A stretch of DNA of 62,750 nt, the filler included, from Trichosphaerium sp. ATCC 40318 (taxonomy: Eukaryota > Protista > Tubulinea): NCBI GenBank assembly GCA_038496445.1. It is 3 parts of 3 records of this genome, joined end to end, with 100 filler letters (N's around TTAATTAATTAA, not from the genome) between each part and the next. Parts side by side here need not be neighbours in the genome. Positions count along the whole stretch, not along the records: positions 1 to 30,632 come from JALMLS010000248.1; 2 more parts are not named here. One strand, given 5' to 3'. The position numbers and the translations under genes were made by a program. The notes beneath the pieces were generated by a model. That model saw only the letters and a program-made list of their open reading frames with translations. It did no database searches and was not told the DNA's origin. This document shows, in pieces, positions 1 through 62,750 of this stretch; positions within the stretch are counted from its first letter, which is position 1, and each line of letters opens with the position of its first letter.

Positions 1-103
1 CAGGTCGAGCAGATCGGTAGTAAGATTTGCTAAATGTCACGTCATGAATTTAAAAATTTTGCATCGTTTAGTTATTTGCAGGAATATCTAATCAAGTTGA
101 TAG
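1..103 (+). CDS. rps14: mitochondrial ribosomal protein S14, 3' part (cryptogene, 5'-truncated by window)
   Basis: Restoring single bases gives GRARSVVRFAK-SRHEFKNFASFSYLQGISKSSW*; the C-terminal G..KSSW is typical of S14, with W = TGA followed by TAG. Confidence 0.75.
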
Positions 104-487
104 TGTTTTATCTTTGGCTTTTGCTGTATCTAATATACGTGTAGTTTACTTTATAGGCATAGTATGTATATTTATCTTTAATAAAAAAGTTTTAAATTAC
201 TACATCTATTTAAAATAGAAGTTGCATTATGTTATATGTTTTACATAACATCAGATAAAGGTTTTTTAAGTACATTGGAGTAACACCGATAATAAAAACA
301 ATGCGCTAGTTAGTACGCCAGGAAGCGAGAGTTTATGTCTTTTATTCATTTGAACGTTTTTTTTCAAAAAAAGAGTATATTTTGTTTATTTATAATATCT
401 ATATCAAATGGTGAATAAGTAGTAATGATTTTTACCTAAAAAATATAAAAGAATAGGTGGAGAGTGTTATTAAAAATTAGTTTAAAT
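104..487 (+). CDS. rps8: mitochondrial ribosomal protein S8 (cryptogene)
   Basis: Frameshifted motifs LVSTPG(K)R-Y, IIS-SNG, IGGE-LLKI; follows rps14 as in the ancestral spc cluster; boundaries approximate. Confidence 0.65.
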
Positions 488-1754
488 GTTATAGTGTAGC
501 TAAAAATAACTGTTTTGAAATGAATACGTTTATTTGACGTTATTTACGTAACTCAAGAAAAATTAAAGTAATGTGGGGTCGTTAAAAAACAAGTTTTTGC
601 AAGTGTTTTTTTTAAAGTAGCTATTTTAACACTAAATTTTGGTCCGCAGCATCAGCAGCTCATGGTGTATTAAGACTAGTAGTAAAATTATATGGGAAAC
701 TGTTATTGAAATAGATACTCATATAGGTTATTGCATAGAGGTACTGAAAAGTTAATAGAGTATAAACCTACTTGCAAAGTTTGCCTTATTTTGATAGGTT
801 AGATATGTATCTATGATGGTCAAGAACAAGTTTATGTTAAAGCAGTTGAAATTTATTAGGAGTGAGTATCCGTTACGTGCAAAAGTATACGCGTTATTTT
901 TATGGATTAACACGTATTTTAAATCATTTATTGCTCTAACAACACATGCGTTAGATCTTGTGCATTAACACCTTTTCTCTGAGCGTTTGAAGAAGGGAAA
1001 AGGTGTTGGAATTTTATGAAAGAGTATCAGTGCGAGGTTTCATGCAGCATATTTTAGACCTGGCGTTTAGTGAACGATATACACCAACACTAATATCTGA
1101 TATAGGATCTTTTTTGAATCATTTATATATAGAATTTTTGATTAGAAGATTTAATAAGAGATAATAGAATATTTAGCAGCGTTTAGTAAATATAGCTATA
1201 GCACCTTTTAGGATGGCAGTTGATTATGGTTTTCTGGAGTTATTTTAAGTCCGTTGGTTTTTGTTGAGATTTAAGAATCATGCAACCTTACGAGTGTATA
1301 ACTTACTTAAGTTTAAAATACCTGTGGAGTTTATGGTGATTGTATGATCGTTTTATGTTGCGTATTTTGGAAATGAAAGAAAGCGTAAGATAATTAAGCA
1401 GTGTTTAATATATATGTAAAATTTAAATTACAAAGTGTTAAAGTAAATAATTATAAGTATTACCACCAGCAAAGCATTTAATGAAGACAAGTATGAAGCT
1501 ATAATACATTTCTTTAAATATTTTTCAGGTGTCCTAGTGTAAATACGGAGAAACTTATAGTATAGTAGAGCACCTAAAGGTGAATTGGTGTATTTTTAAA
1601 ATCAAATGGATCTACAAGCCGGTGAGATGTCGAATAAAATCACCAGGTTTTTACACCTTCAGGCATTAGATTCTTTATCTAGCATGGTATGTTAGCAGAT
1701 ATGGTTGCCGTAGTAGGATCTTTAGATTTAGTTTTTGGAGAAATTGATAGATAA
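486..1754 (+). CDS. nad7: NADH dehydrogenase subunit 7 (cryptogene)
   Basis: Motifs LNFGPQH(P)AAHGVLRL, HIGLLHRGTEK, PYFDRLDYVSMM, EAPKGE and LDLVFGEIDR* (stop 1752-1754), broken by many -1 frameshifts; start uncertain. Confidence 0.92.
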
Positions 1755-1838
1755 GAATTTAAAAAAATTATTATTGAAATTTATATAGTTTAGAAAAAAG
1801 AGTAATAAAAAAAAAAAAAAAGTAAAAAAAAAAAAAAA

Positions 1839-2072
1839 ATGGAATGACAAATAGTATTAGCAGCAAAAGTATTAGCAGCAGGAGTATGTACTGTCGGTGT
1901 AGGAGGAGCAAGTATAGGTATAGGTATAGTTTTTGGAGGTTTATTAATAGCAGTATCTAGAAATCCTGAATTAGAAGCTAATTTATTTAGAACAGCACTT
2001 TTAGGTTTTGCTTTATCTGAGGCGATGGGTTTATTAGTTTTAATGATGTCTTTTTTAATTATGTATACATAG
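1839..2072 (+). CDS. atp9: ATP synthase subunit c, intact 77-aa ORF (TGA=Trp at codon 3)
   Basis: MEWQIVLAAKVLAAGVCTVGVGGASIGIGIVFGGLLIAVSRNPELEANLFRTALLGFALSEAMGLLVLMMSFLIMYT; RNP loop and catalytic Glu present; no frameshift. Confidence 0.96.
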
Positions 2073-2299
2073 TAAAAAAGACATCATTAAAAGGATAGTT
2101 TATTTTTTATATTAGTAGAATATCGCATATATTCTTTGTAGTTCTGTTTTTTTTTTTTTTTTTTTTTCTATAAAAAAACATCTGTTAGTATAGGGGATTT
2201 TATTTTTTTTTTTTATTTAAATCTTTAAATTTTTTTATTAATTTAAAGAGTAAAAAAAAGTAAAAGTTTTCTATTAGAGTTTTTACTTTTATTATATAT

Positions 2300-4830
2300 T
2301 AAGTATTAAGGGGATTACTAGGTATCAAGAAAAAAGACGCTTTAATAAAGCGAAAACTTTAATTGAGTAGTACAATGCTATGATTTTTAGGTATCTTTTT
2401 AAATTTTTAAAATAGAAAAATAAAAATAGGGAAGTGAAACATCTCAGTACCTATAAAAAAAACATCGTGTAGAAACGTTAGTAGTGGTGACAAATGCGTT
2501 GAGTTCTTTTAAGTAGAGAAAATCGAATAGGCAGTGCCTGCTGCTAAAGTAAGAATTTTTTGATAACCGATAGTGTAAAAGTACTGTGAAGGAAGTTGAA
2601 AAAGATATCGTAGGGATAGTTGAAAAGAAATGAACTTAATACTTTAACGGTTGGAGTATAAAAAAGATATGACAGCGTACTTTTGTATAATGGGCCAATG
2701 AGTATATTTTTGAGCAAGCTTAACTTTAAGGGAGGCGTAGTGAAAGCAAAGAGTAAATCTGTAAAGTCTAAAAAATATGACCGAAACCAAGTGATCTAAC
2801 AACACCAAGTTTTTGGCTGAACCGGTGTCTGTTGCAAGAGGCTCGATGAGTGTTGGTTAGGAGTGAAAGCTAATCAAACTTGGTGATAGCTGGTTTTCTG
2901 CGAAACTTGTTTAAGCAAGCGTATTTTGATTTTGTAGAGTATGGCACTAATATTATTCCGGAGTAACTAAGTTATTTACGGGTATAGTGAAACCAAGATG
3001 TTATAAAAATAAAAAAGTATAGAAAGACTTAGGTGCGAAGATTCTAGTCGAGAGGGAAAAAGCCCAGACTATAAGCTAAGCCCTTAAATAATAATCAACT
3101 GGAAAGACGTAATAAAAGCGGAGATGGGCTAGAAGCAGCCATTCTTTAAAGATGCGTAAAAGCTCACGTATTGTTTTTTAAGCGTCATGATGTAAGGGGC
3201 TCTAAATTATTTGCGAAGCTATAGAATTAATTTGGTAGCAGATGTATTGTATGTAAAAAACTGTACGTGAGTTTGGTTAAAATATCAATAGTATAAATGT
3301 TGCATGAGTAGCTTTATATGTAAAAACATTATTACGAAAGATTAAGGTTTCCTTATCTATGTTAAACAGATAAGGGTTAGCGGTCCTTAAGGGAATGTGT
3401 TTGTAAGATTCCGACTAAGGTTATATTAGTTATATTCAGAGCAATTTTATAGAAATTTAATTACAAAAAATAGTTATTGTAATCGTAAAATATCAATTTT
3501 TTTGTAACTTACAAGAAAAAAATAAAAAAAAAAAACGTACCAATAACCGACACAGGTAATTAGTTGTAGAACAATAAGTAATAGAAGAATAATGCTTAAG
3601 GAACTCGCAAAATAACTCAGTAACTTCGGGAGATAGGTACCTAAAATATTGTTTTTTAAAATAAATTAAAAGTGAAAATAATTTATTTTTAAGAAGTATT
3701 TTGGGGGAAGCGGAACAGAGAAGAGCGACTGTTTACTAAAACACAGGACCCTGCTAAATAGTATATGAAGTATAGGTTCGATGCCTGCCCGTGCTGTATC
3801 GTGAAAAGGATTTGTTTAAAAGCAATGAATATAAGCAGCAGTAAACGCGGCCGTAATCCTTGACGTCTTAAGGTAGCGAAATTCCTAGCTATTAATTGTA
3901 GTCCTGCATGAAGCGTAACGACTCTTCTACTGTCTCAAGTGTTATTTTAGTGAATTGAAGTTTTCGTGAAGATGCGAAAAAATTGCAGCGGGACGGAAGA
4001 CCCTGTGCACTTTACTAAAACCTTGTATGGGTTAAGGAAAGCAAAAACACAGTATAATCAAGAGGTATGATTTAATGGTTTAGGTCATTTAAGGAGCCGT
4101 CAGTGGATATTGATTTTTTGTTGGAAAAATCTAATCTTAGTAGAAATTAAAAATGCATGGTGGATAGTTTGTCTGGGGCGAAGCTCCCTAAAAGGTAACG
4201 GAGTGTACAAAGGCTAATTCAGGACGTTAAAGTTCCGTAGTGCATATGGTTTTTATTTTAGCTGACTGTAAGCTTGAAAGGGTTAACAGGGATTTAAAGT
4301 CGTCATAGTTTTCCGGATGCGCTTACAGGTAGGGCATCCGCAAACGGATAAAAGTACGCCAGGGATAACAGCTTATTGCCTTTGAGAGTTCTTATCTGCG
4401 AGCGGTTTGGCACCTCGATGTCGGCTCATCTCATCCTGGGGGAGTAGGCTCCCAAGGGTACGACTGTTCGTCGTTTAAAGAGGTACGTGAGCTGGTTTAG
4501 AACGTCGTGAGACAGTTTGCCCCTATCTGCTGTGATAAAAATTAAAATTAGAGCCCAATGCAGTACGAGAGAGGCGTTATGGTAATAGGGTGCACCGCTT
4601 GTGGTAGCGTTATCGGTTTTACGTTCCGGTTGGCGTTAAAGCTACGTGCGAAAAAGGAACTGCTGATAACATATAAGTAGAATCTGCTAATTTTAATTTA
4701 TATTTATGATTCAATATCAGGATTAAATATGGTAGTAAAAAAAATATTGTAAAATAATGTTATATATATTTTTTTTACAACTGTAAAAAAAATATATATA
4801 AGGTAGTTTTTTGACTAGATTCCATTAATT
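2300..4830 (+). rRNA. rnl: mitochondrial large subunit rRNA (lacking several universally conserved nucleotides)
   Basis: Conserved LSU blocks GAAGTGAAACATCTCAGTACC, GATAGCTGGTTTTCTGCGAAA, TAAGGTAGCGAAATTCCT, GGCACCTCGATGTCGGCTC, AGAACGTCGTGAGACAGTT; ends approximate. Confidence 0.93.
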
Positions 4831-4899
4831 AAGTTTTTAATAAAAGTAGAGAAAAAAAAGATTTTTAATAAATAAAAAGTATATTATAAATTAAAAATA

Positions 4900-6310
4900 A
4901 TGTATTTATTAAGTTTTTATCAATATTTATGTTACATTAAGAGTGGTCATGTTCAACAAATCATAAAGATATAGGATGCTATATATATGAGCAAGTTTTT
5001 TTGGAGGAGTATGGGAACTATATTATCATGATAATACGTATAGAATTAGGAATGCCTGTCCGTTAATTTTGGTTCAAGATAACAAGTTTATAATGTAATC
5101 GTAACAGCGCATGTCTATTAATGATTTTTTTTTTCGTTATGCCTTTATTAATAGGGGTTTAGGTAATTTTATAGTTCATTAAGTTTAGGGGCCCCGGAGA
5201 TGCATTCCCAAGAGTAAATAATTTAGGTTTCTGATTATTGCGCCTTCTTTATTATTATTAATGTGATCTTTGTTATAGGAGATGGTGCAGAGCAGGATGA
5301 ACTTTATATCCATTACTTTCTGTATTAAGGCTAGTCCTGGAATGTCATAGATGCTTGTATTTTGAGTTGCATATAGCCGGAATTTCATCAATATCGGTGC
5401 AATAAATTTTATGGTAACTATAATGAATATGCGATTATGGATACTTATAGAATTGGTTGTTTGCAGTATCATTTATATAACAGCGGTATTATTATTATTG
5501 ACATTACCTGTTTTAGAGGAGCTTTAGTTATGTTAATAACAGATCGTATTTTAATACAACATTTTTTGATCCACAGGAGGTGGAGATCCTGTTTTATATC
5601 ACATATTTTTTGATTTTTTGGACATCAGAAGTTTATATATTAATATTACCAGCTTTTGTATAACTAGTGTAGTAATTTCTGTTGAACTTATAAAGAGGTT
5701 TATGTCATGATTCTATGGTTTATGCATGGTATGTATAGCAGTTTTAGGATCTATTGTATGAGTCATCATATGTTTACAGCGGGTTTAGATGATGATACGA
5801 GGTATATTTTATGACAGTAACTATGATAATAGCAATGCCTTCAGGGTTAAAGTTTTTGGTTGTTATCAACAATAATGTTTGTATAGTAGAATGAAGAGTT
5901 CCGCTATTTTATGCTGCAGATTTGTACTAATGTTTAGTTTTGGAGTGTAACTGGTATTATTTTAGCAAACGTGTTTTAGATATAGCATTGCATGATACAT
6001 ATTATGTGTTGCTCATTTTCATTATGTTTTATCTTTAGTTCTGTGTTTGGAATTTTTGCGGGTTTTATCATTGAAGTTCTTTAATGTTTGGAAAAAAATA
6101 TCCGATTTTATAGGAAGATTACAATTTTGGGAAATTTTATAGGAGTAAATATGACTTTTTTGCCAATGCATTTGTTAGGATGGCGGGTATGCCCAGAAGG
6201 ATAGTGATTATCCAGATGCTTATGTTGCTTTAAATTTTTGATGTTCTGTTGGGCGTTATTTACTATCTGTGTTTATTTTTATTTATTTTATGTTATATTT
6301 TATGTCTATA
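4900..6310 (+). CDS. cox1: cytochrome c oxidase subunit 1 (cryptogene); 3' end uncertain, may extend toward ~7100
   Basis: [83 protein letters not shown], recovered only by restoring single bases. Confidence 0.96.
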
Positions 6311-7101
6311 GGAGAGTTTTTATATTTTATATTGTATACTCTTATGAAGATGCCTATGAGATTTAGTTGAAGATTACTTTTTAACAAAAGAGAGATCTTA
6401 TTTTTAAAGATAATTATAATTTTGGTGAGGATAAAGTTAGAAGTTTAAATGGTGTATTAGTCTTTAACTGTTTTTATTTTTTCGTGTTAAATCCAAATAC
6501 AGGAATTTTGAGTGTGCAAGTATACCTTTGAATTATGTAAGAAAAGGATTGATGGTGTATCTACTCATTATTTGGTGCTAATATTAATTTAATGTTATAT
6601 TTATCTAGAAAGTATAAGAGGTTTTTTTAAATGGTTTTGTAGTCATAGATAGTTGAAGTTAAAAAAATTTGTATAGTGAAAATAGATAGAAAATCTCTAC
6701 GCTACTCTTCTTTGATTATTTAGTTTTTTTAAATTTTATTAGCGTCTTTTTCTTTCGTTTTTATGATCTTATAAAGTTTTTATTTTAAATTTTATTTAAA
6801 AGGTTTAGTTTTAGAGTGCGTGTTTTTAAACATATAAGAAATTACGTAGATAAATTTATTTTTAGGTCATTTTTTATATCTTTTTAGTATGATTTAATTT
6901 ATATAAAAGTTTATTATAGAAAATTATAATATGTTTTAGTATATATCTTATATACTAAATAATTTTGCGCATATTTTTTGCTTTATAAAAAGTTCATATA
7001 TATAGGAAAATAGGATTGTGCATCCACAAATTTTAATGAACTAAAAATAGGAAAAGTACGTGAAGAGAAGGAAAAAAGGATTACTTTATTATGATTAAGT
7101 T

Positions 7102-7574
7102 ATGAAAAATTTTATTTTAGTTGGTGTAATATTAAAAAGTAAGGAGCAATTTCAGTAAATTTATCTGCGTTAGGGGGCTTTGTAGACGAAGGGTAGTAGA
7201 ATATGTTTTAACTTAGGTATATCGCCTTGCGAAAATTTGAGCAATTGGAATTTTAGGAAAGGGATGATTTTAAAGTATTATCTTTTTTCTAATTATTATT
7301 TAGGTGAAAGGTTATGTGAGAATTAAAAAATATATAAGAAGATATACAGATCTTATAGTAATAGAGGTTAAAGTTACTAAGTGGTTTACCTGTAAATGTC
7401 AACGAAGTAAGACTATGGTAAAACATCAAAATCTTTTAAATTGTGAAGACAAAAGAATTTGGAACCAAAATTTCAGATGAAATTATAAATGGTAAAATAA
7501 AAAATAAAAGAATAACTAAAAGACGTTTAAGAAAAAAAAAGAAAAAGAAAAAGAAGAAAAATAAATATATTTAA
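7102..7574 (+). CDS. rps13: mitochondrial ribosomal protein S13 (cryptogene) with Lys-rich tail
   Basis: Motif GLPVN(G)QRSKT(N)GKT matches S13 GLPVRGQRTKTNART; also ICFNLGISP. Confidence 0.75.
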
Positions 7575-7665
7575 AGTATATATGCAGTGTATTTTGTGTA
7601 GTGTAATAGAGTAATTTATATAGGTATTGTTAAGTTTAAAATATAAAAAAAGAAGAAAAATTATC

Positions 7666-9072
7666 ATGTTTAATTTTGTAATATTAAAGAAATATGTAAA
7701 AAGTGAGCTCCTATCATTTTTGGTTCTTTGGTTTGTATTGAATTCAATACATTACATGGCGGGGTGTTTTATAAGTGTTTTTAAATTTTATTTTTTATTT
7801 AGTAAAGAATTAGTATTTTATAATAATCCTTTTTTTAAAGAAGATTTGATAAATAATTATGCTTTATTAGCGAAAGGGAGGGTTCATTTTTTTGAATGGT
7901 TAAGCTTCGAGGGGGGAGGCTTAACCTTAACGTTCTTTAATGAAGAAAAAAGCAGAGAAGAAATAGTGGATAAGTTAGACAATTTAGTACCTATAGATCC
8001 AACAGTGGTAGCAGATCTATATACGCAACTAGCTAGCCAAGGATATAGTTTAACTTGAAGCTATAGTGCGTTTGCTTCTATGATCTTATGATTAGTTATG
8101 TGTTCTATTTATTATCATTTTTTTATTAATTCTATGCTTAATTTAGAAGAAATAAATAATTTTATTCTATTTATGCAAAATGATAAAGAGTTTATAAAAA
8201 AAAAAATAGTAGATCATATAGGTGAAATTGAGCAAAGTCAAGATGCTGATTTTTTTAATTTTGTAACTTATACTTTAGAAAACGAAGGAATAATAATAGA
8301 AGAAAGTAATTTGTCAGTTATGTTTGAGAATTTAAGCTGAGTAGAATTTATAATTGAAAATTATGATATAAGTGAAAAAAATGTAAATTTAATAGTAGAA
8401 TTAAAAAAAATAATGTTAGAAAAAAAAAAAGCAATGGAAATAGATAAAGAAAATTTAATTGAACAAACTACTAAATATTTTGAAAATCAGCTAGATATTT
8501 TTTTTAATTATTTAACAAATACTTGTGTTAAACATAACGTTGATTTAAGTATTGTGCAAGATTATCCTAAATGAAAAGAATTTATAAAAAAAAAAAAGAA
8601 AGGTGAAGAATTAGCAGATTTAGAGAGTAGTTACAGTGAAAACATTCATGATGCTGTTTTAAATTTTTCTAAAAATTATGAAGAGAATTTACGTAACTAT
8701 TACGAAAATTTATGAAGAGATATTAAAAAGGATGAACTTGTTTGATGAATGGATTGATATACTATAATAGATAGTATAAATGAAATTTGAAAAGATAAAA
8801 TTATAAGCATGCTTGAAAAAGAAAGAGAGTTCGTTTTTATAGAAACTTTATATTCTTTTTTAGATTTAATTGTTCTTGACAAATTAGTAACTTTTGCAAG
8901 CTTTGGGGAGACTTTTTTTATACTTCCTATTTTATGAATAAGTTTGTCTCCTGTAAATTTTGATAAATTTGTTAATTGACATTATGTATTTTTTACTTGA
9001 CTTTTTAAAAAACTTTGATTTTTTTTAAAAAGATTAATTGAATATCTTTTAGAAAAATTTGGTTATTTCTAA
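7666..9072 (+). CDS. orphan mitochondrial ORF468, unedited, Glu/Lys/Phe-rich with hydrophobic segments
   Basis: Track ORFs 7627-8058 and 8098-8340 join into one 468-aa frame ending TAA 9070-9072 when 13 in-frame TGA are read as Trp. Confidence 0.8.
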
Positions 9073-9110
9073 AAGATATTCAATTAATCTTTTTAAAAAA
9101 AATCAAAGTT
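9012..9110. repeat. ~45-bp-stem hairpin overlapping the ORF468 stop codon
   Basis: AACTTTGATTTTTTTTAAAAAGATTAATTGAATATCTTTTAGAAA followed after a short loop by its reverse complement. Confidence 0.9.
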
Positions 9111-9173
9111 ATCTCCCTTCTTTTCCCCCTGTTTAATTAAAATATAAAAAAAAGTAAAAAAAAACACCCCAAA

Positions 9174-11257
9174 ATGTGAGAATCAGAAATGGTAGGTATA
9201 AAGCGATTAATCGAGTAATTTTGGTACCGAGTGGCGAACAGCAATCCAAGGTTTAGATGTATTAATTTAAATTTACCAAGATTATGTTATTTTGAAAAAT
9301 TAGGAATATTGGGAACTGCAGATTATGTTTAATAGAGACAACTAGAACGTCTAATTAGAAATAGCATGTAGTGTACCTCTAGTATCAGGTTTAGTTATAA
9401 GAAAATATCTTTAAGATAGAGATTGCTAGAGAAAATGTAATGGAATATTTACTATGTAATCATCCGTTGGATTGTCCAATTTGTGATCAGGCGGGTGTTG
9501 TGATTTACAAGATATTTCTTTTATTTTTGGGATGATAGAGGAAGATACATGAAAAAAAAAAAAGGTCAGTATTAGGTTTTTTTGTTGAGAATTAACAAGC
9601 ACATATATGACAAGTGTATTCAGTGTGCTAGTGTGTTTTGTTTAGCTTAGAAGTATTTGGTAGTTTTGGTTTAGTTTTTTAGGTCGTGGCATGTTTTTAG
9701 AATTAGTACGTATAGAGAAAAAATAATTACGGAGAATTAACAACAAATTTTATAGCAGTATGTCCTGTAGAGCATTTACCTTGAAGCCTTTTGAGTTTGC
9801 GTCTAGAAAATGGGAGCAGTTGTTCAGGATACTTTAGATGTTAATGATGTGTTAGAGGAAATTTAACAATGATGTAATTTTTATATATATAGTTCGAACT
9901 AAAGCAAGTTAAATGAATTTTTAATATAGAATGATTAACTAATAAAGCAAGATTTGCGTTTACAGTTTTTATTTTAAACGGTTATGGGGATGTAGATTTA
10001 GGTTTTTTGACAAGAAAATAGAGAAAAATAAGATCAACTCATATAAGCGTAAGTTGATCTTATTTAATCTCATGATGGTTATGACTATACAAATCGTTAA
10101 ATTTTACATTTTAGTATAAGAGTAGTTTTGATATTAAAGTGTAAATAGCATTAGAAATTTTATGAATAATATAGGAGTGTAATAACAGATTGTATTGTGT
10201 AAATTATAACAAATATGGTATTTTATTTGTGAATTGATTTCGAAATTGCTTTGTTTGATTGCTTTTTTATATGTTTTCTGATATTCGTTTAGAATTGCCT
10301 TTATTAGGTTACTGATTAAGAAAGTTTGATTTGAAAAACTAATGAAATATTTTACTGTTGGTTAGGTGTAAAGTCTATATACTTAGGTGTAATAATATAG
10401 GCTGTACTATAAAGAATTATTATATTTAGCTTTGGTGTAGGGCTAATTGTAAAGAAAGGTTCGCTGAAAAAAATCAAAATATGTTTAGTAGATGGGAAGG
10501 TATACTAATTTAAAAGAAGTGTGGTATTATACAACAAAAGTTTAAATTTAAATATAAAATGAGAAAGTAAGAATAATTTAGGAATTTTATAAGTCAAGAT
10601 ATTTCAAGGTTAATTTTAGTTTTTTAGGGTTATTAGGCTTGCAAAAAAAGGTGTAAAAAAAAAACAAATTCAAAGCATAATTTGAATTTGTTTTTTGGGC
10701 AAGGAGAATAAACAGAATAAATTTATTAAATATAGATTAAGTAAATTTATTCATCTAAATTATAATTTACGTAAAAATTTAGGGCGTGAGTAGATGTAGC
10801 GGTGCCAGATTGGTCTATACGGAAAAAGATGTTGATATTCTAATATAGAAAATGTTTTACAAAAAGTTACAAGGTAATGCGTCTTTTGAGTTGAAAAAAA
10901 TGTAATTTCTATTTTATTTTTCAATAATTTACTGTTGGTATATTGCTCAAAATACTATACTTTTTATGAAAATATACATATTATTAATATGTATATTTTC
11001 ATAAAAAGTATAGTATTTTGAGCAATATACCAACAGTAAATTATTATTGTATTTTTCCTAGGTAATGTTTTTTTTGTTGGGGAAAAATAGTTTTATAAAA
11101 AAGTAATTATGAAAAGAAGTATAATAAAGTGTTTTTAAACTGATTGTTATCGTAAGTTTTTTTATTTGTAATTACTTTAAGATAACAATGAATATGTTAA
11201 ATCGTCAAAATATTTGCGGCAACAGGTAGAAACAGTATAGTAATAGTATAAATTTTA
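9174..11257 (+). CDS. nad11: NADH dehydrogenase subunit 11 (75-kDa Fe-S subunit; cryptogene)
   Basis: [53 protein letters not shown]; many -1 frameshifts; end approximate. Confidence 0.88.
10923..11045. repeat. perfect ~60-bp-arm palindrome inside nad11
   Basis: AATAATTTACTGTTGGTATATTGCTC...ATACATATTA mirrored immediately by its reverse complement. Confidence 0.92.
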
Positions 11258-11275
11258 AAAAAGAGTAAAAAAAAA

Positions 11276-11416
11276 ATGGAATGACAAATAGTATTAGCAG
11301 CAAAAGTATTAGCAGCAGGAGTATGTACTGTCGGTGTAGGAGGAGCAAGTATAGGTATAGTTTTTTATTTGTTTTCTTATAAATATAGTTTTAATTTAAT
11401 GGAAAAAGTATATTAG
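11276..11416 (+). pseudogene. duplicated atp9 5' segment fused to unrelated sequence (46-aa chimeric ORF)
   Basis: First 28 codons plus the upstream A-tract are identical to atp9 at 1839; the frame continues VFYLFSYKYSFNLMEKVY*. Confidence 0.8.
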
Positions 11417-11662
11417 AGTGAATAGGTTCTTTTGGTATTTATAATGTTGGGTTCAAAATATAAATAAAAGAGAAATATTGTGGAAAGTGTGATATTTATA
11501 AATATTTGATTTTGTAGGTTTAGGGTTTTTTTTTTTACATTAATTATTAGTTATAATTTATTTTTAATTTTAATTTTTATAATATTTTTTATATGAATAT
11601 TAACGATTTTTTTTTTGCTTTTTTATAACAATGTTATAAAAAAGCAAAAAAAAAATGTTATT

Positions 11663-12733
11663 ATGTTATGAGGAATGGATCCTATGGCGTTAGCTGTGGG
11701 AGGTATTGGGTATGTAGACATAGGTTTTGGTTTTGCAGCCACTTGTATTATAGGAGTAATAGTAGGCGTGATGGTGGTAGTAAATAGAAGATCAGCATCA
11801 GAAGAAGGAGAAAAAAATATAGAAGGAGAAAAGAAAGAAGAAGAAAAAATAGAAGGAGAAAAAATAGAAGGAGAAGAAAAAATAGAAGAAGAAAAAATAG
11901 AAGGAGTAGAAAAAATAGAAGGAGAAAAAATAGAAGAAGAAAAAATAGAAGGAGTAGAAAAAATAGAAGGAGAAAAAATAGAAGGAGAAAATATAGAAGG
12001 ATTAGAAAAAATAGAAGGAGAAAAAATAGAAGGAGAAAATATAGAAGGATTAGAAAAAATAGAAGGAGAAAATATAGAAGGAGAAAATATAGAAGGATTA
12101 GAAAAAATAGAAGGAGAAAATATAGAAGGAGAAAATATAGAAGGATTAGAAAAAATTTTTGATTGAATAAAAGAGTGAGAATTGTATAACAGTGAAAATT
12201 TAAAAATTTATTTAGAAAACAGTGTTTCAGCATTATCTAAAAAAAATGTAGTGTGTTATATAGACGTCTGTATAAATAGTCTGAAATTGAAATTAGAAGA
12301 ATTATTTGCTTATTTTAATACTAAAGAAAACATAAAAACCTTAGATTTAGAAAATTTAAGAGCAATAAAAAAAAATTTATATGATTTGATAGAAGTTTTT
12401 GACTGGCAAGCTACAGATGTAGGAAAACTGTCCAAGTATTTTAAGGATCAAATGCATAGATTTGTGGAGAATAATGCATCGCTATTAGAGGCCCGACGTG
12501 ATTTATGGGCAAAGCTTTTAGAAAAATATGGATTACTGCAAGATATATTATGAGGGATTGTTAAGTCTAGATCAATAATAAAAGAGGCAATAAAAAAAAA
12601 ATTATCAATATTAGATAAAGAAATAGAAAACAGATGAAGCGAATGATTTTATGAAAAAGGCGTTGATTTTTATTATTTTATAACCAACATGCTGGGAAAT
12701 ATATATGAATTTTTTTCTTATTTTTTTACTTAA
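11663..12733 (+). CDS. orphan mitochondrial ORF356, unedited: N-terminal TM segment, acidic pentapeptide repeats, helical C-terminus
   Basis: Track ORFs 11675-12166 and 12182-12553 join through TGA=Trp to TAA at 12731-12733; in-frame ATG at 11663. Confidence 0.8.
11805..12158 (+). repeat. tandem 15/18-nt repeats encoding EGEKI/EGENI/EGLEKI/EGVEKI
   Basis: GAAGGAGAAAA(A/T)ATA-type units iterated about 20 times. Confidence 0.92.
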
Positions 12734-12943
12734 ACTACTTATAGTTTAAGTAAAAAAATAAGAAAAGTGTGTAAATTTTGAAAAAAAAGAATGTTATTTG
12801 TATTATAAATGAATATTTAAAAAAGATAGTTATTTGTTTATAATTTTTTATAGTTTCAAGGGAAGAAGCGAAATTAAAAATAAATTAAGTTCTTTATTTT
12901 ATTTTTTTTGTTTTTTAGTAATTTTAAATATATTAATAAAATA

Positions 12944-13877
12944 ATGTTAGTTATTTTAAAGTTTATTATTTTATTATTTTAATGTTTCCGTTTATTTTTG
13001 CGGAGCATTATTAACTTTATGGAAAGAAAAGTTATGGCTGGTATCAAAGAAGGAAAGGACCTATGTAGTAGGTTTATATGGTTTATTACAGCCATAGCTG
13101 ATGGGTTGAAATGATTTGAAAAGAAACAATAATTCCTCAATACGCTATGGTATTTTATTTGTTTTTGCTCCTTGTGGTTGTTATTTTTATCTTAGTTCTT
13201 TTATCCTTATTACCTTTGTCTTTTAAAATGTAATCATAGATATAGATATAGTTTGATGTTGATATTTGTTATATCGTCATTAGGTGTTTATGTTTAATTT
13301 TTGCGGGTTGGGCAAGTAACTCAAAATATGCTTTTTTAGTGCAATAAGAGCTGCTGCCCAAATGATTTCTTATGAGTTCCTTTTGGTTTAGTTATTATTA
13401 TATTGGTGCTTGAGCAGGTACGTTAAATCTTATAAGTGTAGTTAATTTACAAAAGATACTATTTTATTTTTATATGCGCCTGAGCGGCAATAATTTTTAT
13501 AGTGACAATATTAGCAGAGACTAATAGGCCACCTTTCGCAGATTTACCAGAGGCAGAAGGTGAATTAGTGTCTGTTATAATGTTGAATATTCTTCATGGG
13601 TTTTGTTTGTTTTTTTCTTTCTGATATATAAACATGATTATATTAAGTATTTTGTTTGCCAATTTATTTCTTGGCGAAATATTTTTTTTTATAATGATTT
13701 GTGGAAGGAATTCCTATTTTTTGTATATTAAAAGTTTATTAATAATGCTTATGTTTATTTGGTTAGAGCTTCATTACCTAGATATAGATATGATCATTTA
13801 ATGAGTTTAGGTGAAAAACTTTGTTACCTATAACGGTAGGGTTTTATTGTTTAATAGTGAATAGCTTTGGGAGGTAA
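12944..13877 (+). CDS. nad1: NADH dehydrogenase subunit 1 (cryptogene)
   Basis: ERKVMAG-QRRKGP-VVG-YGLLQP-ADG, GWASNSKYAF, RAAAQMISYE, AETNR-PF-DLPEAEGELV, RASLPRYRYD. Confidence 0.92.
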
Positions 13878-13887
13878 GTAATTTTAT

Positions 13888-14469
13888 ATGGTAGTTTTTT
13901 AGGTTAATTATGCGTTGAATTAGAGAGTTTTTGCTTTTGAATTTATTTTAGGTCTTTTATTAAATCTTTTGGACATATTTAAGAACTTTTATAGGATCTT
14001 GTAAAGATATGGCGATTTGTGGTTTTTATTTTTTTGGTTAAAATTAAGTGAGCGCATGCTGAAAATCATTGTTAGATATTTTTGTGTAGATAATAGTGCA
14101 GCTGCTGTAAATTGAAGGTAGCTTACGTTTTTTCAAGTTTATTTAAAATCGTAGAATAAGATTAGAAGGTTTTGCATATAAAAAAAGAGGTAGTTTATTT
14201 ACATCGTGTAAAATTTTTAGATCAGGTTTGTGGTTAGAAAGAGAGCGCAAGATTTATTTGGCGTATACTTTTCGGGAATGTAGATATGCGTAGAATTTTA
14301 TTAGACTATACTTTTAGAGGTTTCCTTTAAGAAAGGATTTTCCATTAACAGGTTATTATGAGTGAGATATGATGATCAAGGAAAGGTATAGTTTATGAAC
14401 GGTAGAGCTAACACAGGATTATCGCATGTTTGATTTTGATATGAATGAGTAGAAAAAATGTGAAGATAA
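13888..14469 (+). CDS. nad9: NADH dehydrogenase subunit 9 (cryptogene)
   Basis: WLERE-QDLFGVYF, DMRRILLDY-FRG-PLRKDFPLTGYYE-RYDD, VELTQDYRMFDF. Confidence 0.9.
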
Positions 14470-14482
14470 AAAATTAAAGAAA

Positions 14483-14760
14483 ATGGTAATTTTAGATTAT
14501 TGTTGTGTATTTTTACATCATCGGGGTTATAATAACTTCCAAAGTATATTAGAAATGTTAATAAGTTTAGAGTTATTAGAGTTTTAATCTACGTTCTTGC
14601 TTTGGTTTTGCAGTCGTAACGGATATTTCTGTAGGTGTATATTAGGTATCATCATAATTATAGGAGCAGCAGCCCAATCGCGATTGGACTGGCGATATTG
14701 TGACAATATCGCGAACTTTAAAAAGTGTTTCAGTAGATATGTATCTTTAATAAAAGTTAA
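14483..14760 (+). CDS. nad4L: NADH dehydrogenase subunit 4L (cryptogene)
   Basis: MLISLELL and IIIIGAAAQS-IGLAI match nad4L motifs; size about 90-95 codons. Confidence 0.75.
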
Positions 14761-15258
14761 ATGTTTATTTTTAAAGAATTTAGTTTAAGATTAAAAATAA
14801 AGTAAATAATCTATTTGTTAAAAGTACTGGTGTTATTTAGTCTTTTTATTATCGTTATTTTATGTAGATAGTGCAATATTGATAAAGATGATATTTTTGA
14901 AAAATTATTAGAAATTTAAAATTTAAGCCGAGTTTATTCAAGTCAGAATTTAGTTTGGATAATTTTATAGAAGTAATATTAATATTTTAGAAGGATTAAT
15001 AAAAATACGTTGCAAATAAAAATATAGAATGTTTAAAGAATTTGTTTAAATGTAATTTTTATTAGCGGGATTATTGAATGGCAAAGATTACGCAATTTAA
15101 GTTAGTAAAATCTACGTCGTAGATTTTACTAACTTAAATTGCGTAATCTTTGCCATTCAATAATTTAATAAATTATTCAGGTGTAATATAGGAGGTAGGA
15201 AATAAAAATAAAAATTATATAAAATATCAGGAAAATAAGGCATCTTTATGTTGTTGAT
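14761..15258 (+). CDS. possible divergent ribosomal protein L6 (cryptogene)
   Basis: Weak resemblance only (LFVKSTG near the start, R-LP-N..YSG and K-SGK near the end). Confidence 0.35.
15070..15164. repeat. perfect ~47-bp-arm palindrome
   Basis: ATTATTGAATGGCAAAGATTACGCAATTTAAGTTAGTAAAATCTACG-T-reverse complement. Confidence 0.92.
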
Positions 15259-15382
15259 ATTTAATTTTATTTATTTTTTATTTTTTTTTATTTTTTTTAT
15301 TATATTATATTATATTTTTATACTATATAGTTTTATAATTTTAACTTCAGTGAATTTAAGAACGTAAAAATTTAAAATAACA

Positions 15383-15823
15383 TGCGATGGTTAGATTTAG
15401 TGAAAAGGATCAACAAATAGTTTATTTAGTTATAGAACGCGTATGTAACTTCTTTAATAAAAAAAGAAAAAAAATTCGTGCGGTGATTTGTATTTTAAAA
15501 TATATATGTGATTAAAGGAGCAAAATAGTGGAGTCCTTCTACTATTTTGCAGTTGCTTTTAGGCGTTCACACCGTTCTTTTGCCTAAAACAGTTGTTTTA
15601 GGCAAAAGAACGGTGCAGTACCCATGTATGTTAATGAGCGGAAAAGAGAACAATGGTAGTGTTCTGGTTACCAGAAATGTAAAGCCTAGGTTCAGTTATA
15701 GCAATTAGCAGGTGAATTATTAAAGGCATCCATAGGGCAGGGATTTGTAATTTGGAAAAAAAAAAATGCTTATTGAGGGGTTACCTATAGGCACCAAAGT
15801 TTTCGTTTATTTATAGGGGGGTA
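15383..15823 (+). CDS. rps7: mitochondrial ribosomal protein S7 (cryptogene)
   Basis: NFFNKK-KK-RA, VVLGKRTV-VPMYVNERKRE, LAGELLKASIGQG-V-WKK; start uncertain. Confidence 0.7.
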
Positions 15824-15876
15824 AGAGTAAATATAAGGATAGACGTAATTTAAAAATAAATATAAATATTAAAAAT

Positions 15877-16489
15877 GATAAAAGTAAAGCGCTGGTGAAT
15901 CAATTATTTGTAGATTGAATATTTTTTGGTTCTTTAAAGAAGATACAAATTATTTAAGTGGTTGGTGTATTTTAGAGAATCCTATAAAATGTGTATTTTA
16001 GAAATGGATATATGTTTCAAGGATTTCATATATAAATAAATTAATAAGATGAGGTTTAGAGAGAGAGGTGCCGTGTTGTTTGCGAATTACGCGTTATTTT
16101 TAGAAGGTTAACTAAGCAGCTGCATATTTATGTGACAACCTTATGTAGCAGTGCGTGAAGAGAAGGAACTTTAACAAATTTTAGGTTATAGTAAGATGAT
16201 GGGTTTATTGATAACAGAGATGCTAGAGCAAGTGATAAATTTGGAGAACAGTTAGAAGGTTACAAATGCGTTATAAATTACCTGTTGAGTGTTTTTAAGT
16301 GCAGCTTGAAGAGTTTAAATATGTACGGGAATCAAGGGGTGTTAGGGTTCCGTCGGTAGTGTTGTTAGTTCAGATGGGTTAGTTCAGTGGTGGATTGTTG
16401 TTTAGCAGGGACACAAAAACATTTAAAAGTCAGTATTATTTTAACAGTTGGATGTTGATTATGTATATATAGAAAAGCAAAAAAAATAA
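15877..16489 (+). CDS. rps2: mitochondrial ribosomal protein S2 (cryptogene), ending in the hairpin apex
   Basis: W(TGA)REGTLTNF matches S2 W-GG-LTN; also VRESRGVRVPSV-VVSSD and VDCCLAG-. Confidence 0.7.
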
Positions 16490-16570
16490 TATATAGGGGT
16501 GTAAATTTAAAATTTAGGAATTTTAAATTTACAAGTTGATTTAATTTTTTTTTGCTTTTTATATATACAT
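16461..16570. other. imperfect AT-rich hairpin apex of the giant inverted repeat
   Basis: Core GTAAATTTAAAATT-TAGG-AATTTTAAATTTAC, flanked by a mismatched bubble (~16486-16499 vs ~16534-16545) before perfect pairing resumes. Confidence 0.85.
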
Positions 16571-17154
16571 AATCAACATCCAACTGTTAAAATAATACTG
16601 ACTTTTAAATGTTTTTGTGTCCCTGCTAAACAACAATCCACCACTGAACTAACCCATCTGAACTAACAACACTACCGACGGAACCCTAACACCCCTTGAT
16701 TCCCGTACATATTTAAACTCTTCAAGCTGCACTTAAAAACACTCAACAGGTAATTTATAACGCATTTGTAACCTTCTAACTGTTCTCCAAATTTATCACT
16801 TGCTCTAGCATCTCTGTTATCAATAAACCCATCATCTTACTATAACCTAAAATTTGTTAAAGTTCCTTCTCTTCACGCACTGCTACATAAGGTTGTCACA
16901 TAAATATGCAGCTGCTTAGTTAACCTTCTAAAAATAACGCGTAATTCGCAAACAACACGGCACCTCTCTCTCTAAACCTCATCTTATTAATTTATTTATA
17001 TATGAAATCCTTGAAACATATATCCATTTCTAAAATACACATTTTATAGGATTCTCTAAAATACACCAACCACTTAAATAATTTGTATCTTCTTTAAAGA
17101 ACCAAAAAATATTCAATCTACAAATAATTGATTCACCAGCGCTTTACTTTTATC
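16561..17154 (-). CDS. rps2: mirror copy of rps2 (3' end differs within the apex)
   Basis: Reverse complement of 15877-16470. Confidence 0.65.
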
Positions 17155-17207
17155 ATTTTTAATATTTATATTTATTTTTAAATTACGTCTATCCTTATAT
17201 TTACTCT

Positions 17208-17648
17208 TACCCCCCTATAAATAAACGAAAACTTTGGTGCCTATAGGTAACCCCTCAATAAGCATTTTTTTTTTTCCAAATTACAAATCCCTGCCCTATG
17301 GATGCCTTTAATAATTCACCTGCTAATTGCTATAACTGAACCTAGGCTTTACATTTCTGGTAACCAGAACACTACCATTGTTCTCTTTTCCGCTCATTAA
17401 CATACATGGGTACTGCACCGTTCTTTTGCCTAAAACAACTGTTTTAGGCAAAAGAACGGTGTGAACGCCTAAAAGCAACTGCAAAATAGTAGAAGGACTC
17501 CACTATTTTGCTCCTTTAATCACATATATATTTTAAAATACAAATCACCGCACGAATTTTTTTTCTTTTTTTATTAAAGAAGTTACATACGCGTTCTATA
17601 ACTAAATAAACTATTTGTTGATCCTTTTCACTAAATCTAACCATCGCA
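17208..17648 (-). CDS. rps7: mirror copy of rps7
   Basis: Reverse complement of 15383-15823. Confidence 0.65.
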
Positions 17649-18270
17649 TGTTATTTTAAATTTTTACGTTCTTAAATTCACTGAAGTTAAAATTATAAAA
17701 CTATATAGTATAAAAATATAATATAATATAATAAAAAAAATAAAAAAAAATAAAAAATAAATAAAATTAAATATCAACAACATAAAGATGCCTTATTTTC
17801 CTGATATTTTATATAATTTTTATTTTTATTTCCTACCTCCTATATTACACCTGAATAATTTATTAAATTATTGAATGGCAAAGATTACGCAATTTAAGTT
17901 AGTAAAATCTACGACGTAGATTTTACTAACTTAAATTGCGTAATCTTTGCCATTCAATAATCCCGCTAATAAAAATTACATTTAAACAAATTCTTTAAAC
18001 ATTCTATATTTTTATTTGCAACGTATTTTTATTAATCCTTCTAAAATATTAATATTACTTCTATAAAATTATCCAAACTAAATTCTGACTTGAATAAACT
18101 CGGCTTAAATTTTAAATTTCTAATAATTTTTCAAAAATATCATCTTTATCAATATTGCACTATCTACATAAAATAACGATAATAAAAAGACTAAATAACA
18201 CCAGTACTTTTAACAAATAGATTATTTACTTTATTTTTAATCTTAAACTAAATTCTTTAAAAATAAACAT

Positions 18271-18548
18271 TTAACTTTTATTAAAGATACATATCTACTG
18301 AAACACTTTTTAAAGTTCGCGATATTGTCACAATATCGCCAGTCCAATCGCGATTGGGCTGCTGCTCCTATAATTATGATGATACCTAATATACACCTAC
18401 AGAAATATCCGTTACGACTGCAAAACCAAAGCAAGAACGTAGATTAAAACTCTAATAACTCTAAACTTATTAACATTTCTAATATACTTTGGAAGTTATT
18501 ATAACCCCGATGATGTAAAAATACACAACAATAATCTAAAATTACCAT
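18271..18548 (-). CDS. nad4L: mirror copy of nad4L
   Basis: Reverse complement of 14483-14760. Confidence 0.72.
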
Positions 18549-18561
18549 TTTCTTTAATTTT

Positions 18562-19143
18562 TTATCTTCACATTTTTTCTACTCATTCATATCAAAATCA
18601 AACATGCGATAATCCTGTGTTAGCTCTACCGTTCATAAACTATACCTTTCCTTGATCATCATATCTCACTCATAATAACCTGTTAATGGAAAATCCTTTC
18701 TTAAAGGAAACCTCTAAAAGTATAGTCTAATAAAATTCTACGCATATCTACATTCCCGAAAAGTATACGCCAAATAAATCTTGCGCTCTCTTTCTAACCA
18801 CAAACCTGATCTAAAAATTTTACACGATGTAAATAAACTACCTCTTTTTTTATATGCAAAACCTTCTAATCTTATTCTACGATTTTAAATAAACTTGAAA
18901 AAACGTAAGCTACCTTCAATTTACAGCAGCTGCACTATTATCTACACAAAAATATCTAACAATGATTTTCAGCATGCGCTCACTTAATTTTAACCAAAAA
19001 AATAAAAACCACAAATCGCCATATCTTTACAAGATCCTATAAAAGTTCTTAAATATGTCCAAAAGATTTAATAAAAGACCTAAAATAAATTCAAAAGCAA
19101 AAACTCTCTAATTCAACGCATAATTAACCTAAAAAACTACCAT
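18562..19143 (-). CDS. nad9: mirror copy of nad9
   Basis: Reverse complement of 13888-14469. Confidence 0.88.
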
Positions 19144-19153
19144 ATAAAATTAC

Positions 19154-20087
19154 TTACCTCCCAAAGCTATTCACTATTAAACAATAAAACCCTACCGTTA
19201 TAGGTAACAAAGTTTTTCACCTAAACTCATTAAATGATCATATCTATATCTAGGTAATGAAGCTCTAACCAAATAAACATAAGCATTATTAATAAACTTT
19301 TAATATACAAAAAATAGGAATTCCTTCCACAAATCATTATAAAAAAAAATATTTCGCCAAGAAATAAATTGGCAAACAAAATACTTAATATAATCATGTT
19401 TATATATCAGAAAGAAAAAAACAAACAAAACCCATGAAGAATATTCAACATTATAACAGACACTAATTCACCTTCTGCCTCTGGTAAATCTGCGAAAGGT
19501 GGCCTATTAGTCTCTGCTAATATTGTCACTATAAAAATTATTGCCGCTCAGGCGCATATAAAAATAAAATAGTATCTTTTGTAAATTAACTACACTTATA
19601 AGATTTAACGTACCTGCTCAAGCACCAATATAATAATAACTAAACCAAAAGGAACTCATAAGAAATCATTTGGGCAGCAGCTCTTATTGCACTAAAAAAG
19701 CATATTTTGAGTTACTTGCCCAACCCGCAAAAATTAAACATAAACACCTAATGACGATATAACAAATATCAACATCAAACTATATCTATATCTATGATTA
19801 CATTTTAAAAGACAAAGGTAATAAGGATAAAAGAACTAAGATAAAAATAACAACCACAAGGAGCAAAAACAAATAAAATACCATAGCGTATTGAGGAATT
19901 ATTGTTTCTTTTCAAATCATTTCAACCCATCAGCTATGGCTGTAATAAACCATATAAACCTACTACATAGGTCCTTTCCTTCTTTGATACCAGCCATAAC
20001 TTTTCTTTCCATAAAGTTAATAATGCTCCGCAAAAATAAACGGAAACATTAAAATAATAAAATAATAAACTTTAAAATAACTAACAT
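19154..20087 (-). CDS. nad1: mirror copy of nad1
   Basis: Reverse complement of 12944-13877. Confidence 0.9.
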
Positions 20088-20297
20088 TATTTTATTAATA
20101 TATTTAAAATTACTAAAAAACAAAAAAAATAAAATAAAGAACTTAATTTATTTTTAATTTCGCTTCTTCCCTTGAAACTATAAAAAATTATAAACAAATA
20201 ACTATCTTTTTTAAATATTCATTTATAATACAAATAACATTCTTTTTTTTCAAAATTTACACACTTTTCTTATTTTTTTACTTAAACTATAAGTAGT

Positions 20298-21368
20298 TTA
20301 AGTAAAAAAATAAGAAAAAAATTCATATATATTTCCCAGCATGTTGGTTATAAAATAATAAAAATCAACGCCTTTTTCATAAAATCATTCGCTTCATCTG
20401 TTTTCTATTTCTTTATCTAATATTGATAATTTTTTTTTTATTGCCTCTTTTATTATTGATCTAGACTTAACAATCCCTCATAATATATCTTGCAGTAATC
20501 CATATTTTTCTAAAAGCTTTGCCCATAAATCACGTCGGGCCTCTAATAGCGATGCATTATTCTCCACAAATCTATGCATTTGATCCTTAAAATACTTGGA
20601 CAGTTTTCCTACATCTGTAGCTTGCCAGTCAAAAACTTCTATCAAATCATATAAATTTTTTTTTATTGCTCTTAAATTTTCTAAATCTAAGGTTTTTATG
20701 TTTTCTTTAGTATTAAAATAAGCAAATAATTCTTCTAATTTCAATTTCAGACTATTTATACAGACGTCTATATAACACACTACATTTTTTTTAGATAATG
20801 CTGAAACACTGTTTTCTAAATAAATTTTTAAATTTTCACTGTTATACAATTCTCACTCTTTTATTCAATCAAAAATTTTTTCTAATCCTTCTATATTTTC
20901 TCCTTCTATATTTTCTCCTTCTATTTTTTCTAATCCTTCTATATTTTCTCCTTCTATATTTTCTCCTTCTATTTTTTCTAATCCTTCTATATTTTCTCCT
21001 TCTATTTTTTCTCCTTCTATTTTTTCTAATCCTTCTATATTTTCTCCTTCTATTTTTTCTCCTTCTATTTTTTCTACTCCTTCTATTTTTTCTTCTTCTA
21101 TTTTTTCTCCTTCTATTTTTTCTACTCCTTCTATTTTTTCTTCTTCTATTTTTTCTTCTCCTTCTATTTTTTCTCCTTCTATTTTTTCTTCTTCTTTCTT
21201 TTCTCCTTCTATATTTTTTTCTCCTTCTTCTGATGCTGATCTTCTATTTACTACCACCATCACGCCTACTATTACTCCTATAATACAAGTGGCTGCAAAA
21301 CCAAAACCTATGTCTACATACCCAATACCTCCCACAGCTAACGCCATAGGATCCATTCCTCATAACAT
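20298..21368 (-). CDS. mirror copy of ORF356
   Basis: Identical track ORFs at 20865-21356 and 20478-20849. Confidence 0.78.
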
Positions 21369-21614
21369 AATAACATTTTTTTTTTGCTTTTTTATAACAT
21401 TGTTATAAAAAAGCAAAAAAAAAATCGTTAATATTCATATAAAAAATATTATAAAAATTAAAATTAAAAATAAATTATAACTAATAATTAATGTAAAAAA
21501 AAAAACCCTAAACCTACAAAATCAAATATTTATAAATATCACACTTTCCACAATATTTCTCTTTTATTTATATTTTGAACCCAACATTATAAATACCAAA
21601 AGAACCTATTCACT

Positions 21615-21755
21615 CTAATATACTTTTTCCATTAAATTAAAACTATATTTATAAGAAAACAAATAAAAAACTATACCTATACTTGCTCCTCCTACACCGA
21701 CAGTACATACTCCTGCTGCTAATACTTTTGCTGCTAATACTATTTGTCATTCCAT
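21615..21755 (-). pseudogene. mirror copy of the atp9 5' chimeric fragment
   Basis: Reverse complement of 11276-11416. Confidence 0.75.
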
Positions 21756-21773
21756 TTTTTTTTTACTCTTTTT

Positions 21774-23857
21774 TAAAATTTATACTATTACTATACTGTT
21801 TCTACCTGTTGCCGCAAATATTTTGACGATTTAACATATTCATTGTTATCTTAAAGTAATTACAAATAAAAAAACTTACGATAACAATCAGTTTAAAAAC
21901 ACTTTATTATACTTCTTTTCATAATTACTTTTTTATAAAACTATTTTTCCCCAACAAAAAAAACATTACCTAGGAAAAATACAATAATAATTTACTGTTG
22001 GTATATTGCTCAAAATACTATACTTTTTATGAAAATATACATATTAATAATATGTATATTTTCATAAAAAGTATAGTATTTTGAGCAATATACCAACAGT
22101 AAATTATTGAAAAATAAAATAGAAATTACATTTTTTTCAACTCAAAAGACGCATTACCTTGTAACTTTTTGTAAAACATTTTCTATATTAGAATATCAAC
22201 ATCTTTTTCCGTATAGACCAATCTGGCACCGCTACATCTACTCACGCCCTAAATTTTTACGTAAATTATAATTTAGATGAATAAATTTACTTAATCTATA
22301 TTTAATAAATTTATTCTGTTTATTCTCCTTGCCCAAAAAACAAATTCAAATTATGCTTTGAATTTGTTTTTTTTTTACACCTTTTTTTGCAAGCCTAATA
22401 ACCCTAAAAAACTAAAATTAACCTTGAAATATCTTGACTTATAAAATTCCTAAATTATTCTTACTTTCTCATTTTATATTTAAATTTAAACTTTTGTTGT
22501 ATAATACCACACTTCTTTTAAATTAGTATACCTTCCCATCTACTAAACATATTTTGATTTTTTTCAGCGAACCTTTCTTTACAATTAGCCCTACACCAAA
22601 GCTAAATATAATAATTCTTTATAGTACAGCCTATATTATTACACCTAAGTATATAGACTTTACACCTAACCAACAGTAAAATATTTCATTAGTTTTTCAA
22701 ATCAAACTTTCTTAATCAGTAACCTAATAAAGGCAATTCTAAACGAATATCAGAAAACATATAAAAAAGCAATCAAACAAAGCAATTTCGAAATCAATTC
22801 ACAAATAAAATACCATATTTGTTATAATTTACACAATACAATCTGTTATTACACTCCTATATTATTCATAAAATTTCTAATGCTATTTACACTTTAATAT
22901 CAAAACTACTCTTATACTAAAATGTAAAATTTAACGATTTGTATAGTCATAACCATCATGAGATTAAATAAGATCAACTTACGCTTATATGAGTTGATCT
23001 TATTTTTCTCTATTTTCTTGTCAAAAAACCTAAATCTACATCCCCATAACCGTTTAAAATAAAAACTGTAAACGCAAATCTTGCTTTATTAGTTAATCAT
23101 TCTATATTAAAAATTCATTTAACTTGCTTTAGTTCGAACTATATATATAAAAATTACATCATTGTTAAATTTCCTCTAACACATCATTAACATCTAAAGT
23201 ATCCTGAACAACTGCTCCCATTTTCTAGACGCAAACTCAAAAGGCTTCAAGGTAAATGCTCTACAGGACATACTGCTATAAAATTTGTTGTTAATTCTCC
23301 GTAATTATTTTTTCTCTATACGTACTAATTCTAAAAACATGCCACGACCTAAAAAACTAAACCAAAACTACCAAATACTTCTAAGCTAAACAAAACACAC
23401 TAGCACACTGAATACACTTGTCATATATGTGCTTGTTAATTCTCAACAAAAAAACCTAATACTGACCTTTTTTTTTTTTCATGTATCTTCCTCTATCATC
23501 CCAAAAATAAAAGAAATATCTTGTAAATCACAACACCCGCCTGATCACAAATTGGACAATCCAACGGATGATTACATAGTAAATATTCCATTACATTTTC
23601 TCTAGCAATCTCTATCTTAAAGATATTTTCTTATAACTAAACCTGATACTAGAGGTACACTACATGCTATTTCTAATTAGACGTTCTAGTTGTCTCTATT
23701 AAACATAATCTGCAGTTCCCAATATTCCTAATTTTTCAAAATAACATAATCTTGGTAAATTTAAATTAATACATCTAAACCTTGGATTGCTGTTCGCCAC
23801 TCGGTACCAAAATTACTCGATTAATCGCTTTATACCTACCATTTCTGATTCTCACAT
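21774..23857 (-). CDS. nad11: mirror copy of nad11
   Basis: Reverse complement of 9174-11257. Confidence 0.86.
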
Positions 23858-23958
23858 TTTGGGGTGTTTTTTTTTACTTTTTTTTATATTTTAATTAAAC
23901 AGGGGGAAAAGAAGGGAGATAACTTTGATTTTTTTTAAAAAGATTAATTGAATATCTT

Positions 23959-25365
23959 TTAGAAATAACCAAATTTTTCTAAAAGATATTCAATTAATCT
24001 TTTTAAAAAAAATCAAAGTTTTTTAAAAAGTCAAGTAAAAAATACATAATGTCAATTAACAAATTTATCAAAATTTACAGGAGACAAACTTATTCATAAA
24101 ATAGGAAGTATAAAAAAAGTCTCCCCAAAGCTTGCAAAAGTTACTAATTTGTCAAGAACAATTAAATCTAAAAAAGAATATAAAGTTTCTATAAAAACGA
24201 ACTCTCTTTCTTTTTCAAGCATGCTTATAATTTTATCTTTTCAAATTTCATTTATACTATCTATTATAGTATATCAATCCATTCATCAAACAAGTTCATC
24301 CTTTTTAATATCTCTTCATAAATTTTCGTAATAGTTACGTAAATTCTCTTCATAATTTTTAGAAAAATTTAAAACAGCATCATGAATGTTTTCACTGTAA
24401 CTACTCTCTAAATCTGCTAATTCTTCACCTTTCTTTTTTTTTTTTATAAATTCTTTTCATTTAGGATAATCTTGCACAATACTTAAATCAACGTTATGTT
24501 TAACACAAGTATTTGTTAAATAATTAAAAAAAATATCTAGCTGATTTTCAAAATATTTAGTAGTTTGTTCAATTAAATTTTCTTTATCTATTTCCATTGC
24601 TTTTTTTTTTTCTAACATTATTTTTTTTAATTCTACTATTAAATTTACATTTTTTTCACTTATATCATAATTTTCAATTATAAATTCTACTCAGCTTAAA
24701 TTCTCAAACATAACTGACAAATTACTTTCTTCTATTATTATTCCTTCGTTTTCTAAAGTATAAGTTACAAAATTAAAAAAATCAGCATCTTGACTTTGCT
24801 CAATTTCACCTATATGATCTACTATTTTTTTTTTTATAAACTCTTTATCATTTTGCATAAATAGAATAAAATTATTTATTTCTTCTAAATTAAGCATAGA
24901 ATTAATAAAAAAATGATAATAAATAGAACACATAACTAATCATAAGATCATAGAAGCAAACGCACTATAGCTTCAAGTTAAACTATATCCTTGGCTAGCT
25001 AGTTGCGTATATAGATCTGCTACCACTGTTGGATCTATAGGTACTAAATTGTCTAACTTATCCACTATTTCTTCTCTGCTTTTTTCTTCATTAAAGAACG
25101 TTAAGGTTAAGCCTCCCCCCTCGAAGCTTAACCATTCAAAAAAATGAACCCTCCCTTTCGCTAATAAAGCATAATTATTTATCAAATCTTCTTTAAAAAA
25201 AGGATTATTATAAAATACTAATTCTTTACTAAATAAAAAATAAAATTTAAAAACACTTATAAAACACCCCGCCATGTAATGTATTGAATTCAATACAAAC
25301 CAAAGAACCAAAAATGATAGGAGCTCACTTTTTACATATTTCTTTAATATTACAAAATTAAACAT
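23959..25365 (-). CDS. mirror copy of ORF468
   Basis: Identical track ORFs at 24973-25404 and 24691-24933. Confidence 0.78.
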
Positions 25366-25456
25366 GATAATTTTTCTTCTTTTTTTATATTTTAAACTTA
25401 ACAATACCTATATAAATTACTCTATTACACTACACAAAATACACTGCATATATACT

Positions 25457-25929
25457 TTAAATATATTTATTTTTCTTCTTTTTCTTTTTCTTTTTTTTTC
25501 TTAAACGTCTTTTAGTTATTCTTTTATTTTTTATTTTACCATTTATAATTTCATCTGAAATTTTGGTTCCAAATTCTTTTGTCTTCACAATTTAAAAGAT
25601 TTTGATGTTTTACCATAGTCTTACTTCGTTGACATTTACAGGTAAACCACTTAGTAACTTTAACCTCTATTACTATAAGATCTGTATATCTTCTTATATA
25701 TTTTTTAATTCTCACATAACCTTTCACCTAAATAATAATTAGAAAAAAGATAATACTTTAAAATCATCCCTTTCCTAAAATTCCAATTGCTCAAATTTTC
25801 GCAAGGCGATATACCTAAGTTAAAACATATTCTACTACCCTTCGTCTACAAAGCCCCCTAACGCAGATAAATTTACTGAAATTGCTCCTTACTTTTTAAT
25901 ATTACACCAACTAAAATAAAATTTTTCAT
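25457..25929 (-). CDS. rps13: mirror copy of rps13
   Basis: Reverse complement of 7102-7574. Confidence 0.72.
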
Positions 25930-26720
25930 AACTTAATCATAATAAAGTAATCCTTTTTTCCTTCTCTTCACGTACTTTTCCTATTTTTAGTTCATTAAAA
26001 TTTGTGGATGCACAATCCTATTTTCCTATATATATGAACTTTTTATAAAGCAAAAAATATGCGCAAAATTATTTAGTATATAAGATATATACTAAAACAT
26101 ATTATAATTTTCTATAATAAACTTTTATATAAATTAAATCATACTAAAAAGATATAAAAAATGACCTAAAAATAAATTTATCTACGTAATTTCTTATATG
26201 TTTAAAAACACGCACTCTAAAACTAAACCTTTTAAATAAAATTTAAAATAAAAACTTTATAAGATCATAAAAACGAAAGAAAAAGACGCTAATAAAATTT
26301 AAAAAAACTAAATAATCAAAGAAGAGTAGCGTAGAGATTTTCTATCTATTTTCACTATACAAATTTTTTTAACTTCAACTATCTATGACTACAAAACCAT
26401 TTAAAAAAACCTCTTATACTTTCTAGATAAATATAACATTAAATTAATATTAGCACCAAATAATGAGTAGATACACCATCAATCCTTTTCTTACATAATT
26501 CAAAGGTATACTTGCACACTCAAAATTCCTGTATTTGGATTTAACACGAAAAAATAAAAACAGTTAAAGACTAATACACCATTTAAACTTCTAACTTTAT
26601 CCTCACCAAAATTATAATTATCTTTAAAAATAAGATCTCTCTTTTGTTAAAAAGTAATCTTCAACTAAATCTCATAGGCATCTTCATAAGAGTATACAAT
26701 ATAAAATATAAAAACTCTCC

Positions 26721-28131
26721 TATAGACATAAAATATAACATAAAATAAATAAAAATAAACACAGATAGTAAATAACGCCCAACAGAACATCAAAAATTTA
26801 AAGCAACATAAGCATCTGGATAATCACTATCCTTCTGGGCATACCCGCCATCCTAACAAATGCATTGGCAAAAAAGTCATATTTACTCCTATAAAATTTC
26901 CCAAAATTGTAATCTTCCTATAAAATCGGATATTTTTTTCCAAACATTAAAGAACTTCAATGATAAAACCCGCAAAAATTCCAAACACAGAACTAAAGAT
27001 AAAACATAATGAAAATGAGCAACACATAATATGTATCATGCAATGCTATATCTAAAACACGTTTGCTAAAATAATACCAGTTACACTCCAAAACTAAACA
27101 TTAGTACAAATCTGCAGCATAAAATAGCGGAACTCTTCATTCTACTATACAAACATTATTGTTGATAACAACCAAAAACTTTAACCCTGAAGGCATTGCT
27201 ATTATCATAGTTACTGTCATAAAATATACCTCGTATCATCATCTAAACCCGCTGTAAACATATGATGACTCATACAATAGATCCTAAAACTGCTATACAT
27301 ACCATGCATAAACCATAGAATCATGACATAAACCTCTTTATAAGTTCAACAGAAATTACTACACTAGTTATACAAAAGCTGGTAATATTAATATATAAAC
27401 TTCTGATGTCCAAAAAATCAAAAAATATGTGATATAAAACAGGATCTCCACCTCCTGTGGATCAAAAAATGTTGTATTAAAATACGATCTGTTATTAACA
27501 TAACTAAAGCTCCTCTAAAACAGGTAATGTCAATAATAATAATACCGCTGTTATATAAATGATACTGCAAACAACCAATTCTATAAGTATCCATAATCGC
27601 ATATTCATTATAGTTACCATAAAATTTATTGCACCGATATTGATGAAATTCCGGCTATATGCAACTCAAAATACAAGCATCTATGACATTCCAGGACTAG
27701 CCTTAATACAGAAAGTAATGGATATAAAGTTCATCCTGCTCTGCACCATCTCCTATAACAAAGATCACATTAATAATAATAAAGAAGGCGCAATAATCAG
27801 AAACCTAAATTATTTACTCTTGGGAATGCATCTCCGGGGCCCCTAAACTTAATGAACTATAAAATTACCTAAACCCCTATTAATAAAGGCATAACGAAAA
27901 AAAAAATCATTAATAGACATGCGCTGTTACGATTACATTATAAACTTGTTATCTTGAACCAAAATTAACGGACAGGCATTCCTAATTCTATACGTATTAT
28001 CATGATAATATAGTTCCCATACTCCTCCAAAAAAACTTGCTCATATATATAGCATCCTATATCTTTATGATTTGTTGAACATGACCACTCTTAATGTAAC
28101 ATAAATATTGATAAAAACTTAATAAATACAT
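26721..28131 (-). CDS. cox1: mirror copy of cox1
   Basis: Reverse complement of 4900-6310. Confidence 0.93.
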
Positions 28132-28200
28132 TATTTTTAATTTATAATATACTTTTTATTTATTAAAAATCTTTTTTTTCTCTACTTTTATTAAAAACTT

Positions 28201-30632
28201 AATTAATGGAATCTAGTCAAAAAACTACCTTATATATATTTTTTTTACAGTTGTAAAAAAAATATATATAACATTATTTTACAATATTTTTTTTACTACC
28301 ATATTTAATCCTGATATTGAATCATAAATATAAATTAAAATTAGCAGATTCTACTTATATGTTATCAGCAGTTCCTTTTTCGCACGTAGCTTTAACGCCA
28401 ACCGGAACGTAAAACCGATAACGCTACCACAAGCGGTGCACCCTATTACCATAACGCCTCTCTCGTACTGCATTGGGCTCTAATTTTAATTTTTATCACA
28501 GCAGATAGGGGCAAACTGTCTCACGACGTTCTAAACCAGCTCACGTACCTCTTTAAACGACGAACAGTCGTACCCTTGGGAGCCTACTCCCCCAGGATGA
28601 GATGAGCCGACATCGAGGTGCCAAACCGCTCGCAGATAAGAACTCTCAAAGGCAATAAGCTGTTATCCCTGGCGTACTTTTATCCGTTTGCGGATGCCCT
28701 ACCTGTAAGCGCATCCGGAAAACTATGACGACTTTAAATCCCTGTTAACCCTTTCAAGCTTACAGTCAGCTAAAATAAAAACCATATGCACTACGGAACT
28801 TTAACGTCCTGAATTAGCCTTTGTACACTCCGTTACCTTTTAGGGAGCTTCGCCCCAGACAAACTATCCACCATGCATTTTTAATTTCTACTAAGATTAG
28901 ATTTTTCCAACAAAAAATCAATATCCACTGACGGCTCCTTAAATGACCTAAACCATTAAATCATACCTCTTGATTATACTGTGTTTTTGCTTTCCTTAAC
29001 CCATACAAGGTTTTAGTAAAGTGCACAGGGTCTTCCGTCCCGCTGCAATTTTTTCGCATCTTCACGAAAACTTCAATTCACTAAAATAACACTTGAGACA
29101 GTAGAAGAGTCGTTACGCTTCATGCAGGACTACAATTAATAGCTAGGAATTTCGCTACCTTAAGACGTCAAGGATTACGGCCGCGTTTACTGCTGCTTAT
29201 ATTCATTGCTTTTAAACAAATCCTTTTCACGATACAGCACGGGCAGGCATCGAACCTATACTTCATATACTATTTAGCAGGGTCCTGTGTTTTAGTAAAC
29301 AGTCGCTCTTCTCTGTTCCGCTTCCCCCAAAATACTTCTTAAAAATAAATTATTTTCACTTTTAATTTATTTTAAAAAACAATATTTTAGGTACCTATCT
29401 CCCGAAGTTACTGAGTTATTTTGCGAGTTCCTTAAGCATTATTCTTCTATTACTTATTGTTCTACAACTAATTACCTGTGTCGGTTATTGGTACGTTTTT
29501 TTTTTTTATTTTTTTCTTGTAAGTTACAAAAAAATTGATATTTTACGATTACAATAACTATTTTTTGTAATTAAATTTCTATAAAATTGCTCTGAATATA
29601 ACTAATATAACCTTAGTCGGAATCTTACAAACACATTCCCTTAAGGACCGCTAACCCTTATCTGTTTAACATAGATAAGGAAACCTTAATCTTTCGTAAT
29701 AATGTTTTTACATATAAAGCTACTCATGCAACATTTATACTATTGATATTTTAACCAAACTCACGTACAGTTTTTTACATACAATACATCTGCTACCAAA
29801 TTAATTCTATAGCTTCGCAAATAATTTAGAGCCCCTTACATCATGACGCTTAAAAAACAATACGTGAGCTTTTACGCATCTTTAAAGAATGGCTGCTTCT
29901 AGCCCATCTCCGCTTTTATTACGTCTTTCCAGTTGATTATTATTTAAGGGCTTAGCTTATAGTCTGGGCTTTTTCCCTCTCGACTAGAATCTTCGCACCT
30001 AAGTCTTTCTATACTTTTTTATTTTTATAACATCTTGGTTTCACTATACCCGTAAATAACTTAGTTACTCCGGAATAATATTAGTGCCATACTCTACAAA
30101 ATCAAAATACGCTTGCTTAAACAAGTTTCGCAGAAAACCAGCTATCACCAAGTTTGATTAGCTTTCACTCCTAACCAACACTCATCGAGCCTCTTGCAAC
30201 AGACACCGGTTCAGCCAAAAACTTGGTGTTGTTAGATCACTTGGTTTCGGTCATTTATTTAGACCGTCAGATATTGATTTTTTGTTGGAAAAATCTAATC
30301 TTAGTTAAATTTAAAAATATACATGGATAGTTTGTCTGGGGCGAAGCAAAAGGTAACGGAGTCATACTTTTTTAACTCAACGTTAAAGTATAAGTTCTTT
30401 CTTTTCAACTATCCCTACGCTATCTTTTTCAACTTCCTTCACAGTACTTTTACACTATCGGTTATCAAAATTCTTACTTTAGCAGCAGGCACTGCCCTAT
30501 TGATTTTCCTACTTAAAAGAACTCAACGCATTTGTCACCACTACTAACGTTTCTACACGATGTTTTTTTTTATAGGTACTGAGATGTTTCACTTCCCTAT
30601 TTTTATTTTTTCTATTTTAAAAATTTAAAAAA
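28201..30632 (-). rRNA. rnl: mirror copy of rnl; the last ~380 nt are noisy/chimeric and truncated by the contig end
   Basis: Reverse complement of ~2395-4830. Confidence 0.88.
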
Positions 30633-30732
30633 NNNNNNNNNNNNNNNNNNNNNNNNNNNNNNNNNNNNNNNNNNNNTTAATTAATTAANNNNNNNNNNNN
30701 NNNNNNNNNNNNNNNNNNNNNNNNNNNNNNNN
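30633..30732. other. artificial contig-joining spacer
   Basis: N-run/TTAATTAATTAA/N-run totalling 100 nt, a six-frame stop linker. Confidence 0.97.
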
Positions 30733-33700
30733 CGACTTGTTATCTCTTATGTACTTGTAGAATATCTTTCAAGAAACAGATATGTTTGATGAACCAAATG
30801 GACCTCGCGATGCTACAATAACAGTATCAAACAGAAGAAATATTGACTGGGACATCTCTGATGGAATAACTCCTGTTCGTTTTGACACATTTCATTTTTT
30901 TTTCCCTTCATTTTTGTTGATTGACCTTATTTTTTGAACACAGGGTTTACTTGACGGACACGCAATTATGGTTCACGAATTAGCACGTGTTTTCGGATTT
31001 TCAAGCGATATTGGAAGGAGTGAGCGTTTTTTGTTCATTTTTTTGACTATTGAAATGTCCGCCAGCTAATTTCTTTCTAGTGACTGAGTTCATTAATTCC
31101 CCAGGTGACATACCTTTTGGAGTTCAACCTACTATACTTGATTATTTACGCTTCCCTACACCAACTACTAGTGTCTTTAGAGGACGTAGTTTGGAGCTAG
31201 GTACTAAATAATAATCAACTAAACAATCACCGTATACTAATTCATCAAAAGATGTGCCTGCCTTCTTTATAAGTCCTTTAGTAAGAATACCAACTGTAGA
31301 ATATTCTTCTGTACTCGGTCAACAGGACAGTTGGGCAGATGAGAGCCTTGGTACTGTTTTTGAAAAGCATAAAAAGACTTAACATAGCTGACTTTTAAGT
31401 TTAGGTATTATCGCTCCATTAAACGACCTTACCCCAGAATCTCGTATTGGTATTACCATAACGGATATTCTTGTCATAGATACTCTTGGATGGTTTATAA
31501 ATGGTAAGTGAATCTAACCGTTTAGGAAATAGTCTATTTTTAAATTGAAACTAACAACTAAAAAATAGCTGTTGGATTACCTTGTCCATATGTTTCATAT
31601 ACTGATAGAGACTTTGCAACTATTGGTGATGTTATTGGTGTACGTGGATATTACTTTTTCGAACAAGTACGATGTCTGTACGGTGGATTTGCAGGCCTAA
31701 TTATTGGAGATGCACGAGTAATCAGTGATTCATACGTTGTATGTTTTGACTTCATTTTTATCAATGGAAATGCCTCGTCTATCACTAGTTAACTTGATTG
31801 TTTAGGAATGTGTTGTACCTGTATTTCCTTCAAACAGAAGATTAACTGGTATGGAAATTAGTGCTAATGGTGGACAACAAAGTAACTTTTTTGGAAATAT
31901 TCAAATATCACCAGTACGACAACCAATTTCTCGCTTGTTACTCATTCATATTCATAGATATCACCAAATCCAACAGCTGCACCTCCTACGCAAGCCCCAA
32001 CAATGGCATTTACACCTCCACCGACTACAGTACCACCAACGGTTGCTCCCACGATTGCCCCTACAACACAGCGTCCGACAGTAGCACCAACACCACAGCC
32101 AACACCAGCCCCAACTAACCCTCCTACACTACCTCCAACAAGAGCACCAACAGTTGCACCAACCCCACAGCCAACACCAGCCCCAACTAACCCTCCTACG
32201 CTTCCTCCAACAAGAGCACCAACAGTTGCGCCAACACCACAGCCAACACCAGCCCCAACTAACCCTCCTACGCTTCCTCCAACAAGAGCACCAACAGTTG
32301 CACCAACACCACAACCAACACCAGCCCCAACTAACCCCCCTACACTACCTCCAACAAGAGCACCAACAGTTGCACCAACACCACAGCCAACGCCAGCCCC
32401 AACTAACCCTCCTACACTACCTCCAACAAGAGCACCAACAGTTGCGCCAACACCACAACCAACACCACAGCCAACACCAGCCCCAACTAACCCTCCTACA
32501 CTACCTCCAACAAGAGCACCAACAGTTGCGCCAACCCCACAGCCGACACCAGCCCCAACTAACGCCCCTACGCTTCCTCCAACAACAGCACCCACCACGC
32601 AAGCTCCAACACCAACTCCTACAACTCTTCCGCCTGTTGTTGTACCAACGACTGCAGCTCCAACACCAACTCCTACAACTCTTCCGCCTGTTGTTGTACC
32701 AACGACTGCACCTCCTACAGTTGAGCCAACTATGGCGCCTACAACAGAACCACCAACAGTAGCCCCAACAACGGATGCACCTACACCCGAACCAACTATG
32801 ACTCCTTCAACAGAGCCTCCAACAGCAACTCCTACAACACCGCCACCTGTTGTTGTACCAACAACTGCGTCTCCAACACCTGCTCCAACCTCACCACCAC
32901 CTGTTGAAATACCAACTACTGCACCTCCAATCCCTATACCAACGTCACTGCCAACTATGGCACCTACCACTGCGCCACCAACACCTGAACCAACCCCTCA
33001 AACTACTGCAGAGCCTACCATAGCTCCTACAACAGACTCTCCAACAGCTCAGGCCACCGGTACCAGAAACGTTTTAACCAACGTTATTCCTAATCATTTG
33101 TAGATGCGCCAACATCACAACCACCTACTGACGCTCCAGCTGATGCCCCTGTAGATGCACCTGCTGAAGCTCCATCCGACGCCCCTGTAGATGCACCGGC
33201 TGATGCACCAGCTGATGCCCCTTCGGACGCTCCAGCCGACGCACCTATAGACGCTCCAGCTGATGCCCCAGCTGATACTCCTTCTGATGCTCCTGCTGAT
33301 ACCCCTTCTGATGCTCCTTCTGATGCTCCAGCTGTTACTCCTTCTGATGCCCCTGTTGATGCACCAGCTGACGCACCTTCAGATGCTCCTTCGGATGCAC
33401 CAGCCGACACCCCTTCAGATGCACCAGCTGACCCACCTGTTGATGCTGATACTCCTTCGGACGCTCCAGCTACGTCACCTACATCTGAACCAGTAACAAC
33501 TGCACCGCCAGTATCTGTCGCTCCAGCTGCTGTAAGTGTAAACACAACCATGTCTCATTTTTATAACTCATATAAAACCATAGCTTCCTGTCTTACTTGG
33601 ATTCGGACAAGCAACAAATGAAGATGAGGAAGAAGCAACAAGAGAAGCTTTGGCTTTAGCAGAAGCAGATTGCCAAGGGTTAGAGAGTTCTTATAGCTCG

Positions 33701-33843
33701 AAACAGTTTTCTGACTTTATTCTCTTTTTAGGTGTTGTGTTGCTATTAAATTCCCTGGCCAATCATCAATAATATCATGTTCTTCTTCTAGTAAAGGAGA
33801 CTCAACAATATCAGCACATTGCTCATGCAGATGTGCATTGTAA
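30733..33843 (+). CDS. multi-exon secreted/surface protein (5'-truncated): zinc-metalloprotease-like domain, IPT/TIG-like domain, Pro/Thr mucin stalk, DAP repeats, Cys-rich C-terminus
   Basis: Exons read HELARVFGFSS, TILDYLRF, DILVIDTLGW, then GVRGYYF..VRCLYG..ECVVP, the PT-rich ORF 32003-33103, DAPADAP repeats and HCSCRCAL*; short GT-AG introns. Confidence 0.7.
32081..32597 (+). repeat. 72-nt coding tandem repeat (VAPTPQPTPAPTNPPTLPPTRAPT), about 7 copies
   Basis: Direct reading; copies differ mostly at synonymous positions. Confidence 0.92.
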
Positions 33844-34569
33844 TTTATAATTTAGAATTGAAATAAAAAAAAGTCAGACATTCACCCTTGTAATAGCTCG
33901 TTTCTAGTTGCTTGATAATTTGTTAGTCACAACCATGCGAATATTCAATGCTACAATATTGTATGGTATCAATATCAGCTTAAAATGGTGAGCACTATTT
34001 CCTTCTTGCTTTTCACGTGTACGACAAAATCTTTCTGGTTTTTTTTTGCTAGTGCAGTCAATAGTTTTCTTTTGATAAGTTTTCTCACAGAAAGAGCTCG
34101 GTTTTAGTTGCAATTCCACCGAAAAGTAGGCAGTGAGCATGGATCATACTGGAGGAAGTAAAAAACGAAGCAAACAGGCGTCTAACGCAAACACTCCGAA
34201 TAAAAGGTAAAAAATTAAATACAATGTCTAGAGATGTTCGTATCAACATTAAAGCACTAAAAACATCAACAACAAATTACGTAATTTTGCGTTAATTCTG
34301 GTTGTGACCTAGTTTGACCATAAATAGCACTCTTTTTATAACACAAGTTGCCTTAACACACTGCAAGCTATATCCTTATTGATAGTTTAAAGTGATTGTA
34401 AGGGCAGGAAGTCACGTGCTTCTTACTATTCAGAAGGCCTTTTGAAAATAGCTAAACTGAAAAAGAGCATTATTTTAGGTCAAACACAACCACTGCTGTT
34501 ATCAAGAACCTCGTTTTGAACATTTTTTGTTGTTTGACATCATTCTAAAATACTGGTAGTAATAAAACG

Positions 34570-35787
34570 ATGTTATTGGACATACCTGTTGAGATTCTAG
34601 TAGATATCTTAGCAAATACAACGAAAGCTCGATTTGCAGCTTGTCAAACATGTCATCTCTTTTATTCAATTATTCATGATATTATCGGGTATCATAGTGT
34701 ATACTTACGGACAGATGAACAAGCAAAAGAAGCTGTTAAACACAAAGGAATCATGAAACACACAAAAATCAAGTTGATGAGTGGTTATGGTAGAGGATTT
34801 CCGTCGAATGAGATTCTGGAACAATTTGTAGGAGTACATAACATTGACCTCAGTGAAACTTATTTTATCAAAGCAGAAGGTATGAAGTGGCTTGCTGGAG
34901 TGCATACAATCGACCTTACTATGTCTCATGTTGATGATCAATCTATCAAATTACTTGCTGGTGTTCACGAGATTAATCTTGAAAGTGTTGCTAGTATTAG
35001 AGATGAAGGTATTATGGCGCTTGCTGGTGTTCATACAATTGATCTTTGTTTCACACATGTAACAGATTACGGCGTATATGCCCTTGCTGGTGTTCATACT
35101 ATTAATCTGGAGGGTACACGAGTGACAGATATAGGTGTTAGCACACTTGCTGGAGTGCATGCTATTGATTTATCGGACACTCAAGTAACTGATAGAGGTG
35201 TTAGAACACTTGCTGGAGTGCATACTATTTCTTTGAGAGAAACTAAAGTAACTGGTAAAGGTATAATGTCGCTTGCTGGAGTACACACGATTGATCTTAG
35301 TAGTGTGCATGTAACAGATGAAGCTATTCAAAGTCTTGTTGGTGTACACACAATTAAGCTTATTGATTGTACACAGTATATTACCGTTGAAGCAATCAAG
35401 GCACTCAAAGAAGTTCATGAGATTCATCTTACTGACCCGAAAGATTTGTGGCTTGGAGAACTTTGTAATGTGCACTCAGTTTGTATTATTGATGGTGGTA
35501 AAAACAATACAACAGACGATGGAATCAAAACATTGACCAATGTCAAAATCCTTCATCTTGTTCATTCATCCGATACACTAACAGACTTGGGTTTTACTAC
35601 ATTGATCAACCTCAAACACCTCCTAATGTGTGGAGGCGATAATATTACTAATAATTGCTTGAAGTACCTTAAATCTCTAAAATATGTTACAAACATTTTT
35701 TCTGGAGTTACAAAAGAGGGTGTTGAGTCAATGGGTATTGAATATATTAACTATTTAACTATAACAACTAAATCCATTATAAAATAA
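34570..35787 (+). CDS. F-box and leucine-rich-repeat protein (405 aa, intronless)
   Basis: N-terminal LDIPVEILVDIL F-box motif; ~22-aa repeats LAGVHTIDLSxTxVTDxGV. Confidence 0.85.
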   Translation: MLLDIPVEILVDILANTTKARFAACQTCHLFYSIIHDIIGYHSVYLRTDEQAKEAVKHKGIMKHTKIKLMSGYGRGFPSNEILEQFVGVHNIDLSETYFIKAEGMKWLAGVHTIDLTMSHVDDQSIKLLAGVHEINLESVASIRDEGIMALAGVHTIDLCFTHVTDYGVYALAGVHTINLEGTRVTDIGVSTLAGVHAIDLSDTQVTDRGVRTLAGVHTISLRETKVTGKGIMSLAGVHTIDLSSVHVTDEAIQSLVGVHTIKLIDCTQYITVEAIKALKEVHEIHLTDPKDLWLGELCNVHSVCIIDGGKNNTTDDGIKTLTNVKILHLVHSSDTLTDLGFTTLINLKHLLMCGGDNITNNCLKYLKSLKYVTNIFSGVTKEGVESMGIEYINYLTITTKSIIK

Positions 35788-36095
35788 ACATCATCTGAAT
35801 ACAAGTTGGCTCGGGTGTTGTGTTGTTAACTTGCAATGTAGAATCGTTTTCAAGTATCATTAGTGGTACGATGGTACTCCACTTCTGCATCTTACGCTCA
35901 ATCCTAAGTATCACATTCCTGAAACAGGCCAAAGGGGCATTTAAGTGGACCACCTAACCAAAACACTTTACATCCAAGTGCAAAATCTGTTCAAATTTTT
36001 GTTCAAATATGAAGTACTTGCTAGTCACGTGTTGTCAACAAAAACAGGTTTAAACATTTGAAAACCCGCGTTACGCTAGATAAACAGAATATTCA

Positions 36096-37348
36096 ATGGA
36101 CACGTCATTAGAGCATACGTAAGAAAGCGCCGAAAAATCTTTACAACAAAAAATACTTAGTTCCACTTTATCTCACTCTAGTCGCTTAAAAATTCACTTA
36201 GTAGACTCACTGTGCTACCTACAGAAATATTGGCTTTAATTCTATCCTTTGTATCAAACTCGCGAAAATCCGCCGCTAACACGTGCTCACGGTTACTAAA
36301 AATCATACGCGATATAGTAGGGTTCAAAAGCATTCGCATTAAAACTGCGGCACACGCAAATCTTCTTCAACGATACAGCGGTGTAGTACACCATACAACC
36401 GTTAGAGTCGATTCTCCCTCCGACGGAGTATTGATACTCCTCAAAGGCGTCAAGAACGTCATACTCACGTGTAGGTACATAACAGCGCCACTAAATATCT
36501 CTGCTCTCGCTGGTGTGCACAGGGTATCTCTAGACAACTTGGTTAGTCTACGTGATGAAGATGTAAAGTCACTCTCTGGCGTTCACACGATCAGTATGCG
36601 AAACTGCTCTTCGATTACGGATAAGGGGATAAAACATCTTGCTGGTGTTCACTCCATCTGTCTCTCTAAGACGGCTGTAACAGATGATGGTCTTGTAGCG
36701 CTTTCAGGCGTACATACTATTGATTTGAGCAAAACTGAGGTAACGGATAAAGGAGTTAAGTGCCTAGCTGGTGTTTCTTGTATTAACTTATCAGGTTGTA
36801 AAATAACTGACGAAACACTTCTTGCTCTTAAAGATGTTCGTGATATCAACTTGATGACATGTCTTGACATCACAGACTTAGGAATTAAAGCTTTAAAGAA
36901 CGTGAATACAATATGCTTAGTACTTAATCCGCACGTGACTATAGAAGGTATTAAGTCTTTGTCTGGAGTTTCATCGATTTATCTATGCAATGACAATGTC
37001 ACAGATAACGATATTATCGCACTAAAAGGTCTTCATAAAGCTGTTATTTATTGTAAGAGCATTACAGATGTTGGTGTTAAAGCACTCAAAGGTATTCATG
37101 CTGTTTCTCTTGCTGTAATGAACAAAATTACAGATGAAGGGGTTAAGGCTCTTGCTGGTGCTTCTCTGGTAGAGTTGTATGGATGTGATAACGTTTCTAA
37201 AGATGCAGTCAAAGTACTACGGGATAGTGGTACAGTAGTGGTTCCAAGGCAATGTAGTCAGCTTGAAGATTTTGCCCTTGAGGCAAATCCTAACCATGTC
37301 AGTGTCGAAAAACAAATTGAAAACGTCTTTGAGGTATTCGGGTCTTAG
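36096..37348 (+). CDS. F-box and leucine-rich-repeat protein (tandem paralogue)
   Basis: LPTEILALILSF F-box motif and the same LRR type; the ATG is probably in a short exon 36096-36118, with a GTAAGA..AG intron ending ~36204 that restores the frame. Confidence 0.82.
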
Positions 37349-38751
37349 GGATGGAATGTTAGAACCACCTGTGATCTAAACGCACCAATAAATGTCCAGT
37401 TAGTTAAAATGGTTTTTGGTATCTACCAATACACGTTCTTGAAATCCAAACAAAGGAGCTAACAAGACTGTTTTAAGCGATAATCCAACTTGTATTGCAA
37501 TGCTTGTTATCTGCCTTAACATGTTACACCATATGCTTCACTATGTGAAGTAAACGTGTGGTGCTCATGGCCCTAATGATTGATACTTGTACTCTTCTGT
37601 CTTTAATACTTCGTGAACAGCATTGTATTGGTGCAAGTTCAGCGGAACTTATATCGTTTGCCACCTGATATTTCAACTCTGACAAAAGCAATAAGATCTA
37701 AAGGGTCCAGGTGATACAGTATCGTTCACCCTTGACGAATTTCTTTCATATCAGTCGTCAACTCTAGCACTTACATCTTCATTTTCAGGAAAAAGAATGT
37801 ACTACAGGTGTTAATATTGACGGTTTGATGGTACTTGAAAATACTGAAAAATTATAGGAATACTTGGCCGGGAGAAAACGTGTTTAAGTGTAGTTCAAAG
37901 GACTGTTTTAAACATCTTGTTACCCAAAGTTACAAGAGAAAGTAATGCGAATGTAAGAACCAGTTCTCCGGCAAACCTAGAAGAGATGGTTTCGACTATT
38001 TGTGAAAGTAGATCTCCTTTTGGAAAAGTGTAAGTCTACTCTGTAACACTATGTACTTACAATTTACCTTATAAATAGATATTATGCATCCAACTTGTGT
38101 ACGCTAGCATACTTGTGAGAAGCCCGCTTTCCAACCTCCTTCTACATTCTTACAGCTTACAGTAATGCTTACGCATGGCTGTACAAGTGTTTTACTCTAT
38201 TACAGACGTTTGGGTATACTTCAGTTGACTTTGTATAAATTAACAACAACCTACAAACTTATCAACCAAAAACGTTTGAACAAAGGTAAAATGACAACTA
38301 AGGAGGGTGTTAATAGTCCAATCATAGAAGTGCCAAACTTATTTTCTCGGCCAATGAGATACTATTAAATATTGTTAATAACGACATGGCAAAAGATTTA
38401 GCATCAGTAACCACAAGCCATACGCTATTAATGAAGCTTGTTGTACACCAGTGGCTAGGCAATATCCTTTCATACTAAGTAGGTCTTGTTCTTAAGATCC
38501 TAATATTTTGCTTGTTTTCAAGGAGATTGTGAGGGCGCTTATACGCAGCTTTTAGGCTCCTATGTACATCTACAAGTTTCTGTATATTTAAAAGAAAGTG
38601 TCACAAATACAAGTCCATGAAGAAGTGCACCTATTAACTACGAGACCGAAATACAAGTATTTGTTTATTGTACATTTGGACATTGCTATGAAAAATTGTG
38701 GCTCTTTGTCCACCTTCCTGAAGAGCTACTTAACCCTCTGGCAATGTTGTT

Positions 38752-39515
38752 CTACATCATAGTGCAACGTCTCTTTCGTTTAATAGGTTTTGGTAAACCT
38801 GAATCTTGCTCCTTCCTTATCTCTCGTACAAGTTGATAAAAAGCTTCTTCAACATTTTCACGTGTTTTAGCTGATGTCTCAAAAAAAGGAACGCTGTAAT
38901 GCTTTCCAAGCTCTTCTCCTTCTTCTTTAGAAACTTGTCTTTGTTCTTCTAAATCAACTTTATTCCCAACTATTACTGAAGGGACATAATCTAGATCCTT
39001 GACGCTAAAATGAATCAACAAACCATTTTGATAAAATAATGCGAAAATTGGATTATCAAGTTGTCAAGTGTTCCGTACCTTCTAACTCGGTCATAGAAAG
39101 CTGGTAGTTCCTCAAAAGATGTGCGGCTTGTAATAGCGTAAACAAGTAAAAATCCTTGCCCTGTTCTCATGTACTGTACGGTAACGAATAAGTTAGTTAT
39201 GCACGGCAGCAGACAAAGCCTTACTTGATCACGCATTGCAGAGAACTCTTCTCTTCCTGCTGTATCAAGAATATCCAAGAGAAGCGTCTCGTCGTCCACA
39301 ATACATCGTTTACGATACCTACATAAGAGTTATAGCGCGTTTGAACAAGGAGTAAAGTAAAATGCGTAAAAAGTGTTTTTAATTGATTAAAACGCTTACG
39401 AATCTTCTATGGTAGGGTCGTATTCTTCAAGAAAGTGGTTTTGAATAAGTTGTATTGTAAGTGCAGATTTACCAACACCACCGTCGCCAATAACAACTAT
39501 CTTATATTCAGTCAT
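38752..39515 (-). CDS. ras: Ras-family GTPase, 4 exons, CaaX CTMM, Q61R
   Basis: [70 protein letters not shown]. Confidence 0.93.
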
Positions 39516-40269
39516 CCGGTGCTTCCCCGTTACGTTAAATAAATTGCTGTTTTTGTTGTACTTGACTACGTTAGAAATAATTGGTTGATAAAAATAGAAT
39601 TCAATGCATTTTATTATTAGAAATGTCAGTAGATGACGAAGAATCCGCTCTATCTGTCAACAACCAAATGAAATTGGGTAATCTCCAGTCGTTTAGCAGC
39701 AAACTTTGGACCATCAATCACGTACCAGGTAGACAGAGTCAATTGGAGTGCAAACTTCACAACTGATCTATCAAGCTCAAATTCAGCTTCGTATTTCCAA
39801 CCGTCAGTGGTAAAAACAATTAATTATTGTTGTCAAAGGTTTTTAGCGACCAGTATTCACTAGTATTCATGAGTAAAAAAATTCATTATTCGCCTCTTTT
39901 GCCTGCCAGTAAACAGTCGAAAAGTTTGCGAGTTGACAATTTGGAACTTTTGAAGTAGTCTTCTTACAACCAATCGCTCACTTATGCCACATTATGGCAG
40001 TGTTTTTGAAACTATTTCTTATGTCTTTTGTTACATTCCAACAACCTTCTTAATATCTTTACACCAGAGAGTTTAGTAAGGCACTCATTTGCTACGTTTG
40101 TCCATGATAGATCAACTTTACTCAATGTAACTGTAGTTTTAGTCTTGCTGGTATTTTGATCGCAACTGTTACTCTTGGTTCAATGACCATTTTGCCTTGC
40201 ATGGATCCGAAACTTGGTTTCAAAAGTACAATGTTCCTGAAGCTACGTAACCTCTACCAAGTGATTTTT

Positions 40270-41045
40270 TTACATCATAGTGCAACGTCTCTTTTGTTTA
40301 ATAGGTTTTGATGTAACTGGATCTCGCTTCTTCCTTATCTCTCGTACAAGTTGATAAAAGGCTTCTTCAACATTTTCATTTGTTTTAGCTGATGTCTCAT
40401 AAAAAGGTATGGAGTAATACTGCTTTCCAAGCTCTTCTCCTTCTTCTTTAGTAACTTGTCTGGCTTCTTCTAAATCGGCTTTATTCCCGACTATTACTGA
40501 AGGGACATAATCTAGATCCTTTATCCTAAAATAAATCAACAAACCATTTTTGATAAAATAATGCGAAAATTGGATTATCAACTTATCATGTTCCGTACCT
40601 CCTAACTTGGTCATAGAAAGCTGGTAGTTCCTCAAAAGATGTGCGGCTTGTAATAGTGTAAACAAGTAAAAATCCTTCACATGATCTCATGAACTGTACG
40701 TTAACGAATAATTTAGTTACACATGGCAGCTGACAGAGTGCTTACTTGATCACACAATACAGAGAAGTCATCTCTTCCTGCTGTATCAAGAATATCCAAT
40801 ACAAGAGTCTCATCGTCTACACTGCATTGTTTGCGATACCTACATAAGAGTTATAACGCGTTTGAACCAAAAAGACAAGAAAAGCGTAAAAGTACGTAAA
40901 AAGTGTTTTTAATTGATCAAAACACTTACCAATTTTCTATGGTAGGGTCATAGTCATTAACAAAGTTACCGCTTATTAATTGTATTGTAAGAGCTGATTT
41001 CCCAACACCAGTGCTTCCAATGACTAGTATCTTGTATACAGACAT
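40270..41045 (-). CDS. Ras-family GTPase, divergent tandem paralogue
   Basis: [48 protein letters not shown]; same intron positions as the neighbouring gene. Confidence 0.9.
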
Positions 41046-41568
41046 TCAATAGCCTTCCGTTTTGTTATAAATTGCTGTTATTGTTGTACTGACCCATTAG
41101 AAATATTGGTTGATAAAAATAGAATTTCAACAAAAAACTGTTTGGCAATTGTTGGTCCTTGACAGCACAATAAATTGTCAAATTGTTGCTGAAAGGATGA
41201 CGTATAATATGAAGCTTTGTAACAGCTCTGTCAAGCTCAATTAATGCATGATAGTTACGAACAGATTGCTGAAAAAGTCAATATTTGGAAAAAGTTTCTT
41301 GTCACTTAACACGTAAGCTTTTGGTTATTTGGGTGCTTTGGTTGTACCGCACAATAAGTAGCATATTCGAATTACATATTATTGGAGAAGTACTTCCAGA
41401 ATGAACGCAAAACATATGTTGCTTTTCCGTTCACTAGTAGTCGTATCAGGTACATAAAAAAAAACCTGAAAAACACGATTTTGCTATGAACCCTTTTCAG
41501 TTAAGATTTACAACAATTTGACAACTATTCATTATGATTAAGTCACGTGTGTTAAAAAAAGTAATAAA

Positions 41569-41830
41569 CTAAAATGTTAAATGTAATATGTTTTGCAACT
41601 CATAGAAATGAACATGCTCCCCATAGCTTGCACGTTCTATACCTTCAGATTCAGTTACTTCTCTTTCATCTTCTAGATCACACTTATTCGCCACCTACAT
41701 AACGAGTGACTGGATAGTCTAAAACAAATAAAAAACCAAAAGTGCATACCAATATCATTGATGTCTTGACATGCTAAACACGCATGATCTGTTCTAAAAA
41801 TAAAAACTAGAGTGGCAATACTGTTATGCC
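41569..41830 (-). pseudogene. small GTPase fragment
   Basis: VANKCDLEDEREVTESEG..HFYE, preceded by an in-frame stop; no P-loop found. Confidence 0.5.
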
Positions 41831-42074
41831 AGACGATATGGCTTTTTGTATGGATGGCTGTGACACTTCCTTCTTTGATATGTAATCTTTGGCTTCAGTG
41901 GGGAGATTACTGGAGCGATGTTAGGTACTATCACGAAATTGTAATAGTACATTGGCAGAAGAAAAAGTTATCAGCTGTAAATGATCTAAAAGACTTAAAA
42001 GTAGCGCCAAGAGCTACCAAATGTTCCACATCGAGGTTATAGATGATTAACAAGTATTTCACGCGGAAACGATT

Positions 42075-42970
42075 CAAGAGGTAATACATCGGCTTCCTCC
42101 TTCTCCATGGACTGTATTAACAATCTCAACGGGTTTTATTTGTTGATATTTTAGCAAAAACTAACATCAAATTCTATGCCCGTGTTCTGTTTCTATTATG
42201 GCAGATACTAGTACACCAAAAGCTTCGTTTACTACAAACACAAGTAAGAAACTACATTAAAATGATACTTATGTTCTAACATACCGTTTGTGCTATCTTT
42301 GGCTGATGCTTCTATGAACTTTATCTTGAATTTATCAGCTAATGCCTAAGATGAATATCAAAAGACCGTATTTTCTTTAGAATACAACTTATTGACTTTA
42401 CCTTGGCAACAGCATAATCAATTTTACGGTCATAAAAAAGATCACTTTTTGTTCCAACAAGTATTATTGGAATATTGTGCATTGCATATCGTTCAACCTC
42501 TTTCAGCCAGTTTTTTACATTATCAAAAGACTGATGGCATGTAATATCATAAAAAACCAAAACACCTTTAGCAGCTCTAAATGGACGTAGCATATCTTGT
42601 GTGATGAATCGGTGCTGACCTATAGAAACATGTTTAAAACAAACCCTCATATAGCAACAAACACACTGAAAGTATCCCAAACGTTGAGTTTTACTTGGTG
42701 GCCGTCAACTTGAATTGTTTTAAACTTCTACGAAAACATGAGCTAGAATTTCTAACACGTGATGTTAAACTAAAATGTAAGCAGCGTATTGCTGGGAGAA
42801 CAACGTTTTGGGCATTGTTTGCATGTTGCACGTATTACGTAATAATGATCACCCAATGTGGCTTCACTTTCTGAAAATGTGTTATCAACGAATCTCAGTA
42901 CAAAGTTTGTCTTTCCAACGCCAGTATCACCAATAGTAATGACTTTGTACGATAGTTCTCTACAACTCAA
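42075..42970 (-). CDS. divergent Rab1-like GTPase, multi-exon; start and end uncertain
   Basis: IGDTGVGKT, KLNVWDTFSQ, FYDIT..SFDNVKNWLKEVERYA, VGTKSD, EASAKD. Confidence 0.78.
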
Positions 42971-43522
42971 TGTAAGCTATGGTAACAAGCCTAAAACCGA
43001 ATGTACTGTTCTACATTCGACGTCTTAGTATTCGCTGGAGGGTTTGAAGGGGCTACAAATGCGTAAGTCAATCAATTCATACGCTTTGATAACCGCAAGG
43101 TTGGCATACTGACTTACCTTTAATTTTTGTATCTTTGCTGCTTTTACTTCCCATTTATTTGATTTTAGTAAATCTGCAGTTTTACGTTTCCAGTTTAACT
43201 TAATTGCTGGCTTGTTTAAGACAGGCTTCCAAAGAGTCCTCACTATTGGAGGCAAGAAGGCGCTGCCTGTACATACAGGACAGTTTTATGATTTTCTGAT
43301 ACAAATTGGAAAAGCAGTTTTGTCTTCTAGCCCAAAGGCTAGTTCAACACGTGATTCAGAGGCACGGTATTTTTTGCGCCATTTACCTTTGTAAAAATTG
43401 TTATCAAGGCTAGCGTGTGTATTGACATTTCTCTAGTCCGTTTTAATGTGCTGCTGTCGATTGTATCATCTATTTTGGATTGATATTTATTACGGAATAA
43501 CGAAATTGTTTGATAACAATTA

Positions 43523-45495
43523 GTGAAAAGTATAAAATGTCCCAACCACAGGTAAAATGTCCCCACTATTCAACACTTTTTTTGAACAAAAAATTGATGC
43601 TACGCTCTTAAAAAAAATACTTTTTTATTCTGATTTTAACATGATGTGTCCATTCGCGTTGAGTACCAGTTACCAAAAGATCGCCCTCCTGTACATTCTT
43701 CTTCGTGCATTTCAACCATTTTTTTTCCATCAAATTCTTTTAAGCAGCATGGGCATGACCCATACTGATCACAGACTTCACACCACACCCACGTAGATCC
43801 TCCCCTCCATATGCGCTCGCCACATATCTGACAGGTCTCACATTCATTTTTGTACTTCTTCTTAGCAGCGGCAAGTTTTTTTTCCTGTTTTTTTTTTCTT
43901 TTTTCTGTCTTGTCTCCTCTCTATGAACATTCTCCTCCTCAATTTTTTTTTGTTTAGCATCTCTCTTGAGTTGCCTTAGCTCTGCCTTGTGTTTAATTTC
44001 TTGTTCTTTATCTATCTTTTTTTTTTTGCTAATTCAACCATTTGGGTAGCAATATAAGCATCCCCTTTTGGTACTGTCATTGGACCGATTGTTAGGGCAT
44101 TTCCTTGATTGCTGTGGCTGTATAGCTCATCAATAGCGTTTTTGGCTTTTTTAGCAGTATCGGTGATGAAGGAAGGTGATTGTTTAGGTTGGACCCCTAC
44201 ATTTTTTGAAGCATGATTTAAGATCAACTGTCTGTTGTAGGGTACAATGCCCACGGACTTCCATGCCGATTTTAAGATTTTGGGAGACAGTGCTTTGGTC
44301 TCTGCAGCTGCAACAGCCATTATGTCATAACGTCGTGTTTTATGTTTGATCTCTGTGCCACTTTCAATTGTAATTTTCCTGTTTAATTTATATGCCTGAG
44401 CTAGGGTAGCAAATGGCTTGTCATCTAAGGGTTGCGTGAAATGTGAGGTATGAGGCACCCATGTGATAGTGTGTACATGCTGTTCAAGGCATTTTTGTAA
44501 CGATTCTGTTTTAATGTGGCTGGCCAATCTATCAAGGAATAAAAATGCAACCCTGTCCCCTTGAAAAATTTTCAAGTGCTTTAAGAACACATCAAGAATT
44601 TTTGGCCAAATTTCGTTGGTCACATACCCTTTACCATGAAATATATAGTATCTAAGCCATGAAGAGCGGGTATTTGTTGGTCTGGGTACTGTCATTTGAT
44701 GCACTTTTTGTTCATCACCTTTGTTTTTTGCTGCCATTATATAAATTGACACCAGTACACGTCCAGAGGCTGAAACAAACGGAATCAACGTGAGAGGGCT
44801 GCTTGTGTTATTGTTCAGCCGCCCAGCAATTTTCATCGTTCTATCTTGAAAGGTAATGTGTTGATACTTGTCACTTGATGCTGTTATCAACTTTTCGTCA
44901 CAATTGAACATCAAATCTGGGTTCATATAATACATCTCTGAGAATCACTCAAAACCATCACACCAAGCTTCTACACGTGGCAGAGTGACAGGAGATACAC
45001 GGCAGCAACGAATTGTCTTCGAAACAGTGGCTTTGAGTTCAATATTGTGTCTTTCAGTGAAGCCATCACACCAAGCTTCCATACTGGTCGACTTCTTCTT
45101 CTTGTAAAGACTTTGTGCCATAGATATCAAGGCTGCACGTGATAGAGGCATATGACGCCCGCTAAAACTCAAACAGTAGCCAACCAACATTTCTTCTTCC
45201 AAATCCGTAAAAAGTTGGTTGCCCTGAGATTTGAAATTCTCCGAATTCTCCTTTGCAAATGCCCTCTGAACACGCTTTCGTAGCGATTCTGATTTAACAC
45301 AGTGTTTTTTAGCCACTGTGATGCAAATTTGACGAATTGAGAGTGTTTGTGAAGGTTTACGCTTCTTTAGTTTATAAAGTACTTCCTTTGTGGCCTCTGC
45401 CATGTTTTTAGCCTTTGTGGCACTTCTGCGAGGCATTTTAAAAATTGAAAAGTGGGGACATTTTACCTAGAATTGGGACATTTTATACTTTTCAC
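43523..45495 (-). mobile_element. pogo/Tigger-like Tc1/mariner DNA transposon with ~50-bp imperfect TIRs and TA flanks
   Basis: TA-GTGAAAAGTATAAAATGTCCCAA..GGTAAAATGTCCCCACT at the left end and its reverse complement ending 45495-TA at the right end; encloses a transposase. Confidence 0.92.
43670..45436 (-). pseudogene. CENP-B-type HTH + DDE_1 transposase with C-terminal Cys-rich (PHD-like) finger; disrupted
   Basis: Catalytic motifs FNCDEK, FLDRLASH, QPLDDKPF; in-frame TGA at 44945-44947; A-tract frameshifts before CQICG..WVWCEVC..CPCC. Confidence 0.85.
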
Positions 45496-45904
45496 TAATT
45501 CTGGTATCTTTTTCTGAAAAACATTTTGTGTTTTGTAGCATTGGCAGTAACGACAATAATCACGTGGTGCCTCTACCAATCAAAAAGGTTAAGTTTTTTC
45601 AAATCGGAGCTTGCAACAGTCGCTTTTTGCCGTGCCTATTTTATGATGACTTAGCCATATTGAGTAATAGTTGAACACTCTTGCAGGGCATGGATCGGTT
45701 GTTTAGTACAGGATGATTGCCTTTAAGTTGAGTTAAAATTTTTGCGTTTTTATAAAAACTACTATAATAACACGTGGTACCATCTCATCGCATCTAGCTA
45801 CATAGTTCGCGTGTTCAGTAGAAACTAAACAATAAACGGTAGTAAGCAACAGATTCATTCAACGACGCTACTGTGCACTTACCTGGTACTAGACCTATTA
45901 AATA

Positions 45905-48295
45905 ATGGACAACAACAACAAAAACAGCGATAAAAACGTACACCAATCAGTTTTTTTTCTTTTTTTCTTCATATTAATGCTGTTCAGGATGTAGATCACG
46001 TGATTCCAATTACCAAGCCGCCAGTGTTGGATGATCAAAGTGCGTTTTAAATTTTAAACGAGTACAGTTTCCCTGGACTAAGTGTTTGGCCTTCTGTTCG
46101 CGAAACTGGGCTACAGCGTGTTGTATTTCGTAGAAACACGTGTGTTTTGGCGCCATTTGTCCGACATTTCCATTAAACAGCTCCTTCAAGTTGAGCTATA
46201 ACTCTATAATTGTGAACGCTCAAAACAGTTCTAACCTTTTTTACAGGCAATGACCAGTTGTTTAACGAAGTTATGGCTTTTGCTAAAAAGGCCATAAAGA
46301 TGCACAATTCGAAACCCAGGAATCCCCAGATTAACCTAAATGATGCCACACAATTCAAAGCATGTGAGTATTTATCAAAGGGAGAATGGAAAGAGCTTGT
46401 TAACAGTGATAACAAACTAAGTAAAAAAACTGAAAGACGAAGGTAAAATTTTTGATTTGTTTTGGTTTGGATTGTTCTTATTTAACCTTACACGAAAATG
46501 AACTTAGTATACGAGATGCTGCAAATATGGTTAAAATGTATATCGTAATACAAAAAGATCTACAAGGGTTTAAAAAGCACCTGAAAGAACTGAATGCAGT
46601 ACACTTTTTTTTTGTTATCACAGTGATATGGACACATTGCTTATGATTTTAGACTCGAACAAAAAGGGGAAACAAAGTACCAGGACACTTTTTGAGAACC
46701 TATTCTGCAGCAGTCTTTATGAAAAATGATACAGCGAGAAAGCAGGTAGTGTTGGGTTTTTTTTTTAATGTTTTACAAATTTATTTGTTTTTTAAGTTAC
46801 TCGTTGCTCTCTGTAGATGCTTGTTCTCAGGGATAAATGCCCGCAATGGCGGAATGTTTTCCAATGCTCAAATGGCACAAGATAAGGTACAGATAAGGAG
46901 GTTTTAAGTAGTGTCTTCAAAGGTATTGACGAAAAAATTAGTTGAAAGAGTTTTTGCACATGAACGGCCTTGTATTCAAAGAGCCTGAACAATTCAAGCC
47001 AGATAGCATATACAAGGCTGTTACAAGCTTCGATTTAGATCTGTTATTCAATAGAGGTGGCTTTAAAGACACTGTGTATGCGTTGGAGATATACGACACG
47101 AGAGTGTCTTGGAAGTCGTTACATTGTGGGTACATTGTTCAAGAAATGCTACTAGAAATGTACCCAACGCGATTTGATTTAGGTACTAGCCTCACGTGTT
47201 TTTTTTCCCATCTTGTTTGCCTCATCTAAATAAACGTAGCAAAGCAGTTGCTTGAACATTACAAAAAAGCACTGAGTGTAACGGATTGCAACAAAATGAA
47301 GACAGCTATCTTAACAAAAGAAAAACTACTAGCGCATGCGAAACATCAAGCAGAAGACTATGCTCAAAGAGAAAAAATGTATATAGCGAAAAAATCAATC
47401 AAACGAGAGAAGGAAATACAACAGGAGGGTAAGAACCGTGGTGACACAGAAGTTACACTAAATAGGAGATCATACATTGGTTTTTTTCCCTCTTTTCTTT
47501 CTTGATCCAGAAAACAAAACTAACAAGTTGTAGATCCTATGGACTGTGAAGATTCTAGAATAGGTGATCCAATATTGAGTCCTCCTGTTATTAAAGACAA
47601 TCAAACTGTTCATGCTTGTTTTGAGTGGCTTAAACAAAATACAGGTAGTTAGTTTTTTTTTGTTCTTAAATGACTTCTAATAATGGTTTGCAGTCATGGG
47701 TGAAATTTACAACTCTAAGAACCTGCAACAAAGTAATGAACAAGGAGAAGATCATGATGATTCAAGAATGAATGATTTGGAACCTGAGCAAAATGTCTCT
47801 GAAGAAAAAAATGCAGAAAAGTCAGACCAAGACATTGTGATAAGAAAAAGAAAATCAAGAGTTACGGCAACTACAAGTACCAAGAAACAGCGAAAAAAAC
47901 CACCATTGCGGTATACATTTGATGTAAATCACAAGGCCGCTGTACAAATTAAAACAGAAACGCCAGACACAGTACCAATTGCATTCCTCGCAAAAGAGCA
48001 GTTGCCATCAACTCAACCAACAAATAATGACTTTGGCAATGGTACCTGGGATATATTGTTATTCTTTATGAATAATATCTCTGTAGATGGTTTACCCGAC
48101 AATTTTGAAGAACTAGACACGGATTATATAATGGTAGTTCGTTTTAGTAAGTCATTCTTCTTTAATCACTGTTTTTTTATTAAAAAGTTGGATTAGGAGG
48201 CAAAAGCTATTTCAAGACACCAGCAACTAAGAAGTTTATTAAAGAAAAAGATCTACCGAATGTCAGGATCTAGAGACAAAAAGATTTATCAGTGA
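45905..48295 (+). CDS. multi-exon protein of unknown function, paralogue A
   Basis: Exonic blocks shared with 48700-50961 (FDLDLLFNxGxFxDTxYxLEI, WKSLHCGYxVQxMLLEMYPTRFDL); GT-AG introns. Confidence 0.6.
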
Positions 48296-48699
48296 TAGCA
48301 ATCGATCATGTCAAGTAAATCACGTGATTGTTATATATTGAACGTGGACTTCCCATCACTTTTCTTGAGCTTGCTATATCCGGTTATCACCTTGCGTATG
48401 TTTGCTAATTTTTCCACTTTTGTCACGTGATCACTGTGTTTTAAATACAAGTTGTTAAGCGACAAATTGACAAGAATAAAACATTTCATAACGTTTACTC
48501 AGCGCATCACCTATTATTAAGCTATTATCTCTCTGCTGTAAGGTACACATGAGATTTATCTAATAGCAACACTGTACGCTATTATAACTCACTCACTCAG
48601 TCAAATTCAGGCGTTACAAGTTAATAATTAAGAGGATACAGCAAACTGTCATATAGGAAAAAACCGTTGGTGTGAATTCTCAAACAAAGTTAAAAGACA

Positions 48700-50961
48700 A
48701 TGGATACGGAAAGTTCGCGATCTCCTGATGAGTCGTCATGCGAATCTAAAGGCAAGTAACTGGTTTTTCTTTTGTGCGTGCTTAAGTGTTTGTGAGTGGT
48801 TTTAGGCGAAGCAGACTTTTTTGAGGACGTAATTGAGTTTGGTCGAAAAGCCATAAAGCTACACCACTCGAAACCGCGACAACATAAGATTGATCTAAAA
48901 TCCGCTACGATATTCCCAAGAGAATACTTGTCATCACGTGAGTGGAGGGACCTTGCCTCTGCATGTAATAAAAGAAAAAAATCCGGGTAAGTACAAACTG
49001 CTTGGGTTCTTACTTGCTAAATGGTTGCTAGTAAACCTAACAAGAACGACGCCAAGGAGTATTTTAAAACATATATTGTAATACAGAAAGATGTGGATGC
49101 GTTTAAACAGCATTTGTCCACCATAAAGGAGGTAGGCTTTTTTGTTAAGCCATTACCAAAAAATCTTGCTAGTTTTATGGAGCCACCCTCACTTCACGCT
49201 TACTGTTTTAGATGGAAAGTGATGGTAGTATATTTTACGGTCACAGTACTGAAGTTTATAGTAAGGCAGTTTTCTTGGCTAACAAGAAAGCAAGAAACCA
49301 AGTAAGTGCATTCTTTTATTTTTAGTGTTTTTGGGTATAATGTTTTATTAAAGTTGTTCTTGGCCATACGTCAAAGATTATTCTCAAAAGGTAATAGACG
49401 ATGCAATAGCTCAATGTTTACAAACGCCCAAAACATACAAGACAAGGTACTGAAAAGTCATATAGCAACCCAGTTTGTAATTGACAAAAAATTAGCTGAA
49501 ACAGTTCTTAACTTCGAACGGTCTTGAATTCAAAAAACCTGATCACGTGGGAGATCTAAGCATTTACAACGCTGTCATGAACTTTGATTTAGATCTTTTA
49601 TTCAACAAAGGTGTATTTGAAGATACTATCTATGGGCTGGAGATCAATTACTCAAAATACTATTGGAAGTCGTTACATTGTGGGTACACTGTTCAAGCAA
49701 TGTTACTGGAAATGTATCCAACACGATTTGATTTAGGAACTTTGTATTTTTTCTTGTTCCTCGTTTGTTTTTTTTTGGCACTTACAAGTAATAGCAACGC
49801 AATTACTCGACATGTATACAGACGCATTGAAAACTGCCAAAACCAAGAATAAGTCAGCTGCTTTGATAATAAAAGAACTACAAGATAATCTGGAAAGTCA
49901 CAAGAAAGACTACACGCGAGGCAACGTGAAGAATACTGAACGAGCAATTACACCAAAAGGTAACTTGGTTTTTTCTCACTTTTTTCTTCATATACGCATT
50001 TATAATATTTCCTAACACTCATAGTACCTTACTTCAGATATGAATCTGAATCATTAAGCCCACATGATGTTGAAGAAAGTGAGGACAAAAGTGTTGATAA
50101 GGATGCGAACGAAATCATTTGTATTCACACAGAACCCAACTGTAGTACTATTTCTGAGCGCATGGCTGCGTACAAGAAAGATCAAGAAGAATTGAAACGT
50201 ATAAGAAACAAACTGTCTGCCATTGATACCCAAGACACACTTCCAAAACTCAAAAGGAAAAGAGTGGTTAATACAACTACTCAATCAACAATCAACAAGA
50301 AACAAAAAAGAGCACCGAAAATAGATATGCCTGCTACTTCAACGAATATTGTTGATTCAATGCAAGTTGATACAACACTAGCTCCTCACACAACTAACCA
50401 AGAGACCAACATAATAGACCTACCAGCAATGCCTCCCTTGATACAACCAAAAATTCCTCAAACAGTAAACAAATCAGCAAGATTTGAGCCAATGTTGCTT
50501 CCAAAATCACAAAATACGACACCATTGCCTCCACTCACATTGCCAACATTATCACCTCCGAGCATTCAACAAGTAATACCAGAACCAGAATCACGTGTGA
50601 CAGAAATACAACAAATGACAGAAGTACAACAAATTTCCTTAACAACCTTAAATGATGATAGCTCAAGTGAAGGTACAACATTTAGTATTACACGCTTACT
50701 ATACCTAAAAAGTCTATAAAGAATTACCTGAAGACTTTAAGGATATTGGAGAAGATTATGTGATGATTGTTAGTTTCAGTAAGCAGCTACTACTCTAGGA
50801 CTAATCCATTGAACCATATTTTGAAAAACTGAAACTAAAACTTTGTTCAGGAGGCAAGTACTATAAACAAACGTCAAAAACTGGAAAGTACATTGAAGAA
50901 TGCATTAACCTGGACAAATGATGGTAAACCACTGGACATGTTGTATTTACATGGTACTTAA
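48700..50961 (+). CDS. multi-exon protein of unknown function, paralogue B
   Basis: Colinear similarity with paralogue A, including C-terminal LPxxF...DY; Pro/Thr-rich linker. Confidence 0.6.
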
Positions 50962-51289
50962 TAAAGTATTGTGACTGTCACAAACAATTGCTCTTATAAA
51001 CCTTCAGTTTATATACTATCTCATTATGCAGTTACACAAACTGGTTGTTTAGTCTACAGAATTGACCCGGCTGAGGGTAAGTTGTTTTAACAGTAATCTC
51101 AATTTTTGGCACATTATGGCCACAACCGTAGCTTCAGAAGACTGTTTGTATATCGAGATGCAAATTGATGGTGTTCTTAATTTAGTAACACTATCTTCAG
51201 CGTGGCTGCGTTTAAAGTTTATCGTAAATCTTGGTCAAACAATACGAGCTAATATGATGCGTCGCATGTTTCGTATGGAACTTCCCTTT

Positions 51290-52344
51290 GTAGGCACTCA
51301 ATGTAGGTCATGGAGTTGACCCGGATTAGATAGAGAAAGAAAAAGATGAGCAAAACAATTTATTGTTTGTGAAGAGCTAATGAGCTATTCCTCCCATACC
51401 ACACCATTTCTCTCATAATAACAGGATCAATTTCCTGGGCGTTATCACAATAATCCGGTAATTTAAATATCTAAAGCATACAAGTCAGAGAAAAGACATA
51501 AAAACAAAAACTCATACTTCTTTGACATCAAACGAAGGATTTTCGTCCACGTAATTTATCATGTGAGTAGAATCCTCATGTGGAACAATCATCACTGGGC
51601 GTCCGTTATTACTAGCAACGTTCCAATAGTAATGTTCTTCTTTTACCCATCCTGTGAACGTCTTAATACTATAACAACTGGAGTACGAAGTTTACCATTA
51701 CACAAAATATCGTTCACTATTTTTTGTCCAATGTATTCAGCGCCTTCAAGCCAATCTGGTCGGAGGGGCGTAATACCAATAGGAGCTACTTTACACTCTT
51801 TTTTGCTCTCTTGGAATATCCACATCTTGAGAAAAAAAGTTAAAAAGTAATCACGTGGCAAGAACAGAAAACAACATTTCTCTGCCGACAAAATTGTCTT
51901 CCGTACAGTTCTATCCAAGTGAATGATCTGGTACACCTTAGGTATGTTAGTAACCTGATTCAAGGTTGTGTAGCGTAAACGTACCTCTCCAAAACCGATG
52001 GTTATTGCAGGATTGGTTTTAGGTCCTAAAGAGAAGTTACACTCAGGTGTGATTAATTACCAACAGAACCGTTTGTGCTTACCCAAAACATCTCCACGCA
52101 ATGCGCGCAAAGGCCAGTGGTACCTTGAGAGAATTATTAAGCTTTTCACTATGTCATAGAGCGAAAAGGACGTTATTGAAGCCACGCACCAATATTTTCC
52201 TGCTGAATCCTCTCCTACGCTCTTTCCAAGGGTTGAGCGTTGTTGGTAGTATGTATCTGGGTATGTTGGAGGCTCAAGCTGAGATAAAACACAAGAACAA
52301 GTTAAAGATACAAGTATCAATACTACAGCTGCAGTAGGTGTCAT
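51290..52344 (-). CDS. secreted ependymin-related (EPDR-like) protein, multi-exon; 3' end uncertain
   Basis: Signal peptide MTPTAAVVLILVSLTCSCVLS; motifs C...IG..PLRPDWLEGAEYIGQ..V....CN and FKLPDYC resemble plant/protist EPDR-like proteins. Confidence 0.6.
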
Positions 52345-53049
52345 CGCGTGATATGGTTAAAAGCCAAAAAAACGAACACGGGGAAAATCTTTGGCGGTAG
52401 CACTTGTTCGTGTGGCTCATATATCATCACTACAACGTGGCAGAACTTGTGAAGAAAATTGCTAGGAAAGTTATTTTTCCGCTTTATTGTTCAGTTAATC
52501 TGAGATACTGAACTGTTTGTAGAAGGTGAGGTAGCGTTACTGTTACAATCTCTGAAGGTTGGCATGAACGAGTCGAATGTGAGTAAAGACAACTCGTTAA
52601 AGTGAATGTCAGATCAATAAACGATGCCAGTCGTGAATAATATGGACAACTTTTTAAACCTCTCTAGCAGCACGCACGTGGCTTTCTATTATGCTCGCGT
52701 AAAGTACTCCATAAGGTACACTAATGTTATAGCTTGCAGAGCAAAAGGCTACCTATGTTCACAAACCGTCCGAAAAATCAGGTTTAGCGCATCACAATTG
52801 CTTAATTTCAAGTCAAATTCAGTACACCGGCTGATGACCATACCTCGTAAAAAGGCTCTTTGTTTTGCACCTCAACCCTGTGATGTTTTCATGCAGTATG
52901 ACATTGTACAAACGATTATTTGTCTTTCTTTTGCCACAATCAACTACGCTAATGTGTTAGCATGGGTATATCACATTTACAGTGCTCGCTTACAATCTAA
53001 CCAGCTTTTTAGGCTCTGATAAACAAAACATTCCACGAAATCATAAGCG

Positions 53050-53827
53050 ACCACTCAGTCCACCGCTACTATTACTACAACCACTACATACCTGAAAACG
53101 ACCTAATGCATTATGACATGGATAGAAAGGCAGCATCAGAAGACATACACATGTTCTTAAAGAACAGAGTCAAGTTCGATTTTAAAAACTCAATTACAGT
53201 TACAGCAACATACACAGTAAGAGGTTTTATGATATCAAAAGACCTAGAGCAAGCGCAAAACTATCCCTGAGAATTCTAAACTAGAATCTGTTACTCTTGG
53301 AATACTGTCTCCTTGGGTTTACTGTGTAAGCGATACAGTAAATGAAACAGCAAATGAAGATTATGAAAATACTGCTGGGCGCAGAGAGTGGAATATTTTT
53401 CCACGTGTTGTGCAACAAGGTGTAAAACCATTCAACCTTTCAATTTATGGATACTATGCAAAGGGTGTTGAAATAGCTGAAGAAGGATCTATGAATGTGT
53501 GTATAAACGGTGAATGCATTCTAAAACAAGATTTGTTTTATTTGGTAAGCAAACTATTTTCATATTTTTTCCAACAATTTTAATCACGTGTTTTAGGACT
53601 ATGGTGAAGTTTGCAATTTTCTTGATGTTTCAGCAGAAGATAAGATAGATAGAAATAGTTTTAATACCATATATGACATTGTTTGTGGAGAAGAAATAGA
53701 AGAAACTCCAATGGGCTGCCTATATAATCTATGTCTTCATATTGGTGGACAAATTGGAAAACTAGAGAGAATTTTATTAAGCAGTTCCATTCTTTATACA
53801 CACACATGCGTGGGGATCATGTTTTAA
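53050..53827 (+). CDS. hypothetical protein or gene remnant, partly duplicated at ~57060-57510
   Basis: Exon-like stretches KPFNLSIYGYYAKGVEIAEEG..., intron ~53544-53597. Confidence 0.35.
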
Positions 53828-55559
53828 ACATTTTTATTGTGCTTTTGACTTTGAACGTAAAAAAAAATCAACTGATTCTGCGTAAAAAAGCGGAAAGATT
53901 TTAAAATCTATTTTCTCCTCCTGTTATGCCTTTTCAATGTTGATACCACTAACGTATGTTCACTTGGAATGTTGTACCTGTTGTGAATACCTAAGGGCTG
54001 CTACAGGCTTTTGAGTCACAGTACAATTAAAAAATACCCAATAACATGGGAAGCTTTCTTTGCTTGTTAGACATGCATAGCACGCTAAAAGCATTTGCGT
54101 GCAGTCATTGTGTGAATGAAAATGCATTGAAAGGTACGTTCAAAACCATTAAACGGCAGCCATAATGCGTCAATTATTATAACACATTAATGACTGTTCT
54201 CATGTTGTGGTTTTTTTTTCTTTGAAACCTTTCTCATTTGTACCATTGTTCCAAACACTCATAGTACTTGATACCATAGGCAATGAAAGAAAATCATTAA
54301 ACCAGCACAATGAAGACGGTGAGGACAAATGCGTTGACAAAGAAAAAAAGAAACATTCCGATTCATACAGAACACGTGTCTAGTCCTATTTTTCAGCGCA
54401 TGCTGTGTACAAGAAAGATCAAGAAGAACTGAAACGTATTAGAAACGAACTATCTGCCATTGACACCCAAGATGCACTTCCAACACTCAAAAGGAAAAGA
54501 GTGGTTAATACAACTACTCAATCAACAATCAACAAGAAACACCGAAAAATAGCTGATGCACCAATTGCTTGTTTCAATACCTATAGATACAGTAGCCCTG
54601 TCTATAAAGGACAAACCAACTAACAAATCAAAGATAGATACTCCAACAATTTCTTCCCGATTACAACCAAGCGTAACAGCACCTTCTCCGACCAGAAACC
54701 AAACAGAATTGCTTACAAGCAGGATTTATTGAATCGGCAAACACAACCAGGATTGAAGCTCACAAGCTCCTCCATTAACACAAGCTTAAATATTTAGAAA
54801 AATAAACCTAGTGCTTCTACCAAATATTAAACATATTGACCAACTGACTTTGTCGTACGCCAGATGTGAAATGTAAGTAAAGAAGGAAAGCTTTTGGCAT
54901 CTATTGTTCCTGCTTACAGCGATGAGGTTCCAGCATGTTGACGTAATGTTACTATGGCACGAGTGGTTTTTCAACAAAAAACAAATGAGTAACAGCTTAT
55001 CTTTTAATGTCATGTATAGGCTTGACATACTCTACCAATTTTACTCGCACTTCAATTGGAAATTCTGTATCTAAATCATAAGCAAGGGTATCTAGAGAAC
55101 CACCTTCCATGAATGCCATTACAATTGCGTAATTGGGTAGAATAAGGCCAATAAGACTTAATATGTTCTCATGTTGTGGAAGTTTTTTCTTTGAAACCTT
55201 TCTCATTTGTACCATTGTTCCAAACACTCATAGTACTTGATACCATAGGCAATGAAAGAAAATCATTAAACCAGCACAATGAAGACGGTGAGGACAAATG
55301 CGTTGACAAAGAAACAAAAGAAACATTCCGAGTTCATACAGAACACGTGTCTAGTCCTATTTTTCAGCGCATGGCTGTGTACAAGAAAGATCAAGAAGAA
55401 CTGAAACGTATTAGAAACGAACTATCTGCCATTGACACCCAAGATGCACTTCCAACACTCAAAAGGAAAAGAGTGGTTAATACAACTACTCAATCAACAA
55501 TCAACAAGTGGTGCAATTTAATGGTAGTCCTTTTTTTTGCACTTTGAGAAGGAAGGATG

Positions 55560-56890
55560 CTATTGTTATCAAACAATTTCGTTATTCCGTAATAAATATC
55601 AATCCAAAATAGATGATACAATCGACAGCAGCACATTAAAACGGACGAGAGAAATGTCAATATACACGCTAGCCTTGATAACGATTTTTACAAAGGTAAA
55701 TGGCGCAAAAAATACCAAGCCTCTGAATCACGTGTTGAACTAGCCTTTGGGCTAGAAGACAAAACTGCTTTTCAATTTGTATCAGAAAATCATAAAACTG
55801 TCCAGTATGTACAGGCAGCACCTTCTTGCCTCCAATAGTGAGGACTCTTTGGAAGCCTGTCTTAAACAAGCCAACAATTAACTTAAACTGGAATAAAACT
55901 GCAGATTTACTAAAATAAATAAATGGGAAGTAAAAGCAGCAAAGATACAAAAATTAAAGGTAAGTCAGTACACCACCCTTGCGGCTATCAAGTGTATGAA
56001 TTGATCGACTTACGCATTTGTAGCCCCTTCAAACCCTCCAGCGAGTACTAAGACGTCGAATGTAGAAAAGTACATTAGTTTTAGGCTTGTTACCATAGCT
56101 TACATTGAGTTGTAGAGAACTTTCGTACAAAGTCATTACTATTGGTGATACTGGCGTTGGAAAGACAAACTTTGTACTGAGATTCGTTGATAACACATTT
56201 TCAGTTTCTAGTGAAGCCACATTGGGTGATGATTATTACGTAATACGTGCAACATGCAAACAATGCCCAAAACGTTGTTCTCCCAGCAATACGCTGCTTA
56301 CATTTTAGTTTAACATCACATGTTAGAAATTCTAGCTCATGTTTTCGTAGAAGTTTAAAACAATTCAAGTTGATGGCCACCAAGTAAAACTCAACATTTG
56401 GGATACTTTCGGTGTGCTTGTTGCTATATGAGGGTTTGTTTTAAAGATGTTTCTATAGGTCAGAAACGAGTCACCACACATAATATGCAACGTCCATATA
56501 GAGCTGCTAAAGGTGTTTTGATTTTTTATGATATTACATGCCAGAAGTCTTTTGATAATGTAATACTGTGGCTAAAAGAGGTTGAACGATATGCAATGGA
56601 TAATGTACGAATAATACTTGTTGGAACAAAAAGTGATCTAACAGATGACCGTGTTGTTGATACTGCTGTCGCCAAGGTAAAGTCAATAAGTTTTATTCTA
56701 AATAAAGTACTGTCTTTTGATATTCATCTTAGGAATTTGCTGATCAACTCAAGATAAAGTTCATTGAAACATCAGCCAAAGATTTCATAAACGGTATGCT
56801 AGAACATAAGTACCAAGTAGTTTCTTACTTGTGTTTGTAGTAAACGAAGCTTTTGATGTACTAGTATCTACCATAATAGAAACAGAAAAC
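55560..56890 (+). repeat. inverted segmental duplication of ~42190-43520
   Basis: Near-identical ORFs on opposite strands (43339-43566 vs 55537-55743; 42770-42970 vs 56105-56308). Confidence 0.9.
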
Positions 56891-56896
56891 AATTGA
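56105..56896 (+). CDS. divergent Rab1-like GTPase paralogue (no C-terminal Cys motif seen)
   Basis: IGDTGVGKT, WDTFGQ, VGTKSD, ETSAKD; ends IETENN*. Confidence 0.7.
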
Positions 56897-58112
56897 AGAA
56901 CATTAAAGGAAGCTATAACAGGATGACGATATCTCCCATTAAAGCAAAAACCAAGCAGCTTAGACGACAAAAAATACAATCTTCTTTTACGACAATTCAC
57001 ACTAGTGGATCAACACGTTTTTATTGTGAATCTGAAATTTTTCACCTAGCAGTGTAACATACACAGTTACAGGTTTTATGATATCAAAAAGACCTAGAGA
57101 GCAAGCGTAAAACTGTCCCTGAGAATTCTAAACTAGAATCTGTTACTCTTGGAATACTGTCTCCTTGGGTTAAAACCATTCAACCTTTCAATTTATGGAT
57201 ACTATGCAAAGGGTGTTGAAATAGCTGAAGAAGGATCTATGAATGTTTGTATAAACGGTGAATGCATTCTAAAACAAGATTTGTTTGATTTTGTAAGCAA
57301 ACTATTTTCATATTTTTTCCAACAATTTTAATCACGTGTTTTAGGACTATGGTGAAGTTTGCAATTTTCTTGATGTTTCAGCAGAAGACACAATAGATAG
57401 AAATAGTTTTAATACCATATATGGCATTGTTTGTGGAGGAGTAATAGGAGAAACTCCAATGGGCTGCCTATATAATCTATGTCTTCATATTGGTGGACAA
57501 ATTGGAAAATTATTAGACGCATTTGAACACAAGCTTAAATATTTAGAAAAATAAACCTAGTGCTTACTACAAATATTAAACATATTGACCAACTGACTTT
57601 GTCGTATGCCAGTCATGTGAAATGAGCAAAGAAGGAAAAATGTTGGCATCTACTGTTCCTGGTTACAGCGATGAGGTTCCAGCATGTTGAACGTTACAAA
57701 CTATAACACGAGTGGTTTTTCAACAAAAAACAAATGAGTAACAGCTTATCTTTTAATGTCATGTATAGTAGGCCTTCAAAAGGCAAATAGAACAAACAGT
57801 AGAGGGTTTCTTCTACATGATTATCATTTTGCAACTTTTTCCATTCGTGGCTGCCGCTAGTACAAGTACAATCCATTGTCAACGAAGCATGGTGGTTAAC
57901 GGTTTCATTGTTCCTGCTACAATTCAACCACAAATCAATAAGCAGCGTATTAATATGTATCCTTTATACTTGCTAACACTGAAACTAGCTTTGCATGTAC
58001 ACATATTAGCCATGAAACAATATAACAAACTCTAAGCCTTGTACATCGAAAACATGTGTATTCTATTCTTTTGGTACAAGTAACTTACAAGTATTTGGGA
58101 ATTGTTCGCTGT

Positions 58113-58845
58113 TTACAGTGAAAGAGATTTGTCTTCCCACTTGGCTATCATTTTACAAATAATTTTAAAATTAGGTCGTTCGTTTTCATCCTTTATAAAA
58201 CAGGCATTCATTATTGTAGAAACATTATCTGGTGTGCACTCTGGAACACCAGGGTTAATCTTTTCTTTCAAAATCTTATATGCAATCTCAACATCATTGA
58301 CCTCTGAATATGGCCATTTTCTTGCGAATATCTCATACCTATAAAGTGTTAAATCAACAAACCGATATCGCTTGATTCAAGCCACTGACTTAAGAAAAAA
58401 ACAGAAAAAAAAAAGACTTGTAAGGAAGGTCGTACAATGTGATGCCATAAGACCAAACATCCGATTTAACACCGTATTGTCTTGTTGCTAGCGCTTCAGG
58501 TGACATCCATCTTATAGGAAAGCCATTATCCGCTTTAGTAGCTCCTTTCATCTCGTACTTATCGACAATTCTCGCAAGACCAAAGTCAGCAACCTTCGGA
58601 TTCATATTACTATCCAATAAAATATTCCTAGCTGCCAAATCTCGGTGCTAGATACAGGTTAATACAACAGCTTTTGCTGAGAATAGTTTGACATACAATG
58701 ATTTTAAACTTATGTAAATGCTTCATGCCTAAAGCAATACCCCTATTTGAGAAAAGAATGAGAACAGTATTTCGTAGACAGTGACGTACTCTACCAATTT
58801 TACTCGCACTTCAATTGGAAATTCTGTATCTAAATCATAAGCAAG
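58113..58845 (-). CDS. protein kinase C-terminal part with tyrosine-kinase-type motifs (5' lost at gap)
   Basis: GMKHLH, HRDLAARNILL, KVADFGLAR, PIRWMSPE, KSDVWSYGI, ERPNF. Confidence 0.88.
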
Positions 58846-58945
58846 NNNNNNNNNNNNNNNNNNNNNNNNNNNNNNNNNNNNNNNNNNNNTTAATTAATTA
58901 ANNNNNNNNNNNNNNNNNNNNNNNNNNNNNNNNNNNNNNNNNNNN
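58846..58945. other. artificial contig-joining spacer
   Basis: Same 100-nt linker as 30633-30732. Confidence 0.97.
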
Positions 58946-59319
58946 AAAAAAGAACCATGCCACAAACTGAACTTGACTTACTAGCGCCTAACAAGTAACC
59001 AATGGATCTGGCAATGAAAATAAAACCAAGTGTTTGCATTGTCGACTGTAGTTGGGCACATACTACAAAGGACACGGTCAGATAAGCTAATATACGTACT
59101 ATCGTACGTTGTAGGAGGGCTGGGCCAAGACTTGCCGCTAGAAACCCTAAAACGAGAAAAGCGAAGCAATACGTTGCGCAAATCGCTGTAGATTCAGTAC
59201 TAACACGTGTCAGGCCTAATTGTAGTTGTATGAGATAAAACGCACAAGACAAAGCTCTTAAACGCTGACCATCGCGATTTTGAAGGTTTTTTGTCTATTT
59301 CTACAGCTTGAATGTCCAT
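58946..59319 (-). CDS. MFS transporter (MFSD4/FucP-like), 5' exons only
   Basis: YCFAFLVLGFLAASLGPALL and GFIFIARSIGYLLG; truncated by the gap. Confidence 0.65.
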
Positions 59320-60073
59320 TTCAGCGTTGCTGAGTCACCGATTTCGAAAAAGTAAAATTTGAAAAGCGTGCTAATTTTCTGACTATGCTAGCCAAAACTG
59401 AATGTGGCAAAGTTGCTGGCGAGTGGAGAAAAAGTTAACGTCATGTGATTTACCGACGAATTCACTTCGAAATGCCAGTTCTGGTAAGTGGTGTGTAGAA
59501 ACAGTTGTTAACTCGAACAAAGCAAGTCTCGCCAGGCATTATCGGATTGCTCATTTCGGAATGAAATGAGTTCATTCGTGTATAAAATGCATTGTTTGCG
59601 TCGGCTTTTACAATCTATATAGCGCTCTTGTGTGTAAAACTATTGCTTGAATGGCAAATTTATTAACATGAAATTGTACTAGCACTGCGCTAAATAAAAA
59701 GAGCAATATTTGTCAAAATGTGCATTATTGGAAACGTGTAGACAATAACAAGTGTAGTTATTTGATGATCATTAAATTTGAGTATGGAAAGTTTGTGTAT
59801 TCAACTATCAGAGAGCATTATGAATTGTATTAGACAGCGGAGTACTACTAAGCAAACAATACCAGCACGTTTTGTGAACTGAATTAAAAGAGTACTACAA
59901 TGTCAGCGTAAATGAAGCCTACACTATGTATGGTGGTGTACCTGTAAATACATAGTTCTTTGGCTTTCCGGCAAATATCATTGTGGCGTTTGTTGCACCC
60001 ATTAAGGTTTGATATGGTGATGACATAGTTGCATAATTCTATAGCTCTAACGTTGCTCATAAGTATTAAAAAC

Positions 60074-60953
60074 TAGTGGTTGTTGGTAAACGGCTTATTT
60101 AACCGGCTTAGTCATTTGGCTGTTACGAAAAAAATAAATGACTTAATTGACTTAAATCGTTTCGGCTGAACCAAGTAGCGGAACCAAAAAACGTCTACGA
60201 ACAAGAACTGCTGATGTTTTTGTTTATGGACACATGATAGACTCGCCTGATAAGGTTTCTTGTGCCTATTGTCAAGCACCATTCAGTCGCAACTCCAGCA
60301 CTGATACACTTCGCAAGCATTTACAAGTTTGTAAATTGTGCTTAAACGATGGAACAAAAGCCCAGCTGAAACAACTATCGCTTACCTCAATGGGATTCAA
60401 AGCAAACCCTACGCTATTGCATGAAGATCAAGTGCGCTTAGACAATTTGTTACTGAGATGGGTTCTACGAAGATCAAAACCATGGCAAGTAACATGTTGC
60501 TTCCGCTCTTGATCCTCGGATTCTTTTTTTTTTTCGAGAACTTTTATTTTCTTTTTTTCTTAGATTGCCAAAGAACTGAAGCAATACAGACGGACGCCTG
60601 CACTTGCCTTAAACCAGTGTCCATTAAAATGGTGGCGTGGCAACCGTTCTTACTTTCTCCTTTCAGCTTTGCCTAGAGTGTACTTAGGAATGCCAGCAAG
60701 TTCCGCAACAGTTGAGAGAGTATTTTCTCGTGGTTCTATTGTGATGACAAGCAAACGTACTAGTCTGAGTACAAAATCTCTAGAACTGCAAGTTTGTGCT
60801 GCAGTTAATGCTAAGTACTTAGACTACATAAACTACAAATAAATTTCCAAACACGTGTTTTATTGTAACAATTTGGAGCCGGTTAGCCAGTTAAATAGAG
60901 TTGTTTTTGTTTGAAAAGTCATTTAGAGCTGAGCCGTTAACTTTCAACCACTA
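60074..60953 (+). mobile_element. internally deleted hAT DNA transposon (880 bp)
   Basis: 8-bp TSD TTAAAAAC (60066-60073 and 60954-60961); TIR TAGTGGTTGnnnGT(A/T)AACGGCT; BED finger CAYC..LRKHLQVC and hAT dimerisation domain PLKWW..LGMPASSATVERVFS. Confidence 0.93.
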
Positions 60954-61140
60954 TTAAAAACCATATTATGTGCGTACAGTATCACTGCCGGTTGCAGTTA
61001 CGTAGTAATCGCAAAGATTAGCATTGGTTAGTGAAAAAGGAGTTGCAAGTGCGTTAAATGACAACTTTGACAGAAGCATTGTTTATCGAAGCAATGATAT
61101 TAATTGAACGCTAAACTAACATACATCCTATTATATTGCC

Positions 61141-62147
61141 ATGTCTTCTTATTGTAGAGCAATATTATTGTTGGCCTTATTTGCGTTTTTTGTACAATCA
61201 CGTGCTTTACCTACACGATGTGATACAGTGCTCTTTTTGGTACACGTGACACTATTTTGTTGTATTTTCCGAATTAACTAAAAAACCAAGGCTGATGTCA
61301 ATAACTGCACAGCTGATGGCCAAGGAGACGAGCTCTTAATACGACTAGCCATGGAAGCAGTCTTTAAAGCTGACGTTAGATGTTCGGCCTCTGTAGCTAC
61401 TTCTGAAACAACAGAATACGCCATGATTGTAAGGGTCTCTTCGTTCTAACTACCACTAACCAACTTTAGATTATATTACAATCAGCCAAGTCCGGTAGAG
61501 TGCCGCGTCTTTCGATGTCTGCCACTCCAATAATTGTGTCCGAGGAGTTCGCAATACAGAATTTAAAAATGGGCAATATTTCAACAAGAAAAGAGCATTT
61601 CCTCGACATTGTAGATTCTTCACATTCGTTAGCAGCAAACCTTGCAAGCGGTAATCATACTGTAGTATCAAACTGTTCCAAAAAATGTATGATTACTGCA
61701 AGTACAGGTCCAGATGCATCAGTTATTGCCCAACTCCTCGGTAAGAGCGCACTCTTTGCGTACGAAAAGGTGTGTAATACAATGTCCAATCATGTTTACA
61801 AATATTTAGGGGTCAATGCTCACTGATAACTCTATATCACCTTCTCTACGCATAGGCCTCTTTGTTGGAATGAATTCGACCGTCACAACGGTTGGAGAAG
61901 TTCTCGTTGGCACTGCTATTGCATACGCTTATTCTAAAAGTCCTTGTGGTACCGTCGCTTACTTCTTATTTCTAAACCATTCAAAAAACACTCACGTGTT
62001 TTAGTAAAACAAGATGTAGGAGAAACATATCAGCTTGCTGAAATAGACGACTCAGATACCGATAAAGAAGGGCAAGAAGAAGATGAAGAAGAAGTATCGG
62101 TACTAATATCAGATGAAGAACTACATTCCTTGGAAGAAGAAATATAA
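61141..62147 (+). CDS. hypothetical secreted/membrane protein with acidic C-terminal tail, multi-exon
   Basis: Signal-like MSSYCRAILLLALFAFFVQSRA, a hydrophobic segment near 61850-61930 and an EEDEEE tail; exon structure unresolved. Confidence 0.4.
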
Positions 62148-62750
62148 CAACTTTTGTGAGTATCGAAAAAGAATGTTACTTTCAAAATAAGACCGAGATG
62201 TTTCTTTTGGCTTAAAATGCTGACTGTAACTTTGATAAATGTATTGCTTTTTTCCTCATTAGAAACAAGTGACTGTCTAAAAACTCTTCAAATTGTATGC
62301 GACTGGACCCATTATTTGAGCTTGGTGAGTATGTATTCAACTGTCATGACAATAGTACTATTTGTGTAGAGTTTAGTGAACCTTACTGCCCTTGATGACG
62401 AACATATATATTATCAAAGGCCCTTATTCTTAAGGGAGTATACAAGATAGTGATTATATGAGTATTTAATAGTGTTTCAATAACCATCTAAACCAGCAAT
62501 ACAAAAATGATGTTTTCTCACTGCCGTTAAAATAATGGTACACTTAACCGCACAGAATAGGCTAGCAAAAGCTCTAGAAAAAAATGGGAAAAGTATACCC
62601 AACGCATGCTAAGACTGTCGTCTTTGTTTGAGGTTTTGTATTCCCGCTTTTTTTTCAGCTTTTGCCTGTTAATTCTGCAGTTAAGTTTATCGTTAAGCTG
62701 CAATTATTTCACATTTTAACGGCTGCAAATTTAAGGCCAAATTAGGTATT

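Follow-up and report, generated by a model that had tools for sequence, protein, structure and literature searches.

Mitochondrial cryptogenes whose transcripts gain single copies of an adjacent base

Why do core mitochondrial genes on contig JALMLS010000248.1, from the assembly GCA_038496445.1 of Trichosphaerium sp. ATCC 40318, lose their reading frame again and again? A sequence-only reading of the window (the whole 62,750-nt stretch that was analysed) had proposed that single bases are missing from the DNA and are supplied by insertional RNA editing. We followed up this proposal by protein-to-DNA alignment, by searches of Pfam and Rfam, and by comparison with assembled contigs, among them a JGI contig whose library type is unstated (L009) and contigs from a DNA run (X3).

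Disrupted and intact genes on a palindromic contig

The features are as follows, with the evidence in brackets.

1–585, + strand: 3′ part of an upstream cryptogene; a single G insertion is documented, at 489 (L009 comparison)
587–1754, + strand: nad7 cryptogene; 37 single-base insertion sites documented between 594 and 1683 (L009, X3 DNA, reference alignment)
1839–2072, + strand: atp9, open in DNA and unedited (Pfam ATP-synt_C, E=2.8e-12)
2118–2120, + strand: atp9–LSU spacer, single A insertion, AA to AAA (L009 versus window)
2287–4742, + strand: LSU rRNA gene, edited at at least 50 sites, ~1 per 45 nt (Rfam LSU_rRNA_bacteria, 898.8 bits)
4921–6450, + strand: cox1 cryptogene, ~48–50 single-base insertion sites (protein-to-DNA alignment with 41–48 missing and 0–1 extra bases, RNA contigs)
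7624–9072, + strand: ORF482, with 482 codons between stops and 468 counted from the first ATG; open in DNA, 13 TGA codons, orphan (translation)
9158–10400, + strand, approximate limits: nad11 cryptogene (piece 9401–9532 matches Pfam NADH-G_4Fe-4S_3, E=4.6e-9)
11267–11360, + strand: exact 94-bp copy of the 5′ part of atp9 (self-BLAST, equal to 1830–1923 at 100%)
11468–12733, + strand: ORF421, with 421 codons between stops and 356 counted from the first ATG; open in DNA; 48-nt tandem repeats lie at 11803–12156 (translation)
12960–13830, + strand: nad1 cryptogene (four pieces match Pfam NADHdh in alternating frames)
16472–16559, no strand: palindrome centre, asymmetric, with a perfect 15-bp hairpin at 16500–16534 (arm comparison)
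16560–30253, − strand: second arm, reverse complement of 2777–16471, with the same cryptogenes (arm comparison)

The loss of frame in cox1, nad7, nad1 and nad11 was confirmed, their signals being spread across all three frames. The four nad1 pieces follow one another in ascending order along the NADHdh profile (105–127, 177–208, 224–268 and 262–286), and in nad11 the motifs flanking 9401–9532 fall in different frames. Also as claimed, atp9, ORF482 and ORF421 (the latter two previously called ORF468 and ORF356) are in frame, all open under code 4 (TGA=Trp), and the code itself is borne out by TGA in nad7 (FLWAFEE, FCWDLR) and at atp9 codon 3. ORF482 matches no Pfam family, and its N-terminal 130 aa yielded no homologue within the length limits of the search; ORF421 has no significant Pfam family. 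The 94-bp atp9 copy heads a chimeric short ORF in translation (11252–11413).

Frameshift-aware protein-to-DNA alignment, in which a missing and an extra base were penalised equally, found 31–48 missing-base and 0–1 extra-base events in cox1 against seven reference proteins, and 22 missing and no extra bases in nad7 against a 240-aa reference, in line with the earlier claim that bases are missing and never extra. The approximately 16 cox1 sites counted by the sequence-only reading in 4978–5394 were recovered as exactly 16, and its cox1 examples fit best with C restored at 5626 and G at both 5203 and 5290. Duplication of the neighbouring base restores conserved residues, namely Pro in GHPEV, Gly in GAGAG and Asn in DRNFN. 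Pfam searches with single-frame fragments were mostly blank because in-frame runs span only ~9 residues, and plain tblastn with protist references detected nad7 alone. In the frameshift-aware alignment, nad4L and rps13 scored weakly, and references for rps, rpl, cob, cox2/3, atp6, nad3 and nad5 scored at noise level (50–130); the previously called nad9, nad4L and five rps genes thus found no confirming alignment to reference proteins.

Comparison of the arms showed that 2777–16471 and 16560–30253 are exact reverse complements, with 0 differences across 13.7 kb. Positions 1–16489 are therefore one arm of a palindrome and every feature is present twice. This 28-kb palindrome had been overlooked in the earlier reading, and it is uncertain whether it is real in vivo. 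The end of the second arm (30254–30631) is of poor quality, with one 100-nt block scrambled; its indels are not neighbour duplications and were ruled out as differences between edited and unedited forms. No tRNA gene was found in the 16.6-kb arm, even after in-silico run duplication (10,794 single and 358,665 paired variants), while ARAGORN, as a control, gave 24 tRNAs in another locus (L004). At the inner and outer arm ends, Rfam detected neither rRNA nor tRNA.

Bases absent from DNA and present in RNA

The RNA evidence consists of assembled contigs, not raw reads, and includes contigs of a transcriptomic run (X16) and a polyA metatranscriptomic run (X17). Across 464–2149, L009 differs from the window by 40 single-base insertions and one deletion, the latter within an A15 tract, and by no substitution. 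The insertions rebuild an intact 397-aa nad7 (Complex1_49kDa), all sites needed for this ORF being edited, and include the C at 654 that had been predicted from the motif CAT C[C]A GCA. In frame 0 of L009, the ORF that contains insertion 489 ends at a stop just upstream of nad7. Since the edited nad7 ORF has in-frame TGA, its translation must be mitochondrial, and it is not a nuclear gene. In cox1, RNA contigs carry 7 (4916–5157), 10 (5329–5623) and 26 (5639–6442) insertions, again with 0 substitutions, and the alignment-inferred site count matches the RNA insertion count (7 versus 7). The rRNA is affected as well: LSU contigs of X16 and X17 show 17, 7, 10, 16 and 3 insertions and no substitution, with 12 insertions in 405 nt and 17 in 770 nt. 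Furthermore, atp9 has no insertion either in L009 or in an X17 RNA contig covering 1851–2021.

In independent DNA the bases are absent: X3 contigs are identical to the window at 898–1183, 1221–1530, 1959–2262 and 3198–3412; indeed, none of the 12 LSU insertions listed with their base is present in X3 DNA. In run X1, the edited form and the unedited form are both present. The transcript contigs thus differ from DNA only by frame-restoring single-base insertions: these mitochondrial genes undergo insertional RNA editing, as had been proposed.

Copying of the neighbouring base and its probable mechanism

The inserted base is identical to an adjacent templated base in 52/52 sequenced insertions (40/40 in L009 and 12/12 in LSU), against a chance expectation of roughly 45%. 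Of these, 30 are G, 14 A, 5 C and 3 U, the G-rich, mixed-base pattern that had been predicted; L009 has 25 G alongside 9 A, 3 C and 3 U, and the listed LSU sites have 5 G, 5 A and 2 C. At 28/40 L009 sites the templated run is one base long, and neither dinucleotide insertions nor site-specific deletions occur in L009 and the RNA contigs. Sites recur about once per 30–31 nt in mRNA (nad7, cox1) and once per 45 nt in rRNA, so that edited positions make up 3.2% of mRNA and 2.2% of rRNA. Their spacing is far more even than random (CV 0.32 versus 0.93; 0/20,000 simulations as regular), with a minimum of 16 nt. Runs of G are edited at 3–10 times the rate of other runs; in nad7, 24/182 G-runs are edited. 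No position from −25 to +25 is significant after multiple-testing correction, and since no feature within 25 nt separates edited from unedited runs, simple slippage fails to explain why these 24 of 182 G-runs are chosen. Nor does it explain the escape of atp9 from editing.

By far the most probable account, in our view, is that these are mitochondrial cryptogenes subject to neighbour-duplicating single-base insertion, with polymerase stuttering as the likely mechanism. In this account, the core genes (nad7, cox1, nad1, nad11, LSU rRNA and probably others) each lack single bases at defined sites, and one nucleotide is added per site, presumably during or just after transcription, always as a duplicate of a templated base next to it (G in most cases, followed by A, C and U), restoring reading frames and rRNA sequence. 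The absence of the bases from DNA, their presence in RNA, the copying of a neighbour, the restored ORF and the conservation of the sites are shown directly, whereas the mechanism is inferred. The mitochondrion's single-subunit RNA polymerase would read one template base twice in site-specific stuttering, as proposed for BB2, and the signal choosing the sites would select only about 10% of G-runs. A co-transcriptional timing is presumed by analogy with BB2 and Physarum.

Insertional mitochondrial editing in BB2, a heterolobosean amoeba, was described by Yang et al. 2017 (PMC5421314), with a neighbour rule, no motif and stuttering as the proposed mechanism. The two systems share exclusively mononucleotide insertions, an inserted base that always equals an adjacent templated base, use of all four bases with G the commonest, editing of both mRNAs and rRNAs, absence of a motif around the sites, and at least one unedited protein gene; moreover, BB2 mtDNA carries a 49 kb inverted repeat and the present contig is a palindrome. 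They differ in density, with ~1 site per 31 nt of mRNA here, while BB2 has 475 sites spread over about 70 kb of unique sequence (roughly 4–5 times denser here), and in base composition, with G at 58% (30/52) versus 84% and A at 27% versus 7%. The 16-nt minimum spacing is a further difference, as is the state of the long unassigned ORFs: they are open in DNA in the present contig, while each of BB2's four URFs is edited. BB2 edits mRNA, rRNA and tRNA; here mRNA and LSU rRNA are edited, and the arm holds no detected tRNA gene. The sequence-only reading had called the system distinct. This holds with respect to C insertion in Physarum and U editing in kinetoplastids, but the reading missed the neighbour rule: since every insertion copies its neighbour, the system is tied to BB2 rather than set apart from it, and is a much denser variant of the editing described there.

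Could the bases instead be added after transcription by trans-acting guides or site-specific factors, through cleavage, addition and ligation as in kinetoplastids? The high site specificity without a cis motif would fit, as would the two forms in run X1, although the unedited one may simply be DNA. We nevertheless regard this as improbable, because guides have no reason to insert copies of the neighbour only. All four bases are inserted with no deletions, and L009 is edited at every site that the ORF requires; in BB2, only 0.33% of sites were unedited and no guide candidates were found. Editing by U in kinetoplastids and calcareous sponges likewise restores frames in mitochondrial cryptogenes by base insertion, but it uses U alone, and in kinetoplastids it relies on guide RNAs and removes U as well, whereas U is the rarest inserted base here (3/52) and no deletion occurs outside the one A15 tract.

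Even less likely is editing of the myxomycete type (MICOTREM), in which the polymerase adds non-templated nucleotides and identity with the neighbour would be coincidental. In density and evenness, Physarum is indeed close, with insertions every 25–31 nt of mRNA across the two systems (25 nt on average in Physarum) and fewer in rRNA (roughly 4% of mRNA and 2% of rRNA in Physarum), unedited unassigned ORFs interspersed among edited genes and editing presumed to be co-transcriptional. However, the bases added in Physarum are mainly C, with some U and defined dinucleotides; they are non-templated and often match neither neighbour. Physarum also makes C-to-U changes, and from one species to the next its sites move. 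Here G is the leading base and C accounts for only 5/52 insertions, dinucleotides and substitutions (C-to-U included) are absent, all 52 insertions match a neighbour where roughly 45% would by chance, and the sites are conserved at 79–86% DNA identity, while those of myxomycetes are mobile. The occurrence of the organism in marine metagenomes also counts against this alternative.

Stuttering, the preferred reading, has a counterpart in paramyxovirus P and filovirus GP mRNAs, where the template base is reused to give an extra copy of the neighbour, usually G. Viral stuttering acts on single slippery homopolymer tracts and yields mixed products of +1, +2 and more; here most sites are single bases (28/40), the addition is exactly one base, and the sites run into the hundreds.

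Conserved sites, relatives and significance

Editing sites are conserved across related species: six DNA-form contigs, 79–86% identical to the window, lack the same base at 15/15 covered sites. A different pair, L017 versus L018/L019, was considered as an RNA/DNA pair and rejected as ordinary 88% divergence. Neither ORF482 nor ORF421 is related to the additional ORFs that the relatives carry. The organism itself occurs in marine metagenomes, and its closest matches for atp9 (68% identical) and nad7 (at most 56%) are all environmental sequences; cox1 is 55–63% identical to every reference, and a scan of JGI metagenomes with a cox1 26-mer returned other protists only. Cluster names, an exhaustive search with nad7 and the ESM Atlas yielded no taxonomic assignment.

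Two further explanations are scarcely credible. Some protist mitochondria do cope with serial frameshifts, as in Perkinsus cox1, which lends some weight to the idea of unedited mRNAs read by programmed ribosomal frameshifting, or else of pseudogenes with functional nuclear copies; however, the extra bases are present in RNA contigs, which are not identical to DNA, rRNA is affected too, the edited nad7 uses TGA=Trp and hence is not nuclear, and zero substitutions separate the two forms. That the frameshifts are sequencing or assembly deletions (from long-read or amplification errors) in truly intact genes is already refuted in practice: the fold-back palindrome and the poor-quality end at 30254–30631 mean that the assembly is not flawless, but X3 DNA matches it exactly across edited stretches, the bases are likewise absent from metagenome assemblies of related species, the differences run in one direction, as RNA insertions that restore ORFs, and atp9 and 2.7 kb of AT-rich ORFs are free of frame errors.

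An overview of May 2025 lists no lineage beyond BB2 with neighbour-copying mitochondrial editing. The suggestion that frameshifted mitochondrial genes occur in vannellid amoebae was not borne out, as a search of the open-access literature returned no report of frameshifts or editing in them, and the 'massive editing' of ascetosporeans is substitutional. It is possible, though we lean slightly against it, that a marine protist clade of at least five uncultured or unrecognised species, unrelated to BB2, evolved neighbour-duplicating editing independently and pushed it near a 16-nt packing limit, each genome having hundreds of sites that are fixed across species.

A second neighbour-copying system, about as dense as that of Physarum and with conserved sites and several relatives already sequenced, makes it testable how a phage-type RNA polymerase picks the bases that it reads twice without a local motif, what sets the minimum spacing, and why atp9 and some of the ORFs are spared. 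In such cryptogene genomes, most genes will go unnoticed under standard annotation, and similar genomes already lie unrecognised in public metagenomes. Two loci met in passing (L004 and L005) are suspected to be a second, low-density example of neighbour duplication; if so, editing by reading one base twice would be a recurrent and widespread mitochondrial trait and not a peculiarity of BB2.

Missing bases in the mitochondrial genes

Under code 4, the cox1, nad7, nad1 and nad11 signals switch frame every few codons, consistent with the frame loss noted in the sequence-only reading, and atp9 and two long stop-to-stop ORFs are open in the DNA. The recognised features are as follows:

1839–2072, atp9, open in DNA, one in-frame TGA (Pfam match)
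2287–4742, LSU rRNA (Rfam)
7624–9072, ORF482, open in DNA, 13 in-frame TGA codons
11468–12733, ORF421, open in DNA, eight in-frame TGA codons
nad11, Fe-S piece (Pfam match)
nad1, four pieces in alternating frames, matching the Pfam profile in ascending order

We wrote a protein-to-DNA alignment that charges the same for a codon shortened to 2 nt (missing base) as for one lengthened to 4 nt (extra base). Against seven protist cox1 references, cox1 required 31–48 missing-base and 0–1 extra-base events, and nad7 required 22 and 0 over 813–1501, so that missing bases predominate as proposed. The earlier estimate of about 16 cox1 sites in 4978–5394 proved accurate, the alignment giving exactly 16 from 4977 to 5394.

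Several other elements were observed. An exact 94-bp duplicate of the 5′ part of atp9 (1830–1923) lies at 11267–11360; it is a recombination-type repeat and starts a short chimeric ORF (11252–11413) just upstream of ORF421, recalling the chimeric ORFs of plant mitochondria. ORF421 itself contains ~7 tandem 48-nt repeats (11803–12156) encoding a 16-residue unit rich in E, G, K and I. Near-perfect local palindromes of 95–123 nt are found between genes (9011–9110, 10923–11045, 15070–15164 and 15569–15616) and may be processing or recombination signals; weak Rfam matches of these palindromes to miRNA precursor models were judged spurious. No tRNA genes were found in window 1–16600, even with every homopolymer run duplicated singly or pairwise; the tRNAs are either located elsewhere, imported, or in need of at least three edits.

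Single-base insertions in the transcripts

The stretch 500–6450 is present in sequencing runs filed under ~10 organisms and in one marine metagenome. Four runs were compared with it, and contigs from two definite RNA-seq libraries among them show no substitutions relative to the window DNA and many inserted single letters. In cox1 there are 7 (4916–5157), 10 (5329–5623) and 26 (5639–6442) insertions, and in LSU rRNA 12 (2898–3302) and 17 (2330–3099), at least 50 overall; atp9 has none over 1851–2021. The cox1 counts agree with the DNA-only alignment: seven sites were predicted and seven are carried by the RNA in 4916–5157, and in 5329–5623 seven predicted sites plus a same-frame stretch able to hide three correspond to the 10 in RNA. 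In X3, an independent DNA run, contigs agree letter for letter and without gaps with the window (898–1183, 1221–1530, 1959–2262 and 3198–3412), and they lack all 12 listed LSU insertions. The same run holds a diverged relative, differing at 103 of 720 letters across cox1 4915–5634 with no gaps, and the frame structure is therefore common to both.

A JGI contig, L009, encodes the window's exact atp9 protein (P0100) beside an intact 397-aa nad7. Compared with window 464–2149, it has no mismatches, 40 single-base insertions and one deletion, and 37 of the insertions (594–1683) rebuild nad7 (…NFGPQHPAAHGVLRL…). The edited ORF retains two in-frame TGA codons, implying a mitochondrial message. We read L009 as a transcript by its behaviour rather than its library label, because labelled RNA-seq runs behave alike and the examined DNA contigs never do. 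Of the A15/A16 tracts upstream of atp9 (window 1807 and 1824), one is one A shorter in L009 and the other one A longer, probably ordinary homopolymer length noise and not site-specific editing. A single A is also inserted at 2119 in the atp9–LSU spacer (AA to AAA); either editing extends outside the identifiable genes or this spot belongs to a small RNA that has gone unrecognised.

The inserted base is identical to an adjacent templated base in 40/40 L009 and 12/12 listed LSU insertions (30 G, 14 A, 5 C and 3 U). At the inferred cox1 sites, neighbour duplication likewise recovers conserved residues, with G again commonest. At 28 of the 40 sites in L009, the templated run is just one base long, which rules out homopolymer slippage. 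Of the 182 G-runs in nad7, just 24 are edited. Compared position by position from −25 to +25, edited and unedited runs do not differ after multiple-testing correction; nor do insertion sites show codon-position bias. Their spacing is regular (mean 30 nt, range 16–53 nt, CV 0.32 versus 0.93 for random placement), and 0 of 20,000 random placements were as regular. A hard 16-nt exclusion zone gives a mean CV of 0.43 and explains most of this regularity (P=0.04 for the remainder).

Palindromic architecture

The first piece (30,632 bp, AT-rich, ~27% G+C) displays strong strand asymmetry whose sign changes at ~16.5 kb. Self-comparison accounts for this change: 2777–16471 and 16560–30253 are exact reverse complements, with 0 differences over 13.7 kb and an axis at ~16515. 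The region 1–16489 to which the cryptogenes had been assigned is therefore one palindrome arm. Two features lie at the centre:

16472–16559, asymmetric 88-nt palindrome centre joining both arms
16500–16534, perfect 15-bp hairpin inside it

The remaining differences between the arms are confined to 30254–30631, a degraded copy of 2396–2776. Many of the one-letter gaps scattered through it do not follow the neighbour-duplication pattern, and a scrambled block of 100 nt stands in place of the genuine LSU letters of arm 1; the segment looks like a poor-quality contig end carrying no biological signal. The palindrome may be a true inverted repeat, in line with the 49-kb inverted repeat in mitochondrial DNA of the heterolobosean amoeba BB2 (PMC5421314), or a chimera that arose by fold-back at the central hairpin during assembly or amplification. 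Run X1 has much the same depth within the duplicated part as beyond it (595 versus 731), which is compatible with either.

Relatives, known systems and mechanism

The atp9 cluster comprises at least five alleles. Six related-species contigs from Tara and ENA metagenome assemblies and one Logan run, with 79–86% DNA identity to the window and all in unedited form, lack the same base at 15/15 covered editing sites (nad7 3′ end). Thus, the bases are missing from the genome itself, irrespective of this assembly, and their absence is stable within a small marine clade. Between nad7 and atp9, relatives have an extra ORF of 301–427 aa (L001:611–1516, L002:233–1516), which the window lacks and which shows no relationship to ORF482 or ORF421, implying rapid orphan-ORF turnover in this clade. 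Outside the clade, the closest atp9 is 68% identical and the closest nad7 representatives 53–56%, all environmental sequences; cox1 is 55–63% identical to every reference compared.

Kinetoplastid editing and translational frameshifting are ruled out by the data. Physarum-type editing resembles the present system in density (~4% of mRNA and ~2% of rRNA positions versus 3.2% and 2.2% here) and in interspersed unedited ORFs, but fails on defining features, since Physarum adds mostly C, non-templated, with dinucleotides, at sites that move between species. The 475 mononucleotide insertions of BB2 always match a neighbour and are 84% G, with no motif and only 0.33% of sites unedited (PMC5421314). 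The present system obeys the same neighbour-identity rule; however, it is ~4–5 times denser, less G-biased, and has a minimum spacing and long ORFs open in DNA. A May 2025 overview lists no further lineages with such editing, and no vannellid reports were found in the open-access literature. An unrelated mitochondrial genome (L004, ENA k141_2162330, 57 kb; L005, JGI 3300002220; atp9 64% identical) has frame breaks splitting cox1, nad5, cob and cox2, 7/7 in the missing-base direction, three of them in cox1 mended by neighbour duplication (G, G, A) at conserved residues, and a 20-kb locus with 24 tRNA genes. It is probably another, low-density BB2-type system.

For BB2, the polymerase was proposed to use one template base twice (PMC5421314). 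Within our overall reading, we lean modestly towards co-transcriptional stuttering, the main rival for this step being a post-transcriptional, guide-directed machine. If stuttering is correct, a phage-type mitochondrial RNA polymerase would stutter at specific sites during transcription, and the 16-nt exclusion zone may represent the footprint of whatever marks a site.

Follow-up and report, generated by a model that had tools for sequence, protein, structure and literature searches.

Mitochondrial cryptogenes in Trichosphaerium sp. ATCC 40318 and the probable copying of neighbouring bases into their transcripts

Genes and features of the mitochondrial contig

The window, meaning the whole stretch of DNA that was analysed (62,750 nucleotides, filler included), was drawn from an assembly of Trichosphaerium sp. 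ATCC 40318 that comprises 70 Mb in 642 contigs. The source piece discussed here, contig C350, is AT-rich (72-78%), with a coding strand rich in G. Near its start lies nad7 (597-1754, plus strand), a cryptogene with 36 editing sites, followed on the same strand by atp9 (1839-2072), which is whole at the DNA level, with its 77 codons in one frame. The mitochondrial LSU rRNA occupies 2287-4742 (plus strand; Rfam RF02541, 898.8 bits), and a second probable cryptogene, cox1, extends over 4921-6340 (plus strand, ends approximate) with 38-48 single bases missing. A piece of nad1 at 13484-13621 (plus strand), recognised by Pfam (PF00146, E 2.7e-6) and in translations, is in frame and shifts frame at its edges.

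Self-comparison shows that positions 2396-30631 form one 28-kb palindrome, centred at about 16515 and with an arm identity of 99.5%; because of this, the GC skew of the contig switches sign at about 16.5 kb. The other arm carries a second cox1 copy at 26691-28110 on the minus strand, a mirror of 4921-6340 in which paired coordinates sum to 33031, and there are zero differences between the arms across the cox1 region (4900-6400). Symmetry is imperfect at the palindrome centre, where about 12 nt surrounding a 15-bp hairpin (16500-16535) differ from one arm to the other. Nuclear contig C190 is likewise mirror-symmetric, carrying a cytosolic S13/S18 gene at 3610-4262 (plus strand) and again at 45019-45671 (minus strand), and the duplicate contig C309 folds back at another place (L001 3864-4053). 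Because of these two cases, the palindromes are likely to be fold-back artefacts of library or assembly, a real mitochondrial inverted repeat being the less likely origin.

Translations indicate that TGA encodes Trp, for example at the start of atp9 and in the cox1 motif FWFFGH; nad7 too has TGA Trp codons. The window also holds several ORFs without assigned identity. For instance, frame 1 of the plus strand is open at 7624-8571 and 8791-8934 (about 430 codons with TGA as Trp), with no frameshift and no Pfam match, and is either an unedited URF or no gene; a 143-aa ORF at 7627-8055 gave no match in an exact look-up. At 11672-12163 there is a 164-codon ORF of EKIEGE-like repeats, where an overlapping frame and the opposite strand are open too. 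A 94-nt stretch at 1830-1923, made up of an A-tract and the first 28 atp9 codons, recurs with 100% identity at 11267-11360 and 21671-21764, and is also present on at least three other mitochondrial contigs (C588, C369 and C291).

Several expected genes were searched for and gave no match. ARAGORN found no tRNA genes across the whole window, a result compatible with tRNA editing or with its absence. A Pfam search of the whole genome returned no nad6, and a search of the window returned no rps13, the sole matches being nuclear, on C190; mitochondrial copies of both are probably hidden by frameshifts. No cox2 motif was seen downstream of cox1.

Single-base insertions in nad7 and, probably, in cox1

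Being intact in the DNA, atp9 was used as a handle for finding related sequences, and its 90% cluster led to L004, a public JGI contig of 1725 nt (3300016894, Ga0186627_102598) in which a 397-aa in-frame nad7 (PF00346) lies upstream of atp9. The PF00346 frame of this contig defines nad7 in the window, and its editing sites were placed by alignment of DNA with L004 and by run-length comparison. Compared with window positions 464-2149 (1686 nt), L004 has zero substitutions and carries single-base insertions, numbering 39 by alignment and 38 by run comparison. Once homopolymers are compressed, the two sequences are identical, with 1150 runs in the same order. Dinucleotide insertions are absent, and the single loss of a base lies in an A15 tract. 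Two A15/A16 tracts upstream of atp9 (1807-1839), at which L004 is off by one in opposite directions, were treated as length noise and left out of the site count.

The 38 runs that are one base longer in L004 comprise 25 of G, seven of A, three of C and three of T (U). By length, 28 extensions convert a single base into two, eight convert two into three and three convert three into four, the longest edited run being three. Thirty-six of the sites fall within nad7, with lengthened runs whose first bases are at 617, 653, 694, 726, 764, 804, 821, 849, 869, 887, 906, 933, 960, 993, 1030, 1065, 1082, 1121, 1141, 1176, 1228, 1249, 1294, 1326, 1343, 1389, 1416, 1457, 1495, 1531, 1547, 1570, 1587, 1618, 1646 and 1682 (all plus strand). 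Two further G insertions lengthen the runs at 488, in the 3' end of an upstream ORF, and at 593, immediately before the point where nad7 was called to start. Beyond atp9, in the stretch that separates it from the LSU rRNA, a single inserted A turns AA into AAA (2119-2120, plus strand, from the L004 comparison).

All 38 insertions duplicate a neighbour, against a random expectation of 41-42% per site (P ~2e-15). The preliminary description of this DNA, made without L004, had proposed that the missing bases mostly duplicate a neighbour; at the observed sites they always do. Several of the nad7 residues it singled out recur here as sites, including DLGA (960), VSGAR (1030), PGG (1065), the C[C]A proline codons (653 and 1082) and ATG[G]AA (1495). 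A further example, a lysine in RIFKQR, obeys the duplication rule at site 1176 (AG[G]) with a different residue, as L004 reads RIFRQR. Insertions that ignore the neighbour or are mostly C, named there as evidence that would speak against the idea, are not what L004 contains, with C at 3 of 38 sites and the neighbour copied at each.

atp9 provides an internal control: it is unedited, shows no difference in L004, and all 12 of its encoded GG/GGG runs have the same length there. Within nad7 itself, 27 GG runs of the DNA and 140 single Gs keep their length in L004. The gene can be translated in L004 only, not in the window DNA, and there are no other indels in its 1158 nt. From its content, we infer that L004 is RNA-derived (cDNA-like) sequence, because 38 indels alongside zero substitutions are unlike strain divergence and because L004 alone is translatable.

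The sites in nad7 are evenly distributed. Their spacing ranges from 16 to 52 nt (median 32), with a coefficient of variation of 0.32 compared with 0.95 for random runs, and 20,000 simulations produced no set of equal regularity (P<5e-5). Such spacing is compatible with a process coupled to an enzyme as it elongates. Among the 191 runs of G in nad7, 23 are edited, and no sequence motif was found that separates these from the 168 unedited runs in this small sample, the composition of the flanks being similar. The aligned stretch has 25 edited G runs (23 within nad7), and 15 of these have a T directly after them, compared with 70 of the 168 unedited ones. Third-codon positions near the nad7 sites showed no unusual conservation among relatives.

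For cox1, the missing bases were approached through homology. In three-frame translation its motifs pass from frame 3 to 2, to 1 and back to 3, with a shift about every 30 nt, and therefore one base is missing at each shift. The gene was delimited by three-frame translation and by frameshift-aware alignment to the cox1 of L009 and L010, two in-frame metagenome sequences that are unrelated to the window and were found by a 28-mer search. A Pfam match (PF00115) was obtained on C309, which is noisier and differs from window positions 4900-6400 at 17 positions. The number of missing-base events was 46-48 under a lenient penalty and 38-42 under a strict one, or one per 29-37 nt, and their spacing resembles that of nad7, with a minimum of about 14 nt. 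Insertions that duplicate a neighbour suffice on their own to yield a stop-free cox1 of about 470 codons.

Different insertion rules were then scored against the references, using a frameshift penalty that replaced a weak, over-fitted one. Duplicating insertions scored above non-duplicating, G-only and C-only insertions, with C-only the worst, even though the duplicating rule has about one-third of the options of the non-duplicating rule. The rules separated modestly and were indistinguishable at variable residues, the sole places where duplication was beaten, by small margins. At invariant residues it was the clear winner, namely at PAFG (5658), GHPEVY (5626), FGG (5945), MAFPR (5203), LLPPS (5241) and SLG (6038), in agreement with what had been proposed earlier for PAFG, FGG and SLG. 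Two cox1 sites that had been listed as better explained by a non-duplicating base need not be exceptions: at about 5347 a copied A or T would give Ile or Leu in place of the usual Val, and at about 5394 a copied A would give Ile in place of the usual Leu, conservative residues with which both sites fit the rule. With inserted bases that are deduced from protein homology, the test is compatible with the duplication rule and is no proof by itself.

Wider searches for a cox1 cDNA added little. The 28-mer search returned L009 and L010 alone from JGI metagenome contigs and nothing from viral contigs, and a two-part pattern found no edited-like cox1 match in the JGI metagenome contigs. A protein search with a profile of the L009 cox1 and 27 in-frame window pieces was empty, the profile probably being degenerate. 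L010 (Ga0116229_10007632) is a 17-kb contig with TGA as Trp and an in-frame cox1 beside EF-Tu (tufA). To our knowledge, few mitochondrial genomes combine cox1, EF-Tu (tufA) and TGA as Trp.

Known editing systems and the source of the added bases

In the literature searched, a single organism was found with insertional editing that copies a neighbour, the heterolobosean amoeba BB2. Its description reports 475 mononucleotide insertions, 84% of them G and all adjoining an identical encoded base (Yang, Harding, Kamikawa, Simpson and Roger 2017, PMC5421314). Editing reaches 43 of its 44 protein genes, the two rRNAs and half of the tRNAs, with 309 sites in 40 protein genes; no motif was found, and only 0.33% of reads are unedited (PMC5421314). 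In the model put forward by its authors, the polymerase stutters and reads a single template base two times (PMC5421314). Two other candidates were rejected as matches, as the ascetosporean paper describes substitutions only and the retarian paper one frameshift and fragmented rRNA.

The two systems agree in several respects. Both have single-base insertions only, without substitutions, each copying an adjacent encoded base. In both, G leads but A, C and U are inserted as well, the flanks yield no motif, a single protein gene (here atp9) escapes editing, and frameshifted genes are returned to open frames. The two systems differ in density, at about one site per 30 nt in nad7 and cox1 (74-84 insertions in two genes) against an estimated one per 100 nt in BB2, or about fourfold denser here, and in the share of G (66% compared with 84%, P=0.004). 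The strikingly even spacing also sets the present case apart, a spacing analysis being absent from the BB2 text at hand. In addition, the relatives of the present organism are marine, while BB2 comes from a culture collection and is grown at 42 C, and the nuclear genome here is intron-rich with DHFR and TS unlinked.

Taken together, the main reading, with a probability of roughly 0.85, is that nad7, cox1 and nad1 are cryptogenes missing about one base per 30 nt, whose RNA would regain copies of neighbouring bases, as an example of the BB2 kind of editing. The observation of the preliminary description is confirmed and its stutter idea is partly supported; both had already been put forward for BB2 and are not new.

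Other known systems share individual features with this one. In kinetoplastid editing, U alone is inserted and deleted, under the direction of guide RNAs and after transcription, and many molecules are partly edited. The frames of mitochondrial cryptogenes are restored there as they are here, but U accounts for only 3 of the 38 insertions in L004. Mitochondrial mRNAs of calcaronean sponges gain U within short poly(U) tracts. This likewise lengthens an existing run, but involves U only and tracts of U that are already present. Sites in the myxomycete Physarum are spaced at about 25 nt, similar to those described here. Its insertional editing is co-transcriptional and dense in most mitochondrial genes, and antisense guides were not found (PMC3152335). 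It adds mostly C, plus U and dinucleotides, whatever the neighbour, and 59% of C sites follow a purine-pyrimidine pair (PMC3152335). By contrast, the present insertions include no dinucleotides, are C at 3 of 38 sites and always copy the neighbour, and a C-only rule was the worst for cox1.

Classic stuttering requires a slippery homopolymer and adds a variable number of bases; neither a slippery tract nor variable numbers of added bases were seen in L004. Paramyxovirus P genes have their sites in slippery A(n)G(n) tracts, where +1, +2 and larger additions arise side by side, as discussed in the BB2 paper (PMC5421314). As in paramyxovirus P and homopolymer slippage, the added base here repeats the template base, G being placed next to G. 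Unlike paramyxovirus P and the poly(A) slippage of endosymbionts, 28 of the 38 sites are single bases, the addition is exactly +1 in the contig, and dozens of sites occur per gene. This agrees with the earlier suggestion of pseudo-templated insertion with no slippery tract, and the pattern is what a stutter would predict.

Under such a stutter, the RNA polymerase would reiterate one encoded base in a single, site-specific step during transcription. Exactly one nucleotide would be added per site, identical to the adjacent encoded one, with G at about two-thirds of sites and A, C and U at the others. The co-transcriptional timing, the enzyme and the choice of sites are the parts of this account that we infer. 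Site-specific reiteration by the transcribing polymerase is moderately probable because the neighbour is copied for all four bases, the addition is exactly +1, the spacing is even and the nuclear contigs encode an RNA polymerase of phage type (PF00940; C209, about 80.0-81.6 kb).

The same bases might be added after transcription by a separate insertion machinery, whether by cutting, adding and ligating or under the direction of guides. Kinetoplastid editing demonstrates that such systems exist, and the failure to find a local motif makes a trans-acting specificity factor plausible. There is, however, no obvious reason why such a machinery should add neighbours alone, and do so for all four bases, as at 38 of 38 sites here and 475 of 475 in BB2. 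Moreover, the assembly contains no edited-like nad7 copy that could act as template, and in BB2 99.7% of reads are edited and guide-like matches were not found (PMC5421314). Post-transcriptional insertion by a machinery other than the polymerase is thus an unlikely source of the added bases.

A much less probable explanation is that the bases are missing from the assembly and not from the DNA, having been lost as homopolymer under-calls of noisy long reads from genes that are truly in frame. All differences are changes of run length, a typical long-read error; the assembly is noisy, with palindrome arms 0.5% apart and 47 gaps in 3.9 kb between C309 and C350; and palindromic contigs suggest library artefacts. 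This possibility, also foreseen in the preliminary description, is contradicted by related organisms. The 3' part of nad7 is covered by six short-read (Illumina) contigs, drawn from ENA assemblies, Tara metagenomes (two scaffolds) and Logan (one contig). They represent at least four related lineages, share 77-86% identity with the window, and all lack the same base at 17 of 17 covered sites while their flanks are 14-23% divergent. The position of a site can be conserved even where the neighbour differs, as at 1587, which is GG in the window and AG in L007 and L002. Under-calling would also have had to spare atp9 and the 27 unedited GG runs of nad7, which were called correctly, and to strike 28 sites of 38 that are single bases and not homopolymers. 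Furthermore, all 36 differences in nad7 go in the same direction and restore the frame. In BB2, both DNA and cDNA were amplified by PCR and Sanger-sequenced to verify the sites (PMC5421314).

That the in-frame transcript stems from another, intact copy of the gene at a different genomic location is more improbable still: mitochondrial DNA is indeed scattered over several contigs with duplicated segments, but a search of the whole 70-Mb assembly with L004 recovered three genomic copies, all of unedited length (a complete second copy 100% identical to the window and a noisy, partial third), with no further match and no in-frame nad7 DNA copy. Equally remote is an unchanged mRNA on which ribosomes shift frame at each site, since, although dense conserved frameshifts are known to be read by ribosomes in Perkinsus mitochondria, the extra bases and the intact nad7 frame are present in L004 and the sites share no codon context. 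For nad7, these results rule out miscalls, ribosomal frameshifting and a second intact gene; by extension, all three are very unlikely explanations for cox1.

Host lineage and wider meaning

Relatives of this organism occur in many marine metagenomes. In the window, nad7 and atp9 are separated by a short A-rich spacer only; in two relatives (L002 611-1516 and L003 233-1516), they are set apart by an ORF of 301-427 codons that matches no Pfam family. The nuclear contigs of the present assembly are intron-rich. Four cytosolic HSP70 genes on C8 and C56 (L024-L027) are intronless, with best database identities of 58-73%, mostly to animals and fungi; HSP90, the tubulins and other HSP70 paralogues are in many short exons.

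Two classical markers bear on the host. DHFR and TS lie on different contigs, and the unlinked state is that of opisthokonts and amoebozoans, not of 'bikonts' such as Heterolobosea. EF-1alpha is without the opisthokont insertion and reads WWKGPTLLEALD. Because of these two features, the host is probably not heterolobosean and may be amoebozoan, a placement that relies on two sequence markers and not on a phylogeny and assumes that the mitochondrial and nuclear contigs come from one organism. On this basis, it is conceivable, and put forward tentatively as less than an even chance, that neighbour-copying editing arose or persists in a second, non-heterolobosean lineage (marine, intron-rich and possibly amoebozoan), at about four times the density of BB2 and with quasi-regular sites 16-52 nt apart.

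If this is true, the quasi-regular spacing hints at a ruler in the transcription complex, with a possible link to the similarly spaced myxomycete system. In any case, even spacing and the conservation of sites across species that are 14-23% apart place concrete constraints on any model. A second, far more heavily edited system would allow two mitochondrial RNA polymerases to be compared and shared accessory factors to be sought, and the material for this already includes the 70-Mb nuclear assembly, a transcript contig to match, public runs with several related species, and relatives in ocean metagenomes. There are also practical consequences, as the mitochondrial genes of this group resemble pseudogenes in DNA, and barcoding and metagenome pipelines will drop or mistranslate them.
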